IMG/VR virus record: IMGVR_UViG_3300017917_001123
Span: 248,001-312,000 of that record
Strand: one strand, 5' to 3'
DNA length: 64,000 bases
The translations under genes were made by a program, and so were the position numbers. A model generated the notes under the pieces. The model did no database searches. It saw only the letters and a program-made list of their open reading frames with translations, and was not told the DNA's origin. This document shows positions 1 through 64,000 of this stretch, piece after piece (within the stretch, counting starts at the first letter, position 1; every line of letters begins with the position of its first letter).

Positions 1-486
1 AGTTAACTTAAATTCAAAGTCTACGTTATTATAACACGAATTGTTAATCCAGTCATTAATTACTTTATAAACATCGGTAAAAGGAATACCTGTATCTGTG
101 CTAACCGCATCTTCTAACATTGAAATGGTTAAATGTAATAGAGTTACTTTTGGATCTAGGCTCAGTGAACGGCAACGTTCTGCTAGCAGTTTCTTTTTAC
201 GGCTGTAGTCGCTCTGTATAAGTTGGTCATACTGCCCTGCGATACTGCCCATAACTACAAGATTAGTTTTACCAGCAAGCGCATCTAGCAAAGGCAGTTG
301 TCCTGCGTTAGTGTTCAAGATTACTATGTCGCAAGTTTCTGCTACTGGTATAACCTTGCTAACGTCTTGCTCTAAGTCTAATCCTGAAAGTCTGCTAGCA
401 CCAATAACTTCGTGCCCGTCCTTAATAAATTGACCAAAGAGGTACTTACCTAGCCCACTAGTGTGGCCTGTAATGAATATTCTCAT
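1..486 (-). CDS. short-chain dehydrogenase/Rossmann-fold protein (3' end outside window)
   Basis: Manual translation from ATG at 486: MRIFITGHTSGLGKYLF..., an N-terminal TGxxxGxG NAD(P)-binding motif; open to position 1; ATGA overlap with the upstream ORF. Not in the ORF track because the stop lies outside the window. Confidence 0.7.
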   Translation of the reverse strand, partial: MRIFITGHTSGLGKYLFGQFIKDGHEVIGASRLSGLDLEQDVSKVIPVAETCDIVILNTNAGQLPLLDALAGKTNLVVMGSIAGQYDQLIQSDYSRKKKLLAERCRSLSLDPKVTLLHLTISMLEDAVSTDTGIPFTDVYKVINDWINNSCYNNVDFEFKLT

Positions 487-1100
487 ATCTGTCCTGTTAT
501 TTTTAATAGAGCAGGCATGTCTTCTCTCTTAACTGAAAAGAACATGTGTACTCTAGGAGTTGTATCTTGGTTCTTAACGCTGTGCATTAATGTTGTATCT
601 AATGCCCAAGAGGATCCATCTGCCGGATAGTGTTCCCAACTTATAGGTTGTCTGTTCTCGTCGTCCCACGTGAAGAAACTCTTAGGAGGACTGTAAATTG
701 GAAAGTGTATGTGCCAAGCATCGTCGGTATGCGACTCGATATAGTTTCCCCCGGGTGTTTCTGATATGCCTAGTCTATAGGCCATTGGGATCTTTTCTAA
801 CAATCGTTCGGCAATACCGAAAACCATATCAGTTCTTTTCTTGCCGTCTGTAAAGTCGCTGGTTAAAACATTCCACGGAGCACATATCTGATCGTCATTC
901 TTTAGATATGTTGTCAAAGCCCAACCGCTGGCCATCTTTGTTAAATCGATGTTTGGATCGTTGTAGGCTTCGCGCTTGATGTATTGCTTCTGTTCTGTCG
1001 CAACCCATTTACGATCAGCAAACTTAGTCTTAATGATATCATAGAACTCTCTTAGTTCGTTAATATCTGCTGTGATGTTTAACTTTATTTGCCTATCCAT
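483..1100 (-). CDS. 2OG-Fe(II) oxygenase / Asp-Asn beta-hydroxylase-like cupin
   Basis: HxD (SHTD), HIHFPI strand, distal H (LMHSVKN) and R (PRVH) in DSBH order. Confidence 0.6.
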   Translation of the reverse strand: MDRQIKLNITADINELREFYDIIKTKFADRKWVATEQKQYIKREAYNDPNIDLTKMASGWALTTYLKNDDQICAPWNVLTSDFTDGKKRTDMVFGIAERLLEKIPMAYRLGISETPGGNYIESHTDDAWHIHFPIYSPPKSFFTWDDENRQPISWEHYPADGSSWALDTTLMHSVKNQDTTPRVHMFFSVKREDMPALLKITGQI

Positions 1101-1141
1101 GAAAATATTTATAGGTGCTCTAGCCTAGCTTAAATATTTGT
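1101..1141. promoter_or_regulatory. back-to-back T4-late-like promoters
   Basis: TATAAATA on minus (1113-1106) 5 nt before ATG 1100; TAAATA on plus (1131-1136) 5 nt before ATG 1142; no SD. Confidence 0.6.
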
Positions 1142-2194
1142 ATGGCCTTCTACAACACAATCAAAGAGTTAGACATAGAACACAGCGCAGTTTGTAATGC
1201 GGCCTGTCCTCAGTGTACAAGAGAGCTTCGCCCCGGAGACTACAGTTGGTTTAACCAAACATGGCTTCCTACAGAGTTTTACCAAGAGCGTATTCCACAA
1301 TATGTATTAGACAACTTAGAAACTATCTTCTTTAGTGGCATGGTAGGCGATCCTTGTGCGGCTCCTAACTTCTTAGAAGTGTGTAAGGTTATTAAAGAAC
1401 GTGCTCCGCATATCCATATTAAGATTAGTACTAATGGAGGTATGCGTAGTCCTGCTTGGTGGGCAGAGCTTGCTAGTATATTAGGGCAAGGTAGTTGGGT
1501 TCGTTTTGCTATTGACGGACTAGCAGACACTAATCATATCTATCGTGTTAATGTAAGTTGGAATAAAGTTGTTGCTAACGTAGATGCGTTTATTAAATCT
1601 GGCGGAGAAGCAGAATGGCAGTATATTGTGTTCAAACACAACGAGCATCAAGTAGAAGAAGCAAAGAAATTATCTGAAGATATGGGCTTTGCTAGATTTG
1701 TTATTAGACGCAGTCATCGCTTCTTGCTAGATGCTCTATTTGAAACACAGTACGTGGGTATCTCTGTTCCTACTAATGACAAATATGTACATCCGTTGAT
1801 TCTACAAAAGAAGAAAGTGTTTAACATTGTAGATGCGTTAAAAGTATCCAACGATAGTAGTGTAACTTGTGAAGTACAAGGACGCAAGAGTGTTTACATA
1901 TCAGCAGATGGTTGGGTGTTTCCTTGTGTATATACAGGAACATGTGTTCACTTAATGAAGACACGCAGTCTACATGACGGTTGGACTAAGTTATGGGAAG
2001 AGCATGGCGGAGATAAGATTAATCTATTAAAGAATGATTGGAACAGCATACTAAACGGTACGTTCTTTAATGGCATACAAGATAGTTGGAATGTAGGATA
2101 TGAGCAAGGACGACTTGCCGCATGTGGGTTATTTTGTAGTCAATCAGCCGCACGTATATTTGATAACAATGTAGACTACGATATAATAGAATGA
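1142..2194 (+). CDS. radical SAM protein with C-terminal twitch/SPASM-like domain
   Basis: CNAACPQC, GDP, ISTNGG, FAIDG; C-terminal C...YISADGWVFPC...ACGLFC. Confidence 0.85.
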   Translation: MAFYNTIKELDIEHSAVCNAACPQCTRELRPGDYSWFNQTWLPTEFYQERIPQYVLDNLETIFFSGMVGDPCAAPNFLEVCKVIKERAPHIHIKISTNGGMRSPAWWAELASILGQGSWVRFAIDGLADTNHIYRVNVSWNKVVANVDAFIKSGGEAEWQYIVFKHNEHQVEEAKKLSEDMGFARFVIRRSHRFLLDALFETQYVGISVPTNDKYVHPLILQKKKVFNIVDALKVSNDSSVTCEVQGRKSVYISADGWVFPCVYTGTCVHLMKTRSLHDGWTKLWEEHGGDKINLLKNDWNSILNGTFFNGIQDSWNVGYEQGRLAACGLFCSQSAARIFDNNVDYDIIE

Positions 2195-3831
2195 CATATC
2201 AAGTAATATTATTTTCTGATACACCAGGAGCCGATTGGTTAAGTAGAGGCTATGGCACCTATCGCCTTGCTACAGAGCTACGTGAAGCGGGCTATTCTGT
2301 GTTGACTGTAGAGTATGCGTCTAGTCTTACTTGGGACAGGTATTGTGAAATTATAGATAGGACAGTAACAGCTGATACATTAGTTGTAGGATTTAGCACT
2401 ACGTGGTTTCCTTATCGCAGTCTTAATAAAATTAATCCTAGATACTCTGTAGGATTCAAGAGCAACAAAGAACATACAGACTTTAAACATGATCAACATC
2501 CATGGTATTACGAAAGTCTAAGCCATTGCTTCAGTCAAGAAGATCCGGACAAGTGGGTTGACTATGTTAAGACACGCAATTCAAAAGTTAAATGTGTTGT
2601 CGGCGGAGCAAAGAGTAACGAGTATGTGTTCGAACCTAAAGTAGATAACATCTTTATTGGCTTTAGTGAAAACATGATGTTGGACTATGTTAACAGCATT
2701 AGTGGTAAAGGACCTAAGCGCATCTTTAATAAGATTATTAACTATGATGTAAAAGCAAGTGATCCTCGTTTTGACTTTAAGAGCTCGTTTACACGTTATG
2801 TAGATACTGACTGTATTGTTCCGGGAGAAATGCTTACTATCGAGTTTGCTCGTGGTTGTATCTTTAACTGTAACTTCTGTAGCTATCCGCATCGCAATCA
2901 GCAGACTGCTGACTTTATCAAATACAAAGAAACTATCCGTGCTGAACTAATGGAAAACTACGAGCGTTGGGGCTGTACTCGTTATATGATTACAGACGAT
3001 ACATTTAACGATGCTACAGAAAAGTTAGTCTACATTAAAGAAGTTATTGAAACATTGCCATTCAAGCCTAAGTTTTGGGCATACTGTCGTATGGACTTGT
3101 TCCATAAGTACCCTGAGCAAATACAGTTAATGAAAGACATTGGTGTTACTGAAGTCTACTACGGTTTAGAAACTTGGCACGATAAAACTGCTAAGGCCAT
3201 TGCCAAAGGTGGTAAGCTACAGAACAAGATCAATGCTATGAAGAAAGCTCGTGAAGTATGGGGTAATGATGTTTATGTTACTGTAGGACTTGTAATGGGT
3301 TTACCACATGATACAGTTCAAAGCGTAACTGATGCTTGCGAATGGTTTAAAGCAGAAGGACACAATTATGTCGATTGGTTTAATGTGAGCTCGTTAACTG
3401 TGTATCCTCCTACAGACAATCAAAAGTACAAGTTCTTTAGTGATATCGAAAAACACTTAGACAAATATGGTTACACATTTCCAGACATTGAAAACAATCC
3501 AATCAATTGGCATCGTGCCGATGACGGAGACATTAATAGTAAAGAACAAGCAGACAAACTAATGGACTATTGGATGAAGGAACTAATGCCTTATCAAAAG
3601 AATAGAAAGCAGATGTGGTTTGCTGGTGCGCTTACTGTAATTGATCCTCGCTTAGACTTTGAAAATTTACTTAAAGCTGAGAAGGATGAATGGAACGATA
3701 TCTTTAGTGCGTTTAAGCCTACTGAATACTATTGGAAGTATGTTAATTACTATTACTGGCCTAAACTGCTAGCGATGCTTGATACATCTGTGCCTAGTCG
3801 TTCATTAGATGTTGCGTGTGTTTCTGGATAA
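2191..3831 (+). CDS. cobalamin-binding-domain radical SAM protein (class B-like)
   Basis: N-terminal YRLATELREAGY..V, GFS, VVGG B12-domain pattern; EFARGCIFNCNFC; DDTFN; GLET; GLPHDT. Confidence 0.8.
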   Translation: MTYQVILFSDTPGADWLSRGYGTYRLATELREAGYSVLTVEYASSLTWDRYCEIIDRTVTADTLVVGFSTTWFPYRSLNKINPRYSVGFKSNKEHTDFKHDQHPWYYESLSHCFSQEDPDKWVDYVKTRNSKVKCVVGGAKSNEYVFEPKVDNIFIGFSENMMLDYVNSISGKGPKRIFNKIINYDVKASDPRFDFKSSFTRYVDTDCIVPGEMLTIEFARGCIFNCNFCSYPHRNQQTADFIKYKETIRAELMENYERWGCTRYMITDDTFNDATEKLVYIKEVIETLPFKPKFWAYCRMDLFHKYPEQIQLMKDIGVTEVYYGLETWHDKTAKAIAKGGKLQNKINAMKKAREVWGNDVYVTVGLVMGLPHDTVQSVTDACEWFKAEGHNYVDWFNVSSLTVYPPTDNQKYKFFSDIEKHLDKYGYTFPDIENNPINWHRADDGDINSKEQADKLMDYWMKELMPYQKNRKQMWFAGALTVIDPRLDFENLLKAEKDEWNDIFSAFKPTEYYWKYVNYYYWPKLLAMLDTSVPSRSLDVACVSG

Positions 3832-5348
3832 AAGAATCTGTTGTACTGTGTTTGTCTAGCATTAGTAGCAACATTCTCACTGCCTAACTTTTTAACCTTG
3901 TAGTTATAGACAACATCTAGGTGTCTTACATCTACTTCATATAAGTCCGATGCTCTTAAGGCAAGCGATCCCTGTAACGAACCTGTTTGATTTACTCCCC
4001 AATCTAATACATAAGGATTCAATCCAAATAGTTTTTCTTTGTGATTGTAAACAGTAAACGCATCTGCCATCTCTCTAACACGAGCATAGCTTAGATTGTC
4101 ATTCTCCCAATTAAGCACTTGATTAACTTGTACTAGGTCGTTATGTCTATAGTTTAAATCTTTAAGCACGTTGGCAGATTCTCTATAACCATAGCTCTTC
4201 CAATCCATCGATATCTTGCTAGGTTTATCAACAAATGTATTAACAGGAATCTCTAATGGGTTTACATCGACTGCTTGCCCTTGCCAATTGTCCACAAGCC
4301 ATTTGAATGTTCTAGTAATAGACTCTTCTGTTTCGTGTGGCAGTCCTAATATAAAAGCTGTAACAGCTCTGTATCCGCCGTGTTCTTCAAAGTATTTGCG
4401 TATGTCTAACAGGCCTTGCTGTAGCTTTTCAGGCTTCATTCCTTTGCCTACAGTCTTACCTGCTTGATGATTAAATGTTTCAATGCCGTAGTAGTGCCCA
4501 TTGAAACCCATGCGTGATGCGTGTTCCCAATCCTGTGGACGTGATGTTAGTAAGTCTGCTCGCATAAATCCACTAAGCCATGGCTTGAACGGTAATTGTT
4601 CTGTAGCATCAGCAAACTTAAGAATCTTTTCACTGCGATCATTAAACGTTTCATCTGCTACAAAATAGTTTGTTGTACCAAATCTATCGTAGGCATCACG
4701 CATTTGTTCTATGTAATCGTCGGCATCTCTAGTATAGTCGCCCTTAACACCTAGCACAGGAAAGTTACAATAGTCACATTCAAATATACAGCCACGAGCA
4801 AACTCTACAGTAAGCCATTCCCATTCCTGGATGTAATCTCTGTCCTCGTATTTGATCATTAAAGACTTCATAGGAAACGCAGGATACAAATGGATAGCAT
4901 CAATAACCTTCTTGCCTTTAGCAAGCCAATTGATATCTAGTTTAATACTACTGCGGGATTCGTTGCCAGCAACAACCTTCATTAACTGTAATACAGCAAG
5001 TTCGCCAAAGCCAAAGATATAATAGTCAAAGTAATTGCTTTCCATTTTAGGGCGAGCCTGACTACCATATAACGTAGTAACATCTGGGTAGGTCTCTTTA
5101 ATCCACTTAAGGAACGACTCCATCTTCTCGTCCCAGTAGCAGAAGAAACAACTAAAGCCTATAATCTTTGTTTCTGCTGTAACCCTAGAGCGTGTGAACT
5201 CTTGTAGTTCTTCGAGTGTAAAATCTGTTGCCCATTCTAATACTTCAACATCCCATCCATGCTCTCGCATATATGTGGCAATGCGATATCCGCCGCCCGG
5301 GCGTCTTAACCACATTGTATGTGTATTGAATATTAATGAGTGTGGCAT
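3753..5348 (-). CDS. cobalamin-binding-domain radical SAM protein (class B-like)
   Basis: YRIATYMREHGWDVEV, GFS; EFARGCIFECDYC; DETFN; GIET; GLPHET. Confidence 0.8.
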   Translation of the reverse strand: MPHSLIFNTHTMWLRRPGGGYRIATYMREHGWDVEVLEWATDFTLEELQEFTRSRVTAETKIIGFSCFFCYWDEKMESFLKWIKETYPDVTTLYGSQARPKMESNYFDYYIFGFGELAVLQLMKVVAGNESRSSIKLDINWLAKGKKVIDAIHLYPAFPMKSLMIKYEDRDYIQEWEWLTVEFARGCIFECDYCNFPVLGVKGDYTRDADDYIEQMRDAYDRFGTTNYFVADETFNDRSEKILKFADATEQLPFKPWLSGFMRADLLTSRPQDWEHASRMGFNGHYYGIETFNHQAGKTVGKGMKPEKLQQGLLDIRKYFEEHGGYRAVTAFILGLPHETEESITRTFKWLVDNWQGQAVDVNPLEIPVNTFVDKPSKISMDWKSYGYRESANVLKDLNYRHNDLVQVNQVLNWENDNLSYARVREMADAFTVYNHKEKLFGLNPYVLDWGVNQTGSLQGSLALRASDLYEVDVRHLDVVYNYKVKKLGSENVATNARQTQYNRFFYPETHATSNERLGTDVSSIASSLGQ

Positions 5349-6856
5349 TATCTGTTTAGTTTCTTGTCAATGTAGCGTCTTGCGATTGAATGTCTAGCTT
5401 GTGCTAGTGTTTCTTTTCCGTAACCCTCTTCCCAACGTACAAATAAATCTTTTCTAGATGCCGACAGGGATTCATCTAATGATAAACCCATACCTGAAGC
5501 GTAGTCTAGTGTATATGGATTTAATTTAAACCAGTCTTCGTTTTCAATGCTTCTCAAGTATTGTGTTGCTAGATCTTTGGCTTTGTCGTAGTCCATGTTG
5601 TCGTTAACCCAGTTTAAATTTGTTGTACTGTGCATAACATTACACTCGAGTGATATATGATCGTATTGATCTGCTGGCTTTTCTCTGTAACCCCACTTGT
5701 GCCAGTCCTGTGCTAACTTGCTAAACTTTTCTGTATATTCGTCAATTGGAATTTCTAAAGGATAGCACTCAATGTTCTCTCCTTGCCAATTGTTACGTAA
5801 CCATTCGGCGCCTTCTTTAAATGTTTCTTCTGTTTCGTAGGGTAGTCCTACGACTAGAGCAATACATCCTCTATAGCGTTGCTGTCCATGCGATTTAAAG
5901 TAATCTCGTACTTCTAAAAGGCCTTCACGTAGTCTGTGCGGATTCATGCCTTTACCGATTGCTTTGGCTGTTGGGTGATTCATGCTCTCAATACCATAGA
6001 AATGCCCTAGCATACCTAAACGTACTAACGCATCCCAGTCTTGCTTACGCGATACTAACAAATCTGCTCGCATAAACCCTGTAAAGAATGGTTTAAAGGG
6101 TAACTTATCAGTTACATCGGCAAACTTTTGAATTTTCTCTGTGCGATCATTAAATGTTTCGTCTGAACAATAGTATAAGGTAGTTCCCCAGCGTTCGTAG
6201 TTTTCTAACAAATGATCGTGATAGTCTTGTGCGTCTCTAGTGTAATCTCCCTTAACACCTAGCACAGGGAAGTTACAATACAAGCATTCAAACATACAAC
6301 CTCGACTAAACTCGCAGGTTAGATATTCCCAGGGCTCGATAAAATCTCTATCTTGGTATTTGATACGCAAGCTCTTCATAGGAAACGCAGGGTAGTAATC
6401 GTTAGCACTAATAAACTTCATACCGCGTCCAAGATATTTTGGATCTAACTTAATTCCGCCTTTTGGTGTATTGCCAACAAAACTAGCAGTTAAGGCTAAT
6501 AGAGCGTGTTCGCCGTAGCCGTGTACGTAATAATCTACTTTAGGATATTGGAATTTAGGTTTGCCATTGCCGCCAACAACAACCCGGACGTGTGGCCACT
6601 TCTGTTTAATATAATCGATAAACAGATTAAACTTCGGATTCCAGTAACTAAAAAAGTATGCGAAGCCAACCCAAACGGTATTCTTTGTAATATTTGTATT
6701 ACAAAACTCTTCAAACTCTTTTTGCTGCCATAGGTCTAGATATTCTACAACTTCAACATCCCAGCCTTCGTCACGTAATATTGTGGCAATTCTATAAGGG
6801 CCGCCAGGCCTGTTAAAGTACATTGTATGACAGTTAAACAATAAACAGTGGTTCAT
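5348..6856 (-). CDS. cobalamin-binding-domain radical SAM protein (class B-like)
   Basis: YRIATILRDEGWDVEV, VVVGG; EFSRGCMFECLYC; DETFN; GIES; GLPYET; close paralog of 3753..5348. Confidence 0.8.
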   Translation of the reverse strand: MNHCLLFNCHTMYFNRPGGPYRIATILRDEGWDVEVVEYLDLWQQKEFEEFCNTNITKNTVWVGFAYFFSYWNPKFNLFIDYIKQKWPHVRVVVGGNGKPKFQYPKVDYYVHGYGEHALLALTASFVGNTPKGGIKLDPKYLGRGMKFISANDYYPAFPMKSLRIKYQDRDFIEPWEYLTCEFSRGCMFECLYCNFPVLGVKGDYTRDAQDYHDHLLENYERWGTTLYYCSDETFNDRTEKIQKFADVTDKLPFKPFFTGFMRADLLVSRKQDWDALVRLGMLGHFYGIESMNHPTAKAIGKGMNPHRLREGLLEVRDYFKSHGQQRYRGCIALVVGLPYETEETFKEGAEWLRNNWQGENIECYPLEIPIDEYTEKFSKLAQDWHKWGYREKPADQYDHISLECNVMHSTTNLNWVNDNMDYDKAKDLATQYLRSIENEDWFKLNPYTLDYASGMGLSLDESLSASRKDLFVRWEEGYGKETLAQARHSIARRYIDKKLNR

Positions 6857-7557
6857 AAGCTCTTTGCTATTTTAAGGTGGCTTTCAATTCCTGGATGTTT
6901 AAGATCTCTCCCAACATCAATAATTTCAAAATTGTTAATTTCAACTAGTTCTGTATCGTAGCACATAGCACGAACAGCATCTTTAATTATATTTGCGTAG
7001 TGAAAAAAGTAATCTGTACAACTTACAGAATTAAAGTTTTCAACTTCTTGTTTTAATTCTTTAATGTTCTTAAGGGTATTATCACTCCACGGACCTAGTG
7101 GAATGATTTCATCCCCTAGACCTCTAAAAGTTCTTGCCAGTTCGGGCCATTGAATAATAATACGTTTTGGTTTCTTTTTAATATTAAGAAACCATTTAGA
7201 TAGATTATAAGAAACTAAATCTACTCCTGCGCCTTCTACTGCTAGGTTGTAGTAATCTACATTATTGTTTTTAGAAACAATGTATGGATAGGTGTTTTCT
7301 AAAGGCACGGCAGAACCCACAGTTAAACTACAACCAACAAACAAATAAAAGTCTTTGTCTAATTGATCAAATTCTTTGGACCGGTGTCCGCAAGAGTTTC
7401 TGCTGTATTCTACTCTTGTAGAACGGTACAACCAATTAGAGTCAACAACTTTTAAATTTCTCTGATACAAATCTTCCGTATCAAAACCGAAGTCGCCGAA
7501 CTCAACTGTGCCAGTTTTAAAGTAGCCGATGAGGTTATTGTCATAAAGTTTTAACAT
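6853..7557 (-). CDS. SGNH/GDSL-like hydrolase or acyltransferase
   Basis: Block I-like FVGCSLTVG, block II-like NLAVEGAG, block V-like DLKHPG. Confidence 0.55.
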   Translation of the reverse strand: MLKLYDNNLIGYFKTGTVEFGDFGFDTEDLYQRNLKVVDSNWLYRSTRVEYSRNSCGHRSKEFDQLDKDFYLFVGCSLTVGSAVPLENTYPYIVSKNNNVDYYNLAVEGAGVDLVSYNLSKWFLNIKKKPKRIIIQWPELARTFRGLGDEIIPLGPWSDNTLKNIKELKQEVENFNSVSCTDYFFHYANIIKDAVRAMCYDTELVEINNFEIIDVGRDLKHPGIESHLKIAKSL

Positions 7558-7571
7558 GGAAAATTTTAACC

Positions 7572-7597
7572 ATAAATATTCGTTGTAGCATATTTAA
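7572..7597. promoter_or_regulatory. divergent TAAATA late-type boxes
   Basis: ATAAATA plus at 7572-7578 and TTAAATA minus at 7597-7591, in the divergent gap; farther from the starts than in other pairs. Confidence 0.45.
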
Positions 7598-7612
7598 CGC
7601 TGTAGTTAATGG

Positions 7613-8215
7613 GTGATAATTTATATGGACATGGTAATTGTAACAAAATCAAAAACTCTAGTAGAATTTACAAAAAAGTTATGGGATAGATATTATTCCC
7701 AGCCAGAGAAATGGATTGAACTAAGCCCAGGTACATATTACACACAGCCTTACATAGAACTTACAGACGACGAATGGGAAGAAGCAAAGAAGGAAGCACC
7801 CTTTGTAAGTCGTCGGTTGTTTATGGGTTATATGGAACCAGGTATCACAGCAATTACACACGTTGACAATCACGATACAGATCCTCCTCATATTGCTAAT
7901 TTTAACATCCTACTAGAAGCAGACGGTGACAACCATCATACAGCATATTACGACCATGTCGACGGCCCGTGGGACGCTAAAGAAAAAGGTTGGGTGTGCG
8001 TTGACAAGTCGAAGTTAACTGAAACATTTAGATACTCACTGCCATTAGACACACCGACTTGGTTTAGAGTAGACAAGTTACATGACATTACCAACAATGG
8101 TAAAACTAGAAGAAAAGGCGTCATGTGGGTAGTTGAAGTTGGTTGGACTGATGAAAAATTTAAACAGTGGTGCGAAACAAACAACATAGATTACGATATC
8201 AGATACAAAATATGA
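7613..8215 (+). CDS. putative 2OG-Fe(II)/cupin oxygenase (start may be 7625 or 7631)
   Basis: HVD...NFNILL...LHDITN..TRR; paralog of 10708..11262 (LEADGDNHHTAYY vs VESDGDNHSTRYY). Confidence 0.5.
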   Translation: MIIYMDMVIVTKSKTLVEFTKKLWDRYYSQPEKWIELSPGTYYTQPYIELTDDEWEEAKKEAPFVSRRLFMGYMEPGITAITHVDNHDTDPPHIANFNILLEADGDNHHTAYYDHVDGPWDAKEKGWVCVDKSKLTETFRYSLPLDTPTWFRVDKLHDITNNGKTRRKGVMWVVEVGWTDEKFKQWCETNNIDYDIRYKI

Positions 8216-8847
8216 GCTACGTTATCCAACAACACTTTCCTATTAAAACATACAAGACACACTTCGATCCTATTGGGGAACTAAAGGTATCTATGATGAC
8301 TAAGTTAACCAAACTATGGGAACAAGCGGCGGAAGTATCAAACGAAATTACAGACTGTGTTGTTGGACAAACAGATTGTGGATACGTAATTGATCCACAC
8401 TTAGAACGTTGGGAAGAAACACAAGAGCTTATTGCGTTCTTAAACAAACACGTTCAAACATATTGGGAAGTTTTAGGCTATAGCAAAACATTACAGCCTT
8501 ATGTTCATAGCATGTGGAGTAACAGATCGCATGAGCGTAGTTATATTCATTCTCACATACACAGCCCTATGCCAATTGCCGGTACAGTTTATCTAGAAGT
8601 AAACAAGGATATGGGCAACTTTGTGTTAGAAGATCCAAACGAAATGCTGTTACGTTCGCAACCTGTGGACGACCCTGATTCTATTGCTGAAGACGAAATT
8701 GATGTTGCTGTGGGAGATGTTTTAATGTTTCCAGGATATGTGCGTCACAGAACGATTAGTAACAAAACAACAACTCCTAGGATTACATTACCTTTTGTAA
8801 TTGGGTGTAAAGGTACATTCTCAACTGATCATTGGCGTTCAGCATAA
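8212..8847 (+). CDS. 2OG-Fe(II) oxygenase, TIGR02466-like
   Basis: MWSN...HSHIH..IAGTVYL, GDVLMFPGYVRHRT, RITLPF; start re-chosen at the ATGA overlap (8212). Confidence 0.75.
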   Translation: MSYVIQQHFPIKTYKTHFDPIGELKVSMMTKLTKLWEQAAEVSNEITDCVVGQTDCGYVIDPHLERWEETQELIAFLNKHVQTYWEVLGYSKTLQPYVHSMWSNRSHERSYIHSHIHSPMPIAGTVYLEVNKDMGNFVLEDPNEMLLRSQPVDDPDSIAEDEIDVAVGDVLMFPGYVRHRTISNKTTTPRITLPFVIGCKGTFSTDHWRSA

Positions 8848-9518
8848 ATGATTACACGCTGGCCGCGTACAAACTGTTCGTAATCATTGCTGTCTGGAAC
8901 ATATAGTTCTGTTTTAAATCCAAACATCTTTAAAATATTAAGCACAGCATCTAAGTCTGGAACTAGTGCTATGTCTGTTGGTCCGCCTATGTTTGAATCA
9001 CTGTAGTCGCTGACCAATGTAAAAGTACCCAACGGACTTCTTATAGATTTATATGTACCATCTTCTACGTGAGGCTTGCTAGAACTAGCAACCTGTGTTT
9101 CAATAACACAATACTTCTTTGCCATATTGTTAATGCGGCGAAGTATCTCTATAGGATTCTCTACATGATACAGGACACCGTAACACAATGCCAAGTCTAC
9201 TCTAGCAACGTGTTGTTCTATGAGAGCTTGTTTAAATGTAGAACGGCCGTTGCCTAGTTTGCTGTAGATGTATTGTGCTTGTTCAATAGAATCAGTAAAT
9301 CGGTCAATTCCTTCTACCTTAGGAATGTGCTTTTCTAATTCTAATGTAAAGTATCCTTGATGGCAACCCAAGTCTATTGCTGACTCGCAAGGGTGTGTAT
9401 CCAAGAATTGTTGTAACGCTTTAATTCTAGTTTCGTGTAACGGTAACACTTCTGCTGGAAGCATACATTCAATACCGTCAATTGGAAAAGGATAAAACCA
9501 TCCGTTAAGCTGTGCCAT
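8829..9518 (-). CDS. class I SAM-dependent methyltransferase
   Basis: IDLGCHQGYF motif I, GIDRF, DLALCYGVLYHV, CVIETQ. Confidence 0.8.
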   Translation of the reverse strand: MAQLNGWFYPFPIDGIECMLPAEVLPLHETRIKALQQFLDTHPCESAIDLGCHQGYFTLELEKHIPKVEGIDRFTDSIEQAQYIYSKLGNGRSTFKQALIEQHVARVDLALCYGVLYHVENPIEILRRINNMAKKYCVIETQVASSSKPHVEDGTYKSIRSPLGTFTLVSDYSDSNIGGPTDIALVPDLDAVLNILKMFGFKTELYVPDSNDYEQFVRGQRVIIYAERQ

Positions 9519-9557
9519 GATGTATTTAAGGCGTCAAAAGTACCCAATAAATAGATC
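9519..9557. promoter_or_regulatory. back-to-back late-type promoters
   Basis: TTAAATA minus (9529-9523) 4 nt before ATG 9518; TAAATA plus (9548-9553) 4 nt before ATG 9558. Confidence 0.6.
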
Positions 9558-10730
9558 ATGGTGCCGCTAATCAATCAATTTCGTAATGCTAATCTAGAAC
9601 TTCTATTCGACGAAATAAAGGCCCGCGGAGGCACGGTACTAAAACCTACTATTAGTTTGTGCCATAAATGTCACTATCATATACCTGCTTATACCTATCA
9701 CGTAAACAATCAGCTTTGGTTAGTTAAAGTTTGTAAGTCGCACGGTGTAAGCCATCACATGATTGAGCGTGATTACGAATTCTATTCTAATCTAGTTTAT
9801 ACTGAAAGCATTTTTAGTTTTACCAAACTTAATGTAATGACAGAAGTTACAGATCGTTGTAATGCTAATTGCCCACATTGTTATCATATACCAGACAACA
9901 CACCTGACGAAAGTACGGAAACAACAATCAATAGAATACGCAGTTGGTATAAGCCAGGAACTAGTATTATACTAGCAGGTGCTGAGCCTGTGTTACGTAA
10001 TGACATAGCTGAATTAATTCAAGAGATTAACGTTAACTTTCCAGACAGTGAAATAGCAACTCTTAGCAACGGAATACGTTTTAGTGATAAAAAATTAGTT
10101 CGCAAGGTAATGGACTCTAATTTAAAAGCAGTATTGATTGGACTAAATCATCCTAGCTATCTAAACAATCCTACAATAAGAAATAAACAATTAGAAGGTA
10201 TCAATAATTGTTTAGAAGAGGGACTTCCTTTATATTACATTGGATACACAATGAGTAGCACAAGTGAGCTACACGACATTCTAAATGAGATTGTTAGTAT
10301 GCCTTGGCAACCTAGACAGTTTAGAATACGTTACGGAAGTGATATTGGACGTTATCCAGAACAAGAACGCTTGTACGTCAGCGATACCTATAAGTTAATA
10401 AAGAAGTGGTGCGAGGACAATGGCAAACAGTTTGAAGATATGTTAGGAGACAATAATCTTTATCATACAATGGTAAAAGTTGAAGGCAAACCTATTCGAG
10501 TTATTCAATGGTGTGATGAAACAGATATTCACATGGAAGAACTTAGAACAGGACCCTATTGTGATTTTGTAGGAGATGGTATTACAAACTTCCTACATCA
10601 AGTTATTCGCAGAGATATATCAAAAAACAAACATATTGTGTTGCCCGATAAACCTATGAGTAGATATACAATAGATAGCGTGTTTGATAAAACAGAGTTA
10701 GACTTAAATGAATATTGTAACAGAAATTAA
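9558..10730 (+). CDS. radical SAM protein, MJ0619/Tes (GDGT-MAS)-family-like, with N-terminal rubredoxin-like CxxC-x20-CxxH
   Basis: SLCHKC..HIPA....K.C.SHG...D.EFY; EVTDRCNANCPHC; AGAEPVLRNDI; SNGIRF. Confidence 0.75.
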   Translation: MVPLINQFRNANLELLFDEIKARGGTVLKPTISLCHKCHYHIPAYTYHVNNQLWLVKVCKSHGVSHHMIERDYEFYSNLVYTESIFSFTKLNVMTEVTDRCNANCPHCYHIPDNTPDESTETTINRIRSWYKPGTSIILAGAEPVLRNDIAELIQEINVNFPDSEIATLSNGIRFSDKKLVRKVMDSNLKAVLIGLNHPSYLNNPTIRNKQLEGINNCLEEGLPLYYIGYTMSSTSELHDILNEIVSMPWQPRQFRIRYGSDIGRYPEQERLYVSDTYKLIKKWCEDNGKQFEDMLGDNNLYHTMVKVEGKPIRVIQWCDETDIHMEELRTGPYCDFVGDGITNFLHQVIRRDISKNKHIVLPDKPMSRYTIDSVFDKTELDLNEYCNRN

Positions 10731-11262
10731 CTCGCCTATATTAGTAGAGCGTTCTAAACAGTTATGGGAAACTATTTCTAAGATACCTTTGGAATATCAT
10801 AACGGTGTTGCTATATTAGAAGACTACTTAGACGAGCATACTGATATTCCCTGGTTAAGTGGTAAAGTAGGCTGTATTATATTTGAGCCGAATTCTACTT
10901 GCCCTATACATTGCGACGATCACGAAAGTGTAGCATACAATCGAAGTCTAAACATATTAGTAGAAAGCGACGGGGATAATCATTCTACACGATATTACAA
11001 ATGGAAACACGGAGAATGGAATCCTAAAGAGCATCAAGCATTATTTGACAAAGACGTAACTGATTTAAGTTTAGTGTTTGAATTTACTGTAACTAAACCT
11101 ACGCTGTTCTATAATCAAATATTACACGATGTACACAATTATGGTAATAAACGTCGAGTAATGATAATGTGGCTAATTGAAAAATCAGTAACTGACGAAG
11201 AAATATTTTCCTGGTTAGATAAAAATGGAATTACAACCAAAACAATTTTTAAATCCGAATGA
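10708..11262 (+). CDS. putative 2OG-Fe(II)/cupin oxygenase
   Basis: PIHCD, SLNILV, LHDVHN..KRR; paralog of 7613..8215. Confidence 0.5.
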   Translation: MNIVTEINSPILVERSKQLWETISKIPLEYHNGVAILEDYLDEHTDIPWLSGKVGCIIFEPNSTCPIHCDDHESVAYNRSLNILVESDGDNHSTRYYKWKHGEWNPKEHQALFDKDVTDLSLVFEFTVTKPTLFYNQILHDVHNYGNKRRVMIMWLIEKSVTDEEIFSWLDKNGITTKTIFKSE

Positions 11263-11818
11263 CTATAAGTTTCAATACATGTTGCCCTATGTATTAGAAA
11301 CTGCTCAAAAAGAATTAAAAGAATTTTTAGAAACTCATAGTCCTACGGAATTTGCTGACCTTAAATGGTTTGAACAGCAGTACGGCTACGAACTACCCTT
11401 ACAAGACATTATGAAACTATGGTATGCTGTTCCAGTATTAAGAGCAGGTACTACAACAGAATGGTCTTCATTACTGCCTAAGCTCACTGGTGCGGCACAG
11501 GCATTACCGGGCGTTGTTAATTTTAGTCTTAATGCTATTGCCCCTGGCGGACAAGTTCCAGAGCACAGTGATTATACATATGACATGAGAAAAGATTTAA
11601 GCAAAACAGATCTTGCTTATGTGATTCTCATGGCTGTTGATATTCCTAGTACAAATATAAAAGAGTGCGGATTTAAAATTGCCAACAACGAGTTTTTAAT
11701 TAGAACAGATGATATAATTGCGTTTGATGGAGCATTACCGCACAGCGGATGGAATTTTACAGATAAATGGCGTTATACTATTAATATTGATATTAAACAA
11801 GAGTACTGGCATGTTTGA
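11225..11818 (+). CDS. aspartyl/asparaginyl beta-hydroxylase-like 2OG oxygenase
   Basis: IAPGGQVPEHSD, IAFDGALPHSGWN, RYTINIDI. Confidence 0.7.
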   Translation: MELQPKQFLNPNDYKFQYMLPYVLETAQKELKEFLETHSPTEFADLKWFEQQYGYELPLQDIMKLWYAVPVLRAGTTTEWSSLLPKLTGAAQALPGVVNFSLNAIAPGGQVPEHSDYTYDMRKDLSKTDLAYVILMAVDIPSTNIKECGFKIANNEFLIRTDDIIAFDGALPHSGWNFTDKWRYTINIDIKQEYWHV

Positions 11819-12335
11819 GTATAAAAATTATCCTAAGGTTCCTAAGAACATTGTTGACGAAATTGTAGAAGAAGCTAACAAGCAATCTCTTACTGGATTC
11901 TCCGATAAAGTTAATTCAGCAGTCAAAGAAGCATACGGCAATATTGTTGATACTAATTTAGACGGTGTTGCTACAATGACTATGTTTACAAATGATAAAC
12001 TAACAGACTGGGTAAAGAATAATGTCACAGATAAATTTAACGCAGTTCATGTTCAGTGCTTTTCAAACGGCACATACTTTTTCCCGCACGTTGATCTACT
12101 AAGAACTAGAGCTTTAAATTACATACTTAAAACTGCCGATGCCAAAACAGTTTTTTACAAATCTAAAAACAATATTGAAGTTAAACCTAATACTGTTATT
12201 TCCTATCAGGATATAGAGGTTGTAAATACTCGTACATTCGAACCTTATGAATGGCATGAATTAAAAGTAGACAACATACACAGCGTTGAAAACATTAACG
12301 GAACTAGAATAGCAATCACAGTGAGCTTTTTATGA
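11811..12335 (+). CDS. putative 2OG-Fe(II) oxygenase
   Basis: FPHVD..R..ALNY, IHSVEN, RIAITVS; start re-chosen at ATG 11811. Confidence 0.55.
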   Translation: MFEYKNYPKVPKNIVDEIVEEANKQSLTGFSDKVNSAVKEAYGNIVDTNLDGVATMTMFTNDKLTDWVKNNVTDKFNAVHVQCFSNGTYFFPHVDLLRTRALNYILKTADAKTVFYKSKNNIEVKPNTVISYQDIEVVNTRTFEPYEWHELKVDNIHSVENINGTRIAITVSFL

Positions 12336-12943
12336 TTTATATTGGTAACTTTAAAAATTGGCTAGACGAAAATAAAAATATCATCGATAAGATGTTAGGC
12401 GTAGCCACAGGGGAAAGAAACGGAACGTATCACGAAACTGAAATACAACAAATGTATGGTGATCGCAGGCCAGCACCACCTAAAGAAGAAGATCTATATA
12501 AAGAAACACTTGATCTAGCACAACTTTGGGAAGGCGCAGGTTATAAAGTAGAAAGAGTGGGATGGGAAATGTTTTACGAAAGTCATTTAGGTAAGTTTAA
12601 TCCTCCATTCCCTGTTAATTCTAAATATGAGCATTGGTTTTGTAAAATGAGTCCTGGAGATATTCTTCCAATGCATGATGATCGCTTTGAAGGCAAAACG
12701 CTTGAAGAACTTTTATCACAAGGAACAACAGTTAAACGATATTGGATGGCATGTCAGGACGAATTACACGGACACGTATTGGCGTATAAGAATACTCTGC
12801 TAACTGGTTACAAGGCAGGAGATTTATATATGTTTGAAAAAGCCAATGACTTACACGGTTCTTGTAACTTAGGATTTGTTCCTAAGCTGTCCTATCAATT
12901 AACAGTTATTGAAACTAATTTTGATCGTAATGCGGTAAAATAA
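12332..12943 (+). CDS. putative 2OG-Fe(II) oxygenase
   Basis: KMSPGDILPMHDD, RYWM, GDLYMF, LHGSCN, PKLSYQLT. Confidence 0.6.
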   Translation: MIYIGNFKNWLDENKNIIDKMLGVATGERNGTYHETEIQQMYGDRRPAPPKEEDLYKETLDLAQLWEGAGYKVERVGWEMFYESHLGKFNPPFPVNSKYEHWFCKMSPGDILPMHDDRFEGKTLEELLSQGTTVKRYWMACQDELHGHVLAYKNTLLTGYKAGDLYMFEKANDLHGSCNLGFVPKLSYQLTVIETNFDRNAVK

Positions 12944-14061
12944 TCTAACCCAGCATCAAGCGGCAACATAATCAGTACGCCGCTTTTATCATTATTCCAC
13001 AGTCCCATATGTAACCCGTGCTTATAAAAAAGTTTTTCTTTTTCTAAGTAATCGGGTATTTCTTCATTTAAATCTAATTTGTAACAAACACCAAACGATT
13101 TAAAACTTTTAATGATGCCTTGTTTACACAAATCATTAAACAATGTGTCTGCCTGGGCCTTGACTGTTTTATGTTTTGCTAGAATATTTTCTTGCTCTAG
13201 GACCTTTAGATATTCCAGCACACTTAGAATTCCGGCCATTGGAAAACTATAACTAAATCCGTGTAGTAAAGTTTCTAGTTTAACAACATCCGCCACTTGT
13301 TGATTACATAGTGTAGCACTTAGCGGAAAGTAACCTCCGGTGATTCCTTTCCCAATACAGAAAATATCTGGTTTTATATCAAATGTTTGAAACCCAAATA
13401 TTGTTCCTGTCTTGCCTGCGCAGAATGCTATATCGTCTATTATCAATAGCGTACCTGTATCATCACATATTTGTCTTAGGTGTTTAAAAAACTCGTTACC
13501 TAAATTGTTTAGGCCCGCCTGCCAACTACATGTTTCAATAATTACTGCCGCAGTATTTGTATTGATTTCATTAAGACCGCTAATAGTTTTACAGTCTGGA
13601 TGCCTTCCGAAAGTATCTGTTAGATAATCACTGCCGCTAACACTAGCACTCATAAATGTGCTTCCGTGATAACTATCTCTAAAACCCACAATAGTTTTTC
13701 TTTTGCCCTTCCAATATAGTTGTACTAACTTAATGGCCCCTTCTACAGCATCACTTCCGCTGAGAGAGTACATGGGATAAAAACCCCCACTTAGATTATA
13801 TAACTTATTTGATAATTCAATTGTAGCCGAATTCGCAGTTACAAAATCGCTTTGGCAAAATGGGAGGTCCTTTAGTTTTTCTGTTACTCGTTCTAGTATA
13901 TCAGTTCTTTTAAAACCTAAAGGAAAGCATCCGCTACTTCCTAAACCTAAATCAATAACATCTTTACCGTTGGAATCAATAAACCCGTAGGGAGTTACTT
14001 CCTTGATATTCTTTACAGGAGGCAACGGATCATTGATGCTAAACGGAAATAATTGTTTCAT
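12895..14061 (-). CDS. class-III PLP aminotransferase (BioA/omega-amine type)
   Basis: SGSDAVEGAIK, SYHGST, LLIIDDI...GKTG, PDIFCIGKGITGGYFPLSA (Schiff-base Lys). Confidence 0.9.
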   Translation of the reverse strand: MKQLFPFSINDPLPPVKNIKEVTPYGFIDSNGKDVIDLGLGSSGCFPLGFKRTDILERVTEKLKDLPFCQSDFVTANSATIELSNKLYNLSGGFYPMYSLSGSDAVEGAIKLVQLYWKGKRKTIVGFRDSYHGSTFMSASVSGSDYLTDTFGRHPDCKTISGLNEINTNTAAVIIETCSWQAGLNNLGNEFFKHLRQICDDTGTLLIIDDIAFCAGKTGTIFGFQTFDIKPDIFCIGKGITGGYFPLSATLCNQQVADVVKLETLLHGFSYSFPMAGILSVLEYLKVLEQENILAKHKTVKAQADTLFNDLCKQGIIKSFKSFGVCYKLDLNEEIPDYLEKEKLFYKHGLHMGLWNNDKSGVLIMLPLDAGLDYFTALRSKLVSITVN

Positions 14062-15191
14062 TCGTATCTTTTTATATATGGAAATAATTTACGATAATCG
14101 GTACCTCTAGTTTTATCATATAGATCTAAAACTCTAGTACGTTCTTTAACTACTTCGTCAAAATCGTCAGGCACTACGTTGACTATTTTATGTATGTCAT
14201 TAAACTCTTCTGGCAATGTATTTTGATTTACTATATCTACCAGTTGTTGTTTTTGTTCCAACTCTAAATACTCTGGACTAAAGTAATCGGGAGCGATAAC
14301 ATAATTAATCTGCGTAAAACTATAGTTTCGCATCTGTTTAAACTCTTCAAATCTTTTAAAAATGTCTACTAAGTCAAATATATTAAAAATAGAAAGAGTA
14401 AAACAAATACCCCATTTAATGTCTGTTTCTGCTGAAAGAGTAACAATATTCCTTTCTAATGTTTCTAAATCGGCAGGGAATCGTATGAAATTAAACTTAG
14501 CAGGATCTATATGATCATAACTAACACCGACTGTTGTTTTAGGAAAGTCTGCAAGTCTTTTTAATATTCCTGTGCTTGATAAATTAGAAGTGGCACTAAT
14601 TGGTAAATTTGTATAACCTTTGTCCTTACAATATTCCAATAACTTAATAGTCATCGGGCTAGCAAACGGCTCACCGCCCTGTAAGTTAATAATAGAGCAT
14701 CCTGGTAATGCTGAGTCTAAGTGCTGTCCTACATTGTCAACATTGTTTATATCTAATTCATCTCTGTCAATCTCAGATAACCACAAGGGCAACTTAACAT
14801 TATCTTTCTTCCATTGTTCTACTTCTTTAGCATGTTGAGAACTTGCTAAATGGTTACAGGTAATACATTTGAGATTACAATCGTTGCCTGTCTTAATATC
14901 TAATTCAATTGGCACAGGCAAGGGAACATCTAATACTTGATTGTTCTGTTGTCGTCTGCTAACATACCCTTTGTCTTCAACAGTCCAACATCGTTCGCAG
15001 TTAGGATTTTTAACACCATTTAATAAATCGTGACGTAGTTTATTATAGTACTCGCTGTTCCATACTTCTTCAATTGAATGATGCTCAATATTATAACCTG
15101 TAGGTATTTTGCTAAGACAGCAAGGCAAATAATCACCGTTGCGCTCTGTGGCAATATGAATAAAAGGTTTGATACAGTAAGTATTACTCAT
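14058..15191 (-). CDS. radical SAM protein with N-terminal twitch domain
   Basis: N-terminal C..PF...NG...CC...WNS...C.RCW; CNLKCITC; GGEP. Confidence 0.85.
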   Translation of the reverse strand: MSNTYCIKPFIHIATERNGDYLPCCLSKIPTGYNIEHHSIEEVWNSEYYNKLRHDLLNGVKNPNCERCWTVEDKGYVSRRQQNNQVLDVPLPVPIELDIKTGNDCNLKCITCNHLASSQHAKEVEQWKKDNVKLPLWLSEIDRDELDINNVDNVGQHLDSALPGCSIINLQGGEPFASPMTIKLLEYCKDKGYTNLPISATSNLSSTGILKRLADFPKTTVGVSYDHIDPAKFNFIRFPADLETLERNIVTLSAETDIKWGICFTLSIFNIFDLVDIFKRFEEFKQMRNYSFTQINYVIAPDYFSPEYLELEQKQQLVDIVNQNTLPEEFNDIHKIVNVVPDDFDEVVKERTRVLDLYDKTRGTDYRKLFPYIKRYE

Positions 15192-16374
15192 AGTCTTTAA
15201 TATAAGGAAATAAACTTCTGTAGTCCGTACTGCGGAGTTTGTCGTACATTCTTAAAATACGAGTACGTTCTTTAACCACATGATCAAAGTCAATAGGATG
15301 TTCGTCAAGTATCCTACATATATTAGCAATATCTTCATTTGCCGAATAAGGTATTAACAGTTCTTTTACTTCCTGACGCTGTTCTGGCTCCATATACTCT
15401 ATGCTTAGATAATCAGGCTGTTGTACAAGTCTATAATAAGAGTGTGTATTAAGTTTGCCTTCTTTGTGTAATGACTCGTACATATCAATTAGTCTAGGTA
15501 GTTGATATATGTTTAATATAGATATAGCAAGCGAAATGCCACGTTGTATATTTGTTTCACACAGTTTATCAAAGTTGTTAAGAAATTGATTATAGTCAGC
15601 AGGATATCTAATATATTTGAAATAGTCTGCTCTATCGTGATCCCAACTAATAAACAATGATGCTTCTTTAAACTTGTTGAGCTTATCTAATATATTGTTT
15701 GATATGTTTGTTAAGTTAGTAACAAACCCTATCTTTAAATGTGTGTAATCTTGTTCTATACAGTAGTCTAGTATAGCATGTAAGTCAGGACTGCTTAAAG
15801 GTTCGCCACCGTCAATTAACAGTATGTCTACTTTACCTAATACATTTTTAAGGTTGTTAGACATATTGCCTTTTGGTGCTTTCATTTTACTACCAAACTG
15901 TGCGTCAATATACTCTATCCATTCTGGCACAGGCAATCCTTGCTTACGCATTAATTTAACTTCTGTTTCGTGCGAGGAACTGTGATACGGTGTACACATC
16001 AAACATTTAAGATTACAGGTGTTGCTTAACTTTACATCTAATTGCGACGGTGCTATATTGAGGTAGCCGTTGTTATTTTTACAATCAGCAATAGCATTAT
16101 TAAGTTCTTCGTTAAGTGGAAAGTTGCTTTTAACTCTTTTACTAACTAATCCTCTAGAGTCAGCTTCCCAGCATCTAATACAGTTTGAATTCTTAACTCC
16201 GTTAAGTAAGTCCATTCTTAGATTACGGAAGTATTCATTATTCCAACCTGTTTCGATATCTTCTGTATAGATATTAGAATTAGATGAACAGTTACTTTGT
16301 TGACAAGCCTGTAGATCTCCGTTACGTTCTGTACAAACGTTAATAAACGGAAGAATACAAAAAGTATCACTCAT
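15184..16374 (-). CDS. radical SAM protein with N-terminal twitch domain
   Basis: Same architecture; CNLKCLMC; GGEP; paralog of its neighbours. Confidence 0.85.
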   Translation of the reverse strand: MSDTFCILPFINVCTERNGDLQACQQSNCSSNSNIYTEDIETGWNNEYFRNLRMDLLNGVKNSNCIRCWEADSRGLVSKRVKSNFPLNEELNNAIADCKNNNGYLNIAPSQLDVKLSNTCNLKCLMCTPYHSSSHETEVKLMRKQGLPVPEWIEYIDAQFGSKMKAPKGNMSNNLKNVLGKVDILLIDGGEPLSSPDLHAILDYCIEQDYTHLKIGFVTNLTNISNNILDKLNKFKEASLFISWDHDRADYFKYIRYPADYNQFLNNFDKLCETNIQRGISLAISILNIYQLPRLIDMYESLHKEGKLNTHSYYRLVQQPDYLSIEYMEPEQRQEVKELLIPYSANEDIANICRILDEHPIDFDHVVKERTRILRMYDKLRSTDYRSLFPYIKDYE

Positions 16375-17665
16375 AGCGTTTCAAATACGGAAACAAGGTC
16401 TTGTGATCAGTTCCGCGAATTCTATCATACATATCTAGCACACGAGTTCTTTCTTTACAGACGGCATCGTGGTCTGGCTGTCGTCTATCCATGTAACCCG
16501 GGACACTAATTACACTTTCAACAAATTCTGGATTGTCTCTAAAGATCTTCCAGTCTTTGTTCTTAAACATAAAGCGATGTATTCTATCTGATATTTCTAC
16601 CTTTTGATTTTGCTCTAAGTAGCGTAGGCTAAAGTAATTAGGATAGTAAATTAAACCAAAGTTAATAACAAACCTATTAGGAGTGCGTTGGGAAATCTTT
16701 TCCCACTCTGTAAAGATATCCTCAAAGTCAAAGATATTAAAGATACCCCATGTAGTGCTTAGTTTCTTTTCAATATGGTCATACTCCCATATCTTATCAA
16801 AGTTCTCTTTAAACACAGCGTAGTCTGCTGGGTATCTAATAAAGTTAAACTTTACAGGGTCTATGTGATCGTAACTAATACACAGCATTGGATGTTTAAA
16901 TTGATCTAACAGATTAATTGTTTTGGGATTAATAACACTTAGGTTAGTGATAATCTGTAGCATCATATTAGGTGCGTAACCTTTTTCAACGCATTGTTCT
17001 AATATGCGTTGTGTTGTTTTGTTTACCAAAGGTTCGCCGCCTACAAGACTCATATGTATTGCTTGCTTGAGGCTAGGATCTAAATTGTTAACAACTTGTT
17101 CCACATCTAGATTGCGTGGATTAAAGTCATTCATGTCTAACTTTAATTCAATTACACGCTGATCCCATGTCTTCATTAACGCAGGTATTTCTTCGCCTGC
17201 GGCTTTCATTGCTTCTACTTCTTCGTGCTGTAGACTGCTACTACCCGGGTAACACATAATACACTTAAGGTTACATTGTGTACCTACCTTTAAGTCTAAG
17301 TCAGTAGGCGGTGTAGTCAGTGCGCCGTCGTTAGAAATAGCATCCTTAACAAATGAATCATAGTCAGGATACATGTTATGCTTTTCGTCATTTGTCTTTT
17401 GTCGCTTGCTGTATGCTCCGCTTGCTTCATAGTTCCAGCAATACTCGCACGTAGAGTTTTTAACTCCGTTGATTAGATCTTTGCGTAGTTGTTTGTAGTG
17501 CTCGCTGTTCCAAACTTCAATAACAGAGTCTTTACGCATATTGTATGCCGTGCCATCTGGTTTAGTAATAACCTTCTCTTCTGAACAACAGCAGACACGA
17601 TAGTTGCCATCGTTAGTAGAACTAATATGTGTAAATGGTAAAAGGCAAAAAGTATTCTGATTCAT
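16367..17665 (-). CDS. radical SAM protein with N-terminal twitch domain (alternative start 17674)
   Basis: FCLLPF..NYRVCCC..WNS..CEYCW; CNLKCIMC; GGEP. Confidence 0.85.
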   Translation of the reverse strand: MNQNTFCLLPFTHISSTNDGNYRVCCCSEEKVITKPDGTAYNMRKDSVIEVWNSEHYKQLRKDLINGVKNSTCEYCWNYEASGAYSKRQKTNDEKHNMYPDYDSFVKDAISNDGALTTPPTDLDLKVGTQCNLKCIMCYPGSSSLQHEEVEAMKAAGEEIPALMKTWDQRVIELKLDMNDFNPRNLDVEQVVNNLDPSLKQAIHMSLVGGEPLVNKTTQRILEQCVEKGYAPNMMLQIITNLSVINPKTINLLDQFKHPMLCISYDHIDPVKFNFIRYPADYAVFKENFDKIWEYDHIEKKLSTTWGIFNIFDFEDIFTEWEKISQRTPNRFVINFGLIYYPNYFSLRYLEQNQKVEISDRIHRFMFKNKDWKIFRDNPEFVESVISVPGYMDRRQPDHDAVCKERTRVLDMYDRIRGTDHKTLFPYLKRYE

Positions 17666-17673
17666 TATCAGCA

Positions 17674-17697
17674 TATTTAACTGCTAGTAAATACCTC
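17674..17697. promoter_or_regulatory. back-to-back late-type promoters
   Basis: TTAAATA minus (17680-17674) 8 nt before ATG 17665; TAAATA plus (17688-17693) 4 nt before ATG 17698. Confidence 0.55.
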
Positions 17698-18240
17698 ATG
17701 AACTTTATTAGTAACACCGGTACCTTAATAGACTGGGACGCAGTTATTAAACAATGCGAGAAAGCAACTGGTAATACCTTACAGTATAACAGCGAGTGCT
17801 TTCCCGATACAGAAGACTTCCGTAAGATAGACACGCTATGGCAAGAAGCGGGTTACTTCCGTGACGATCCTAGCATTGAATGGACTAACTATTTTCCCGG
17901 AGACTTTGACGCTAGTGTTGTTGATACATTTAAGAGTATTGTAAACGCAGAGCCCTGGATGGTATGGGTCAGTAAGATCAATCCGGGACAAATGGCTCCG
18001 TGGCATTTTGACGCACATCAAAAGATTAACGAACTACTTGCTTTAGGTACACCTGTTCGCTTTACTTGCTATATCCAAGAACCACAGCACGGACATATCA
18101 GTATTGTAGGAGAGAGCGCAGTCTATCGTCCTGCCAAAGGTAGCATCTATGTATGGCCTACATACAATGCTTGGCATTGTGGTATGAATGGAGGACTAAC
18201 TCCCAAGTATATGTTTAACTATTGGGGTTATAGACCTTAG
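17698..18240 (+). CDS. putative 2OG-Fe(II) oxygenase
   Basis: KINPGQMAPWHFD, RFTCYI, GSIYVW, AWHCGMN, PKYMFNY; paralog-like to 12332..12943; start re-chosen at ATG 17698. Confidence 0.6.
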   Translation: MNFISNTGTLIDWDAVIKQCEKATGNTLQYNSECFPDTEDFRKIDTLWQEAGYFRDDPSIEWTNYFPGDFDASVVDTFKSIVNAEPWMVWVSKINPGQMAPWHFDAHQKINELLALGTPVRFTCYIQEPQHGHISIVGESAVYRPAKGSIYVWPTYNAWHCGMNGGLTPKYMFNYWGYRP

Positions 18241-18805
18241 CATAGATGCTAGGTAATGGATTGTCTGGCCAGTCGATGTAATCATTAAAGGCATGCTTAA
18301 CTAGTATGCCCATATCTAACTTACCATTCTTTGCCAGCTTGTCAACTAAGGACTTTCTATCCGGGTTTAGGATAGGCTCATAGAACTTCATGTCAACGGG
18401 TTGTTCGCTGTAGTCACTTGCGCTGTAGAACGCAAATGCTCGCATCTGTCCTGTACTATCAACATAGAAGTACTTTGGATAGAAGCTAGGCTTGTAAATT
18501 CCTTCTTGGTGTAGGTCTTTAACAATAGTTTCTAGTTGTTCCTTATAATCATCACACAAGACTTCGTCGCAAGTATTGCCATTCCATTCGATGTAAATTT
18601 GTCTACACGCATCGATAGAATGTTTAATTTTTGGTGCCCAAGAATATTTTTGTAAACGAACAAGATAGTCGCGCTCGCGTTGATAACTGCTATCAATTAG
18701 CTCTGCTGGATATTTGTTGTTGTTGGGATTAAAATCTAATACAGCAAAGGTACTATAGATTTTTAAGTTAAAAATGCCTTGGTTAATAACTTTCAATATG
18801 ATCAA
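18215..18805 (-). CDS. protein-kinase-like fold protein with degenerate catalytic motifs
   Basis: RERDYL..L...WAPKI; LHQEGIYKPSFYPKYFYVD..G.MRAFAF aligns to HxxGIxHxDxKPxNxxxDxxGxxKxxDF without the catalytic D/N/D. Confidence 0.45.
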   Translation of the reverse strand: MIILKVINQGIFNLKIYSTFAVLDFNPNNNKYPAELIDSSYQRERDYLVRLQKYSWAPKIKHSIDACRQIYIEWNGNTCDEVLCDDYKEQLETIVKDLHQEGIYKPSFYPKYFYVDSTGQMRAFAFYSASDYSEQPVDMKFYEPILNPDRKSLVDKLAKNGKLDMGILVKHAFNDYIDWPDNPLPSIYAKVYNPNS

Positions 18806-19586
18806 TTCCTAGTTTCTGGCGGAACGTTTCTGTAAACTTGCCGTCAATGCGTAAGCTGTAGCTTTGTTCCATAATTGTTTCTCCTCCGTGCCAGTCTTGA
18901 TCGTTCCACCAAGCGGCTCGGCAGTTAATATAAGTTTTGTCCTTGCGTTCTGGATCCCAAAGATAAAACGCTTTCTTTGTGTTAGGACGAATGTGAATAA
19001 ACTCGTTGCGATGTGGAAATGTTTTATCAATGCCGTTTTTAGCATCTAAGTCACGATGCTCAAAAGGAATGCCATTATGATCACAGTGAAAGAATATTAC
19101 TCTGCCAATGTGTTCAAAGATACCAAATGTAATTAAGTCCTCAACCCAACGGACAACATTAGGAAAATAAGCAGCCTCGGCTGTGAGCTTACGTGGAGCG
19201 GTTCTATCGTCCCAACTGCCTTCTTCCCAGAGGAAATAGTAAATGTATGGATCGTAAGCACCTAATGCCATCTTTAGGTACCTAGTAAATTTGTTTCGTG
19301 TTTCGTGATCTTTAATTCCGCAGTATAGATCCCATCCACCTTTTTTAATTGGGTCATCGTCGGGGAGTGCTAGGAATTCTTCTAAGGCTTTATAGATTGG
19401 CTTCCAATTTGGAACATAGCTCATATCTTTAAAGGTAAAACCTGGAGTCATCCAAGTGCCTTCTTTGGCAAACATTCGAGCCTCAGCAAACCCGCGAATG
19501 ATTTCGGGTTGTAGGCTCTCAAACTCATCCATCCTTAAATACTGTTCAAGATTGAAATACGGTCGGTTGTTAATACCTTTGATCAT
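18783..19586 (-). CDS. hypothetical protein, probable cupin/2OG oxygenase fold
   Basis: GRVIFF..HNGIPFEHRD, WWNDQDWHGG, YSLRIDG. Confidence 0.5.
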   Translation of the reverse strand: MIKGINNRPYFNLEQYLRMDEFESLQPEIIRGFAEARMFAKEGTWMTPGFTFKDMSYVPNWKPIYKALEEFLALPDDDPIKKGGWDLYCGIKDHETRNKFTRYLKMALGAYDPYIYYFLWEEGSWDDRTAPRKLTAEAAYFPNVVRWVEDLITFGIFEHIGRVIFFHCDHNGIPFEHRDLDAKNGIDKTFPHRNEFIHIRPNTKKAFYLWDPERKDKTYINCRAAWWNDQDWHGGETIMEQSYSLRIDGKFTETFRQKLGIDHIESY

Positions 19587-19609
19587 ATAATTAATTATCG
19601 TAAAAAATT
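19587..19609. promoter_or_regulatory. divergent gap with variant TAATTA boxes
   Basis: Minus strand reads GATAATTAATTATATG: TAATTA 5 nt before ATG 19586. Confidence 0.35.
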
Positions 19610-20314
19610 ATGACACAAACTAAGTTTGAATATTACTACAATAACGTCCCTGGTCACGGATTGTGTCGTAACAACCTTGTCTATACAAGTCTAATCTCAG
19701 CTGACAAGAAAACATTCTGCCAACACTATGTTAATGATCCTGTGTATCACATGGGACAGAATACAGTAGATCCTGCGCTAATGAATGACAAATGGGCTCG
19801 AGAGCTATGTTGGCTTAATCATATGGCAACGTGGTATCCTGACCTTGTTCCTGAGATACAAGACATTGACTTATTAAACAAGAAGATTTATTTGCGTGTT
19901 GACGGGGTTGACTTCTGGGAACGTGCTGGATGTCTGACAGAAAACTTTGATAATGTTCTTCCTGACTGGCAGGAACAAATGCTTAACATTATCAAAGTAC
20001 ATCACAACGAAGGCATGTTTAAGTACAGCATGCATCCTAGCAGTTACTTTGTTGTAGACGGCAAACTTAAGAGCATTAATTATTTCTTCACATACAGCAA
20101 AGATGAAGGTCCTATTAAAATATCAGATCATCAGAGTCATCTAAGCGAGATACGACAAGCAGATCTGCGTAAGAAAGTCGAAGCACTGGGCATGGAGTGG
20201 GATGCTGTTACTCCATTGAAAGACTTAGAGTACTTGTGCTGGGAAAGTTTTAGAACAAACTATCCAAACGAGTTTGTAAAAAAGGTACACAATCTATGTA
20301 CGACATACTTGTAA
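19610..20314 (+). CDS. protein-kinase-like fold protein with degenerate catalytic motifs
   Basis: WARELCWL, VPEI; HHNEGMFKYSMHPSSYFVVDGKLKSINYF in place of HxDxHPxN...DF. Confidence 0.45.
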   Translation: MTQTKFEYYYNNVPGHGLCRNNLVYTSLISADKKTFCQHYVNDPVYHMGQNTVDPALMNDKWARELCWLNHMATWYPDLVPEIQDIDLLNKKIYLRVDGVDFWERAGCLTENFDNVLPDWQEQMLNIIKVHHNEGMFKYSMHPSSYFVVDGKLKSINYFFTYSKDEGPIKISDHQSHLSEIRQADLRKKVEALGMEWDAVTPLKDLEYLCWESFRTNYPNEFVKKVHNLCTTYL

Positions 20315-21036
20315 ACGAATCTGATAAGTTCCACAACGATTACAACCAATGGCGTGTTAATCGTGTGCGTAAGATGGAACAGGTGCTAGGCAAGGAATGG
20401 TTTAAGGGCAAGCGTGTACTAGAGCTTGCCTGCGGACAAGGAAACATTAGCGCATATCTAAAAAGCCTAGGAGCAGACGTAACCGCTAGCGATGCTAGGG
20501 CGCAACATTTAATACATGTTGAAAGCACGTACAATATTGATACGTTGCTTATTGATCAGGACAAGCCTTGGACATTAGATGAACACTACGATTTGATTGT
20601 ACACTTTGGTGTATTATATCATTTAAAGAACTGGAAGCAGGATTTGTCCTGTGCTCTTAAACACACAGACATGATGTTCTTAGAAAGTGTCGTAGCAGAT
20701 ACAGACGATGCGTACTTTGAACATCAGCTCGCTGAAGCAGAAGAAGGCGGACAGAATGCTTTTCATGGTGTCGGTACTGTTATGAGTGCGAGTAATGTAG
20801 AGCGTGTAATAGAAGAACTGGGTTACGAGTGGATTAGGTTTGATGATCCTGATCTAAACTTACCTAATAGAAGATTGTATCAATACGATTGGACCGTTAG
20901 TAACAACATCGATGGGTACGAGTCCGCAACATCGTTTGAAGACAAGCCATTATACGGCGGCCGCCGACTGTGGCTTATTAAGAAATCTTTCTCCAACGAT
21001 CGGCTAGGGCATATGAGCCTTGGTGTACGTGCATAG
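20296..21036 (+). CDS. class I SAM-dependent methyltransferase
   Basis: RVLELACGQG, VTASDAR, DLIVHFGVLYHL, FLES. Confidence 0.8.
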   Translation: MYDILVNESDKFHNDYNQWRVNRVRKMEQVLGKEWFKGKRVLELACGQGNISAYLKSLGADVTASDARAQHLIHVESTYNIDTLLIDQDKPWTLDEHYDLIVHFGVLYHLKNWKQDLSCALKHTDMMFLESVVADTDDAYFEHQLAEAEEGGQNAFHGVGTVMSASNVERVIEELGYEWIRFDDPDLNLPNRRLYQYDWTVSNNIDGYESATSFEDKPLYGGRRLWLIKKSFSNDRLGHMSLGVRA

Positions 21037-21592
21037 ATATCGCCATACGTCCGCCGTCGACAGGTTGTTCTTCTACTTCGTGCCACAAGAATCCGGGCCA
21101 TGCTAATAAGTCACCTTCTTCTGGTTGTATAGTAACTAGCTTTTGTCTATACGGAGCCATTCCTGTTTGCCCTTCAAAAGGATTGTAGAAAGTAATTGCG
21201 CTACTGCCTGCGGGCATTTTGTGATAGTAAGTCATTACCATCTCAGTCGACCCGTGTGCGTGTCCGCCTAGCTTAGACCCTTTAAAGAACTGATTAATCC
21301 AACTGCGCTCTATAGCAATATCGCAGTCTTCGTAGCCAATTTCTCTCCACAGATCTTTCATGACGCTTTCGGCCCATTTGCGAAAAGGATAAACACTAGG
21401 TAAGTTCATGATGTCGTTAAACTGACGAATGGTAGTGCTGTATTCGCCCTTAGCAGTATCAATTTTTCTATCCTCTGGTACATTGTTGAGGATATCGTTG
21501 ATCTCTTTATCAAATGCTTCGCCTAGTAAATGACGATCCTGCCATTTGGTTTTGGCAATGATGACAGGAAAAACATTTTGTGCTATAATCAT
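20978..21592 (-). CDS. 2OG-Fe(II) oxygenase, TIGR02466-like
   Basis: SWINQF...GHAH...TYY, GDLLAWPGFLWHEV, RMAIS. Confidence 0.75.
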   Translation of the reverse strand: MIIAQNVFPVIIAKTKWQDRHLLGEAFDKEINDILNNVPEDRKIDTAKGEYSTTIRQFNDIMNLPSVYPFRKWAESVMKDLWREIGYEDCDIAIERSWINQFFKGSKLGGHAHGSTEMVMTYYHKMPAGSSAITFYNPFEGQTGMAPYRQKLVTIQPEEGDLLAWPGFLWHEVEEQPVDGGRMAISMHVHQGSYALADRWRKIS

Positions 21593-21610
21593 GATGTAAA
21601 TACTTAGCTT
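21593..21610. promoter_or_regulatory. overlapping divergent late-type boxes
   Basis: TAAATA plus (21597-21602) 8 nt before ATG 21611; TAAGTA minus (21606-21601) 8 nt before ATG 21592. Confidence 0.5.
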
Positions 21611-22162
21611 ATGACATACACCATTAAACCCTATTCCGATGACTTAGACCTAACAGAGTTTTACCAAGAAGCAGAGCGTCGTGGTTTTGTCAATAATGCT
21701 AACAAGAAGATGCTAGTTGATAGCATTTCAAAAGAGCGAGAGTGGTGCGTGTGGGTTCTTTACTACAACGATAAAGCCGTAGGCACAGTAGGCGCACACA
21801 CTCTAGATATGTTTCCAAACGCTGTCCGTATTTGTGTAAGGACTTGTGCATTTACTGATATGTTGCCTACTCCTAGTCTTCGTACTCGAGTAGGCATCAC
21901 AAGTCATCAGCACGTTACAGCACAGTTCTTTATGCCTATTTGTATCGAATGGGCAGGTAACAGAGATATGTATATTACCAGTCATGATAGTGATGTAGGA
22001 ACACAGCGATTAGTTCATACTATCTGGGGACCTACATTAGAGATGACTGGTGTGTTGTCCAACGCGGGTGCTTATGATTATAGAGGACACAGACAAACGT
22101 TCTGGAAACTAAACAAGGATGTATTCCTTGAGCAGTTAAACAAGGAACCTAGATGGAAATAA
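21611..22162 (+). CDS. hypothetical protein, possible GNAT-like fold
   Basis: WVLYYNDKAVGTVG beta-hairpin pattern followed by RICVR; no clear acetyl-CoA motif. Confidence 0.35.
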   Translation: MTYTIKPYSDDLDLTEFYQEAERRGFVNNANKKMLVDSISKEREWCVWVLYYNDKAVGTVGAHTLDMFPNAVRICVRTCAFTDMLPTPSLRTRVGITSHQHVTAQFFMPICIEWAGNRDMYITSHDSDVGTQRLVHTIWGPTLEMTGVLSNAGAYDYRGHRQTFWKLNKDVFLEQLNKEPRWK

Positions 22163-23121
22163 GAATTCCTCTTAATACGATTACAAAGTTTGGTCAGCAG
22201 ACAATGTTAGATCGCCCTTTATTCAATGTAAGTTGGATACTAGGGCGATTCTGTAATTACAAGTGTTCTTACTGCTGGCCTTATGCTAGATCAGACAAGT
22301 TAGACTTTTTGCCTATAGAAACTTATACTAAAGTTATAGACGAAATAAAGCGGCAAGCCAGGGCGAACGGCTTCACAGAGTTTCACTGGAGTTTTAGTGG
22401 AGGCGAACCTACAGCTTTTAAACAGTTGCCAGAAATCTTTAAACACATTGAACGCGATCTTGTAAGTCCTTATCAGAGTGTTCATATGACTACTAATCTA
22501 AGCCCGGGAAGCAATTGGTGGAGAAACTGGTGCTTAATTACAAGTCCTTTACAGCGTAGAAGTATTACTGCCAGTTACCACGAAGAGTTTGCTAAAGAGC
22601 AAGAGTTTGGTGATAAGTGTCTACAGCTAATGTATGAAAGTGTTTTTGTAACAGTTAACCAAGTAATGGTTCCTGAGCGTTTCTATGAGCTGTATGAACG
22701 TTGTGCTAGACTGCGTCAGCGTGGTATCAACGTAACTCTAAAGCCACAGACAAATCCTACAGCTACAGCCGTTGTTGACGGATACACTGAAGATATGATT
22801 GCTATAATGAAGAAAGATTTTCAACAGCAGGCAAACGGAGAACAGCTACATCAAATACGACTAACTGACGGAAACAATACCTATTTTATTGATCAAGCAG
22901 AACGGTTTAATGCTTTAGGATTCAACAAGTTTAAAGGATGGAATTGCGTTGCGGGTTATCAAAGTGTTGTAATTAGAGGACAAGAAGTTAAACGTAGTCA
23001 TAGTTGTCACGAAGATTCTTTAGGCACGGTTGATAATTTTACTTTGTTTAAAGAATTAAAGCCCTGTATAACTGAGTCTTGTATGAGCTCTGCGGACAGT
23101 AAGTTACCTAAGACTAAATAG
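22153..23121 (+). CDS. radical SAM protein with C-terminal twitch-like Cys cluster
   Basis: CNYKCSYC, FSGGEPT, MTTNL; C-terminal CVAG...SC...CITESC. Confidence 0.85.
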   Translation: MEIRIPLNTITKFGQQTMLDRPLFNVSWILGRFCNYKCSYCWPYARSDKLDFLPIETYTKVIDEIKRQARANGFTEFHWSFSGGEPTAFKQLPEIFKHIERDLVSPYQSVHMTTNLSPGSNWWRNWCLITSPLQRRSITASYHEEFAKEQEFGDKCLQLMYESVFVTVNQVMVPERFYELYERCARLRQRGINVTLKPQTNPTATAVVDGYTEDMIAIMKKDFQQQANGEQLHQIRLTDGNNTYFIDQAERFNALGFNKFKGWNCVAGYQSVVIRGQEVKRSHSCHEDSLGTVDNFTLFKELKPCITESCMSSADSKLPKTK

Positions 23122-23146
23122 TAAAAAGAAACGGTTATTCTGTCCT

Positions 23147-23869
23147 ATGATCAATACACTACGAGAAAAAATACTGAGCTGGACCCCTGAGTTAGCAAAT
23201 TCTATGTACAATAACGTACCTAGAGTAAGTGATCTCGGAGGCATGATCTACGAAAAAACAGACAATGGTTGGTTTCTTTACTCAGTAGAAAAAGCCGCAT
23301 ACTACGACTTAAATGGAGAAAGTTTTATTCTAGAACAGAATTCTCCAGAAATAGAAGAATCTTTAAACGTACAAAAAACCTATTCTGATTATGCTGACGT
23401 ACATAATCTTGTTAAGATAGAAAAGCCTGTAGAAATACAACAAGTTAATATCTACGGAAGAACGTACATTTATTACAAAATGGTAAGACCGTATAATACT
23501 CACGGAATACCACAGCTTAATATGATTTACGTCCCTGAAGATCAAAAAGCCTCCGCAGTTCTTGAGCTTTCAAAAATAAACTTTAAGAAAATGGATGAGC
23601 TGTTTCAGTTAATCGATGCTTGTAACGGAACATTGTATCCTAAAGAGCTTAACACTGAAAATCTACATTATGATCCGGCAACTGACAATTACTTTTGGGC
23701 GGGTGATTTACTATTTGTTAAACCAAGACAAGAGTCAATTGATGCTCATGTATTAATGATTCCTAATTTAAGTTATTATGTAACTAAGGTAGTAGGAAAA
23801 CAGGTAGATCTACAGAGCGCAATTACTAACTACGTGAATACAGAATGTTCAATACTTCAACTTCCTTAA
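23147..23869 (+). CDS. hypothetical protein
   Basis: 240-aa ORF co-directional with its neighbours; no confident motif. Confidence 0.6.
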   Translation: MINTLREKILSWTPELANSMYNNVPRVSDLGGMIYEKTDNGWFLYSVEKAAYYDLNGESFILEQNSPEIEESLNVQKTYSDYADVHNLVKIEKPVEIQQVNIYGRTYIYYKMVRPYNTHGIPQLNMIYVPEDQKASAVLELSKINFKKMDELFQLIDACNGTLYPKELNTENLHYDPATDNYFWAGDLLFVKPRQESIDAHVLMIPNLSYYVTKVVGKQVDLQSAITNYVNTECSILQLP

Positions 23870-24630
23870 TCAGTTATAGAATTAAGTCTAGCAATGGTTC
23901 AGTTCTTTTTGAAGGACTAGTACCTTACGGACTACTGCCATTTGTTCAAAAAGCATTTCTTACAAATCAAGATAGATTAATGGAGTTTGAAGTAGCAACA
24001 ACATCTCACGTAATTTCTAGAAACTTTTCAGACTTACCGTCAAACACTCAATACGATACAACCAATCCAGCACACATTTCAAACAGAATGTATCAGGATT
24101 TGATTACAAGCAAAGAATTAACACGCATTGCCTCTTTGAATAATGCGGCATTTGAAACTTGGCAAGCACAGTTAGATGCTGAGAGAGTTCAACAAGAACA
24201 AAACGCACTCAATGAAGTAGCCACTCAGGCACAGACATTATACGAGCAGTCCTTATTAAATCAACAACAGATTAGTGAAGAATATGCTCAACATCTAAGA
24301 GACGAAGCATACAGATTAGACATGCTCCGTGCTCAAACTGTTACACAGATAGCAGTTGATCCTACAACCAGCGTCAGTGCTCTAATGAGCGAAGTTGGAC
24401 ATAACTCGGATGTACAGCGACAAATTGCCGCGTGTATGCGAGCAAACAAAGAAATTACTAAACTAGTTCTAGCTAGCACATCAACATTGTGGAATACCAG
24501 CTACGAAATTATGGATGTTGTTGCTATACAAGCGGCAACGGATAACGAAATTGCTGATCAATTAGTTGGTAAGATTCCAGAAACAAGTCTTTTATATCAA
24601 AGCCTACAACGTCTCGGTATTCTTAGTTAA
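23845..24630 (+). CDS. hypothetical coiled-coil protein
   Basis: 261-aa ORF with a Q/E/A-rich helical centre. Confidence 0.6.
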   Translation: MFNTSTSLISYRIKSSNGSVLFEGLVPYGLLPFVQKAFLTNQDRLMEFEVATTSHVISRNFSDLPSNTQYDTTNPAHISNRMYQDLITSKELTRIASLNNAAFETWQAQLDAERVQQEQNALNEVATQAQTLYEQSLLNQQQISEEYAQHLRDEAYRLDMLRAQTVTQIAVDPTTSVSALMSEVGHNSDVQRQIAACMRANKEITKLVLASTSTLWNTSYEIMDVVAIQAATDNEIADQLVGKIPETSLLYQSLQRLGILS

Positions 24631-26098
24631 AGACTTTGACACCGTAGGTATTTTCCCATTCTCTAGAATCCTCTTCGTTGTTAACCATAGGCTTGCCTTT
24701 GATGTTAAGGCTTGTGTTTAACAGTACAGGACACCCTGTAGTTTTATACCACATAACTAGTAGGGCATGAAACTCAGGATTCATTTCTTTCGTGACAGTT
24801 TGTACACGACTAGTCCCGTCAGCATGGACGATAGCAGGAAATAGCTCAGGATTCCGGCAACGAGCGACCATTTGCATATAAGGACTGCTACCACTAGGGA
24901 TATCAAAGTAATAGTGAGCCAGCTCAGCCAAAACTGCCGGCGCAAAAGGTCTGAATTCTTGTCGTTGTTTAATTCCATTTACTTTATCCTTCATCTCTAA
25001 ACTTCTAGGGTCGGCTAATAGACTTCTATTACCCAATGCTCTTGGTCCAAACTCTGCTGGCCCTCTTGCTACTCCACAAATGCCTCTGGTCATTAAGAAA
25101 TGTAATATCTTAGCGTTGTTATGTTTTGTTGGGATGTTGTATCCCAAGTATGGTGTGTAGTCGATACGTTGTTTTGTTTTTGCCAATACACTACCAATTG
25201 CGCTTCCGCTATCGCCCGGAGCAGGCATAATCCAAACGTTATCAAAATACTTGTAGGCAATAGGATTTGCTGAACAGTTCAAAGCACAGCCGCCCATAAA
25301 GACTAAATTCTTGCTAGGAACACATTGTCTAGCATACTGTAACACACGTTCGAATAGTAGTTCATATACTGCCTGCGTTGCTGCCGCAATATCAAACATA
25401 TCCTGCTCTGTAGTCAAATCAGGACGCCAGTCTTTACAACCTTTGTGAAAATTTCTTTTAAATGAGACTAGTCCATTAGTTTCACTAAACGGAAAATGAA
25501 TAAAATCATTTAACATTGTTGTGAATAACCTCTTAGGATCACCATATGCGGCCATGCCCATGAGAATGTACTCTTCCTCGTTGGGCTTCAATCCACACCG
25601 TTGTGTCATTGCGCTATACCACAAGCCGATACTTTCTGGATACTCTAAACTGAATACCTTTGTAAGCTCGTCATCCTTGCCCTGCCAAATAGACAGCGTA
25701 TCATATTCTCCGATGGCATCGATAACTAGAACGCAGGCTTCATCAAACTTGCTAGTGTAGTAGCCTGCTGCCGCATGGCTATAATGATGTGCTACATATT
25801 CTATTGCTGTAGGAAATATGCGTTTTGATACATATTTCTTTACATTGTTTTCTCCCCACATCCATCCTTGACCTGCTTCTAGTTGACGCATAGTTTTAAG
25901 GAACGGACGTTCGTACCAAACAACTTTGTCTGGCGTGAGTCCTCTGTTATGTAGGTAGTAAGTTAAGTCAGAGTCCAAATCTGGATCGTTTTTAATTCCA
26001 GACCACCGCTCTGTTTCTGTGGCAAATACTAGCCGATCGTTATCAAATACCGCAACTGCGGCATTGTGACTGTTAGCTGATATTCCCCAAGTAATCAT
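24623..26098 (-). CDS. carbamoyltransferase (NodU/CmcH family)
   Basis: SHNAAVA, HHYSHAA, DAIGE, GGCALN, PAPGDSG, EFGPRALGNRS, FRPFAP, DGTSRVQTV, LLNTSLN. Confidence 0.95.
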   Translation of the reverse strand: MITWGISANSHNAAVAVFDNDRLVFATETERWSGIKNDPDLDSDLTYYLHNRGLTPDKVVWYERPFLKTMRQLEAGQGWMWGENNVKKYVSKRIFPTAIEYVAHHYSHAAAGYYTSKFDEACVLVIDAIGEYDTLSIWQGKDDELTKVFSLEYPESIGLWYSAMTQRCGLKPNEEEYILMGMAAYGDPKRLFTTMLNDFIHFPFSETNGLVSFKRNFHKGCKDWRPDLTTEQDMFDIAAATQAVYELLFERVLQYARQCVPSKNLVFMGGCALNCSANPIAYKYFDNVWIMPAPGDSGSAIGSVLAKTKQRIDYTPYLGYNIPTKHNNAKILHFLMTRGICGVARGPAEFGPRALGNRSLLADPRSLEMKDKVNGIKQRQEFRPFAPAVLAELAHYYFDIPSGSSPYMQMVARCRNPELFPAIVHADGTSRVQTVTKEMNPEFHALLVMWYKTTGCPVLLNTSLNIKGKPMVNNEEDSREWENTYGVKVFN

Positions 26099-26196
26099 TT
26101 GTAAATGTAAGGATCCATTTTACGCAGTTTCTTTATTTGCTGTCTGCGTTTATACCATCTATACGGTGTTAGCAACCAATCAAGTATTCTTTTCAT
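26095..26196 (-). CDS. small basic 33-aa protein MKRILDWLLTPYRWYKRRQQIKKLRKMDPYIYK
   Basis: Manual translation; fills the gap between the GT-like gene and the carbamoyltransferase, with an ATGA overlap at 26095-26098. Confidence 0.65.
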   Translation of the reverse strand: MKRILDWLLTPYRWYKRRQQIKKLRKMDPYIYK

Positions 26197-26860
26197 ATTG
26201 TTCTCTTAACCAATTATAATTATTAATCAACAACAGGGCTTCTGGGTTATCTTGATTGTACTCTCCGTAGGACCTTCCTGCTAGTGCGCCACGAATAGCG
26301 TCGTGTCCAAATGGTTTGTCCTCTCCTACAGAGCACCATACCTTAAGACGTATAGAAGTTTCCGTGTCTACTTGATTGTTAATTGTTTTGCTGGCTAGCT
26401 TACAACATTCTCTAAACCCGCTACGCCATGCGCTAAATGCGTCTGTGTTAAATGCTGTGTTGTTACTAACTTCGGGCATAGCATTAAACCTAGTACCGAT
26501 GCTAGTTGTCATGTCGGGCTTGCTAGTATCCATCTCCAGTGTTTGCTTTTTTGGTAAAAGTTTAACACCGCCGTATCCATATTCTAGTCCGTTAACAGGA
26601 TTACGACTGCGCCATACATGAACAGCATCGTAGTCCCATTCGGGTGCCTGATAGCTAAAGTCAAAGCTGTCTAATACATCAGCGTCGCCGTCGATTACCC
26701 AAAACATTTCTGTAAACGATTTCTTTGCGGCGGCAAGGTGTGCGTTATGAATACCTTCTACATCCTTAACCCGCTTTAATAAAGGAAAGCGACTCTTTAG
26801 CTTTTTGTAGTTTTCTTCAGCATTTGGTTCTCCATAGCTGATAAAGATCATATCATACAT
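26180..26860 (-). CDS. glycosyltransferase-like (GT-A) protein
   Basis: FISYGEPNAE, GIHNAH.AAA, FWVIDGD (DxD); paralog of 29384..30259. Confidence 0.55.
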   Translation of the reverse strand: MYDMIFISYGEPNAEENYKKLKSRFPLLKRVKDVEGIHNAHLAAAKKSFTEMFWVIDGDADVLDSFDFSYQAPEWDYDAVHVWRSRNPVNGLEYGYGGVKLLPKKQTLEMDTSKPDMTTSIGTRFNAMPEVSNNTAFNTDAFSAWRSGFRECCKLASKTINNQVDTETSIRLKVWCSVGEDKPFGHDAIRGALAGRSYGEYNQDNPEALLLINNYNWLREQYEKNT

Positions 26861-28046
26861 TAAAGTAGGCCTTATAGTGTTCTTCTAACTCAATCATTGC
26901 TTTGTGCTTTTTAATCGTTGTTAGATTTTCATAGTTGTGTTTTAAAATTGGTTTGATTGATTCTAACCAGCTTGCTTTGTCTTCTATGGCTTTTAGTTTT
27001 TGTAGACTATTGATAATAGCATCTAGTCTTTGCTCTGTAGGCAATGTGTCGTAGCTTTCGTCTATAAATCCGTCAAACGTTTTATATCCTAAATCTCGCA
27101 ACCTCTTCAAACTTCCCCGGCCACCCACAACAATAAACGGCTGTAGACAAGCAATAGGTTTAAAAATCTTTTCACTACAAAATGTAGATAACTCGTAGTC
27201 AGCAAACTGCGGCTCTGTTACAATGCTAACCCATGACTGTGCGTACAGATTTGGTAACACTCTTCCAATGTACACAGGATCTGGTTCTACATTGTTCGGC
27301 TTGCCATCAATTAACATAGGCAAATACTTGCGTCCTTGTTCTAGCAAACTTTGACTTGGCCAATCATTAGTTAATGGATGTATATGATGACCGTAGTCGT
27401 TCATACTAACAATACCGTCATCAAGTAAGCCCGCTTCTAATAACTTTAAGAAGAACCAGCTTCTATGTGAACGTGGCCTCTTGTTTAAGCAATCATATAG
27501 TTTAGTCTTTGTATTAGCAGACACAACGGGCATTGGTCTAGAACGAGCATACCACATAAGGTCTGGTTCAAAGTGCTCAAATGTAATAACCTTCATAGGC
27601 TTTACATTGTGTGTGCTAACATATATCGAATACTGCTCCGGTGCCTGTGCGTTGCCTGTTATGTATATAACTGCCTGCGGGGTAACACTATGGTTAGCTA
27701 ACTCTTGATGAAACCAATCCCATAACTGAGGTGTCTGATAACCTTCAAGTGATTGATCGATACACAACATTGCCCGCCCTTCCTGTAGGTCTAGCAAGTT
27801 CTGCTTAGGCAAATGGTTTAGAATACTGTCTCTAGCCCAGTCGTGCGGATGATGGTTAACACCTGTGCCAATAATGTAATGATCTGCGCTTCCTGTGATA
27901 ATGCTTATGTGATTGTCTTGATTAAAGTGATTAATCATTCTATCTAGCATAGGAGGTGTGGTAAATCGTTTGATACCAGATCCTGCCCTGTCTGTACAAG
28001 CAATAAAGTTTTCTCTAGCAGATATATTTTCAAACGCTACACGCAC
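26853..28046 (-). CDS. glycosyltransferase-like protein (GT10/GT-B-like C-terminus)
   Basis: CLNKRPR.HR; SIVTE...FCSEKIFKPI...PFIVVG resembles the fucosyltransferase EN..Y.TEK..A...PI..G motif. Confidence 0.45.
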   Translation of the reverse strand: MRVAFENISARENFIACTDRAGSGIKRFTTPPMLDRMINHFNQDNHISIITGSADHYIIGTGVNHHPHDWARDSILNHLPKQNLLDLQEGRAMLCIDQSLEGYQTPQLWDWFHQELANHSVTPQAVIYITGNAQAPEQYSIYVSTHNVKPMKVITFEHFEPDLMWYARSRPMPVVSANTKTKLYDCLNKRPRSHRSWFFLKLLEAGLLDDGIVSMNDYGHHIHPLTNDWPSQSLLEQGRKYLPMLIDGKPNNVEPDPVYIGRVLPNLYAQSWVSIVTEPQFADYELSTFCSEKIFKPIACLQPFIVVGGRGSLKRLRDLGYKTFDGFIDESYDTLPTEQRLDAIINSLQKLKAIEDKASWLESIKPILKHNYENLTTIKKHKAMIELEEHYKAYFNV

Positions 28047-29391
28047 GATAAAACTCCGCTAGGTGTGGGAAAGTTGTAGTAAAGTTTGTACCACGTCTGC
28101 GGTCATGTTCTTTAAACCATTCGTAGAAGTCTTTACGTCCCTCTGTTAACTTGTCCTCTGGATAGTGGGTAGTTTCCATATAGTCTACTACACGTCTAAA
28201 CTTTTCGTACTCTAATTCGCTAAACTTTCCTCTAGTCAGTCCCTTCATATGATTCTTAATGAATTCTAAATGGCTGTACATGTAAGGCATAAACTCCTCT
28301 TTTGGTAGTATGTTCATGTCGTACTGTAAAGGTTCTTTGAGATAGGGTGTGTCAAATCGAATACGCTGATACTGTGTTTGGAATATCTTGTTATACTTCT
28401 TACGCCATTCTAGGATCTTTTCTAACAAGCTAGTAAAGCTAGTAACTGCTAGAATGTTAAATGTGATCATAAAGGTAATGGGCAAGTTTGTCTTGGTAAG
28501 GTATATATCTAAGTTCTTTTCCCAAACTGTTAAGTCTAGTCCTGTGCGAGCATACTCCGCAGGCTTACCCCACGTGTCGATACTAGTAAACAGTTTAAAC
28601 TTTTTAATCTTACCTTCTTTGAGCAACTTGTTAACACGTTCTGTTAATCGTTCTACTAGGATAGGCTTTACACCTAAGTTACTGTTTAAATTAAGTTCTA
28701 AATTAGGTTTAGGATTGTTGTCTAACTCGTCAAACAAACGCCACGTGCTTTTTTGTAGCAAAGGTTCGCCGCCTGTGATGCGTAAGATGTTTAGTGTCTT
28801 ACTAACTTCGGGCCACCATTGCCACCATGCGTTAACATACGGGTTATTATCTTCTTCATAGACTTGGAACCAATCGACATCGTTTCTATGATTCTTAACC
28901 ATACTATAAGGGCCGTGATCTCTAATCTCTTTGTAGTAGGCAGAACTATGCTTTGGATGGCAGTAACCGCATTTGAAGTTGCACTCGTTTCCAAAACTTA
29001 TTTCAATGTATTCTGGATTTACGTTAGCCATTGGTGCGTTTTTAATTTCTGCAAAACGCTCGGGTGTATAGATACTAGCATTTCTTTCGTATCTATCGCT
29101 AATGTAGTCTGGACCCATTGCTTCGATGTTCCAGCAATATTGGCAACCACTTGGCTTTTCTCCCTGTAGCATAGCGTAACGCTCATCACGCTTTTGATTT
29201 GTGTTGTGTAATGCGCTAGGATTAATAGCTAATTCCAACAAAGGAACTACATGCGGTCTTGGATGATAGCAACTATGTGTCTGCCCTGTTTGTAAGTAGA
29301 TAGTTGTGTGATGCCACTTAGCCATACAAAATGTAGGGCTAATTTCATTCATTATAGGAATAATCTTTTTAATGCGATCTACGTCAGACAC
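28030..29391 (-). CDS. radical SAM protein with N-terminal twitch domain
   Basis: FC.AKW...HSCYH...GCQYCW; CNFKCGYC; ITGGEP; LNSN; SID. Confidence 0.85.
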   Translation of the reverse strand: MSDVDRIKKIIPIMNEISPTFCMAKWHHTTIYLQTGQTHSCYHPRPHVVPLLELAINPSALHNTNQKRDERYAMLQGEKPSGCQYCWNIEAMGPDYISDRYERNASIYTPERFAEIKNAPMANVNPEYIEISFGNECNFKCGYCHPKHSSAYYKEIRDHGPYSMVKNHRNDVDWFQVYEEDNNPYVNAWWQWWPEVSKTLNILRITGGEPLLQKSTWRLFDELDNNPKPNLELNLNSNLGVKPILVERLTERVNKLLKEGKIKKFKLFTSIDTWGKPAEYARTGLDLTVWEKNLDIYLTKTNLPITFMITFNILAVTSFTSLLEKILEWRKKYNKIFQTQYQRIRFDTPYLKEPLQYDMNILPKEEFMPYMYSHLEFIKNHMKGLTRGKFSELEYEKFRRVVDYMETTHYPEDKLTEGRKDFYEWFKEHDRRRGTNFTTTFPHLAEFYRACSV

Positions 29392-30259
29392 GATTTAACC
29401 TATAAAATTCGTCAAACGTATGAACTACGTACCCACTAACATCAGCGTCAAGAACAGGAACATCGATAAAGTTTATCGACTGTGCTTTAAACTTTTTAAT
29501 CAAATCGTCTGCGCCAAATCGTTCAATTGCTTTAAACATGGTAGTTAGTGTTTCGAAGTCGCGGACGTTAGTAACATCCCAGTCTGTACACATTGTTAGA
29601 TAAACACCTTGCCATGCTCCGGCAATAGCCCATAGACCGTTTTCTACGTGTGCGCCAAGGGTAAGCCATTGCTTTAATCTATGTAGGTTCTCCCACCAAA
29701 TAACTTCTTTGGCAGGTTTGCCCTGTTCTACTCTAACGCCTTTGTCTAAACACATCTTAACACCTTCGCGAAACCCTGCTCGCCATGCTTGAAGCGGTGT
29801 TGTGTTTATAATAGTATCGCTGTATGAAACTGTGAGTGGATAGTACCCTGCTTCCCAACAGAAGTCTACTTGGCCTTTGTCTTCTTCTGCGGCTTCGTGT
29901 GTTTTCATGTTAAGCACAAAGTCCTTGCGCCAAACTTTAAGACTGCCGTTTCCGTAGCGTAGTCCGTTAATACAGTTACGTCCTGGCCAATTGAACGCCT
30001 GTGCGTTTGGATATTGGTCTAAGTCTAATTGTAAATCCCAAAACTTAGGATTAACAATGTTGTCAGCATCAACGGTAACAAACCATTCTGTATTGCTTAG
30101 GTTAGCAGCCGCCTTGTGGCAAGCATCACTGCCCTTAACACCGTGAACACGTTCGACCCACGGCGCATCCTGTAACAGTTTAGCATAGTTCATTTCTGCG
30201 TTAGGTTCATCGTACGAGATAAACACACAGTCTAATTCATTAATTTTTAGCAACGACAT
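29384..30259 (-). CDS. glycosyltransferase-like (GT-A) protein
   Basis: FISYDEPNAE, GSDACHKAAA, FVTVDAD (DxD); start re-chosen at ATG 30259. Confidence 0.55.
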   Translation of the reverse strand: MSLLKINELDCVFISYDEPNAEMNYAKLLQDAPWVERVHGVKGSDACHKAAANLSNTEWFVTVDADNIVNPKFWDLQLDLDQYPNAQAFNWPGRNCINGLRYGNGSLKVWRKDFVLNMKTHEAAEEDKGQVDFCWEAGYYPLTVSYSDTIINTTPLQAWRAGFREGVKMCLDKGVRVEQGKPAKEVIWWENLHRLKQWLTLGAHVENGLWAIAGAWQGVYLTMCTDWDVTNVRDFETLTTMFKAIERFGADDLIKKFKAQSINFIDVPVLDADVSGYVVHTFDEFYRLNRV

Positions 30260-30803
30260 AAACAGAAATATCCTTAGGACCTTGATAAGGTAACGACATA
30301 GTTCCTTTTGTAATAAAAGGTTCAAGAGTAATCTCAAAGCTATCGTATATAGCGAATGGATTACCTTTGCGAGTTACATATAGATTGTACACTTTATCTT
30401 TAACTAAAGTCAATCGGTCGATGTTCTCTTGATTGGTAATTGTATCAAAGTAATTAGGATCGTAAATTAAGGTTAAACCTTTATCAGTTGCTTCGGTAAT
30501 AATTCTTGCGCTGGCAATGAAATTTTCAAAACTACGTAATGCTCTAACAACTTCGTCTTCTGTGTTCAAGACGATCTGACTCTCAAAAATTTCTTTTCGT
30601 CTAAATCCTACAATGTTACTATCAACTATTAACGGATAGTATTCGCTAGGTATTTTCTTTAAGGTAAAGAACGGTTCCAATAGACTGAAATCGTCTACTG
30701 GTAAGACTGTATATCCTTCTGCCTCTTCAAATTCAAACCCGATGCCCTTGATAACTAGCGTATCGGATTCAAACTTTACATAACGTCTTTGTACTTGTTC
30801 CAT
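30240..30803 (-). CDS. hypothetical protein
   Basis: 187-aa ORF overlapping both neighbours in the operon. Confidence 0.6.
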   Translation of the reverse strand: MEQVQRRYVKFESDTLVIKGIGFEFEEAEGYTVLPVDDFSLLEPFFTLKKIPSEYYPLIVDSNIVGFRRKEIFESQIVLNTEDEVVRALRSFENFIASARIITEATDKGLTLIYDPNYFDTITNQENIDRLTLVKDKVYNLYVTRKGNPFAIYDSFEITLEPFITKGTMSLPYQGPKDISVYVVAKN

Positions 30804-31639
30804 ACTAATGACTCTAATGTGTTGATGAAGTTATCTGTAATAAGATCCTTCTTTGTGTAATGTAGGATATCGGACTGAGCGTATGGCCCAATCTTTATAT
30901 TTAGGTCCCCGTCATAGTAAAACGGAATACGTTCTGTCCATTCGTAGTCTGTTGCGCCAAGCCCTTGACTTCTGCCCTTCATGTGTGTAAAGCGAGGAAA
31001 TGGTACAGCAGGATTACTCATATCTTCTACCATATCTAACATCTTAGCAGTTAGCGCACAGGCTTCGTCTGTTGGGATGCTGTCAAACTTGTAATCCTCT
31101 AATTGTTCTTTCCACAGCTCTGGATAATCAGTTAGTGCTTCTAGTACACGAAAAAACTTTGTAGTTTCTCTACTTTGTTTGAAGTATAACCAGCCACTGT
31201 AGAAGTCTGGCAATTTGTTTTGATCAACGACATATCTGTAATAACGATCTGTCATTGTTTCTCCTCTGAACGTCATAGGGCGGGTAGCAACATACAAGTC
31301 GTGTTTTCTAACAAACGGAAGCCAATGACTAACATCGCTTAGGAACAGCAGGTCGCTATCTAAGAATATAGTTTCTTTATAAGGCGTGTGCTCATAGGCT
31401 CTGCTTCTGGCATTCATTCCTTTAGGGCCATCGTAATTAATGACGGTATCAAATACCCATTTTAGTTTTAAGTTTTGAACAACCTTTGGAGTAGTTGTTG
31501 CGATGCTTACAGAATTAAATCCCTGCGGTTGTGTTAGTTTAATTGTTAGCGCAGTAGCATAGGCTAATCTAAGATAGTCTGTAGTCTGCGTGTTGTTGGC
31601 TATCATAAAGTAGCCTAGGTTAAACTCTTTTGAAATCAT
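30776..31639 (-). CDS. nucleotide-diphospho-sugar transferase (GT8-like)
   Basis: YLRLAYATALTI, TPYKETIFLDSDLLF (DxD), YSGWLYF, FTHMK, LHY. Confidence 0.65.
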   Translation of the reverse strand: MISKEFNLGYFMIANNTQTTDYLRLAYATALTIKLTQPQGFNSVSIATTTPKVVQNLKLKWVFDTVINYDGPKGMNARSRAYEHTPYKETIFLDSDLLFLSDVSHWLPFVRKHDLYVATRPMTFRGETMTDRYYRYVVDQNKLPDFYSGWLYFKQSRETTKFFRVLEALTDYPELWKEQLEDYKFDSIPTDEACALTAKMLDMVEDMSNPAVPFPRFTHMKGRSQGLGATDYEWTERIPFYYDGDLNIKIGPYAQSDILHYTKKDLITDNFINTLESLVWNKYKDVM

Positions 31640-32436
31640 TTGACTAACTCCATGAGCTTTGGTAACTTATCTAGCAAGTCGAATTTATTCATGTAGTGTA
31701 TGTCTTGCCCTTGCGTTTTAACAAGCGTTTCTCCACACATTAGGACTGTCAGTGTTTGATCTTTAACCTGTAGAATCTCATCTTTGTCTGTAAAGATTAT
31801 AGGACTTGGTAAGGCAGTATAAAACTTATCAAGACCAAACCCGCCCATAGTATGACAAGCAACACTAAATGCGTAATCGTTTCTAAATCTTCTTGTATCG
31901 AACTTATAGAGTGCGCCGTAGTAACTCCAGTTTTCTCTAACATGGTCAACAAGTTCAAACAGGGCTTTAACTTCAGGTGTCTTGTTAAAAATAATGTTTG
32001 TAGCCCAGAGCATAGGAATACTAGCAGGGTCTAGCATTAGTGCGCCTAGTGAATTGCCCAGCATGTCGTTCATACCTTCGCAAATCATAAAGTCTCTATC
32101 TGCTTCTAAGTAAGGCTTCAAGCAACTGCTTTGAACTAAGAAATCGCTGTCAATCACTAGTGTTCTGTCATAAGGGCTTAGTTCGTATGCCGAACTTCTG
32201 TTGGTGTTCTTAAACGAAATGGTCTTACCGGCAAGTGTTCTAGTATTGTCTGTTTCCACAGTAGTAACAATCAGTCCATCAAATACGCCCACATCTGTTG
32301 CGTCCAAGGTCTTGCTGTCTGTAACAAGCGTGACAGGAATGTTAAGATGTTTCTTAACAAGGCCTGCGGCTAAAACAGCTTGAGGGCCGTATGCTATGTC
32401 GCCATCAAAGGCGAAAATGACGCACCCTGTTGTCAT
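31636..32436 (-). CDS. nucleotide-diphospho-sugar transferase (GT8-like)
   Basis: SPYDRTLVIDSDFLV (DxD), LWATNIIF, RNDYAFS, IHYMNK. Confidence 0.65.
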   Translation of the reverse strand: MTTGCVIFAFDGDIAYGPQAVLAAGLVKKHLNIPVTLVTDSKTLDATDVGVFDGLIVTTVETDNTRTLAGKTISFKNTNRSSAYELSPYDRTLVIDSDFLVQSSCLKPYLEADRDFMICEGMNDMLGNSLGALMLDPASIPMLWATNIIFNKTPEVKALFELVDHVRENWSYYGALYKFDTRRFRNDYAFSVACHTMGGFGLDKFYTALPSPIIFTDKDEILQVKDQTLTVLMCGETLVKTQGQDIHYMNKFDLLDKLPKLMELVK

Positions 32437-32774
32437 AGGTCCACCAGTTTGGCTGCGGTTCGTTTTTGTTTGATTTGACTGTAGTCTGTCATGTATCTGT
32501 TTGTTACTTCAAAATACACACCTACAATCTTGTTGAAGAAATCCTGTAGGTTTTCAATTTCTACAGGATATTCGTTGTCGTCTAAGATAACGGCAGATTC
32601 ATAATCTTTAATTGAACTGATAAAACCAATCAGTTCTCTGCCTACAGTGAAAATGCCTCCGTTGTGTGCGATAACAAGTTCAGCAAGTGCTTTGTCTTTT
32701 AAGCGTTGTCTTTCTATTCCTAGTGTCTGTCTATAGTTTGCGTGTTCGATTGCTTGTTTAAGCCGATCATCCAT
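32433..32774 (-). CDS. hypothetical protein
   Basis: 113-aa ORF with SD (GAGG) and ATGA overlap. Confidence 0.6.
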   Translation of the reverse strand: MDDRLKQAIEHANYRQTLGIERQRLKDKALAELVIAHNGGIFTVGRELIGFISSIKDYESAVILDDNEYPVEIENLQDFFNKIVGVYFEVTNRYMTDYSQIKQKRTAAKLVDL

Positions 32775-32783
32775 GTGTGCCTC

Positions 32784-33665
32784 TTAGTAGTTGTTTGGTT
32801 TTGTCTGTGAATAAGGATAGTAGATTGCTACGTTATGATATATGTTACCATTAACATAGTCCGGACCGCCTGCGATGCCCGGGTGATCATCGACATAATA
32901 CACGGTCATAGTAATAGCAGTTCTTTGTTTAACGTCTGTGTTATTATGCCACAGATATATTTGTACATAGTTTGCTGTATAAGGACTTTCTGGACTATAA
33001 ATTCTAAATGCTTCGTTAGCGCCTGTGTTTGATGTTCCATAAACACCACCTGATCCCCAGCTGTTGTAGAATGTTCCGCCCCAGGCTGCGCCCGATTGGA
33101 ACATCCCCGTACGAGTCAGAACAATAGTTCCCATGTTTGCTAGCAAGTTTGACCATGTTGCGTTTTGGCTAGTGCCGTCGCCCCCTGATCGACTTCCTGT
33201 AAATTGTAGTCTGCCACCGCCATTCCAGAAACCCCTGTATGCGGCATTGTCTGCCCAAGTAACTGACACAGATCCTAATGGAGTTAATACTCCGTTCCAT
33301 GCTCCGCCATACCCATATGACGGGCCAGCAACATAAGCTAGCTGACCTGTACTGATAGCACCCCTATTAGAGTAAGCAGTATCAACACGAGCAGAGATTG
33401 TTGACAAATCAGTTGAAGTAATAATCGCCGTATCGGCTCTTGTTGTAAGGTCTGAGTTAGCACCTGTTTGTAATAGGTATGCTTTGTTAACGTCGGCTCT
33501 TAGATTGTTCCATTGAACACCGGTAATTTTTTCATTATCGGCTACCGTTGCCGCAGAGTAAGTTGTGTTATAGCCAAGATCGTTAGTAGTACCATCTGGT
33601 GTGCTTAACACACTACGCATTTTAAGAATAACTGGGTTCCAGTCTTCGTTTTGAATGATTGCCAT
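32784..33665 (-). CDS. putative virion structural protein
   Basis: G/S/T/N-rich; NLRADV..A...QTG, RGFWNGGG...F.G...G.G.SQ..TW; paralog of the next gene. Confidence 0.5.
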   Translation of the reverse strand: MAIIQNEDWNPVILKMRSVLSTPDGTTNDLGYNTTYSAATVADNEKITGVQWNNLRADVNKAYLLQTGANSDLTTRADTAIITSTDLSTISARVDTAYSNRGAISTGQLAYVAGPSYGYGGAWNGVLTPLGSVSVTWADNAAYRGFWNGGGRLQFTGSRSGGDGTSQNATWSNLLANMGTIVLTRTGMFQSGAAWGGTFYNSWGSGGVYGTSNTGANEAFRIYSPESPYTANYVQIYLWHNNTDVKQRTAITMTVYYVDDHPGIAGGPDYVNGNIYHNVAIYYPYSQTKPNNY

Positions 33666-33669
33666 AATT

Positions 33670-34569
33670 TTATCCTAATGTAGATCCTAGCTGTGTAGCT
33701 GTTGGTGTTTTATTATACGAGTAATATGTGTTAACAGAAAAACCTAATGTGCCGTCGACTAGGTCTGGACCTTGCCCTGTTGCTACGTGTGGGTCTAGTA
33801 ATACATATTCGATCTCAAAACCTGTTGCAGTAAGAACATTATTACCGCCATATGGTCTAATATAAATGGTAAAGCTATTAGAAGTGTAGTTTGCGTCACT
33901 GGCAAGTATTCTAAAAGCAATACCAGCGTTTACACCAGTTTGTCCATTCTGTAACAAATTATATAGCCCGCCGTTTGGAAAACTACCGTTACGTGATTGA
34001 TTTTGTTGAATGGCAGAGTTACCACTGAATACTAAAATTCCAATAGCCTGGAAGATATTAGTCCAGGAAGAAGTTTGACTTGAACCACTACCTCCTGTCA
34101 TTGATCCGCCAATGGTAATAAATCCGCCTAAGTTAGCCCACCCACGAAACTCTGCGTTTGATCCCCAATCGAATCTTACTTTATATTTGTGCTCGGTCTT
34201 CCATGTGGAACCGTTAACATAATTATCTGATGTTGTAATTTGTAATTTTCCAACACCGGCAGTAGTTCTGCTAGCATAGGCAATGTCAACTTTTGCTGAT
34301 ACTTCTGTTAAGTCGTCTGTTTCGATTAACTGACTTCTGTTGTAGATAGCTAGTCCAGTAGACAATCCTGTTTGATGTTCAATTGCTAGGTTAACGTCTT
34401 GAATTACTAGGTTAAGGTCTTGTCCAACAACTTTGGCGCCTTGGACGGCAGGCAAACTAGCAACAGCTAGGTTGTATCCGAGGTCGAACACCGTGCCGCT
34501 AGGTGATCCGATAATTGATGCTATTTTGTTCTGTACTAAATTGAACGCTTCGTCCGTTACTTTTGCCAT
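33670..34569 (-). CDS. putative virion structural protein
   Basis: Paralog of 32784..33665 (DLGYN, HQTG, RGWANLGG, SQTSSW, DPH..G.GPD.V.G). Confidence 0.5.
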   Translation of the reverse strand: MAKVTDEAFNLVQNKIASIIGSPSGTVFDLGYNLAVASLPAVQGAKVVGQDLNLVIQDVNLAIEHQTGLSTGLAIYNRSQLIETDDLTEVSAKVDIAYASRTTAGVGKLQITTSDNYVNGSTWKTEHKYKVRFDWGSNAEFRGWANLGGFITIGGSMTGGSGSSQTSSWTNIFQAIGILVFSGNSAIQQNQSRNGSFPNGGLYNLLQNGQTGVNAGIAFRILASDANYTSNSFTIYIRPYGGNNVLTATGFEIEYVLLDPHVATGQGPDLVDGTLGFSVNTYYSYNKTPTATQLGSTLG

Positions 34570-34580
34570 CAGTTGCTCCG

Positions 34581-34901
34581 TTATACCCTAAACGACTCGC
34601 CGCATCCGCAACGATCTCTTTCATTAGGGTTCTTAAATTCAAATCCTTCGTTTAGCCCGTTCCTTACATAATCAACAGTTAGGCCATCTACATAAACATG
34701 GCTTTTGGGATCAACAAAAATGCTGAATCCGGTTTTTTCAAACACTAAATCGGAACTGTCGGGCTCGTCTACATATTCTAACACATAAGCTAGCCCTGAA
34801 CAGCCAGTAGTTTTAACGCCTATCCGAATGCCCATTCCTTTCCCTCTCTTTTGTAGGTTTAACAAGAATTTATTGTAGGCTTCAGTTGTTAAGTTGACCA
34901 T
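34581..34901 (-). CDS. iscA: iron-sulfur cluster assembly protein IscA (HesB family)
   Basis: [25 protein letters not shown]...CGCGESF. Confidence 0.92.
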
Positions 34902-34912
34902 AAAGTGTTAAA

Positions 34913-34935
34913 ATAAATATTATACGCATATTTAG
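34913..34935. promoter_or_regulatory. divergent late-type boxes between iscA and iscU
   Basis: ATAAATA plus 34913-34919; CTAAATA minus 34935-34929; iscU has SD AAGGAG. Confidence 0.5.
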
Positions 34936-34967
34936 CGAGTAAAGCAACGGCTTAAAAGGAGTCTGAT

Positions 34968-35366
34968 ATGGCATACAGCGAAAAGGTAATTGATCATTAT
35001 GAAAACCCCAGAAATGTGGGTAGTTTTGATAAGTCTGATACTTCCGTTGGTACTGGTATGGTTGGTGCACCTGCTTGCGGCGATGTTATGAAATTACAAA
35101 TAAAGGTGGACGATGCTACAGGTATTATTACAGATGCGAAATTTAAAACGTATGGCTGTGGATCGGCTATCGCAAGTTCGAGCCTTGTCACAGAGTGGGT
35201 CAAAGGAAAAACTCTTGACGAAGCCGGAGCAATCAAAAACAGCCAAATTGCCGAAGAATTAGCCCTTCCCCCGGTAAAGATTCACTGTTCAATTCTAGCA
35301 GAAGATGCTATCAAAGCCGCAGTAGCGGACTACAAGGAAAAACATGGAAGCAATAACAGTAACTGA
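34968..35366 (+). CDS. iscU: Fe-S cluster scaffold IscU
   Basis: [48 protein letters not shown]. Confidence 0.96.
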
Positions 35367-35670
35367 TGCGGCTTATGACAAGATAATTGACGTACTTGCC
35401 GAAGAAAACAATCCTAATATTGCTCTTAGGGTATTTGTTCAGGGCGGCGGCTGTTCGGGCTTCCAATATGGTTTTACCCTAGACGAAGAACAAAACGAAG
35501 ACGACTTTGTTATTGAAGGCAAAGTTAAGATTTTAGTTGACTCGATGAGCTACCAGTACCTTGTAGGTGCTACTATAGATTACAAAGATGAAATCTACGG
35601 TAGCCAATTTACTATTAAAAATCCCAACGCCCAATCAACTTGTGGCTGTGGCTCTAGTTTTTCCGTTTAA
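35344..35670 (+). CDS. erpA: Fe-S insertion protein ErpA (HesB family)
   Basis: [46 protein letters not shown]. Confidence 0.9.
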
Positions 35671-35678
35671 GGATATTA

Positions 35679-36929
35679 ATGAAGATAGCTATACTAGGTG
35701 TAGGTTCAGCAGGTTCTATTTCAATTGCCCAACTTTGTGCTCATGTTCCTAAAGGTTGTAAAGTAGTCAGCATACACGATCCATCAATTCCTATGTTTCA
35801 AATAGGCGAAAGTACAAATGCTAATATGGTATCTGTTCTTGAGCAAGCATGTCACTTTAGTTTCACTGAAGATCTTCCAGCAATGGAAAGTACAATCAAA
35901 TTCGGTAATAAGTTTATGAAGTGGCGTGACCGAGATTGGTTCAACCCTTTGCTCGATGGTGGCATCGGAATACATTTCAACAACTTTAAATTAAAAGAAT
36001 TTGTAATCAGTCGAGTTAAAAAACATTGGCCTGATAAATTTGAAATGATAGAGGGAAACGTTTCTAATTTAGTGAACCATGGAACGTATGCCGACGTTGT
36101 AGTTGACGGACAGACCCATAGGTTTGATTGGGTAATTGATACACGAGGAACACCAACCAACTGGAGCGAATACGAAATTGTAGACGGCATTTCGATTAAT
36201 AGCGGAATTATTCATACAGTAAACGAGCCAGGAAACTTTCAATATACAGAACATCTAGCAACAGCAAATGGCTGGATGTTCGGAGTACCACTAACATCTC
36301 GTCATACTCACGGTTATCTCTTTAATGATAAAATTACTTCTAAAGAAGAAGCCATTGAAGATATGAAAAAATATTTTGGCACAGACGATATTGGCCGTAA
36401 GAATGCTCCGGTACACTATCAATTTAAGAGTTACTTTGCTAAAAAAGTTCTAGAAGGTAGAGTCTTAAAGAACGGCAACAGGGCTAACTTCTTTGAACCA
36501 ATTAGCGCCAGTGGAATATTCTACTATATCTATACAAACTATCTTCTAATTGATTTGTTTAAGAAAAGACACAACGAAGATGAACTAAATCAAAAATTTA
36601 GAGATTTCGGAAATCAGTTGGCAGATCTTATTTGTTTCTTTTATCACGGCGGAAGTACTTACGATACACCATTTTGGAAATATGCCAAAGAAAACGCAAG
36701 ACAGCGACTTTTTAGAAGTCCGTTTTTTAGAAAAGCGTTAATTGACTGTTTTGTCAAGGGCGAAGCAGGGTTACCACATTATGCTGACCCGTGGATCTTT
36801 AGTGGATATCATCTTCATTTAATCGATAAAAAGTTTGGATATAATTACTTCACAGATCCTGTAAAAAATCGGCAAGCAGTAGCAGAAATTGATGCCAACT
36901 TAAAGTCTCAAGGAAAAATAATATTATGA
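35679..36929 (+). CDS. flavin-dependent tryptophan halogenase-like protein
   Basis: GVGSAG, IGEST, TIKFG..F..W, GWMFGVPL.SR...GY, FFEPISASG. Confidence 0.75.
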   Translation: MKIAILGVGSAGSISIAQLCAHVPKGCKVVSIHDPSIPMFQIGESTNANMVSVLEQACHFSFTEDLPAMESTIKFGNKFMKWRDRDWFNPLLDGGIGIHFNNFKLKEFVISRVKKHWPDKFEMIEGNVSNLVNHGTYADVVVDGQTHRFDWVIDTRGTPTNWSEYEIVDGISINSGIIHTVNEPGNFQYTEHLATANGWMFGVPLTSRHTHGYLFNDKITSKEEAIEDMKKYFGTDDIGRKNAPVHYQFKSYFAKKVLEGRVLKNGNRANFFEPISASGIFYYIYTNYLLIDLFKKRHNEDELNQKFRDFGNQLADLICFFYHGGSTYDTPFWKYAKENARQRLFRSPFFRKALIDCFVKGEAGLPHYADPWIFSGYHLHLIDKKFGYNYFTDPVKNRQAVAEIDANLKSQGKIIL

Positions 36930-37645
36930 TTGAATATAGATCGCCGACAACTGTAAAAGATTCTCTACCCCAAACAGAACAACGTACCGAATGGATGGAT
37001 GGTTGGTTTAAAATTCGTAAGCTCGACTTGAACATGGATGCTCTAAGACACGAATGTCTAGGAGTTCAAAAAATGGTCAAGGAACGTTACGGAGACCAAG
37101 ACGGAATGAATTACTATGAGAATAAGACAACAAACTTATTTGGCAAGTACAACATTTTTATGTTTAGTTCTTTTTCTCTACATACATTGTACTCTGAGAT
37201 AGTTAAGACTTGGAACATGGTCAAACCCGATGATCAAAAATATTATCTACAAAGTTGGTTAAATGTCTATGACCAGAGCAAAAGTATTGGCTGGCACTAT
37301 CATTGGACAGAAAAGTATCTTGCTTGGCATGGATTTTTCTGTGTTGATGTCGACGTGAGTAAAACAACTTACGCATTACAGCCACCACACTTTCAGCGTA
37401 GCAAGTCAATTCCTTACGGAACTTACAACGGTCGAGAAATCCTTGAATACAACGATGAGTACGAACTAATCGATGTAGTAGGACAAGACGGTCTCTTAAT
37501 TATGAGCCCTAGCGCAGGAGATAGCCACAGAAATATTCCGTGGAAGATTGCGGAACGTCCTCGAATTACTATTGCGTTTGATATTGTGCCAGGTCAACAT
37601 ATTTTTAATGAAGACTGGGAGAATCACTGGATACCTCTAGTATGA
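36926..37645 (+). CDS. 2OG-Fe(II) oxygenase, TIGR02466-like
   Basis: QSWLNVY...IGWHYH, HGFFCV, SHR, RITIAFD. Confidence 0.65.
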   Translation: MIEYRSPTTVKDSLPQTEQRTEWMDGWFKIRKLDLNMDALRHECLGVQKMVKERYGDQDGMNYYENKTTNLFGKYNIFMFSSFSLHTLYSEIVKTWNMVKPDDQKYYLQSWLNVYDQSKSIGWHYHWTEKYLAWHGFFCVDVDVSKTTYALQPPHFQRSKSIPYGTYNGREILEYNDEYELIDVVGQDGLLIMSPSAGDSHRNIPWKIAERPRITIAFDIVPGQHIFNEDWENHWIPLV

Positions 37646-37896
37646 GCTTATATAAACAACTACACATTGACACAATTAAGTTAGGAGCCCGTGCCCAAAC
37701 TGAACACGATTTTGGAGAGGAGGGAGCCATTCTTATTCCAAATGGAAAATCCAAAATATTTGTACATTGGATGACCGACAAAGGCAATATTCGTTCAACT
37801 TGGACTATGACTTATGCGTCCAAAATAAAAGGAAAAGTTCGTTTAATTAACGGTTTGGACAATGAACTTTCAATTCAAGTCTTGACAGACTGGTAA
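37642..37896 (+). CDS. hypothetical protein
   Basis: 84-aa ORF, ATGA overlap. Confidence 0.5.
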   Translation: MSLYKQLHIDTIKLGARAQTEHDFGEEGAILIPNGKSKIFVHWMTDKGNIRSTWTMTYASKIKGKVRLINGLDNELSIQVLTDW

Positions 37897-37910
37897 ATCT
37901 TTGCTATAAT
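37882..37910 (+). promoter_or_regulatory. consensus sigma70 (early-type) promoter
   Basis: TTGACA (37882-37887), 17 nt, TG-c-TATAAT (37905-37910), upstream of the ligase with SD AAGGA. Confidence 0.85.
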
Positions 37911-37939
37911 ATACATATAGACACTGAAAAAGGATCCAA

Positions 37940-39229
37940 ATGTATCAGATTATTCAAGAGCTTGAAGCAGACAATAGTCGCCTTGCTAAAGAAGCAATCA
38001 TTGAACGTGAAAAAGATAATGCTGAATTGTTTGAGGGCTTTGAACTTGCCCTAAGTCCATACATTACTTTTGGTGTTAAGAAAGTCCCTACACACGGTGG
38101 TCCAGACGGGCAAGGACTTCCTTGGGACGCATTTAAAGAACTTTGTCATCTTCTTAGCACTCGTCAGCTAACTGGCGACGATGCTCGTTCTGCTATTGAA
38201 CTAGCCCTTGGCGCAAGCACTAAAGCTCAATGGAATGATTGGTACCGTCGAATTCTTATTAAAGACCTCCGTTGCGGCGTTAGCGAAAAAACTGTAAATA
38301 AAGTTAAGAAAAACGCTGTACCAGTGTTTGAATGTATGCTGGCACACGACGGAGCCAATCATGAGAAGAAAATTAACGGTCTACGACTCCTCGAACCAAA
38401 GTTGGACGGTGTACGATGCCTCACAATCGTCGACTATGAATCTCGAACCGTGGTTCAGTACACACGAAATGGCAAAGTATTGGAAAACTTTAGCCACATT
38501 ACAGATAGCCTTCTTGCTAACATCGATGATATTGGTCGATCATATGTTCTTGACGGAGAAGTCGTTAGTCATAGCTTCCAAGACTTGATGAAGCAGGTAC
38601 ATCGCAAAGACGATGTAAAAGCACAAGACGCTCGGCTGATGCTGTTTGACATTTTGCCTCTTAGCGAGTTTAAGAAAGGCAAGAGCATCATGGGCCAAAA
38701 GCGCCGTAGCAATCTACTCAAAACCCTCAAACCCATCTTTGACAAGTGCGGTAGCATCGATGTTATTCCGCAAATTGAAGTCGACCTCGACAGCTATGTG
38801 GGAGAACTTCAATTCAAAGAATTTAACAAACAAGCAATCGAAGACGGCTTCGAAGGCATTATGATCAAGGTGCCAGATGCGGCATATGAATGTAAGCGAA
38901 GCACTAGCTGGCTCAAAATTAAACCCTTTATCGAAGTGTCGCTAACTGTAGTTGGCATTGAAGAGGGTACTGGTAAAAACGAAGGCCGACTTGGCGCATT
39001 AATCTGTGAGGGTGTAGATGACGGAAAAACTATCTCTGTCAATGTTGGATCGGGCTTTACTGACGACCAACGTTCTGAATTCTGGTCCGATCAAGGATCT
39101 TTGGTTGGTCAAGTCGTGGAGATCCGCGCTGATGCGGCGACTCGGAGCCAAGATAGCGAGGATGTGTGGTCGCTACGTTTTCCTCGTTTTCTCCGATTCC
39201 GAGGTTTCAAAGCAGGTGAAAAAATTTAA
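37940..39229 (+). CDS. ATP-dependent DNA ligase
   Basis: EPKLDGVR (motif I), VLDGE, EGIMIK, WLKIKP, VGSG, LRFPRF. Confidence 0.95.
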   Translation: MYQIIQELEADNSRLAKEAIIEREKDNAELFEGFELALSPYITFGVKKVPTHGGPDGQGLPWDAFKELCHLLSTRQLTGDDARSAIELALGASTKAQWNDWYRRILIKDLRCGVSEKTVNKVKKNAVPVFECMLAHDGANHEKKINGLRLLEPKLDGVRCLTIVDYESRTVVQYTRNGKVLENFSHITDSLLANIDDIGRSYVLDGEVVSHSFQDLMKQVHRKDDVKAQDARLMLFDILPLSEFKKGKSIMGQKRRSNLLKTLKPIFDKCGSIDVIPQIEVDLDSYVGELQFKEFNKQAIEDGFEGIMIKVPDAAYECKRSTSWLKIKPFIEVSLTVVGIEEGTGKNEGRLGALICEGVDDGKTISVNVGSGFTDDQRSEFWSDQGSLVGQVVEIRADAATRSQDSEDVWSLRFPRFLRFRGFKAGEKI

Positions 39230-39230
39230 G

Positions 39231-39491
39231 ATGGAAAAATCAGCAGTTAAAGACTTACTATTTGGGGGCATCAATGAGTTGATGCGTGACCGAAGATACT
39301 ACTATCACAGTTCGGTAGGATCGGGTTACAGTTATTGGACTGATGAAGGCAAGGAAGCCCTTATTGAGTATATGAATGTAATGGGCTGGAAACTAAAGGA
39401 AGCCGAAGAGGCCGACTTGAATAAGCGTTCGAAGGATATGGTAATGAACGCATTAAAGGGAAAGAATCTTGACGGAAGTAAGAGTTCTTGA
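39231..39491 (+). CDS. hypothetical protein
   Basis: MEKSAVKDLLFGG...; start re-chosen at ATG 39231 right after the ligase stop. Confidence 0.6.
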   Translation: MEKSAVKDLLFGGINELMRDRRYYYHSSVGSGYSYWTDEGKEALIEYMNVMGWKLKEAEEADLNKRSKDMVMNALKGKNLDGSKSS

Positions 39492-40077
39492 TAATGTAGT
39501 ACCTGTAGAAATACAGGATAAGGTGCTGGACATGGTTCAGCACCATCGCTTCAATTGGCATTTCGCACCTAGTAATGTCTATGAAGACGATGAAAATCGT
39601 GGCCAGACTTTTCTGGACAATCAAACTGTAGATTCTTATCAGTTTTATCATTTGTTTCTACAGACTCAAATGGGTTACAACGAGCCTTTCTATCAAAATT
39701 TTAGGCCGTTAATTCAAGAGATACAAAAGTCGTTTGATCTACAAAGCCGAAATGTCTTGCGTGTTAAAGCAAATATGCTGACTAACAACAGACGTTTCTA
39801 TCCACTGGCGTATAATCCTGCCCATGTGGATAATGAAGAAGAACATTGGGTAGTTGTTTACTATGTTAACGATTCGGATGGGGATACAGTAATTTTCAAT
39901 GAAACTTACGGTTCTTCGTTTGATAAACTTACCGAACAGGCAAGAGTTTCGCCTAAGAAAGGCAGAGCTGTATGCTTTCCGGGTAAGTATTTTCACGCTA
40001 GTTCAAATCCTATCAATTCGGAGTGGAGATGCGTGTTTAACATTAACCTGTCGATGACAGGGCCCATTGTTCTATAA
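39469..40077 (+). CDS. 2OG-Fe(II) oxygenase (prolyl-hydroxylase-like)
   Basis: PAHVD...VVYYVNDSDGDT, PKKGRAVCFPG..FHAS, RCVFNIN. Confidence 0.8.
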   Translation: MTEVRVLDNVVPVEIQDKVLDMVQHHRFNWHFAPSNVYEDDENRGQTFLDNQTVDSYQFYHLFLQTQMGYNEPFYQNFRPLIQEIQKSFDLQSRNVLRVKANMLTNNRRFYPLAYNPAHVDNEEEHWVVVYYVNDSDGDTVIFNETYGSSFDKLTEQARVSPKKGRAVCFPGKYFHASSNPINSEWRCVFNINLSMTGPIVL

Positions 40078-40093
40078 GGAGATGTAACTCAAA

Positions 40094-40309
40094 GTGGCAA
40101 AAGACGATTGTATCGTAATGTTCGGTACTGTTGAAGAAGTACTACCCAACGCAATGTTTCGCGTTAAGCTCGAAAGCGGACAATATGTTCTAGGACATAT
40201 CTCTGGTAAGATGCGTCAAAACAGAATTCAAATTCTACTAGGTGATAATGTCAAAATTGAAATGAGTCCATATGATTTGTCTAAGGGACGAATAGTTTAT
40301 AGACAATGA
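40094..40309 (+). CDS. infA: translation initiation factor IF-1
   Basis: AKDD.I...[13 protein letters not shown]....[30 protein letters not shown]. Confidence 0.95.
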
Positions 40310-41106
40310 TCCCTATCATTACAGGTTCTGACGGTTATATAGGAACCAACCTATCCCAGCTATTCAATAAGCACAATAGATCTTTTGTTGGGCTTGATCG
40401 CAAATCAGGTCCAGATCTCCTGAGTGCCGAGGGCAAGGATCTTTTTGAGGAATGTGCTAGTACAGCGGATGTAGTTATACATCTTGCGGCTCGTCCTCGA
40501 ATTCCTCCTAGCTGGGTAGATACTACTGCTTATATTCGTGATAACATTGAGCTAACAGAATATGTTGCTCGAATATGCGCCGAACAAGGCTGTCATTTAA
40601 TATTTGCTAGTTCTAGCTCTGTTTACGGGAACGGAACAGGTCCTCTGAATCCCTATGCTTGGACTAAAAAAGCCGGAGAGGACATTATTCGTATCTACGG
40701 CGAAAAAGGACTAAGTTACACAATTTGTCGCTTGTTTACTACCTTTGGCAATAACGGACCCTTGGTTTTAGATAAGTGGCTCAAGCAAAGCCTAGCCGGA
40801 GAACCTATAACACTCTACGGCGATGGCACACAAAGTAGAGATTTTATTCATGTAGAGGATGTAGCAGATGCTCTTTACTCTGCTTATCTTGCCAAATTAG
40901 ACAAAGAAACGCTAGATGTAGGCACAGGCAAAGCCCACAAACTACAGGATATTGCGGACTGGTACGGGAACGAAATTATTCGTGGTCCTGCTCAAGAGGG
41001 CTATGCTCACAGCACTCAAGCGAAAGCCCAGCGAACAATGGAATTGCTCAACTGGGCTCCTAAACGTCCAGTAATTAGTTGGATCCGTTCTGGCCTAGAT
41101 ATGTAG
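40306..41106 (+). CDS. NAD-dependent epimerase/dehydratase (extended SDR)
   Basis: [29 protein letters not shown] (YxxxK), [16 protein letters not shown]. Confidence 0.9.
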
Positions 41107-41602
41107 CCCAACTTGGGTGCGCCATGTGAAATGGCAACTTCTTACGTTGTTCAATAAGTTCCCAATAAGTAGGCTTATAAGGCTTCTTCTTAGGCACGAT
41201 TTTCTTGTTGTTACCCTTGTTTGCGTTACATGGAGAACAGGCAGTCGTTGCGTTTTCAAAGGTAGACTTACCACCGTGCGATGTTGGAACCACGTGGTCT
41301 AGGGTAGCAGTCTTTTTATTGACTTCGGTACCGCAGTACTGGCATTTAAATCCGTCGCGAAGAAATACGTTCTGCTTAGAGTAGCGAACGCCTGTTTTCG
41401 GCTTCATGTATTCTTTTACCATAATAACAGCCGGTACAGGAGTAGACCAGCGAGCTGATCTAACGACCCAGTCGTCGTGCCATTCCAATACAATAGCTTT
41501 GTCCAAAACCATGTATCGAATAGCTTCCTGCCATGTAATTACACTCAACGGAAGCATTGAAACTGGGCTTCCGTCTGTGTTTAAAACTAAAACGTCTGAC
41601 AT
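41075..41602 (-). CDS. HNH endonuclease (McrA/HNH_5-like)
   Basis: VLVLN, NVFLRD.F.CQYCG, TLDHVVP.S.GG.S.FEN.TTAC..CN..K. Confidence 0.9.
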   Translation of the reverse strand: MSDVLVLNTDGSPVSMLPLSVITWQEAIRYMVLDKAIVLEWHDDWVVRSARWSTPVPAVIMVKEYMKPKTGVRYSKQNVFLRDGFKCQYCGTEVNKKTATLDHVVPTSHGGKSTFENATTACSPCNANKGNNKKIVPKKKPYKPTYWELIEQRKKLPFHMAHPSWATYLGQNGSN

Positions 41603-41609
41603 AATCACA

Positions 41610-41684
41610 TATTTAGTGGGGGTTAAAACAGCTTTTAGTATAACAGATCACAATGGTTTAATCAAGAGCTCTAGGCAATAAATA
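41610..41684. promoter_or_regulatory. divergent late-type boxes
   Basis: CTAAATA minus (41616-41610) 7 nt before ATG 41602; TAAATA plus (41679-41684) 6 nt before ATG 41691. Confidence 0.55.
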
Positions 41685-41690
41685 CGCAGT

Positions 41691-41957
41691 ATGAGCCGCC
41701 AAAAATCACTATTACAAGAATATACCGCCGATCCAAAAGCTATAAAAGAAGCACGTTCTGAGCCCTTTCCAGAGCCAGTAATCGACCGCAGTTTGAGCTT
41801 TTTACGTGCTATTGTGCTAGATTTACCCATCCAAACGGGTAGTGTAGTAGAAAGTACACAAGAATATACCGAAATGGAACGAGCAATTATGGAAGGTGGA
41901 CACAGTTTAGAAGAAGAACAAATGGCAATGCTTAAAAAATTAGCAGGATTAAAATAA
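41691..41957 (+). CDS. hypothetical protein
   Basis: 88-aa ORF directly after a TAAATA box; ends LKKLAGLK. Confidence 0.6.
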   Translation: MSRQKSLLQEYTADPKAIKEARSEPFPEPVIDRSLSFLRAIVLDLPIQTGSVVESTQEYTEMERAIMEGGHSLEEEQMAMLKKLAGLK

Positions 41958-43715
41958 ATGACAACAGCGACAATTCTTTTTATTAACACAGGAACATCTG
42001 CTAATAAGGGCGACGGTGATAGTCTACGCCTAGCATTTCACAAAGTAAACAAAAACTTTGAGCTTTTAGGTGTTACTACAGGTTTCGACACAAATGCTGT
42101 CAAAGATACAGTTTCGGAAATTTTAACTCAAGGAACACACTACGGTATTTCATATCTGTACAACACAGCAACAAACGTAATTATTTCTAGTTTAACTACA
42201 GCAACAACTGATCGTTTAGGCGGTGTTAAACCGGGATCGGGAATTTCTATTACCGCAGACGGTACAATTTCTGCGGCTACTGCTTATGTGCTACCTATTG
42301 CTACAGCAAACCAATTAGGCGGTGTGCGTGTAGGTAATGGCCTAGCAATTGATCAATTTGGTGTGCTTTCAAATGACGGCGTTACAGCATTCCGTCCTAA
42401 TGTAAGTCAACCATTTAGAACAGGTAATATTACATTACAATCAACAGACATTAGTTTTGCCCTAGGATTTACTCCTCTTAACGCAAACCTAAAAGGCGCC
42501 CTAAACGGCGTAGCAGAATTAGACGGTACAGGTAAGGTTCCGTTAAGTCAAATGAACGAGGCAGTTCTTGGAGGATTGAACTTCCAAGGAACATGGAACG
42601 CAAGTTCAAACAATCCACAGATACAAAGCGGAGTTGGTACTAAAGGTTACTACTATAAAGTCAGTGTAGCAGGTACTACTAGCATTGACGGGATTGGTAT
42701 TTGGAACGTTGGTGACTTAATTCTTTATAATGGTACTGCTTGGCTAAAGATTGACGGTACTACAACAGAAGTTTTATCTGTTGCAGGCCGTACAGGCGAC
42801 GTTGTACTTTCTTTTACAGACATCAACGGAAATATCGATCGTTCTGCGTTCAGCGCAACAAGTACAGCAACTAACCTAGCACTGGGCACAGTTAAGTTAG
42901 GTACAGGTCTAGTAGGTGCGGTAGACGGAACAGTTAGTGTATCTGAAGCACTACTTGGAAGTACATTACCTGCCACAACATCTACACTTGGAGTTATTAA
43001 AGTTGGAGATGGTTTATTAATTACTCCAGACGGTACATTAAGTGCTGTTGTTGGTAGTTCTGGAAACATTACTTTCCAAGGCAACGAAATTAGAACTATT
43101 GAATTAGATACTGATCTAGTTCTTCGTCCGACCAGTAACGTAGTAAGATTCTATACAACATTGTTACATATGGGCGGTAATAACAACTTGTTGTTAAGAA
43201 CTAACCAATTTTTAAATGCAGGTCTAGCAACAGATTCAACAAACTTCAGCTTACGTATTGTAGGTGATAGTAACGTAGGTACTACATTATTTGATGCTGG
43301 TATCTACAATAGCCCAATTGCAACCACTGGTTGGTCAAGTAAGATGCTGTTAACAAAGAATGGTAACTTAACAGTTGCTGGTACGTTGCGTGTTAACGGT
43401 GTGGGCGGAATTACATTTGCGGACGGATCAACTCAAACAACCGCAGCCGCATTAACTACAGCAACAACTACAGCAGTCGGTGGTATTGTTGTAGGCAATG
43501 GTTTGACAATAGATGGTGCTGGTGTTCTTAGCGTTGTGTTAGGAACAACAGGCGGACAGATTACGGACGTAAGCGCAACAAGAGGTACTATTACTTCTGG
43601 AACAGAACCAGGTGATCCAGGTATGGTATCTTATGACGGTTCTTATCTATATCTATGTATTGCTACAAATACATGGGCAAGGATCGCAATCGTTGACGTT
43701 CCAGGACAATGGTAA
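41958..43715 (+). CDS. tail fibre-like protein
   Basis: N-terminal INTG..AN.GDGDSLR.AF.K.N.NF; five ATxxxLGxxKxGxGLxIxxDGxxS repeats; C-terminal SYDGSYLYLC.ATNTW.R. Confidence 0.75.
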   Translation: MTTATILFINTGTSANKGDGDSLRLAFHKVNKNFELLGVTTGFDTNAVKDTVSEILTQGTHYGISYLYNTATNVIISSLTTATTDRLGGVKPGSGISITADGTISAATAYVLPIATANQLGGVRVGNGLAIDQFGVLSNDGVTAFRPNVSQPFRTGNITLQSTDISFALGFTPLNANLKGALNGVAELDGTGKVPLSQMNEAVLGGLNFQGTWNASSNNPQIQSGVGTKGYYYKVSVAGTTSIDGIGIWNVGDLILYNGTAWLKIDGTTTEVLSVAGRTGDVVLSFTDINGNIDRSAFSATSTATNLALGTVKLGTGLVGAVDGTVSVSEALLGSTLPATTSTLGVIKVGDGLLITPDGTLSAVVGSSGNITFQGNEIRTIELDTDLVLRPTSNVVRFYTTLLHMGGNNNLLLRTNQFLNAGLATDSTNFSLRIVGDSNVGTTLFDAGIYNSPIATTGWSSKMLLTKNGNLTVAGTLRVNGVGGITFADGSTQTTAAALTTATTTAVGGIVVGNGLTIDGAGVLSVVLGTTGGQITDVSATRGTITSGTEPGDPGMVSYDGSYLYLCIATNTWARIAIVDVPGQW

Positions 43716-43735
43716 AAACTTTTTAGGATAGATAT

Positions 43736-46700
43736 ATGGGTATTAAGATTTCACAACTGCCAACACTGACTCTTGGAAACATCAGAGATGCTAACCAATT
43801 GCCAGTAGTTGATACTACAACACTAGGTACTAAAAAAGTTACCATCGGTGACATTAAAACCTATGCGACACAGGGATTAAGTGCGCTGGCGTTTTCTGGA
43901 AGCTACGCAGATCTAGTTAACGTTCCAACAACGTTTCCAATTCCTACAGCTAGCCCAACAACGTTGGGTGGTATACGTGTTGGTGGATTTTTAAATATTG
44001 ACCAAAACGGTGTTCTAAGCGCAGACCCTGGCTTCTATAACATCAACGTAGGTAACGTACAGATTAACTCTGCCAATGGCGCATTAAACGTTATTGCTGG
44101 TAATAACGTAACTATTGACGCAGACGATCTAACTAACACAATTATTATCAACAGCTCCGGTGGCAGCGGCGGTGGCTCTGGCAACGTAGGAAAAGCAAAC
44201 ACAGGAACATTAGCAGTTTACTTTAATACTAATACCGTAACAGGTACAAACATTACAATCGAAGGCGGAAGTATTACTACTGACGGAGTAGTAACAGCCG
44301 CAGGCTTTGTTGGCGAAAGACTTACCGCAACTAGCATTGTTACTACAGTAGGCGATTTAATACTAGCACCAAGCGCAAACGTTTCTGTAACAGGAAAACG
44401 TATCGTTAACTTATCAACACCAGTTGGTTCAAACGATGCGGCAACCAAAGCCTACGTAGATGCTCAGACAAGTCGTGCGTTTGGTAAAGTTTCTGTTCCA
44501 GGACAGGGACTAGTATCAGCAACTTCTGGTACAGATACATTAAACTTTGCCGCAGGTAATAACGTTACGCTTTCGACTAACCCTGCTACAAAGACAGTTA
44601 CTATCGCAGTTAACAATACACTATCTTTTGCTCTATTACCTGCTACAACAAGTAGTATCGGTGGTGTTATCATTGGCTCAGGATTGTCAATTGACCAAAA
44701 CGGTGTAGTAACTGCTTCGGCTCAAGCTCTTACAACCGCAACAACAAGTACGCTCGGCGGAATCATTATCGGTGATGGACTATCAATTGACGGCAATGGA
44801 AGATTAAGTTCAGCCGCTCAGTTTGTTCTTAATACTGCGTCTTCAACAGTTGTTGGTGGTGTTAAGATTGGTTTTGGTTTACAAATTGATAGTCAAGGTA
44901 CTATTAGCGTACCAACACAAGTTTTAACAACAGCAACTAAATTCTTATTAGGTGGTGTTAAGATTGGTAACTCGATTGCTGCCGCGGTAGACGGAACAAT
45001 TGATGTTAACGTAGGTCAACTAACTCCAGCAACTACATCTTCCTTAGGAGTTGTAAAACCGGGTTACGGTCTAAGTGTAAGACCAGATGGATCACTAGAC
45101 TTAGGAGTCGACGGTAACTTTACTATCACAGGTAACCTAAGCGTTGCTGGTGTAATTAGTGCCACAAACATTTTTACAACAGGCACAGCAGTTACTATTA
45201 TTAGTAGTGCTAATGATCTTCAATTACGTGCGGCAGGCCAAGTAATTACAAATACAACATTGTATGTAAACACTAGTACACCTGCTACTTCTACATCAAC
45301 TGGTGCTTTACAAGTGTGGGGCGGAATTGGCGTAGGTAAGAATATTATTACAGGTGAACCAAGTATTATTGATGGCGTTTATATCAGCGGTTCTCGTACA
45401 GCCGGAGGTGTTTACAACATTGCTTTAGGTTCAGGTGCGTTGGGATCTAACGCAGGCGCATCTTATCTAACAGCAGTCGGTTATAATGCTCTTCAATTAG
45501 CAAACGTAAGTGAAAACTCTGCGTTCGGGTATAATGCTGGTAATTCTTTAACTAACGGCAGCAAGAATACATTCATCGGACAAGCCGCCGGTTCTGGACT
45601 GGCAAGCGGAACATTTAACTCTGTATTAGGCCATCAGTCTTATACTGGTCAAGGTGCTAGTTCGTACAATACTATTTTAGGTAGCAATATCAATGCTAAC
45701 GCTAACCAAGTACAAAGTTACAATACATTTATTGGTTATAATATTGCTAACATTACAAACCGTCCTGGTTCGTATAACATCGCAATCGGTGGTAACAACC
45801 TACAGGCAACAACTGGCACAAGTAACATTGTAATTGGATACGGTGCTGGAAGCGGATTAACAACAGCCAGCAACCAAGTTATCATTGGTGGATACAACGG
45901 AACGGCTATTGCTACACAAACAGGCTACATTAGTCTTGCTGACGGAATAGGTAATCTTCGTGCTCAGTGGGATAACAAAGGACAGGTTACATTCTTTAAT
46001 ACAGCAACATTCTTTGCCACACAGAATGCTACTAACTCTACAAACAGCGGCGCATTAATTGTTGCTGGTGGTGCTGGTATTGGACAGGATTTATATGTTG
46101 GCGGAACAATTTACTCACAAGGTTCTCCAGTAATTACACAGGCGTATCTTGGTACTCCAATTAGTACAATCACAGCAGGTACTGATACTAAAGTAGTTAC
46201 AGCAGGTAGCGCAGTTACAATTTGGAATACATCGACTCTACAATCTATTACGTCAAGAGGAAACACTACTTCTAACCCAATTAGAATTACAAGTCAAGCA
46301 TCAACAACTGGTACTAGTACAGGTGCCTTAATCCTTGACGGCGGACTAGGACTAGCAGGAAGTATCCAAGCAGGTGGTACTATTAACGCAGGTGCTGACA
46401 GTACCGCAAGTTCGATTGCTGAAACTGTTGGTTTATTTGATCGTGGCCGTCGTGTAATGACACAGGCAATTTTAACTGGCGACCTAGGAATCGAAGTAAC
46501 ATCAAGTAGCAATACTGCTACTGTAATGGCCTATAACATCAAGAACACTGGTGTAAGATTTATTACTCCGGGCGATGGCCTTGCTATGTTAGTAAACGGA
46601 ACAAGTGCGGTTGCTAATGGTACTGGCTCTGTTACACTTTCTGTTACTGCGGGCCTTGAACAAGTTTCTGTAAACGGTAATACAACAGCATTCCCGATTA

Positions 46701-47611
46701 AAGTTCTAAGTACAGGATCTGTTTCAACAAGTTCCAACTCTGGTGCTCTTGTTGTTGCGGGCGGTATGGGTGTAACTGGTGCTGTTAATATTTCTGGTAG
46801 TTTAACTTTAAACGGCGCGGCAATTACAACATCTACTGTGTTTAACGGTGGAACAATTACCGGAGCATTGTTTGTTAATAATGCTACTGCTAGTACAACT
46901 CCGACAACTGGTGCGTTACGTGTAGCAGGCGGAGCAGGTATTCAAGGAGATGTTAACGTAGGTGGAAGTATCTTCATCAACGGTGTTCAGTTATCAACAA
47001 GTACAATCTTTAACGGCGGTACTATTACTGGAGCATTAACAGTTAATAATGCCACTGATGCTACTTCAACCGGAACTGGTGCTATTATTACTACAGGTGG
47101 CGTAGGTATTGGTAAGAACTTGTACGTCGGCGGAAGTATTTTTGAAGTAAACGTTGCGTCAGGAACTACATCGTTGGTTGGCAATGGACCTTCATTTAGT
47201 GCCTATAGGTCGACCACCCAGGCAGTTGCCTCCGGAGCAACACCAGTTAAGATTACTTACAACACAGAAGAATTTGATACAGATGGCGCATACGACAACG
47301 TTTCAAATTTCCGCTTCCAACCTGTAGTTGCTGGATATTATAGAGTTAGTGCGTCAATACAGCAAGGCGGTACAAGTGCTACTGGCTATTCAGCAATATC
47401 AATTTACAAAAACGGTTCGGCATTTAAACACGGTAATCGCTTGCCAAACAACGCTAACTCGGTTGTTGTACAAGTGACTGCTCTAATTCAAATGAACGGC
47501 ACTACTGATTACTTAGAAATCTTTTACGCACAAACAACTGGCGCAAGTATGACTATTGCGGCAAGCCAGCAATACAATTATTTCCAAGCAGAATTTGTAA
47601 GAGGTCTGTAA
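43736..47611 (+). CDS. long tail fibre / adhesin protein
   Basis: 1291 aa, G/T/S/N-rich; six LGGxxIGxGL repeats, six STxxGALxVxGGxGIG repeats, NxxxGxxA beta-roll, C1q-like C-terminus. Confidence 0.8.
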   Translation: MGIKISQLPTLTLGNIRDANQLPVVDTTTLGTKKVTIGDIKTYATQGLSALAFSGSYADLVNVPTTFPIPTASPTTLGGIRVGGFLNIDQNGVLSADPGFYNINVGNVQINSANGALNVIAGNNVTIDADDLTNTIIINSSGGSGGGSGNVGKANTGTLAVYFNTNTVTGTNITIEGGSITTDGVVTAAGFVGERLTATSIVTTVGDLILAPSANVSVTGKRIVNLSTPVGSNDAATKAYVDAQTSRAFGKVSVPGQGLVSATSGTDTLNFAAGNNVTLSTNPATKTVTIAVNNTLSFALLPATTSSIGGVIIGSGLSIDQNGVVTASAQALTTATTSTLGGIIIGDGLSIDGNGRLSSAAQFVLNTASSTVVGGVKIGFGLQIDSQGTISVPTQVLTTATKFLLGGVKIGNSIAAAVDGTIDVNVGQLTPATTSSLGVVKPGYGLSVRPDGSLDLGVDGNFTITGNLSVAGVISATNIFTTGTAVTIISSANDLQLRAAGQVITNTTLYVNTSTPATSTSTGALQVWGGIGVGKNIITGEPSIIDGVYISGSRTAGGVYNIALGSGALGSNAGASYLTAVGYNALQLANVSENSAFGYNAGNSLTNGSKNTFIGQAAGSGLASGTFNSVLGHQSYTGQGASSYNTILGSNINANANQVQSYNTFIGYNIANITNRPGSYNIAIGGNNLQATTGTSNIVIGYGAGSGLTTASNQVIIGGYNGTAIATQTGYISLADGIGNLRAQWDNKGQVTFFNTATFFATQNATNSTNSGALIVAGGAGIGQDLYVGGTIYSQGSPVITQAYLGTPISTITAGTDTKVVTAGSAVTIWNTSTLQSITSRGNTTSNPIRITSQASTTGTSTGALILDGGLGLAGSIQAGGTINAGADSTASSIAETVGLFDRGRRVMTQAILTGDLGIEVTSSSNTATVMAYNIKNTGVRFITPGDGLAMLVNGTSAVANGTGSVTLSVTAGLEQVSVNGNTTAFPIKVLSTGSVSTSSNSGALVVAGGMGVTGAVNISGSLTLNGAAITTSTVFNGGTITGALFVNNATASTTPTTGALRVAGGAGIQGDVNVGGSIFINGVQLSTSTIFNGGTITGALTVNNATDATSTGTGAIITTGGVGIGKNLYVGGSIFEVNVASGTTSLVGNGPSFSAYRSTTQAVASGATPVKITYNTEEFDTDGAYDNVSNFRFQPVVAGYYRVSASIQQGGTSATGYSAISIYKNGSAFKHGNRLPNNANSVVVQVTALIQMNGTTDYLEIFYAQTTGASMTIAASQQYNYFQAEFVRGL

Positions 47612-47612
47612 T

Positions 47613-49181
47613 ATGAAGTATAGATATTACGTAGTTGTAAATGATCCGCAGTTTAAGGCTGCGGTTCATACAGAATTAGTCAGTGACAGAGGAACAGAAT
47701 TTGTCCCTTCAAGAAGAGTATCGGCAGACAATCCAATGCGCCATAGCGAGTATAATGGTTGTTATATGTTAACTCCTGAAGAAGCTCAACAACTACAAAA
47801 CGACTCTAGAGTAAATGCTGTAGAGCGTGTTCCTGAAGATATTGGGATCAGTTTAAAACCACTGTCTGTTATGACAGCACAATATAATAAGACAACCGCT
47901 ATAGCAAACACTCACAGAAATTGGGGGTTAGTTAGATCTTCTAGCAGAGCAGAGCCTTACGGTGCGGCAACTAATTTAACTACTTTCAATTACAACCTAG
48001 ATGGAACAGGAGTAGACATTGTTATTATGGATAGTGGTGTTTTAAAATACCATCCAGAAATGGCAAAACGTTCAGATGGTACTGGCGGAACACGATATGT
48101 AGACATTAACTGGAGTCAGTTTGGTATCATAGCAAATAACGGTTCAGGTAGCTGGCAAGGGGATATTGACGGTCACGGAAGTCACTGTGCCGGCATTGCC
48201 GCAGGTATCACCTGCGGATGGGCCAAAGGCGCACAAGTCTATGGATTTAATATTTTAGATCCTAACAATGCTACAACCTACGTTAGTCCGTTGCTGGCCT
48301 TCCAAACAGTACGTGCTTGGCATAATGCCAAACCTATTGATCCTAATACAGGTTATAAACGCCCGACTGTTGTTTCAATGAGTTTTGGTTACGAACTGAC
48401 CTACACTGACATGGTTACAACAACATGGCGCGGCACAACATACAATACAACTGGCCCGGCAAGCGCATACGGTCAAGTTAGTGCCGATGGTAGTGCTCCT
48501 CTAGCAGATAGCGACTTGTCAACACACGGATATCGATCACCTTCCTTAGAAGCAGAAATACAAAGCTGTATTGATGCTGGCATTATTATGATTGGTGCGG
48601 CAGGTAATCAAGCAATAAAAGTAGATGTTCCAGGAGGAATCGACTACGATAACTACTATACCGACTCGTTTGGCGATCGTTGGTATTATCATAGAGGTAC
48701 AACTCCTAGCGCAACATCAAATGTCGTTTGCGTAGGATCAATTAGCTATTCAACTCCAGAACATAAAGTAAGTTATTCAAATACTGGGCCTAGAGTTGAT
48801 GTGTTTGCTCCGGGACTTGCTATTGCTAGTGCCTACATTAATCAAACAGAGGGAGGCAATCCTGCGGTCATAGATCCACGCAGTACAGCAAGCACCTCAT
48901 CTGTTACAACATCGTTCTACTTACAAAAGATTGGCGGCACGAGTATGGCATGTCCACAGGTTGCTGGAGTTGTTGCTTGCTTGTTACAAAGTCGTCCTTG
49001 GTACACACAGTGGCAAGTATCGCAATGGGTTAAAGAAAATGCCACAACGGGGTTATTAGACGAAACTTTTTACGGCGGAGCAGGCTATACACAATACGGC
49101 GGACTACAGGGGGCAGGGAATAGAATTTTATTCCAGCCATTTAATGATCCGAATCCTTGGTCAATAACAAGCAACTCTTAA
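47613..49181 (+). CDS. subtilisin-like S8 serine peptidase, probably virion-associated
   Basis: Catalytic D (IVIMDSG), H (GHGSHCAG), oxyanion N (AAGN), S (GGTSMACP); N-terminal propeptide-like segment. Confidence 0.9.
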   Translation: MKYRYYVVVNDPQFKAAVHTELVSDRGTEFVPSRRVSADNPMRHSEYNGCYMLTPEEAQQLQNDSRVNAVERVPEDIGISLKPLSVMTAQYNKTTAIANTHRNWGLVRSSSRAEPYGAATNLTTFNYNLDGTGVDIVIMDSGVLKYHPEMAKRSDGTGGTRYVDINWSQFGIIANNGSGSWQGDIDGHGSHCAGIAAGITCGWAKGAQVYGFNILDPNNATTYVSPLLAFQTVRAWHNAKPIDPNTGYKRPTVVSMSFGYELTYTDMVTTTWRGTTYNTTGPASAYGQVSADGSAPLADSDLSTHGYRSPSLEAEIQSCIDAGIIMIGAAGNQAIKVDVPGGIDYDNYYTDSFGDRWYYHRGTTPSATSNVVCVGSISYSTPEHKVSYSNTGPRVDVFAPGLAIASAYINQTEGGNPAVIDPRSTASTSSVTTSFYLQKIGGTSMACPQVAGVVACLLQSRPWYTQWQVSQWVKENATTGLLDETFYGGAGYTQYGGLQGAGNRILFQPFNDPNPWSITSNS

Positions 49182-49193
49182 TTTGGAAAAAAT

Positions 49194-51944
49194 ATGTCAG
49201 CAATTAAATTTAGTCAATTAAAACTTTTAACAAACCCAACAGGTGAAATATTTTTTCCTGTAGTTTATAATGGAACAAACTGGAAACTAACTTTAGATTC
49301 GATAAAAGGATCGTTCGCTCCATCATGGACTGATCTTCAGAACAAACCTGTGTTCCATGAAACAGCAATCAGTGGAGATTATACAAGACTAAACAACTTA
49401 CCTGCTATTCCTTCTAATACAAGCCAACTAACTAACGGCGCAGGATTTATCACCACAGCTAGTCTAACATGGAACAATATCACTGGGAAGCCTAATTTAT
49501 TCAGCGGCGTGTATAATGACCTAAGTGGCAAACCTAATTTATTCAGCGGTAGCTATAACGATTTAACGGACAAGCCTCAGTTGTTTGACGGCAATTACAA
49601 TTCATTATCGAACAGACCTGAGATACCATCAAACACTAATCAACTAGCCAACGGTGCTGGATTTATTACAACTGCTAGCATCACATGGGAATCTCTACAA
49701 AGTAGTGTTCCTCTAGCAATGGTTGCCAAAACCGGTAGTTATACTGACTTAGGAAATAAACCAGATCAAGCATTAAACACTAATAGCAATGTTACTTTCT
49801 CTAGTATAACATTCCCAGATGCTAGTGTACAATCGACGGCGTTTATTCCGTTAACTTTTATTACTCCCGATGACATCTCATTATCGGGCATTACAACAAT
49901 CGCACTTACTGGTACTGGAGTAACTGCTTCTGCAGTAGGCAATGCTATTACACTAGATATATCAGGTGGCGGCAGTGGAAATGTAGGAGACTTTACATTT
50001 GTAGGTGGAACAGCAAGTCTTCCTCTAGGAAGCACAATGACTCTTCAAACCTACCAAAACGGTGGAAACAGAGAGTCTGTGTTAACATTGGCTCCTATTG
50101 GAGATTCTGCTCTTGATGTCGGTGGAGGATTAAGAGTAAGAACTGCCTACGGTACAGGTTTTGAAAAGTCTTGGACATTTAATACAGATGGTAGTATAAC
50201 ATTTCCAGATGCTACATTACAATCAACCGCGTTTGTCGGTACCGGCAATATCCAATTTAGAAATGATACATTAAACAATCTTAATGGTGTTATCATTACT
50301 AATGCTGATCAAACCACTACTGCTACTGCTCAGATAAGTGTTCCTGCCAATGGCTCTGGAAGTATACTAATCACTAATAATAACACCAGTTGGGGATTTG
50401 AAAGTAACGGCAATCTATCACTCCCAGGAGATTTAACATTACCTACCGGATGGAGGATTTCATCTAATCAAATCAACACAGGACTCGGAACCACAGTAAC
50501 TTCTATTTCATTGATTACAGAGAGTCTATCTGTGGACCGTCGTTTAGAAATATATTCTGAAAGTAATCGACTACATTTAGATTCACACAACCCAACTACT
50601 GAATTATACATAGGTGATAATTCACAGTTTATCGCTTTGCAACAAAGTGGCGAGATATTTGTCAGTGCTACTGGTGGCTTAAGCCTTCATGGTGGCGGGG
50701 CAAACAGTCTCGCAAGAGTTGTTATACCCGACCAAGAAGATGCACCGTTTACACCTCTTTATGTAATAAACACAGGAACTCCTGGAGTTATAATACAAGC
50801 TGGCGCAACTCCGCGGAATTGGCAGTTCCGTGGTAGCGACGGTGGGTTAGTATTCCCAGACAATACCGTTCAGACTACTGCTTGGTTAGGTACCGCGGAC
50901 GTAGTTAGAAATGTCACCAGCCTTGGTGGCACGGTCAGTATTCAAACAGCCAGTCAGCAGGGTGATCCTGATAAAACTTGGTTGTTTAAGCACGATGGCG
51001 CCGGTGCATTAGTTCTAACAGATGGTAGTACCATTAGAGCAAAACACGGATTTAACATTTTAGCCACTGCGCCAGAATTTGTTAACTTCACGAGCATAAG
51101 AAACTTTGATTCTCTGTCATTCCTTGATCTCACTAACATCGTAATAATAAATCCAACAGCTAGTATTTTAGCCGCCATTGATCCCTCAACTTCCACCTGC
51201 GTAGCAGTAACCGGCACTACAGTCAGACTTATGCTTGATAACGGTGTTGTACAAAACTACCAGTTGACATCAACATTTGTTGGCGAAGAAAATAATCCGT
51301 TTTATGGGTTACCAGTATGGACAGCTACTATTCCTAACAGCGGTATTGCATCAACTTCAATCAAAGAAGTTAGTTTTGGATACTCTGCCAACTGGAGGTT
51401 TGATACAGCCGGCCGCATAACTTTCCCCGATGGTACAACATCAACTGGTGCTACTATATTTGCTAATTCTTCTAGTTATAAGATTCAAACAATATCGTTT
51501 GCCGGCAGTCCTAGCAATTTAGTTTCTACATATGAATTTGGTGTAGCTAGTATAACTATCCCCGGAAATGGAATAATTTACAATGAAGGCCAATCAGGAT
51601 ATTGGGCACTTGATGGTGTTAACGGAGAGTTTTCATTCCCTAACAATTCAAGAATTAGTTACGGTTTAAATAATGCTGGACTAACTGAAGACGACTTAAA
51701 AATTCAAGCCATTAACACAGGTAATGTAGTTGTATCCGCCAACGGAGCTGACTGGATATTCGGAACCGACGGCAGTCTAACACTCCCAGACTCTACTGTA
51801 CAAACTACCGCATGGACTACAACATCTAACTATACTCCCGCAACACCCAGTGACTGGTCAGGAACACCTCCTACTACCATAGCAGAAGCATTAGATAGGT
51901 TAGCCGCAAGGATTAAATTAATTGACGGCGGCATCGGAGCATAA
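49194..51944 (+). CDS. tail fibre-like repeat protein
   Basis: SWxDLxxKP and YNDLxxKP repeats; repeated WxFxxDGxxxFPDxTxQxTA motifs. Confidence 0.7.
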   Translation: MSAIKFSQLKLLTNPTGEIFFPVVYNGTNWKLTLDSIKGSFAPSWTDLQNKPVFHETAISGDYTRLNNLPAIPSNTSQLTNGAGFITTASLTWNNITGKPNLFSGVYNDLSGKPNLFSGSYNDLTDKPQLFDGNYNSLSNRPEIPSNTNQLANGAGFITTASITWESLQSSVPLAMVAKTGSYTDLGNKPDQALNTNSNVTFSSITFPDASVQSTAFIPLTFITPDDISLSGITTIALTGTGVTASAVGNAITLDISGGGSGNVGDFTFVGGTASLPLGSTMTLQTYQNGGNRESVLTLAPIGDSALDVGGGLRVRTAYGTGFEKSWTFNTDGSITFPDATLQSTAFVGTGNIQFRNDTLNNLNGVIITNADQTTTATAQISVPANGSGSILITNNNTSWGFESNGNLSLPGDLTLPTGWRISSNQINTGLGTTVTSISLITESLSVDRRLEIYSESNRLHLDSHNPTTELYIGDNSQFIALQQSGEIFVSATGGLSLHGGGANSLARVVIPDQEDAPFTPLYVINTGTPGVIIQAGATPRNWQFRGSDGGLVFPDNTVQTTAWLGTADVVRNVTSLGGTVSIQTASQQGDPDKTWLFKHDGAGALVLTDGSTIRAKHGFNILATAPEFVNFTSIRNFDSLSFLDLTNIVIINPTASILAAIDPSTSTCVAVTGTTVRLMLDNGVVQNYQLTSTFVGEENNPFYGLPVWTATIPNSGIASTSIKEVSFGYSANWRFDTAGRITFPDGTTSTGATIFANSSSYKIQTISFAGSPSNLVSTYEFGVASITIPGNGIIYNEGQSGYWALDGVNGEFSFPNNSRISYGLNNAGLTEDDLKIQAINTGNVVVSANGADWIFGTDGSLTLPDSTVQTTAWTTTSNYTPATPSDWSGTPPTTIAEALDRLAARIKLIDGGIGA
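49488..49613 (+). repeat. three tandem 42-nt (14-aa) coding repeats
   Basis: KPNLFSGVYNDLSG / KPNLFSGSYNDLTD / KPQLFDGNYNSLSN; the first two share CCTAATTTATTCAGCGG. Confidence 0.85.
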
Positions 51945-51947
51945 GGT

Positions 51948-51953
51948 TAAATA
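51948..51953 (+). promoter_or_regulatory. late-type TAAATA box
   Basis: 5 nt before ATG 51959. Confidence 0.55.
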
Positions 51954-51958
51954 TAACT

Positions 51959-52303
51959 ATGAGAGCAACTGACCTAATCCGAAGCGTACTTTGCGTGATC
52001 GACCAAATTGAACAAAAAGAACAACAAGCAGAAATTCCAGCGTCGGCTACTATTTCTGTAAGTGTTCCACCAGAAGAAGTTCACCAAGCTGATGTAGTAG
52101 AGCCAGGGTTTAAGCAGATCTTTGATTTGCTTTCCGGACGTAGACACGGTCAGTATGCCAATAGCCCAACCGAAACAGTAGCAGGTATTGATTCAGTAAC
52201 CAAAGACGCCGGAGCAGAAGGTTGGAACGGAACAAAGCATCCAGCAGATTTACGTGTAAAGGATCCTTCAATGTATCCTAACTCACAATTAGGGAGTCAA
52301 TAA
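51959..52303 (+). CDS. hypothetical protein
   Basis: 114-aa ORF after a TAAATA box. Confidence 0.65.
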   Translation: MRATDLIRSVLCVIDQIEQKEQQAEIPASATISVSVPPEEVHQADVVEPGFKQIFDLLSGRRHGQYANSPTETVAGIDSVTKDAGAEGWNGTKHPADLRVKDPSMYPNSQLGSQ

Positions 52304-52530
52304 TGTCTTTAAACGGAATAAGCACACTACCTACAAAACGCGAGCGCCAAGATGCTAAACTAGCACAGGCGGCATTAGATCGTGCGGCAGATGGCAATCC
52401 TCGTTCTACTCTTAACGCAACTCAATTACCTACAAGATATAAAGTAGGCGACAACGATACAGCAGATGTTGTTGATAATCCTAACGTTGGAGGCCTAGTA
52501 CAAGGCAGACCCTGGACAACCGGAGATTAA
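52303..52530 (+). CDS. hypothetical protein
   Basis: 75-aa ORF, SD GGGAG, TAATG overlap. Confidence 0.65.
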   Translation: MSLNGISTLPTKRERQDAKLAQAALDRAADGNPRSTLNATQLPTRYKVGDNDTADVVDNPNVGGLVQGRPWTTGD

Positions 52531-52533
52531 TCA

Positions 52534-54156
52534 ATGACGGTTGACCGCTATCAAAATAGTACCAGCTACGAACACCCACAGGAGAGCAATCTTCTAAACG
52601 TTCATAAGGCTATGGAGTACGACCTTGGCGGTAAGCCAATGCTTCGTGTTGCAGCTAAATTGTCGGGCCCGAGTATTGCTGGACAAGTATCAGCGTTCGG
52701 TGAGCCATTAGCAATCTCACCAACTGCAGTTATACAGTTAGATGGTATTTACGGTACTACCAATGATGTTATACAAACATACACTAACGGCACCGGTTCA
52801 AGCGCAGGATCAGTAGATGGTATGTTCAGAGTACATTCAGGAACTAGCCAAGGTGGATATGGTGTGCTTCGTAGCAAACGCTTTGTTCGCTATCGTCCAG
52901 GACAGGGTATTCAATGTCGTATGACTGCTGGGTTTACCACAGGTGTAGCAGGTAGCAGTCAGTTTGCTGGACTTGCTAACCAAGAGAACCGTGTAGGCTT
53001 TGGCTACGATGGCACACGCTTTGGTGTTGTTCGCTCAACAGGCGGCAAGGCTGTAATATTAACTATGGTTATTAACACAGCACCCGACGCACCGCAGACT
53101 GCTACTATTACTCTAAACGGTGTTGCCTATACTGTAGCACTGACAGCAGGTACGGCCGCACACGCAGTCACTGAAATGGTTAATCGTGTAGGTGGGTATG
53201 GAACTTGGCTGACACAACAAACAGACGGTGCTATGCTATGGCTAGGGCCAGTAGGCGTTGCCAACGGAGCATTTAATTTTACCAGCACAGGTAATGCCAC
53301 AGCTACGTTTACGGTTGTACAGGCAGGTGTTAACCAAACCCACAACTGGACCTATCAAGAAGAATGGAATGTGGACAAGTTAGACGGCAGTGGCGCTATT
53401 GACACTAATCCTAGTGGTATGCTGTTAGACACAACTAAACTTAATGTTTATCAAGTTAGTATGCGATGGCTAGGAGCAGGTGTAATCAGTTATGCTATAG
53501 AAGACGAACTATCTGGCACATTAGTCTATGTTCATAGAGAACATTATGTAAACCAACATACTACAACACATACCGCTAATCCAAGTTTTAAAGTTCAGTA
53601 CAATGCCGTTAATACAACCAATACTACAGACATACAGGTCTACGGCGGCAGTATGTATGCGGCAATTGAAGGTACTATTCACTTAAACGAACTTACACGT
53701 TCTGCTTCGACTAGCAAAACAGGATTGGTAAAAGATGTTATTCATCATATGATGACCATTAAGAACTCTGTGGTCACTAACGGGCTTGCTGGTGCTAACA
53801 ACGGAAACTATGTGCTCAACACCAAAGAAGCTATCGTTAAAAGTCTAAGCGTATCCTGTCAAAGTACAGACCCTGTAGAAGTTTATCTGTACTTTGAACC
53901 AGCTGGATTTTCTGGCGCACACGAATACTATGCCATTCCACGTTGTAATGAAGTTAAGAGTACAGTAACAGGTACATTTAACGGCACTTCAGATACACCT
54001 ATATATACAGGCTTCTGCGGCATCAACGGGACTATCAACGTTGATCTAAGCCAGTACCGTATTACTATACCTCCAGGCAGTTGGCTAAGTATTGCGGTAA
54101 AGAGTACTAACTCAATCAGCCCTTGTATCGCTGCCTTGACTTGGAGTGAAGATTAA
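52534..54156 (+). CDS. putative virion structural protein
   Basis: 540 aa, T/G/N-rich beta protein; RYRPGQG, YQVSMRWLGAG; SD GGAG. Confidence 0.55.
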   Translation: MTVDRYQNSTSYEHPQESNLLNVHKAMEYDLGGKPMLRVAAKLSGPSIAGQVSAFGEPLAISPTAVIQLDGIYGTTNDVIQTYTNGTGSSAGSVDGMFRVHSGTSQGGYGVLRSKRFVRYRPGQGIQCRMTAGFTTGVAGSSQFAGLANQENRVGFGYDGTRFGVVRSTGGKAVILTMVINTAPDAPQTATITLNGVAYTVALTAGTAAHAVTEMVNRVGGYGTWLTQQTDGAMLWLGPVGVANGAFNFTSTGNATATFTVVQAGVNQTHNWTYQEEWNVDKLDGSGAIDTNPSGMLLDTTKLNVYQVSMRWLGAGVISYAIEDELSGTLVYVHREHYVNQHTTTHTANPSFKVQYNAVNTTNTTDIQVYGGSMYAAIEGTIHLNELTRSASTSKTGLVKDVIHHMMTIKNSVVTNGLAGANNGNYVLNTKEAIVKSLSVSCQSTDPVEVYLYFEPAGFSGAHEYYAIPRCNEVKSTVTGTFNGTSDTPIYTGFCGINGTINVDLSQYRITIPPGSWLSIAVKSTNSISPCIAALTWSED

Positions 54157-54158
54157 GA

Positions 54159-54164
54159 TAAGTA
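54159..54164 (+). promoter_or_regulatory. late-type TAAGTA box
   Basis: 5 nt before ATG 54170. Confidence 0.45.
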
Positions 54165-54169
54165 CTATT

Positions 54170-54493
54170 ATGAAAATACAGCAAATTTTTGAAGCACCTA
54201 TTGCCGCTACAGACGATCCTAATAATCCTATGATTTATGGACATGAAAAAGCTAATCCAATGGACCTAAAGGGTCGCATTGTACAAGCTCGCGGACAATT
54301 AAAAGAATTAGCTCAGTTAGCAGAAACAAATGATCTAGCTAGCTGGCAACGTATTTGTCAATTAGCCAAGGGCGGAATGTTTATGGGCCTAGAGCAGAAC
54401 TTAGAACAAATTCGTCATGGTATAGAAGAACTAAGTAAAAAGAGAGCCAAAGGCGGTGTTCAAAGCCGCGGCATAGATAAAAACATAGGATAA
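54170..54493 (+). CDS. hypothetical protein
   Basis: MKIQQIFEAPI...; start re-chosen at ATG 54170. Confidence 0.6.
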   Translation: MKIQQIFEAPIAATDDPNNPMIYGHEKANPMDLKGRIVQARGQLKELAQLAETNDLASWQRICQLAKGGMFMGLEQNLEQIRHGIEELSKKRAKGGVQSRGIDKNIG

Positions 54494-54495
54494 AA

Positions 54496-54930
54496 ATGAA
54501 AAAATTATTAGCATTATTATTGTTAGTTCCAACACTAGCATTAGCACAAAAGACACCACAGGGTGTTACGTATGACGCACAAATTCTAAGGGTAAATGAC
54601 GGCGATACTGTAGTAATCAGTGCGCCGTTTCTTCCTAAACCCCTTAAGCCAGAACTTGCTGTTCGAGTTTACGGAGTTGACACACCTGAAAAAGGATTTA
54701 GAGCACAATGCCCAAGCGAAGACCAACGTGGACAAGCTGCCACTGCCTTTACCAAAAACGCAGTTGCTACTACCCAAAAGCATCAGGTTACGCTCTATGG
54801 ATGGGATAAGTTCGGCGGTCGTGTTTTGGGAGACGTCATTCTAAATGGTGTTAGCCTACGTGCTGAATTGATTAAAAACGGCTTTGCTCGTGAATACTAC
54901 GGTGAGGCAAAACAAAGCTGGTGTCAGTAA
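54496..54930 (+). CDS. thermonuclease (SNase) family protein with signal peptide
   Basis: MKKLLALLLLVPTLALA; RVNDGDT, VRVYGVDTPE, DKFGGR.LG.V, LIKNGFAR.Y. Confidence 0.9.
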   Translation: MKKLLALLLLVPTLALAQKTPQGVTYDAQILRVNDGDTVVISAPFLPKPLKPELAVRVYGVDTPEKGFRAQCPSEDQRGQAATAFTKNAVATTQKHQVTLYGWDKFGGRVLGDVILNGVSLRAELIKNGFAREYYGEAKQSWCQ

Positions 54931-55016
54931 TGAATCCAGATAATCCTAACGATTACCCAGTTTACCCGGAGGATGATGGTTATGACCGTCCGAGAAACCC
55001 TTACAGCCCTGTATAA
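54930..55016 (+). CDS. small 28-aa ORF MNPDNPNDYPVYPEDDGYDRPRNPYSPV
   Basis: TAATG coupling to the nuclease stop; below the ORF-track cutoff. Confidence 0.4.
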   Translation: MNPDNPNDYPVYPEDDGYDRPRNPYSPV

Positions 55017-55143
55017 AAATATTATTATGGGCTTTGCCATGTATGGTATTAGTATGAGTCTAGCCTATGGTGGCTATGTAGGTCAAGATTACAACGACTT
55101 ATGTGACCCTAGATATTGCTGTCCTCCAAAAGACATTAACTGA
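54982..55143 (+). CDS. small 53-aa ORF with hydrophobic stretch and Cys-rich C-terminus
   Basis: GGAGG at 54968-54972, 9 nt before ATG; MTVRETLTALYKNIIMGFAMYGISMSLAYGGYVGQDYNDLCDPRYCCPPKDIN. Confidence 0.5.
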   Translation: MTVRETLTALYKNIIMGFAMYGISMSLAYGGYVGQDYNDLCDPRYCCPPKDIN

Positions 55144-55150
55144 TTATAAG

Positions 55151-55240
55151 AACATACCCTAGGACCGTTTGGGGTTATGTGGCCGGCTGCTGGCCTGGGA
55201 CTGAAAGATTCGCTACCTAGTAGGTTCCTAAAGTGAGCAC
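55151..55240 (+). ncRNA. candidate structured non-coding RNA, family unassigned
   Basis: GC-rich non-coding stretch with three hairpins and a possible pseudoknot (UUCGCU/AGUGAG), followed by a terminator-like hairpin. Confidence 0.4.
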
Positions 55241-55249
55241 ATATTCAAG

Positions 55250-55279
55250 AGAACGCCCCAATTAAGGGGCGTTCTGCTT
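55250..55279. terminator. intrinsic terminator-like hairpin between convergent units
   Basis: Perfect 10-bp stem AGAACGCCCC-aattaa-GGGGCGTTCT; U-tails short on both strands. Confidence 0.65.
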
Positions 55280-55346
55280 TACGGATTAAAGTATAGTAAA
55301 CTAATACGGGCTATGCCCCGATAATATATTATTTTTGTAAAGCAAA

Positions 55347-55616
55347 TTACTTCTTAGCGCCAGTGTTAACAAAGGCATACATCTTTTCAGCTGTCTCTAG
55401 AACTTTATCAAGTCCTGGAAACTCTGGCATTTCTACCTTGCTAACGATTTGACCAGTCTTCTCATCACGTTGAGCAGTCATTTCCCAACCGGCAAATTTA
55501 ACTTGAAAGTCTTGCTGAACAAGTTCTTTAGCCATTGCTAAGATGTCTGTACGGATTTCGTAACCGTTTTTATTGAACTTTACTTCTGGTAGTTTTGGTG
55601 TATTGAATTCTGACAT
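55347..55616 (-). CDS. hypothetical protein
   Basis: 89 aa, strong SD AGGAGAA; KNGYEIR.DIL.MAK...PGLD.VL..AEKMY.FV. Confidence 0.7.
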   Translation of the reverse strand: MSEFNTPKLPEVKFNKNGYEIRTDILAMAKELVQQDFQVKFAGWEMTAQRDEKTGQIVSKVEMPEFPGLDKVLETAEKMYAFVNTGAKK

Positions 55617-55621
55617 AATTT

Positions 55622-55638
55622 TTCTCCTGTGTGTATGT
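55622..55638 (-). repeat. leader repeat ACATACACACAGGAGAA (copy 1)
   Basis: Identical to 55856-55872; includes the SD of 55347..55616. Confidence 0.8.
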
Positions 55639-55646
55639 CTTACTGC

Positions 55647-55850
55647 TTATTTGGCCACTGCGTTTTTAAAAAACTTAATGACCGCATCATTAAGTGCGGA
55701 ATTGCCCTTAACAATACTCTTGGCAAACTCACGTTGTGCTTCTACGTAAGCTAGCATCCCGTTTTTCAGCGGCTCGTTGGTTACAAATGTATTAACAAAC
55801 TGTGCCTTGGCATTCTGAATGCCGTCAATGAAAAAATCTGGTGTAAACAT
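55647..55850 (-). CDS. small amphipathic helical protein, possibly phasin-like
   Basis: 67 aa all-helical amphipathic pattern (FFIDGIQNAKAQFVNTFV...YVEAQREFAKSIV); family assignment unverified. Confidence 0.45.
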   Translation of the reverse strand: MFTPDFFIDGIQNAKAQFVNTFVTNEPLKNGMLAYVEAQREFAKSIVKGNSALNDAVIKFFKNAVAK

Positions 55851-55855
55851 TTTTA

Positions 55856-55872
55856 TTCTCCTGTGTGTATGT
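55856..55872 (-). repeat. leader repeat ACATACACACAGGAGAA (copy 2)
   Basis: Identical to copy 1; includes the SD of 55647..55850. Confidence 0.8.
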
Positions 55873-55897
55873 TTAACAATGCGTTGAACATTGTACT

Positions 55898-55926
55898 ATT
55901 ATATATCTTTTTATTTAAAATGTCAA
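55898..55926 (-). promoter_or_regulatory. consensus sigma70 promoter
   Basis: TTGACA (55926-55921), 17 nt, TATAAT (55903-55898); a TAAATA box also lies at 55917-55912. Confidence 0.85.
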
Positions 55927-56487
55927 AGGAAACCTGAGCATTTGAGCAAATTTTCTCTGAGCCTTACCTAAGTGATCAATCTTAGCAAGGCTATCGCTAA
56001 CCGCTTCTCTCCATACACTAACCGGAGTTGGGGCAGGAATTGCTATCTCAGCACTAGCATCGCCGTGCTCTGACTTAACTAAAATACCGTGCTTACGTGC
56101 CAGGCTTTTAATCTTATCGTTGCTACCCAAGCAGACCATACAACCTGTTTTGATACTGTGGTTTTGACAATACTCAATGGTACGAGCCATTAGGGCATCG
56201 CCCATACCTTGTCCTTGGCATTCTTTTAAAACACTAAAAGCTAGCTCAGCAGGATCATCTTCTAAACTGATGTGACCGATACCTACAATTTCAAGGTCAT
56301 CATTTTCGATCGCAAAGATAATGTGCTTGTCCGAGTTATCGCGCCACTTGTTACAAAGATCGATAATCTGTTCATTTCGAATGTGGTATCCAAAACGCAT
56401 ATATCGACTTTCTTCATCCAGACTAAGCAGATGTAGTTTGTATCTGTGATACTCGGGCTTTTCTAACTTGTAGATGGTATGTACCAT
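55915..56487 (-). CDS. GNAT N-acetyltransferase (Pat-GNAT-like)
   Basis: SLDEESRYMRFG, AELAFSV...QGQGMG.ALM, N.KIKSLARKHG. Confidence 0.85.
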   Translation of the reverse strand: MVHTIYKLEKPEYHRYKLHLLSLDEESRYMRFGYHIRNEQIIDLCNKWRDNSDKHIIFAIENDDLEIVGIGHISLEDDPAELAFSVLKECQGQGMGDALMARTIEYCQNHSIKTGCMVCLGSNDKIKSLARKHGILVKSEHGDASAEIAIPAPTPVSVWREAVSDSLAKIDHLGKAQRKFAQMLRFPLTF

Positions 56488-56613
56488 TTACTTTCCTTCC
56501 ATTACCGCTCTAGCTTCGTCGTATTTGCGGGCTCTAGCTAATTCTGCCGCATACTTAGCACGGCCAATTGAGCAAAGAAAATCCCAAATAAATTTAATTG
56601 TTGTTTTGAACAT
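56488..56613 (-). CDS. small 41-aa protein MFKTTIKFIWDFLCSIGRAKYAAELARARKYDEARAVMEGK
   Basis: Manual translation; strong SD AAGGAG within the leader repeat; stop abuts the GNAT start. Confidence 0.65.
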   Translation of the reverse strand: MFKTTIKFIWDFLCSIGRAKYAAELARARKYDEARAVMEGK

Positions 56614-56619
56614 TGTGTG

Positions 56620-56637
56620 TTCTCCTTGTGTGTATGT
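56620..56637 (-). repeat. leader repeat ACATACACACAAGGAGAA (copy 3, +1 nt)
   Basis: Same motif ahead of the 41-aa ORF. Confidence 0.8.
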
Positions 56638-56660
56638 AGCTACTCATGGTTTCTACTGAG

Positions 56661-56699
56661 TATTTAGCACATTATATGTTGCGGCCGCATAAAACACAA
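56661..56699 (-). promoter_or_regulatory. sigma70 promoter with palindromic operator in the spacer, plus late-type box
   Basis: TTGTGT (56699-56694), 17 nt, TATAAT (56676-56671); TGCGGCCGCA palindrome 56680-56689; TAAATA 56666-56661. Confidence 0.65.
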
Positions 56700-56701
56700 G
56701 T

Positions 56702-56752
56702 TTGCGTTTTGCCAAACAAGATGTTATTATAGTTGAAGTTAGCCGCTAAATA
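56702..56752 (+). promoter_or_regulatory. divergent sigma70-like promoter and late-type box
   Basis: TTGCGT (56702-56707), 17 nt, TG-t-TATTAT (56725-56730); TAAATA 56747-56752. Confidence 0.45.
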
Positions 56753-56774
56753 CCAAGTAGAAAAAGGAAATGAC

Positions 56775-57083
56775 GTGAAACGCCATACTCGAAGCTTACT
56801 AGAAGAACTTAACGATATTGCTGTCCGTAAGGACGCAGAAAGCGTTATCGAAAGTAGAGCACAGCACATTATTGACTCAGCAATTAACCTTCTCCACCTT
56901 ATACGTGAGAATTTTGATCCAGAACAAGCATACGAACTAGAGCGCCGTTTCCTTAATTCAATCAAGGGTGCTGACCCTGCTAAATTTACACGCGGTATTC
57001 GCAAGTTCCGCGATGCTAAACACTCCGATAGTCCGCTACATTCTATCGAAGAAACTGCTAAATCTGACGAAGATAGCGTCTAA
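56775..57083 (+). CDS. hypothetical protein
   Basis: GTG start 6 nt after SD AAGGA; KRHTRSLLEEL... Confidence 0.65.
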   Translation: MKRHTRSLLEELNDIAVRKDAESVIESRAQHIIDSAINLLHLIRENFDPEQAYELERRFLNSIKGADPAKFTRGIRKFRDAKHSDSPLHSIEETAKSDEDSV

Positions 57084-57118
57084 AATTCCCCCATTTGACA
57101 CGGTTTTTCCTTAACTGG

Positions 57119-57155
57119 ATAAATATTGTTACCAATGCTTCAGAGTAGAAGCGTT
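57119..57155 (+). promoter_or_regulatory. late-type promoter followed by a 5' UTR hairpin
   Basis: ATAAATA 57119-57125; AATGCTTC-agagta-GAAGCGTT stem 57134-57155; SD AAGGAG. Confidence 0.55.
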
Positions 57156-57181
57156 AGACATATCGAGTTAAGGAGAAAATT

Positions 57182-57625
57182 ATGTCAGCAGGAATTACAA
57201 GAGTAAATGGTAAGGCCGAAATCGGTGCTTCCCTAAATGTTACAGGTGAAAAGAGCTTTTTCATCGGTGGTTATCAGCCACTATTTGTTACTATCCAAAC
57301 AGTAACAGCAACTTACGACTTCACAACAAACTACGGTAACGTAAACAGCGAATTCGAACAAGTCATCCGTGCTTGCGAAACAGTTGGTACAGTAGTTGGT
57401 TATGGTAAGCCAGCAAATGCTAACTCTAGCTCAACAATGGTTGTTATCTATGATGCAGGTTCTGTAAACCAAGGTGACGGCGCAGGTGGTCAAGCTGGTG
57501 CTACAACTGGTTTTGGTGCTCTAAAGTCTGCTTTAGCAGCCGCAGGTGGTGTTACAGCTAGCGATTTCGCAGTTACAACATACACAGGCTTCTTAGGTGC
57601 CGCTTTAGCTAACAACGCATCTTAA
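57182..57625 (+). CDS. putative abundant virion structural protein
   Basis: Own promoter, strong SD and terminator; strongly biased codons (GGT, GCT, TTC, AAC). Confidence 0.55.
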   Translation: MSAGITRVNGKAEIGASLNVTGEKSFFIGGYQPLFVTIQTVTATYDFTTNYGNVNSEFEQVIRACETVGTVVGYGKPANANSSSTMVVIYDAGSVNQGDGAGGQAGATTGFGALKSALAAAGGVTASDFAVTTYTGFLGAALANNAS

Positions 57626-57644
57626 TCTAATCTAAATTAGATAC

Positions 57645-57677
57645 AAGGGCATCTTTTTTAAGGTGCCCTTTTTCTTT
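57645..57677 (+). terminator. Rho-independent terminator
   Basis: AAGGGCATC...GGTGCCCTT stem followed by a T-rich tail. Confidence 0.85.
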
Positions 57678-57708
57678 GGCTTAAATATCAGACAAGAATT
57701 GAGCCACA

Positions 57709-58125
57709 ATGCAGAGAATCAAAATAGAAACTTTAATAGATGTTACATGTTCTAGCGCCAAGCGACCTGGACAAGGTGATGCTACAGAAATGAACCAGTA
57801 TAGAAACTATACAACATTGTTACAGGCTATTGGTCTACGAGCCAACGTTTCGTTTGAAGATCCTCCAACATGCTCTGTTCAGAAATTAAACGGAAAGAAG
57901 TTTGGTACTGAATACGATGGGAAAAGTCACGCTGTTTGGACATTTGAATTTACTACCGATCGTGACGATGTTTACAATGATGGTAACGGGGAGTTATCTC
58001 TGTTAAAAGAAGATCTACACAATGTCCCAGTGGTAAGAAACTTAAAAGAAACAATAAATACAGACAAGAGCGTATTTGACCTTAAATCAGTCAAATATAG
58101 AAACACTATTGTTTCTTTAGATTAA
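57709..58125 (+). CDS. hypothetical protein
   Basis: 138-aa ORF after TAAATA (57682-57687). Confidence 0.65.
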   Translation: MQRIKIETLIDVTCSSAKRPGQGDATEMNQYRNYTTLLQAIGLRANVSFEDPPTCSVQKLNGKKFGTEYDGKSHAVWTFEFTTDRDDVYNDGNGELSLLKEDLHNVPVVRNLKETINTDKSVFDLKSVKYRNTIVSLD

Positions 58126-58137
58126 TGGAGCAAGGTA

Positions 58138-58377
58138 ATGTCCTTACAACCAACAGATATTGAAAAAGAAAATCTAGAAAGCCACGTTGAACTATGTGCT
58201 TTACGTTATGGTGAACTAGAGCGTCGCCTTAGTTCTATTGAAGACAAAGTCGGCAAATTAGCAGAAGCTATTCAAGAAAGCCGTACTAGCATGACAAAGG
58301 TATTAATTGCCACAGCTGGTACAGTAGTAGCAGGAGTACTTTCTACTCTTGTAGTTTTATTAACAAAGTCACTATAA
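58138..58377 (+). CDS. small coiled-coil protein with C-terminal transmembrane helix
   Basis: HVELCALRY.ELE.RL coiled coil; VLIATAGTVVAGVLSTLVVLL hydrophobic tail; SD GGAG. Confidence 0.6.
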   Translation: MSLQPTDIEKENLESHVELCALRYGELERRLSSIEDKVGKLAEAIQESRTSMTKVLIATAGTVVAGVLSTLVVLLTKSL

Positions 58378-58378
58378 A

Positions 58379-58801
58379 ATGCGTATCCAAGACTTACTTT
58401 CAGAAACCGCTCCAGGAACTATGGGCGTCGGAAATACAATCAAAACAGGTATGGGTTTTAATGCCGGCGCAGGAACAGGAGCAGTTTTAAAGACAATGGC
58501 GTTAAAAGGCCTAGGTCTTGGAAATACAGCTAACGCATACGCACAGCAAAAAGGTGCTATTGGCGACACAACTAATCTCGCTAAACAGACACCCCAACAA
58601 CTAGCACAAAATCTTGCTCTGAAGCCTGGATCTACAGTAGACTTAGGCAACGGACAAAAAGGTCAAATTAAAGCAATCGATCAAACTGGTGTTAAATTTG
58701 CCGACGGCACAATCTGGGGAAGTGAAAAATTAGCTACCCTGGCACAGCAACGTCAAGCACTTCAAACACTAAGTCAGCAAGGCCAACCGAAGGTTCAGTA
58801 A
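58379..58801 (+). CDS. hypothetical protein (possible internal head protein)
   Basis: MRIQDLLSE N-terminus; G/Q-rich. Confidence 0.55.
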   Translation: MRIQDLLSETAPGTMGVGNTIKTGMGFNAGAGTGAVLKTMALKGLGLGNTANAYAQQKGAIGDTTNLAKQTPQQLAQNLALKPGSTVDLGNGQKGQIKAIDQTGVKFADGTIWGSEKLATLAQQRQALQTLSQQGQPKVQ

Positions 58802-58802
58802 T

Positions 58803-59021
58803 ATGAGAATTCATCATTTGCTAGATCAGCCTTCTATTATCTTAACAAATGAAGAAAAAGAATTCATTGACGCAATGGGCAATGAAATTAGATTGAACGC
58901 ACTTAAAGAGCGCGAGCAAGTTTTAGCTCGTAACCTTGTCCGTAAGGGCGTTTATACAATAAGTAAAACAAACGAAACACTTCATTTAAGCCATGCCGAA
59001 AGTCCAAAAAGATTTAGTTGA
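58803..59021 (+). CDS. hypothetical protein
   Basis: 72-aa ORF in the operon. Confidence 0.55.
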   Translation: MRIHHLLDQPSIILTNEEKEFIDAMGNEIRLNALKEREQVLARNLVRKGVYTISKTNETLHLSHAESPKRFS

Positions 59022-59454
59022 ACGAGTTAACACCATAGCAGAACACGTTAAAGATGATCTGCGTAAAAAAGGTGTTATTGTTCCTGTCAAACAAAAAGAC
59101 GGTTCCGTACACTTTGACGATTACATAATGGTCAAAGAGTCCGACGGATACCACATCTATAAAAAGAAACTACATATTGCCGGCCCAATAAATTTGCCGC
59201 AAACTGCTATCGTTATTGCTAACGGACTAGCACTTGGTAGATTAGTAGATGACAAACTAATAGAACAAGATCGCTGGTATGGATTTAAGCTATTTGATGA
59301 AGAAGTTTACACAAAGTCAGCAAATAACAGTCTAAAAAGCAAAAACTACGACAAAGCCGACTTCTGTTTTACACGGGCTAGTATTGCTAAACAGCAAAAA
59401 GAGACTCATAAACGAGATATTATGAGTCACTTCAACCGTATCAAACTAGCTTAA
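58993..59454 (+). CDS. hypothetical protein
   Basis: 153-aa ORF in the operon. Confidence 0.6.
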   Translation: MPKVQKDLVERVNTIAEHVKDDLRKKGVIVPVKQKDGSVHFDDYIMVKESDGYHIYKKKLHIAGPINLPQTAIVIANGLALGRLVDDKLIEQDRWYGFKLFDEEVYTKSANNSLKSKNYDKADFCFTRASIAKQQKETHKRDIMSHFNRIKLA

Positions 59455-59458
59455 CGGA

Positions 59459-59466
59459 TATAAATA
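59459..59466 (+). promoter_or_regulatory. perfect T4 late consensus TATAAATA
   Basis: Intergenic, 28 nt before ATG 59495. Confidence 0.65.
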
Positions 59467-59494
59467 ACATTACTATTGATTTAGGGAAACCTTT

Positions 59495-60994
59495 ATGAGA
59501 ACGAACGATTTTACAGCACCTATCACAAGCAAACAATTGAACGAAAACATGTTCAAGAAATTCGGAGTTAAGATAAACTTCGAAAAATACGACCGCGAGC
59601 AACTAGAAAACTATCGCAATCTGCTACGTACAAAGTTACACCAGACAGAGCTTTCTAGCAATTTTAACGCTCTTTTAAGCAACGAGTCATACCAAAAAGA
59701 TAAGCACATGATGGATCTTTTAACTGCTCGTATTAAAGAGATGCTCGGCGAAGCTAAATTACCAATGAAAACCGTTAACGGTAAGAAAGTTCCAGCATTT
59801 GCAGCAGATGGCAAGGGCAAGAACGATATTGCTAAGAACAAGAAAACTAAAGAAGGTCTTGATCCAGTTGGCAAAGAAGATGATGACGTTAACAACGATG
59901 GTAAGAAAGACAAGAGTGATTCCTATTTGAAAAATCGTCGTGCGGCAGTTGCTAAGGCAGTTGCTAAGAAAGGTTCTGTTAAAGAAGGCAAAGCACATGC
60001 TTATGAAATGGCACACCGCTATGCTATGGAATACGCAAAAGCAGTTAAAGAAGGCAACCTAGATTACGCAATCGAAATGCGTGATGCTTGTGAAAGCTGG
60101 GGTGGAAAGATTAGCCACGGTGCTATGGGCGAAGCATTCCACACTCATATGGGATTAAACAATGGCCAGGCTTACAAGTGCGATGAAGGCGCAGTTGGTA
60201 TGGGCGTTGGCGGACTAGCAGGCGGAACATTAGGTAAAGCCGGAGGAGCCGCATTAGGTACAACAGTCGGCGGTCCAATTGGTGGGGTTATTGGCGCAGT
60301 TGCCGGCGATATCGCAGGAACAGCATTAGGCGCTAAAGCCGGAGACAAGTTAACTGGTGAGTCAGTTGGAGAAGGCCTAAAAGGCGGTCAGAAAAAACTT
60401 GATAAGAATAAGAACGGCAAGTTAGACGCAAAAGACATGGCAATGCTACGTGCTAGTAAGGACAAAAAAATGAAAAAAGTTAAAGAAGGTATTACAGAAT
60501 CAATCGCACGTTATATTGCTGAAGACGAAGAAGGCAAGGCAAAATCAATTACAGCCGGTCTTGATATGGTCAACGACTTTACAAGCTGGATGCAACGTAT
60601 TGCTACATACCAAACAAAGTCAATGATTGAATTAAGCGATCAGATTCGCGCTCACTTTGGTGACGCAGAAGCTCAACGCTTCAAAGAAGAAACTTATGCG
60701 GCTTTAGAAGCATCTCTAAATGCTCTAACACAAAGTCGTGAGCAACTAAGCAATTCTGTTGCTGTTCTAGCAGGCGAAGCTCCAGCTGAAGAGCCAATGG
60801 GAAGCGAGCCAGCAATGGACGCAGGTATGGACGCAGACATGGGCGGCGATATGGCAGGCGCTGAAGAAATGCCTCCAGTAGAAGACGAGTTTGGTGCCGC
60901 AGACGCTGCCGCCGGCGGTCCAGAAACAACAGGCCGCATTAAACGTGAGAGCATTGAGCGTGGTAATCGCTTAATGAAAATCTTAGGAGCATAA
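59495..60994 (+). CDS. putative prohead core/scaffold-like protein
   Basis: Charged low-complexity protein with many (I/L/V)xE sites, a central glycine zipper and an acidic M/G/D-rich tail. Confidence 0.45.
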   Translation: MRTNDFTAPITSKQLNENMFKKFGVKINFEKYDREQLENYRNLLRTKLHQTELSSNFNALLSNESYQKDKHMMDLLTARIKEMLGEAKLPMKTVNGKKVPAFAADGKGKNDIAKNKKTKEGLDPVGKEDDDVNNDGKKDKSDSYLKNRRAAVAKAVAKKGSVKEGKAHAYEMAHRYAMEYAKAVKEGNLDYAIEMRDACESWGGKISHGAMGEAFHTHMGLNNGQAYKCDEGAVGMGVGGLAGGTLGKAGGAALGTTVGGPIGGVIGAVAGDIAGTALGAKAGDKLTGESVGEGLKGGQKKLDKNKNGKLDAKDMAMLRASKDKKMKKVKEGITESIARYIAEDEEGKAKSITAGLDMVNDFTSWMQRIATYQTKSMIELSDQIRAHFGDAEAQRFKEETYAALEASLNALTQSREQLSNSVAVLAGEAPAEEPMGSEPAMDAGMDADMGGDMAGAEEMPPVEDEFGAADAAAGGPETTGRIKRESIERGNRLMKILGA

Positions 60995-61342
60995 ATGAGA
61001 CTGTTTGAGTTTGCCAATCAAGCGGCAGACGATGTTGAAACAGTTTTAAGAAATTTACTTGGGCAGGCTGATACAAATCAACAAACTGCCCAAGTTGATT
61101 ACCAAACACTCAGCAATCTGCTCAATCCCCTAGGCTACGGCGAAATGGATTACGATGCTTTTAAAGCATTACATGATGCCGACCCTGACAAATTTAAAGA
61201 CGTTGTAGCTAACTTTGACAGCGAAGGCGTTACATTAAAAACCAAAGCAGAAACCCCAGCACAAAAACTTACGCCAAGTACATCCAGCGGTAAATCCGTT
61301 GATCAAATGGCACACAACGTAGTTTCCAAAGAGTTGTCCTAA
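60995..61342 (+). CDS. hypothetical protein
   Basis: 115-aa ORF, SD GGAG; MRLFEF N-terminus. Confidence 0.6.
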   Translation: MRLFEFANQAADDVETVLRNLLGQADTNQQTAQVDYQTLSNLLNPLGYGEMDYDAFKALHDADPDKFKDVVANFDSEGVTLKTKAETPAQKLTPSTSSGKSVDQMAHNVVSKELS

Positions 61343-61370
61343 CACTAATTAGATGTTATAATTAGTGTTA
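61334..61370 (+). promoter_or_regulatory. sigma70 promoter overlapped by a perfect 12-bp inverted repeat
   Basis: TTGTCC (61334-61339), 17 nt, TG-t-TATAAT (61357-61362); TAACACTAATTA-gatgtta-TAATTAGTGTTA (61340-61370). Confidence 0.7.
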
Positions 61371-61371
61371 T

Positions 61372-62103
61372 ATGACTACAACTATAATTAACCCACCTCC
61401 ATTCGTTGAGCGTTTTCAATATAAAAACTGTAAACAAATCAACGACCCTGTAACTGGTAAGAGAGTATATGCCACACCAGACGGGGAAACACTTCCAAGC
61501 GTAACAACAATCCTTAGTGCTACTAAAGACATGACCCACCTGAATGAGTGGAAAAAGCGTGTCGGTGAAGATAACGCTAAACGCATTACGCAAGAAGCCG
61601 CAGGCATAGGCACAGCAATGCATAATAATCTAGAAAGATTTATTGCTGGACTAGATCGTATGCCGGGCAATAATCATGTTCACCAACATGCCCATAAGAT
61701 GGCTGATCAGATTATTGAGAATGGGTTAAAGTTTGTAGACGAGGTATGGGCAATCGAGCAGAGTTTATATTTCCCTGGGTTGTATTCAGGAACCACAGAC
61801 ATAGTCGGTGTGTACAAGGGCAAGCCTGCGGTAATGGATTACAAACAAACTAACAAGCCTAAGAAAGAAGAGTGGATTGAAGATTATAAGATGCAGTTGA
61901 TGGCTTATATTCTAGCACATAACGAAGTCTATGGCACAGACATTCGAGAAGGACATGTTTTTATGTGTTCAAGAGAATTCCAATATCAACACTTTGAGCT
62001 TCGTACAGAAGATTTCAACAAGTATCAAGATTTATGGTTAAGCAAAGTTGAAGAGTTTTACACAACTGGCTTAATGGGTATGAAACAATTACTAACACAA
62101 TGA
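61372..62103 (+). CDS. PD-(D/E)XK exonuclease (lambda-exo/Cas4-like fold)
   Basis: LPSVTTIL, GTAMH, AIEQSL, YSGTTD, MDYKQ, QLMAY. Confidence 0.85.
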   Translation: MTTTIINPPPFVERFQYKNCKQINDPVTGKRVYATPDGETLPSVTTILSATKDMTHLNEWKKRVGEDNAKRITQEAAGIGTAMHNNLERFIAGLDRMPGNNHVHQHAHKMADQIIENGLKFVDEVWAIEQSLYFPGLYSGTTDIVGVYKGKPAVMDYKQTNKPKKEEWIEDYKMQLMAYILAHNEVYGTDIREGHVFMCSREFQYQHFELRTEDFNKYQDLWLSKVEEFYTTGLMGMKQLLTQ

Positions 62104-62552
62104 ACGAACAACAGTTAAAAGAATTAGCAAAAGCACTGGCTCCGTACATTAGCCAAGAGTTGTTAAGTCAGCCCTCTGTTTGGGGAGATCCAAACAGACT
62201 ACATCTAGGCAACGATGTACATGTAATTAACACTTTCTTTAACTTGTCCTGCGGACATGTTTATATTGGTGACCATAGCTTTTTTGGAAACCACTGTTCC
62301 CTTCTAACAGGAACACACCCTATTGATCGTAAAAACAAGGCAAGACATCATCATCCAGACTCCGGAAACGATATTGTAATCGGACAAGGTGTGTGGATTG
62401 CTAGCCATGCGGTAGTCATCGGTCCTTGTAAAATTGGTGACCACGCTGTGATTGCGTCGGGGTCTGTGTTACTTCCGGGTGAATATGAAGGCGGGTATCT
62501 TTATGCTGGATTACCTGCTGTAGCAAAACGCAAAATAGATTTTAAGGACTAA
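62100..62552 (+). CDS. hexapeptide-repeat (LbH) O-acyltransferase
   Basis: VYIGDHSFFG, LLTGTH, IVIGQGVWIA, CKIGDHAVIASGSV, YAGLPA. Confidence 0.85.
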   Translation: MNEQQLKELAKALAPYISQELLSQPSVWGDPNRLHLGNDVHVINTFFNLSCGHVYIGDHSFFGNHCSLLTGTHPIDRKNKARHHHPDSGNDIVIGQGVWIASHAVVIGPCKIGDHAVIASGSVLLPGEYEGGYLYAGLPAVAKRKIDFKD

Positions 62553-62553
62553 T

Positions 62554-63138
62554 ATGAATTTAACACTTCAAGAAATGCTGAATAAAACTAATCAGCGTCA
62601 AATTACTTTTCAGCTAATGCTTGATCATCTTAGAAGGACTAACAATCCTCTTATCATCGAAACAGGGTGTGCTAGAGCAGAACGTCATGGCTTTGACGGC
62701 GATGGATATAGCACATTGATCTTTGATAAGTTTGTAAATGAACACGGCGGAGAATTACGCACAGTTGATATTAGTCCTGAAAGTGTAGCATGGGGTAAAT
62801 CTCAAACCAGTTCCAAAGCACAGTTTTTCTGCGAAGATAGTGTCAGTTTTCTATGGAAATTGAACAAAGAATTGGCTGAATCTGGTCGTTATATTGACCT
62901 ATTGTACTTAGACAGTTTTGACTTTGAACCAAGCAATCCGCATCCTAGCTCTTTCCACCATGTAAAAGAATTAACTGCTATCTTTAGTCGTTTGCGTCCC
63001 GGTACTATGATTGCTGTAGATGATAACTTTGGCAATGCTGAAAATCGTACAGGCAAAGGCAAATACGTTGAAGAATTCATGAAAAACATTGGTGTTCCGT
63101 TAGTTTACGATGGGTATCAATTGCTGTGGGTGCTTTAA
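62554..63138 (+). CDS. class I SAM-dependent methyltransferase (Methyltransf_24-like)
   Basis: IIETGCAR, TVDIS, EDSVSFL, IDLLYLDS, MIAVDD, GKG. Confidence 0.75.
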   Translation: MNLTLQEMLNKTNQRQITFQLMLDHLRRTNNPLIIETGCARAERHGFDGDGYSTLIFDKFVNEHGGELRTVDISPESVAWGKSQTSSKAQFFCEDSVSFLWKLNKELAESGRYIDLLYLDSFDFEPSNPHPSSFHHVKELTAIFSRLRPGTMIAVDDNFGNAENRTGKGKYVEEFMKNIGVPLVYDGYQLLWVL

Positions 63139-63150
63139 GGTAAAAGCTAG

Positions 63151-63157
63151 ATAAATA
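63151..63157 (+). promoter_or_regulatory. late-type ATAAATA box
   Basis: Intergenic, before SD AGAGGA and ATG 63180. Confidence 0.55.
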
Positions 63158-63179
63158 TCCTTGTTAAGAGGATATTTTC

Positions 63180-64000
63180 ATGGCTGTATTACAGATCTCC
63201 AAAATTCAGGTCCGAAGAGGACAAAAATCACAAGCAGGTATTCCTACTCTGTCCGCGGGCGAATTTGCCTGGGCAGTTGATGCTCAGGAACTGTACATTG
63301 GTAACGGTTCTGTTGGTGAAGGTGCTCCGTTTGTTGGAAACACTCGTCTTTTAACTGAATTGGATGCTAGTAACATTTTTAAACTAGCAGGTACATACGG
63401 TTACGAAGGCAACACTAGTGCTACTGTTATCACAGGCCCGGATGCTAATAGTCCTATTTCAAGAACACTACAAGACAAGTTAGATGATTTTGTATCTCTA
63501 GCAGATTTTGGGGCAGTAGGTGATGGTGTTACAAATGACACAAGTGCTTTACAACGTGCTATTGATCAGATCTACTTAAATTCAGACAAGTCAATTCCTT
63601 TAGCTAGAAAAAGACTACGTTTCCCAGCAGGCACATACTTAATTACAGGAACAATTTATATTCCTAGTTATGCTACATTAGAAGGCGACGGAATTGATAG
63701 AACAATTATCAAACAATCTACAACAGCAACCGCTATTTTTCAAACAGTAGACTTTACTTCTACTCCTAGTTCAAAGGTATTGTTTCCATCGATTCAAAGC
63801 ACTACACAACCTAGAAATATCAATGTTTCTGGAATGACACTACAATACGATCAAGCATCAAAACAAGGCAGTGGCGCATTAATTAATGTAGACTGTGCGA
63901 CTGACATGACTGTTGAAAAATGTAAGTTTCTAGGACTTGCTTCTAGTCCAGAAAATGATCTTCAAGAATCTATTCAAATTAGAGGACAAGGCGCAACTAC
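63180..64000 (+). CDS. tailspike/baseplate-like protein with Mtd_N-like N-terminus and pectate-lyase-like beta-helix start (partial)
   Basis: Manual translation MAVLQISKIQVRRG...LSAGEFAWAVDAQELYIGNG; VSLADFGAVGDGVTNDTSALQRAI...FPAGTYLI; open to the window end. Confidence 0.75.
   Translation, partial: MAVLQISKIQVRRGQKSQAGIPTLSAGEFAWAVDAQELYIGNGSVGEGAPFVGNTRLLTELDASNIFKLAGTYGYEGNTSATVITGPDANSPISRTLQDKLDDFVSLADFGAVGDGVTNDTSALQRAIDQIYLNSDKSIPLARKRLRFPAGTYLITGTIYIPSYATLEGDGIDRTIIKQSTTATAIFQTVDFTSTPSSKVLFPSIQSTTQPRNINVSGMTLQYDQASKQGSGALINVDCATDMTVEKCKFLGLASSPENDLQESIQIRGQGAT

What the first reader, a model, noticed from the sequence alone, without database searches (positions are those of the whole stretch)
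9558..10730. Phage radical-SAM enzyme resembling tetraether-lipid synthase (Tes/GDGT-MAS), without its auxiliary clusters
Seen: SLCHKC..HIPA....K.CKSHG...D.EFY, then EVTDRCNANCPHC, AGAEPVLRNDIAELI and SNGIR. From my recollection of MJ0619 (SLCPIC..RIPA....K.CPEHG...D.ELY; DVTNRCNLNCPIC; AGGEPTVRSDLPELI; TNGIK), this matches the rubredoxin-like Cys3His domain and the core. The N-terminal auxiliary-cluster segment (CPYDCGLC) and the C-terminal Cys ligands appear absent. Established: GDGT-MAS couples lipid tails by C(sp3)-C(sp3) bond formation using auxiliary clusters. Inference: this is a stripped-down viral member of the family with different chemistry, possibly on a lipid-like substrate. With LpxO-like hydroxylases, HpnP-like B12 enzymes and an HpnO-class aminotransferase nearby, a lipid-remodelling reading of the island is conceivable.
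Basis: partly seen in the sequence, partly recalled or inferred. Interest (0 to 1): 0.7.

Follow-up and report, generated by a model that had tools for sequence, protein, structure and literature searches.

The report
Phage-only minimal Tes-like radical-SAM enzyme
A freshwater T4-like jumbo phage encodes a radical-SAM enzyme whose nearest characterised relative is the archaeal tetraether-lipid synthase, but it lacks both extra iron-sulfur clusters that enzyme needs to join lipid tails, belongs to a large unnamed virus-only family, and sits in an island of at least 15 radical-SAM genes whose product is unknown.

Summary
The ORF (9558-10730, +, 390 aa) and every quoted motif are real. Its nearest solved relative is GDGT-MAS/Tes (7tol/7tom): profile E 5e-23 to 1e-45 against 4e-8 to 6e-15 for MoaA, and structural Z 28.5 over 330 residues against about 17 for the next folds. 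The N-terminal Cys3His site has exactly the Tes spacing (CX2CX20CX2H). The [Fe4S4]N motif is absent, falling in an alignment gap. The four [Fe4S4]C ligand motifs occur in 0 of 60 family members. The protein scores 58 bits against the curated Tes model (cut-off 450), so it is Tes-like but not a Tes. It belongs to a large family known only from uncultivated viral contigs and essentially absent from 185,579 prokaryotic genomes. A tree suggests the auxiliary clusters were gained in the Tes/TrsS lineage rather than lost in phages. The lipid reading has no specific support: the neighbours are generic B12-radical-SAM enzymes, a BioA/ArgD-like aminotransferase and many 2OG oxygenases, and the conserved C-terminal half is strongly polar. 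The most likely function is a one-cluster, single-hydrogen-abstraction tailoring step on a polar substrate made by the surrounding island. The substrate is unknown.

The parts
9558..10730 (+). Whole gene: 390-aa ribbon plus radical-SAM protein (stop codon included)
   Evidence: ORF; Pfam PF23545 + PF04055; confident AF2 model, pLDDT 88.5, pTM 0.88
9639..9767 (+). Rubredoxin-like / zinc-ribbon domain (aa 28-70) with ligands C35, C38, C59, H62 in the pattern CX2CX20CX2H
   Evidence: PF23545 36.5 bits over aa 28-70. Four beta-strands at pLDDT 93-97. Same spacing as C9X2C12X20C33X2H36 of GDGT-MAS (PMC9433317). Ligands invariant in 60/60 and exact spacing in 59/60.
9858..9881 (+). Radical-SAM cluster motif C101-X3-C105-X2-C108 (CNANCPHC)
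   Evidence: Invariant; aligned to CNLNCPIC of 7tol; the only CX3CX2C motif in all 60 family members
9975..9989 (+). AGAEP: the 'GGE'-type SAM-binding motif (aa 140-144)
   Evidence: G141, A142 and E143 invariant; aligned to AGGEP of 7tol
9831..10337 (+). Partial TIM-barrel radical-SAM core (about aa 92-260, strands at 92-98, 136-141, 166-170, 191-197, 225-232, 254-259)
   Evidence: PF04055 over aa 96-227; DSSP of the model; hhalign to Tes/TrsS through aa 283
10338..10727 (+). C-terminal domain (aa 261-390). It is the most conserved part of the family and is polar and charged (FRIRYGSDIGRYP, DNNxYH, IQWCDETD, NFLHQVIRRD). There is no conserved Cys3 site.
   Evidence: Invariant columns; C285/C319/C335 variable; structurally aligned to 7tom up to model residue 359; sequence-level match to the Tes C-terminus not significant; hydropathy -0.70
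10708..12943 (+). Four co-oriented, overlapping small ORFs (10708-11262, 11225-11818, 11718 or 11811-12335, 12332-12943) with HxD...H motifs. They are cupin/2OG-oxygenase-like and probably share a transcription unit with the gene.
   Evidence: ORFs and overlaps; PF05118 for 11225-11818; the first is conserved downstream in L001 at 35% identity but not in distant loci; the fourth belongs to co-travelling cluster 2
8829..9518 (-). Divergent class-I SAM methyltransferase 40 bp upstream
   Evidence: Pfam Methyltransf_31/23; a 242-aa gene with no Pfam hit on record occupies the same divergent position upstream of the homolog in L001/L002; its homology to the window methyltransferase was not tested

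Best explanation
The gene encodes a soluble radical-SAM enzyme with two metal sites: one SAM-cleaving [4Fe-4S] cluster (C101/C105/C108) and one mononuclear Cys3His site (C35/C38/C59/H62) in an N-terminal rubredoxin-like ribbon. It shares ancestry and overall fold with tetraether synthase (Tes/GDGT-MAS) and TrsS, but it belongs to a separate, virus-specific lineage that has neither of their auxiliary [4Fe-4S] clusters. Proposed mechanism (inferred): an electron reaches the radical-SAM cluster, possibly relayed by the surface ribbon site. SAM is then cleaved to a 5'-deoxyadenosyl radical, which abstracts one hydrogen from a substrate held between the barrel and the conserved polar C-terminal domain (R256, R258, D262, R265, D298, N300, Y302, H303, R314, D320, D323, H347, R351, R352, D353). 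With no cluster on which to park a first radical, the Tes-type two-radical tail-to-tail C-C coupling is not expected. The likelier chemistry is a one-radical tailoring step (epimerisation, dehydrogenation or dehydration, rearrangement or intramolecular bond formation). The substrate is probably polar, perhaps phosphate- or carboxylate-bearing. It would be an intermediate or a macromolecular side chain handled by the surrounding island of at least 15 radical-SAM enzymes, many 2OG oxygenases, methyltransferases, an aminotransferase and a carbamoyltransferase. Shown here: homology, fold, metal-ligand pattern, absence of the auxiliary sites, viral restriction and island context. Inferred: electron relay, substrate class and reaction type.
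For: Specific kinship with Tes: phmmer to 7tol E 1e-12, next MoaA 0.007; family profile 4.6e-23 against 4e-8; broader profile 1.3e-45 against 6.5e-15 in one ribbon-to-core alignment; hhalign to genuine Tes/TrsS at probability 99.9, E 3.6e-32; Foldseek E 5e-15; VIA Z 28.5 over 330 residues against about 17 for NifB/MoaA. Ribbon ligand spacing identical to the published Tes site. [Fe4S4]N absent: it falls in an alignment gap and each member has a single CX3CX2C. [Fe4S4]C absent: the motifs HPxCG, GMxFxD, RCxIH and PFC are in 0/60 phage proteins, against 8/8 Tes/TrsS for three of them and 5/8 for the loose RCxIH pattern, although that Cys column is invariant in the alignment. C285/C319/C335 are replaced in 11-13 of 60 members and are not conserved in wider relatives. 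Polar character: 49 of 86 conserved C-half positions are polar or charged, and C-terminal GRAVY is -0.70 against -0.29/-0.27 in Tes. Viral restriction: 190 confirmed IMG/VR loci; Atlas clusters are 75-100% viral, most 96-100%, one with 879 members; one fragment among 185,579 species genomes. Island context recurs in reshuffled form over 36 de-replicated locus groups. An IscA-type Fe-S carrier lies in the island.
Against: No substrate, product or partner was identified, and no gene is an obligate neighbour. I could not read model coordinates, so I have not shown whether C285, C319 and C335 lie together and could hold a non-canonical cluster in the roughly 80% of members that keep them. The co-folding job with clusters was not run by the tool. 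The polar-pocket argument rests on composition, not on a mapped cavity. Fatty-acid-desaturase-family genes lie 2-3 genes away in two related loci, which leaves a lipid link open. No RNA run could be listed, so expression is not shown.
Confidence: 0.6

Rival explanations
1. It is a lipid-modifying enzyme after all: a viral Tes-like enzyme acting on an acyl, isoprenoid or hopanoid chain of the host envelope. The chemistry would be simpler than C-C coupling, for example desaturation, hydroxylation priming or cyclisation.
For: Its only biochemically characterised relative is a lipid enzyme (PMC9433317). PF05118 proteins, the family that includes LpxO, flank it. FA_desaturase-family genes lie nearby in L004 and L012. 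The best weak NCBIfam match for two of the three B12-radical-SAM neighbours, and the second-best for the third, is a 'lipid biosynthesis B12-binding/radical SAM' model.
Against: Those matches score 50-61 bits against a cut-off of 360. HpnP and HpnO are not among the listed matches (HpnO not among the 25 best of 69). This phage has no FA_desaturase gene. The conserved C-terminal half is rich in Arg, Asp, Asn and His and is markedly more hydrophilic than in Tes. The cluster that Tes uses in catalysis next to its lipid pockets is absent.
Confidence: 0.15
2. It modifies a protein or peptide as part of a RiPP-like or virion-protein hypermodification system. The island would work like a proteusin-type pathway: B12-radical-SAM C-methylases, radical-SAM epimerases or crosslinkers, and 2OG hydroxylases.
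For: The island combines B12-radical-SAM enzymes, SPASM/twitch radical-SAM enzymes, Asp/Asn-hydroxylase-type and other 2OG oxygenases, methyltransferases and a halogenase-like flavoprotein. The best fold matches of the conserved co-traveller at 18783-19586 are protein and nucleic-acid hydroxylases (PHD2, AspH, ALKBH5), though weak. The island abuts the tail and baseplate module.
Against: No precursor-peptide gene was found. The one apparent gap in the island is another radical-SAM gene. No RiPP recognition element or leader protease was detected. Matches to RiPP maturase models are all far below cut-off.
Confidence: 0.15
3. It is a glycyl-radical-enzyme activase or other protein-radical activating enzyme, as some automatic JGI names suggest.
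For: Source names such as 'organic radical activating enzyme' and 'pyruvate-formate lyase-activating enzyme' appear for some homologs. PflA is among the structural matches at Z 15.6.
Against: No glycyl-radical domain or anaerobic ribonucleotide reductase is present in the 93%-complete phage genome, while the control genomes were detected. PflA scores far below Tes (15.6 against 28.5). The extra ribbon and the 130-aa conserved C-terminal domain are not activase features.
Confidence: 0.03
4. It acts on a nucleotide or sugar-nucleotide, in the way MoaA, viperin or BlsE do, feeding DNA, glycan or aminocyclitol-type decoration. This is a more specific version of the best explanation.
For: After Tes, the next sequence and fold matches are MoaA, viperins and BlsE. 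The conserved positions include many Arg residues. The island holds an aminotransferase, a carbamoyltransferase, methyltransferases and twitch-domain radical-SAM enzymes, a mix seen in aminoglycoside-type pathways (my own knowledge, not tested).
Against: These matches are what any radical-SAM core gives. No glycosyltransferase or nucleotidyltransferase was identified in the island genes scanned. The amidinotransferase-like guess for cluster 7 was not confirmed by Pfam, and that gene is absent from this phage.
Confidence: 0.25

Closest known systems
Tetraether lipid synthase Tes / GDGT-MAS (MJ0619; PDB 7TOL, 7TOM; NCBIfam NF045702)
   Same: N-terminal rubredoxin-like Cys3His site with identical CX2CX20CX2H spacing. 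Radical-SAM core with closely similar motifs (VTxRCNxNCPxC, AGxEP, xNGI). Overall fold: Z 28.5 with 330 aligned residues, including part of the C-terminal domain.
   Different: About 100-130 residues shorter. It lacks the [Fe4S4]N insertion (CX3CX2C plus His) and all four [Fe4S4]C ligand motifs, including the labile Met. It scores 58 bits against a cut-off of 450. The C-terminal half is polar and its sequence is not alignable to Tes. It is viral rather than archaeal or bacterial.
TrsS, radical SAM (seleno)protein (NCBIfam NF045646); reaction unknown
   Same: It is the best-scoring curated model (70.6 bits) and has the same ribbon and core. It forms a clade with Tes in the tree.
   Different: The cut-off is 490 bits. 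TrsS carries the same two auxiliary-cluster motif sets as Tes, which the phage family lacks.
Unnamed short ribbon plus radical-SAM proteins (330-420 aa) of viral and some cellular metagenomic origin (e.g. P0122-P0192; AFDB B5EC24, 316 aa)
   Same: Same ribbon plus single-cluster architecture, alignable over the full length at 22-46% identity. They share FRIR, DNNxYH and NFxHQ motifs. The nearest ones also sit in phage islands rich in radical-SAM genes.
   Different: They lack the 25-30-residue N-terminal extension and the clade-typical C285/C319/C335. None has a name or a known function.
MoaA (GTP 3',8-cyclase)
   Same: It is the next-best solved relative of the core.
   Different: Its scores are 15 to 30 orders of magnitude weaker than those of Tes. 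MoaA has no ribbon, and its C-terminal auxiliary cluster has no counterpart here. NCBIfam scores are 32-38 bits against cut-offs of 231-325.

Membership tests
Tes / GDGT-MAS (NF045702) | Reaches the curated whole-protein score of the equivalog model (450 bits) | tested here: not met
   58.4 bits, matching only profile positions 89-223 of 486. Genuine Tes proteins P0380 and P0358 score 659 and 625 bits.
Tes / GDGT-MAS (NF045702) | Rubredoxin-like mononuclear site CX2CX20CX2H | tested here: met
   C35X2C38X20C59X2H62; PF23545 above the gathering score; same spacing as the published C9X2C12X20C33X2H36; 59/60 members exact
Tes / GDGT-MAS (NF045702) | Radical-SAM CX3CX2C cluster and GGE-type SAM motif | tested here: met
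   C101/C105/C108 and G141-A142-E143 are invariant; PF04055 scores 45.5 bits
Tes / GDGT-MAS (NF045702) | N-terminal auxiliary [Fe4S4]N cluster (C73, C77, C80 plus His, between ribbon and core) | tested here: not met
   No Cys between C59 and C101. The Tes segment is an insertion in hmmsearch and hhalign alignments. All 60 members have a single CX3CX2C.
Tes / GDGT-MAS (NF045702) | C-terminal auxiliary [Fe4S4]C cluster (3 Cys plus labile Met439), the site of the S-C intermediate | tested here: not met
   The ligand columns are invariant in the 8 Tes/TrsS proteins aligned. The corresponding motifs are in 0 of 60 phage-clade proteins. No Cys-to-Cys correspondence appears in the C-terminal hhalign. 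The clade's own C285/C319/C335 are variable. Whether those three lie together in space could not be checked.
Tes / GDGT-MAS (NF045702) | Overall fold of 7TOL/7TOM | tested here: met
   Foldseek E 5e-15, TM 0.54-0.56. VIA Z 28.5, rmsd 3.8 A, 330 residues, model 24-359.
Tes / GDGT-MAS (NF045702) | Long hydrophobic lipid-binding pockets leading to the 5'-carbon of SAM | tested here: inconclusive
Indirectly, conserved C-half positions are 57% polar or charged, and C-terminal GRAVY is -0.70 against -0.28 in Tes.
Tes / GDGT-MAS (NF045702) | Catalyses C(sp3)-C(sp3) coupling of two lipid tails | not testable with these tools
   Needs anaerobic enzymology or lipidomics.
TrsS (NF045646) | Reaches the curated score (490 bits) | tested here: not met
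   70.6 bits; genuine TrsS proteins score 495-606 bits
Radical SAM superfamily (PF04055) | Pfam gathering score and the CX3CX2C motif | tested here: met
   45.5 bits against 29.5
Glycyl-radical activating enzymes | Co-occurring glycyl-radical client enzyme | tested here: not met
   No PF01228 or PF13597 match in the 93%-complete phage genome, while the controls were detected
MoaA (TIGR02666 / TIGR02668 / NF001199) | Curated score | tested here: not met
   31.6-37.7 bits against cut-offs of 231-325

The most novel reading that the evidence does not exclude
The ribbon plus radical-SAM protein is the signature enzyme of a virus-borne radical-chemistry pathway that has not been described. T4-like jumbo phages of fresh water carry roughly 37-kb islands with at least 15 radical-SAM enzymes, about ten 2OG oxygenases, methyltransferases, an aminotransferase, a carbamoyltransferase and their own Fe-S carrier. 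Together these would build or hypermodify a polar metabolite or a macromolecule of the virion or host surface. Within that pathway, the minimal Tes-like enzyme would catalyse a reaction type not yet known for the Tes/TrsS superfamily, using only its Cys3His iron site as an auxiliary redox centre.
Probability: 0.3. Interest if true: 0.8.

Novelty: new variant of a known kind. Interest (0 to 1): 0.55.

Why it matters
Tes/GDGT-MAS is the only enzyme of its branch with a known reaction, and its chemistry depends on an auxiliary cluster. This phage family has hundreds of members. It keeps the unusual Cys3His ribbon and the fold but has neither auxiliary cluster. It therefore offers a natural minimal scaffold for asking what the ribbon site does and what the ancestral chemistry of the branch was. 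The tree suggests that the lipid-coupling machinery was added later. Separately, an island of at least 15 radical-SAM genes with its own Fe-S carrier in a phage is an unusually large investment in oxygen-sensitive chemistry. Identifying its product could reveal a new class of phage-made metabolite or of virion or host modification.

Tried and rejected
- **Co-folding with cofactors:** It gives no evidence either way.
- **Cultured phages:** tblastn against 50,697 phage records found no match for the target and only core fragments for a wider relative. BFVD gave only generic radical-SAM hits.
- **Fixed partner gene:** none was found. The downstream 184-aa ORF is conserved only in close relatives, and no family occurs in more than 20 of 36 locus groups.
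- **Precursor peptide:** the one apparent gap in the island is another radical-SAM gene that my ORF caller had dropped.
- **Amidinotransferase guess for co-travelling cluster 7:** Pfam did not confirm it, and the gene is absent from this phage.
- **Tes C-terminal ligands:** hhalign of the C-terminal domains alone was not significant (E 0.01-0.06).
- **Promoter and terminator scan:** counts did not exceed shuffled sequence.
- **RNA evidence:** no RNA run was listed.
- **Literature:** searches for phage radical-SAM islands or viral Tes homologs found nothing. TrsS has no known reaction.
- **Long hits from the representatives search:** P0258 and P0268 turned out not to be Tes.
Full report
**1. 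The observation**

An ORF of 390 aa runs from an ATG at 9558 to a stop ending at 10730 on the + strand. All quoted motifs are present. Pfam finds two domains above their gathering scores: PF23545 over residues 28-70 (the N-terminal zinc ribbon of MJ0619/'HMPTM', 36.5 bits against 27) and PF04055 Radical_SAM over residues 96-227 (45.5 bits against 29.5). The 7tol sequence printed by HMMER shows SLCPICLKRIPA, CPYDCGLC, DVTNRCNLNCPIC, AGGEPTVRSDLPELI and TNGIK.

**2. What kind of genome this is**

The window is bases 248,001-312,000 of a 331,570-bp IMG/VR virus record estimated to be 93% complete. It encodes tail, baseplate and virion proteins, a DNA ligase and an exonuclease, and a T4-type Gp23 capsid protein. 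Its structural proteins are only 28-35% identical to those of T4-like cyanophages. The DNA is held in pond and freshwater metagenomes. The host is unknown.

**3. Kinship with Tes is specific, not generic**

- By single sequence, 7tol scores E 1e-12 and MoaA 0.007.
- A 30-sequence family profile gives 4.6e-23 against 4e-8.
- A profile of the wider family gives 1.3e-45 against 6.5e-15, as one continuous alignment from ribbon to core.
- I obtained genuine Tes proteins (P0380 at 659 bits, P0358 at 625 bits) and six genuine TrsS proteins. hhalign of the phage family against them gives probability 99.9% and E 3.6e-32 over phage residues 24-283.
- A confident AF2 model (pLDDT 88.5, pTM 0.88) has 7tol/7tom as its top Foldseek hits (E 5e-15, with MoaA next at 1e-8).
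- VIA-align gives Z 28.5 over 330 residues (model 24-359), against about 17 for NifB and MoaA.

Neither is met.

**4. Metal sites**

The Tes paper gives the rubredoxin-type site as C9X2C12X20C33X2H36. It gives [Fe4S4]N as C73, C77, C80 plus His, and [Fe4S4]C as three Cys plus the labile Met439 (PMC9433317; PMC13459092).

- **Ribbon:** the phage protein has C35X2C38X20C59X2H62, the same spacing. The ligands are invariant in 60 of 60 unique family members and the spacing is exact in 59 of 60.
- **[Fe4S4]N:** there is no Cys between C59 and C101. The Tes segment carrying these ligands is an insertion relative to the family. Every member has a single CX3CX2C.
- **[Fe4S4]C:** the Tes/TrsS alignment shows four invariant ligand columns, in HPxCG, GMxFxD, RCxIH and PFC. 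None of these motifs occurs in any of the 60 phage-clade proteins.
- **The clade's own C-terminal cysteines:** C285, C319 and C335 are present in only 47, 49 and 49 of 60 members. They are replaced by Ala, Val, Ser, Pro or Asn. They are not conserved in wider relatives, two of which have no Cys after the core. They are therefore not obligate cluster ligands.

**5. Membership**

Against the curated models the protein scores 58 bits for Tes (cut-off 450) and 71 bits for TrsS (cut-off 490). It works from the same scaffold but is not a member of either family.

**6. The family**

At least 500 proteins of 380-400 aa, at 50-80% identity, share the architecture. At 50% clustering they collapse to one representative. 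Behind it lie many shorter ribbon plus radical-SAM relatives (123 representatives below E 1e-30), all unnamed.

The family is viral:
- ESM Atlas clusters with this architecture are 75-100% viral (most 96-100%), and one has 879 members.
- IMG/VR holds 190 confirmed loci.
- A scan of one genome for each of 185,579 prokaryotic species found a single 4.7-kb MAG fragment.
- No cultured phage or UniProt virus has it.

**7. Loss or gain of the clusters**

I built a quick maximum-likelihood tree of 46 proteins, rooted on ribbon-less MoaA-like relatives.
- The phage clade (support 99) sits inside a strongly supported, long-stemmed clade of short relatives, the sampled ones lying on viral contigs (support 100).
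- Only the Tes+TrsS crown (support 99) carries the second CX3CX2C and the C-terminal motifs.
- Its immediate outliers and the ~400-aa cellular ribbon proteins lack them.

Parsimony therefore favours gain of the auxiliary clusters on the Tes/TrsS stem rather than loss in phages. The backbone is unresolved and the root is an assumption.

**8. Context**

The gene lies in an island spanning about 240-277 kb of the genome, with at least 15 CX3CX2C genes. The island contains:
- three B12-type radical-SAM enzymes;
- four N-terminal-twitch radical-SAM proteins above the NF033640 cut-off;
- many small HxD...H cupin or 2OG oxygenases, four of them in an overlapping row directly downstream of the target;
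- two methyltransferases, a class-III aminotransferase, a carbamoyltransferase and a halogenase-like flavoprotein;
- an IscA-type Fe-S carrier.

Across 85 loci in 36 de-replicated groups the same gene pool recurs in reshuffled order, with no obligate partner. The most conserved co-traveller (18783-19586) is another double-stranded-beta-helix oxygenase by fold.

**9. The lipid reading**

The B12 enzymes match ladderane-lipid, PhpK, HpnJ and HpnR models at only 30-61 bits against cut-offs of 360-650, and HpnP is not among the listed matches. The aminotransferase is closest to BioA and ArgD, and HpnO is not among the 25 best of its 69 matches. This phage has no fatty-acid-desaturase-family gene, although two related loci do. 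The conserved C-terminal half of the enzyme is 57% polar or charged. Its hydropathy is -0.70, against -0.29 and -0.27 in Tes. The lipid hypothesis is not excluded, but it has no specific support.

**10. Other rivals**

The activase label used by some automatic annotations has no client. The genome contains no glycyl-radical enzyme and no NrdD.

**11. Verdict**

The protein is best described as the founding example of a virus-specific, single-cluster branch of the Tes/TrsS ribbon plus radical-SAM superfamily. It most probably carries out a one-radical tailoring step on a polar substrate within a very large phage radical-SAM and oxygenase island. Substrate and product remain unknown.

Noticed in passing
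window about 1-29400, continuing upstream to G000:C1:240124 (outside the window): A phage island of roughly 37 kb holds at least 15 ORFs with a CX3CX2C radical-SAM motif, interleaved with about ten cupin/2OG-like ORFs. One radical-SAM gene (G000 245467-246579) was missed by a greedy ORF caller.
   Followed up: partly
window 34581-34901 (-): An A-type Fe-S cluster carrier (IscA/SufA family, PF01521, 66 bits) is encoded at the edge of the island. This fits a phage that has to load many Fe-S enzymes.
   Followed up: no
window 14058-15191, 15184-16374, 16367-17674, 28030-29391 (all -): Four paralogous radical-SAM proteins pass the curated cut-off of NF033640 ('twitch domain-containing radical SAM protein', 242-313 bits against 170). 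In them the SPASM/twitch-like Cys-rich domain lies at the N-terminus, before the core.
   Followed up: partly
window 18783-19586 (-): A 267-aa protein with no Pfam match is 81% identical to its L016 counterpart, whereas the L016 homolog of the target gene is only about 60% identical. Its AF2 model (pLDDT 82) has a 2OG/Fe(II)-oxygenase fold with weak matches to PHD2, ALKBH5 and AspH, and H177, D179 and H233 are invariant.
   Followed up: yes
window 24623-26098 (-) and 35679-36929 (+): A NodU/CmcH-type carbamoyltransferase and a tryptophan-halogenase-like flavoprotein. Both are PHROG families annotated as auxiliary genes, and the halogenase recurs in related islands.
   Followed up: no
L003 7609-8898; L004 538-1335; P0067 context: Related islands carry S-adenosylhomocysteine hydrolase and SAM decarboxylase genes. 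This suggests the phages manage the SAM pool that these islands consume.
   Followed up: no
L045 3400-4404, L038 5831-6898 and other loci (cluster 7; not in this phage): A 356-aa co-travelling family ends in a GIHClTLD motif that recalls the catalytic Cys of amidinotransferase-type enzymes. Pfam gave no match, so this is only a lead.
   Followed up: partly
L011 (JBDQMZ010000113.1, 4.7-kb contig of a Nanopelagicales MAG): The only 'cellular' hit for the family is the end of a short MAG contig. It is probably a phage fragment binned into the MAG rather than a bacterial gene.
   Followed up: no
L017 and L018: Two viral contigs carry two copies of the ribbon plus radical-SAM gene, so the family can be duplicated within an island.
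   Followed up: no
window 11718-12335 (+): The listed TTG start overlaps the previous gene by 101 nt. An in-frame ATG at about 11811 would give an 8-nt overlap and is the more likely start.
   Followed up: no

What the first reader, a model, noticed from the sequence alone, without database searches (positions are those of the whole stretch)
24623..34901. One 10.3-kb operon couples two virion-like paralogs to five GT-like genes, a radical-SAM enzyme and a carbamoyltransferase
Seen: 13 minus-strand ORFs with overlaps or gaps of 11 nt or less, from iscA through two structural-looking paralogs, two GT8-like DxD proteins, two FISY.EPNAE GT-like paralogs, a twitch RS, a GT10-like protein and a 33-aa ORF to a NodU/CmcH enzyme. 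A TAAATA box lies at 34929-34934. Established: NodU-type enzymes O-carbamoylate sugars. Inference: a self-contained virion glycosylation-and-carbamoylation system whose first genes encode the acceptors or their platform; it could mask the particle or tune receptor binding.
Basis: partly seen in the sequence, partly recalled or inferred. Interest (0 to 1): 0.7.

Follow-up and report, generated by a model that had tools for sequence, protein, structure and literature searches.

The report
Tail-fibre-linked glycosylation gene module
A giant pond phage carries a tightly packed 13-gene operon whose core, an unusual fibre-type protein followed by sugar-adding enzymes, recurs in the same order in dozens of uncultured phages, usually right after tail-fibre genes. 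It most likely decorates a virion surface protein with a tailored sugar chain.

Summary
Thirteen minus-strand ORFs (24623-34901) are packed with gaps of 11 nt or less and overlaps of up to 28 nt, behind a TAAATA motif that behaves like a T4-type late promoter in this 331.6-kb jumbo phage from a pond metagenome.

**Enzyme calls**
- o06 has a GT8-like GT-A fold (Z 15.6 to LARGE1 and GlyE). o05 is its paralogue.
- o08 and o11 are divergent GT2-like proteins with an invariant DxD.
- o09 is an N_Twi radical-SAM enzyme.
- o13 is a NodU/CmcH O-carbamoyltransferase, closest to NovN, GdmN and TobZ.
- The "GT10-like" call for o10 is not confirmed.

**New finding**
- The order par, o04, o05, o06, (o07), o08 is fixed in 49-50 of 50 testable IMG/VR loci and in Ralstonia phage RsoM2USA.
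- In 31 of 41 loci the module sits directly after tail-fibre genes.
- The radical-SAM enzyme, o10, o11 and the carbamoyltransferase are lineage-specific add-ons.

**The par protein**
- It is a phage-specific fold with no solved relative.
- Elsewhere it is fused to Ig, lectin, Gly-rich, esterase and subtilase domains.

Virion-protein glycosylation is the best reading (about 0.5), but no glycan or acceptor is shown.

The parts
34929..34934 (-). TAAATA motif, a candidate T4-like late promoter core, 33 nt upstream of iscA
   Evidence: Sequence. Genome-wide, 10/10 TATAAATA and 81/146 TAAATA copies lie within 100 nt upstream of ORFs. It is the only such motif in front of an operon gene.
34581..34901 (-). 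IscA-type Fe-S carrier (o01), first gene of the operon
   Evidence: PF01521 at 2.3e-18. It precedes par on the same strand in L004, L006, L007 and L017.
33670..34569 (-). parA: N-terminal three-helix bundle plus C-terminal beta-sandwich; a phage-specific fibre-module protein and candidate glycan acceptor or partner
   Evidence: AF2 model pLDDT 92. No solved relative. Family of 1497 clusters. Invariant first gene of the module.
32784..33665 (-). parB, paralogue of parA
   Evidence: 32% identity, E 1e-30 to 2e-37.
32433..32774 (-). o04, a 113-aa conserved protein of unknown role that always lies between par and the GTs
   Evidence: Present in 50/50 loci. Alignment A7. No family hit.
31636..32436 (-). 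o05, GT8-like GT-A glycosyltransferase (paralogue of o06)
   Evidence: hhalign against the o06 family: 98.7%, E 4e-16. DSD motif invariant.
30776..31639 (-). o06, GT8-like retaining-type GT-A glycosyltransferase
   Evidence: AF2 pLDDT 90. Foldseek: glycogenin 3e-8. VIA Z 15.6 to LARGE1 and GlyE, 14.5 glycogenin, 13.6 LgtC.
30240..30803 (-). o07, a 187-aa poorly conserved protein of unknown function in a fixed position
   Evidence: Orthologues in close loci. Positional equivalents elsewhere match only weakly.
29384..30259 (-). o08, divergent GT2-like (GT-A) protein with the FISYxEPNAE N-terminus and an invariant DxD
   Evidence: Alignment A4. Atlas neighbours are named GT2, TM 0.9. 11/70 family members hit PF00535. 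Follows o06 in 58/59 loci.
28030..29391 (-). o09, N_Twi twitch-domain radical-SAM enzyme
   Evidence: NF033640 at 313 bits against a cut-off of 170. CxxxCxxC is visible in the sequence.
26853..28046 (-). o10, a 397-aa accessory protein; GT10-likeness unconfirmed
   Evidence: Atlas score 0.79 to Glyco_transf_10 clusters only; relatives are fused to methyltransferase or epimerase domains. No Pfam hit in 10 homologues.
26180..26860 (-). o11, short paralogue of o08 (GT2-like)
   Evidence: 34% identity to o08. Fused o08-o11-like tandem proteins are common.
26095..26196 (-). o12, a conserved 33-aa basic micro-ORF overlapping the carbamoyltransferase start
   Evidence: Conserved in L004, L005 and L006 with an invariant C-terminal DP[FY]IYK.
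24623..26098 (-). o13, NodU/CmcH-type O-carbamoyltransferase
   Evidence: PF02543 at 1.3e-43 and PF16861 at 3.3e-51. PDB: NovN 4e-61, GdmN, TobZ.
34968..35670 (+). Context: divergently transcribed IscU and a second IscA
   Evidence: PF01592 at 1.6e-55 and PF01521 at 1.1e-18. The same arrangement is seen in L004 and L006.

Best explanation
The operon is one lineage's elaborated version of a widespread phage module that begins with a fibre-type protein (par). par is followed by a small conserved protein (o04), two GT8-like glycosyltransferases (o05, o06), a variable small protein (o07) and a GT2-like glycosyltransferase (o08). The proposed mechanism has six steps. (1) The operon is transcribed late from a TAAATA-type promoter. 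(2) The soluble cytoplasmic GTs use host nucleotide sugars to build a short glycan directly on par, or on another fibre protein that par associates with, before virion assembly. (3) Lineage-specific enzymes tailor the glycan. Here these are a second GT2-like protein (o11), o10, one N_Twi radical-SAM enzyme and a NodU/CmcH enzyme that O-carbamoylates a sugar hydroxyl. (4) The phage's own IscA/IscU proteins supply Fe-S clusters to the radical-SAM enzymes. (5) The modified protein ends up on the tail-fibre apparatus. (6) There the glycan could alter adsorption, stability or recognition. What is shown: gene identities, folds, gene order, conservation and fibre context. What is inferred: the acceptor, the glycan, the timing and the virion location.
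For: Enzymes: o06 has a GT8-like fold over its whole length, and o05 is its paralogue. The o08/o11 family has an invariant DxD and GT2 links. o13 is a bona fide O-carbamoyltransferase. o09 is an N_Twi radical-SAM enzyme. Linkage: the order par-o04-o05-o06-(o07)-o08 on one strand holds in 49-50/50 distinct IMG/VR loci, with o08 in 58/59. It also holds in L004-L007 and L014-L017 and in the cultured phage RsoM2USA, gp355-gp348. Its sister phage XacN1 lacks both the par and o08 families. Virion context: in 31/41 loci the gene directly upstream of par is a tail-fibre protein. In RsoM2USA the module follows the sheath gene gp359 and gp356, which the RsoM2USA paper assigns to a virion gel band (PMC8504454). 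A second par homologue there, gp417, lies between 1257- and 1369-aa proteins, and the N-terminal part of the 1257-aa one matches this window's tail-protein-like 585-aa ORF. The par module is fused to He_PIG, Ig_3, Big_2, Calx-beta, Laminin_G_3, PA14, Gly_rich_2, BD-FAE and Peptidase_S8 domains. None of the 13 proteins has a predicted membrane-spanning segment. The promoter motif is shared with very large, structural-looking genes.
Against: No direct evidence shows that par is in virions. RsoM2USA proteomics covered only the 10 strongest gel bands, and none was a par homologue. par has no solved structural relative. Its best weak matches are lectin- or adhesin-type beta-sandwiches. Its most conserved residues (N, W, Y, R, D, H, Q) could equally form a sugar-binding site. 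A predicted parA-o04 complex gave no answer. In this window the operon is not next to the fibre genes, which lie at genome 85.7-93.5 kb. It sits instead beside a radical-SAM and tailoring island that also fits metabolite chemistry.
Confidence: 0.5

Rival explanations
1. Virion glycosylation occurs, but par is not the acceptor. par is a lectin-like fibre subunit or adaptor that binds the glycan or the host surface, and the GTs modify the neighbouring tail-fibre proteins.
For: Beta-sandwich matches to galectins, collagen adhesins and tailspike C-terminal domains, Z 4.4-6.5. A weak CBM_11 hit in RsoM2USA gp355. The conserved W/Y/N/R/D constellation. Fibre genes lie directly upstream in 31/41 loci.
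Against: When the module moves away from the fibre genes, as in this window, L004-L007 and L017, only par travels with the enzymes. All structural matches are below the level the tool considers meaningful.
Confidence: 0.17
2. The enzymes remodel the host envelope polysaccharide (LPS or capsule) to block superinfection. This is what has been proposed for GT clusters of jumbo cyanophages.
For: Iyer et al. 2021 (PMC7824862) read jumbo-phage GT clusters, and a carbamoyltransferase/halogenase/2OG-oxygenase cluster, as surface-polysaccharide modification. GT8 also includes LPS enzymes such as LgtC, Z 13.6.
Against: None of the 13 proteins has a predicted membrane-spanning segment, and family scans found no lipid-carrier transferase, flippase or polymerase. 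The module has a fixed linkage to a fibre-type protein and to tail-fibre genes. The promoter motif is late-type.
Confidence: 0.13
3. The operon, together with the adjoining radical-SAM island, makes a sugar-derived small molecule such as an antibiotic-like metabolite. par would be a carrier, an immunity protein or unrelated.
For: The nearest solved relatives of o13 tailor novobiocin, geldanamycin and tobramycin. There are 15 radical-SAM genes, including B12-dependent ones, plus 2OG-oxygenase-like proteins, methyltransferases, an aminotransferase and a Trp halogenase nearby. The literature offers a similar reading of cyanophage clusters.
Against: This does not explain why a 300-aa fibre-module protein is the invariant first gene, or why the module sits at the end of tail-fibre arrays. 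The carbamoyltransferase is present in only 10/39 loci.
Confidence: 0.12
4. The GTs glycosylate phage DNA.
For: Phage GTs classically modify hydroxymethylated bases (general knowledge; cited in PMC12619734).
Against: The 93%-complete genome has no ThyA-family hydroxymethylase. The GT8-like fold's strongest matches act on proteins or glycans. The context is tail fibres.
Confidence: 0.03

Closest known systems
Mycobacteriophage virion glycosylation (Freeman et al. 2023, cited in PMC12619734)
   Same: Phage-encoded cytoplasmic glycosyltransferases lie next to structural genes and are thought to decorate virion proteins.
   Different: There the acceptors are C-terminal tails of capsid and tail-tube subunits, and no dedicated acceptor-like protein, radical-SAM enzyme or carbamoyltransferase is mentioned for them in the papers read here. 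Here the module carries its own fibre-type protein and GT8-like plus divergent GT2-like enzymes, and nothing has been shown biochemically.
Giant-virus glycosylation clusters (chlorovirus capsid protein, mimivirus fibrils); recalled from memory, not tested here
   Same: Virus-encoded, host-independent GT clusters are linked to a surface protein.
   Different: Those are eukaryotic viruses with unrelated proteins, and they encode their own nucleotide-sugar synthesis. This genome lacks a sugar nucleotidyltransferase.
GT8 protein glycosyltransferases: glycogenin, GlyE of the pneumococcal serine-rich adhesin pathway, LARGE1, UGGT catalytic domain
   Same: o06 shares their GT-A fold over 200-235 residues, Z 14-15.6. 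o06 also has a DxD and a conserved downstream His.
   Different: Sequence identity is 8-16%. There is no PF01501 hit. Donor and acceptor are unknown.
NodU/CmcH/TobZ/NovN/GdmN O-carbamoyltransferases
   Same: Both Pfam domains score far above cut-off, and E is 4e-61 to NovN.
   Different: The protein is shorter (491 aa against 576-702), sits in a phage operon and has an unknown substrate. It is an accessory part of the module (10/39 loci).
Jumbo cyanophage carbamoyltransferase/halogenase/2OG-oxygenase clusters (Iyer et al. 2021, PMC7824862)
   Same: A similar enzyme palette lies nearby: carbamoyltransferase, Trp halogenase, 2OG oxygenases and methyltransferases.
   Different: Cyanophage carbamoyltransferases are only 25-30% identical. 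In the 'phages' collection, tblastn with o06 and with o08 found only RsoM2USA, so those clusters lack these two families at that sensitivity, and parA found nothing.

Membership tests
CAZy GT8-like retaining GT-A glycosyltransferases (o05, o06) | GT-A (Rossmann-like) fold superimposable on GT8 structures | tested here: met
   o06 model pLDDT 90. Foldseek glycogenin 3e-8, probability 1.00. VIA Z 15.6 (LARGE1, GlyE), 14.5 (glycogenin), 13.6 (LgtC). o05 is linked by hhalign at 98.7%.
CAZy GT8-like retaining GT-A glycosyltransferases (o05, o06) | DxD metal/nucleotide-sugar motif plus a downstream metal-binding His | tested here: inconclusive
   The motifs D94-S-D96 (o06) and D96-S-D98 (o05) are present. 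In o06, D96 is invariant in 28 sequences and the first Asp is conserved in the alignment consensus; in o05 both are invariant in the 4-sequence alignment. H219 of o06 is invariant. Equivalence to the glycogenin ligands was not checked residue by residue.
CAZy GT8-like retaining GT-A glycosyltransferases (o05, o06) | Match to the family's sequence model | tested here: not met
   No Pfam hit at E up to 10 for o05, o06 or the RsoM2USA homologues. No precomputed Pfam domain on 59 homologues.
GT2-like GT-A glycosyltransferases (o08, o11) | Match to PF00535 or related models | tested here: inconclusive
   The window proteins have no hit. 11/70 diverse family members hit PF00535 (best 1.3e-7) and 3 hit PF13641.
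GT2-like GT-A glycosyltransferases (o08, o11) | DxD motif and GT-A fold | tested here: inconclusive
   D64 and D66 are invariant in 70 sequences. The fold is inferred only from Atlas neighbours named GT2, TM 0.9. No model was built here, and profile searches of PDB sequences were empty.
GT10 fucosyltransferases (o10) | Match to PF00852 or a demonstrable GT10 fold | tested here: not met
   No Pfam hit for o10 or 10 homologues. The Atlas feature score of 0.79 is below the tool's lead threshold.
NodU/CmcH O-carbamoyltransferases (o13) | Carbam_trans_N plus Carbam_trans_C domains above cut-off, and homology to solved members | tested here: met
   150 and 174 bits against cut-offs of 24 and 27. NovN 4e-61, GdmN, TobZ.
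N_Twi twitch-domain radical-SAM (o09) | NF033640 above cut-off, with the CxxxCxxC motif | tested here: met
   313 bits against 170. The motif is present in the translation.
Phage virion glycosylation systems | Glycosyltransferase genes embedded in or adjoining virion structural genes | tested here: met
   In relatives, 31/41 loci lie directly after tail-fibre genes, and in RsoM2USA the module follows the sheath and tube region. In this window the operon is about 7 kb from fibre-like genes and far from the main fibre array.
Phage virion glycosylation systems | Glycan detected on a virion protein | not testable with these tools
   This needs glycoproteomics. Only DNA runs of a pond metagenome hold this phage.

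The most novel reading that the evidence does not exclude
par is a dedicated virion scaffold that is hypermodified by more than glycosyltransferases. The phage's large radical-SAM arsenal would also act on it: 15 genes here, and 4-7 tandem N_Twi paralogues directly after the module in relatives. So would oxygenases, methyltransferases, a halogenase and a carbamoyltransferase. This would be a protein-level, RiPP-like hypermodification of a tail-fibre component that diversifies between lineages as a host-range or defence-evasion device.
Probability: 0.15. Interest if true: 0.88.

Novelty: new variant of a known kind. Interest (0 to 1): 0.68.

Why it matters
Glycosylated phage particles are so far documented mainly for mycobacteriophages. 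This module would extend virion glycosylation to a large, mostly uncultured group of jumbo phages. The o06 family has at least 242 matching stretches in IMG/VR, and the par family spans 1497 clusters at 50% identity. It would also bring a dedicated fibre-type partner protein and unusual tailoring chemistry (radical-SAM, O-carbamoylation). It offers a testable handle on how large phages vary their adsorption apparatus without changing the protein sequence. It gives tentative functions to several large families of 'hypothetical' phage proteins. One cultured phage, RsoM2USA, carries the module, so the idea can be tested directly.

Tried and rejected
- **No signal for most genes.** Pfam, NCBIfam and PHROG scans found nothing for par, o04, o05, o07, o08, o10 or o11. 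o06 matched only phrog_1903, a family of unknown function.
- **PDB profile searches.** Profile searches of PDB sequences with the o05, o06 and o08/o11 alignments gave only spurious hits.
- **Searches of isolated phages.** Megablast of the operon and tblastn of parA against isolated phages found nothing. A single-sequence locus search for parA also failed.
- **par fold searches.** Foldseek against PDB gave no hit at E<=0.001. VIA-wide gave a best Z of 6.5, below the tool's meaningful range. The AFDB label 'flagellin N-terminal domain' on a par relative was not followed, because par's topology lacks C-terminal helices.
- **o08 versus o06.** hhalign shows no relationship.
- **parA + o04 complex.** No answer either way.
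- **o10 as GT10.** Not confirmed.
- **Transcription.** No RNA run was listed in the one 'kind any' search made. The three runs listed are DNA runs of one pond-metagenome study, and one of them holds the sequence.
- **'Moraphage' lineage paper.** Checked; it is not this phage group.
- **DNA modification.** Considered and set aside, because no ThyA-type gene is present.

Full report
**Source and observation.** The window is bases 248001-312000 of a 331,570-bp IMG/VR virus record that CheckV rates 93% complete. It was assembled from a pond metagenome, and no RNA run was listed among the three runs found. GC content is about 41%. The 13 minus-strand ORFs between 24623 and 34901 are all present. 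With the longest ORFs, no gap exceeds 11 nt, and nine junctions overlap by 4-28 nt.

The TAAATA box lies 33 nt before the iscA start. In this genome all 10 copies of TATAAATA, and 81 of 146 copies of TAAATA, lie within 100 nt upstream of ORFs. They peak at -20 to -40, often in front of very large genes. The motif therefore behaves like a T4-type late promoter. The only other minus-strand copy inside the operon lies within o06.

**Gene identities.**
- o01 is an IscA-type carrier.
- o13 has both NodU/CmcH domains. Its closest solved relatives are NovN (4e-61), GdmN and TobZ.
- o09 is an N_Twi twitch radical-SAM enzyme, 313 bits against a cut-off of 170.
- o06, modelled from 28 homologues (pLDDT 90), matches GT8-type GT-A enzymes over its whole length. 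Foldseek gives glycogenin at 3e-8, and B. subtilis YfnF/YfnD top the Swiss-Prot list. VIA gives Z 15.6 for LARGE1 and GlyE, 14.5 for glycogenin, 14.2 for UGGT and 13.6 for LgtC.
- o05 is its paralogue, with hhalign at 98.7% and E 4e-16.
- o08 and o11 are 34% identical. They share the FISYxEPNAE start and an invariant DxD. Their family has at least 7995 proteins, many of them tandem two-domain forms. Atlas neighbours are named GT2, and 11 of 70 members hit PF00535.
- o10 could not be confirmed as GT10-like.
- o04, o07 and the conserved 33-aa o12 remain unassigned.
- None of the 13 proteins has a predicted membrane-spanning segment.

**The conserved module.** Homologues of parA led to contigs with the same gene order. 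More distant o06 homologues gave the same picture.

In IMG/VR, 242 stretches encode an o06 relative. I analysed 64 distinct loci:
- Among 50 loci with enough upstream sequence, o04 is present in 50, o05 in 49 and par in 49.
- o08 follows in 58 of 59 loci. The one exception has a carbamoyltransferase inserted before it.
- Downstream the content varies: N_Twi radical-SAM genes in 33 of 39 loci (4-7 tandem copies in 24), o11 in 13, o10 in 12 and the carbamoyltransferase in 10.

The cultured Ralstonia phage RsoM2USA has the core plus a radical-SAM gene and o11 as gp355-gp348. A second radical-SAM gene and the carbamoyltransferase lie elsewhere in its genome. Its sister phage XacN1 lacks both the par and o08 families.

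**What par is.**
- The parA model (pLDDT 92) is an N-terminal three-helix bundle joined to a C-terminal beta-sandwich.
- No solved structure matches convincingly. Only uncharacterised phage and metagenome proteins match.
- The family is large, with 1497 clusters at E<=1e-3.
- The module also occurs at the N-terminus, the C-terminus or the middle of 500-1700-aa proteins. These carry He_PIG, Ig_3, Big_2, Calx-beta, Laminin_G_3, PA14, Gly_rich_2, BD-FAE and Peptidase_S8 domains. That is the domain vocabulary of phage fibres and adhesins.
- In 31 of 41 loci the gene immediately upstream of par is a 420-650-aa tail-fibre protein with a shared N-terminal domain.
- In RsoM2USA the module follows the sheath gene and gp356, which the RsoM2USA paper assigns to a virion gel band. 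gp417, a second par homologue, lies among very large proteins.
- In this window and its close relatives the module has moved next to Fe-S assembly genes. Only par moved with the enzymes.

**Mechanism and rivals.** The most economical reading is cytoplasmic glycosylation of par, or of a fibre protein bound to it, late in infection, with optional tailoring including O-carbamoylation. I put this at about 0.5. The main sub-rival is that par is a lectin-like partner rather than the acceptor. Its weak structural matches and its conserved W/Y/N/R/D residues allow this.

Host-envelope remodelling and metabolite synthesis are the published readings for GT and carbamoyltransferase clusters of jumbo cyanophages (PMC7824862). 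Both fit the enzyme palette, but neither explains the fixed par linkage or the tail-fibre position. The proteins also lack any predicted membrane-spanning segment.

DNA glycosylation is unlikely, because no ThyA-type hydroxymethylase is found. The genome has no sugar nucleotidyltransferase and only two epimerase-like genes. The system therefore depends on host nucleotide sugars and is not self-contained.

**Comparison and novelty.** Virion glycosylation by phage-encoded GTs is known for mycobacteriophages (cited in PMC12619734). From memory, it is also known for giant viruses. This module differs in four ways: its enzyme families, its dedicated fibre-type first gene, its association with radical-SAM arrays and its occasional carbamoyltransferase. 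My literature searches found no description of it. I rate it a new variant of a known kind, pending biochemical proof.

**What remains unexplained.**
- The role of o04, o07 and o12.
- The function of the N_Twi radical-SAM arrays.
- Whether the 37-kb island, which holds all 15 radical-SAM genes found in the genome, belongs to the same pathway.

Noticed in passing
window 1142-23121, continuing upstream to genome 240 kb: All 15 radical-SAM genes found in the genome lie in one island of about 37 kb. Six are N_Twi type and three are B12-binding type. They sit among 2OG-oxygenase-like small ORFs, two methyltransferases and an aminotransferase, directly beside the operon. In distant relatives 4-7 tandem N_Twi paralogues follow o08.
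   Followed up: partly
window 34968-36929 (+): IscU, a second IscA and a Trp-halogenase-family gene are transcribed divergently from the operon. The same arrangement is conserved in related contigs (L004, L006). This suggests the phage supplies Fe-S assembly for its radical-SAM enzymes.
   Followed up: partly
window 26095-26196 (-): A 33-aa basic ORF is conserved in three relatives, with an invariant C-terminal DP[FY]IYK. Its stop overlaps the carbamoyltransferase start (ATGA). Its function is unknown.
   Followed up: partly
whole genome; e.g. window 34929-34934, 59461-59466: TATAAATA/TAAATA behaves as a late-promoter motif. All 10 TATAAATA copies are upstream of ORFs, including genes of 2788, 4437 and 1122 aa.
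   Followed up: partly
L006:11809-16131 (also L007, L018-L045): In one clade a 1440-aa protein is inserted between parB and o04. It combines Peptidase_S8, a BD-FAE esterase, a He_PIG Ig domain and a C-terminal par domain.
   Followed up: partly
window 47613-49181 (+): A 522-aa subtilase-family protein (PF00082 at 1e-28) sits among fibre-like genes (585, 1291 and 916 aa). It may be a virion-associated protease.
   Followed up: no
window 40306-41106 (+): An NDP-sugar epimerase/dehydratase-family gene is conserved near the module in relatives. A second copy lies at genome 1630-2274. The genome has no sugar nucleotidyltransferase.
   Followed up: partly
genome 85.7-93.5 kb (outside the window): Four tandem 592-704-aa genes carry the shared tail-fibre N-terminal domain (NENF..LLENFA..GQLWYD). 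In other phages this domain directly precedes par.
   Followed up: no
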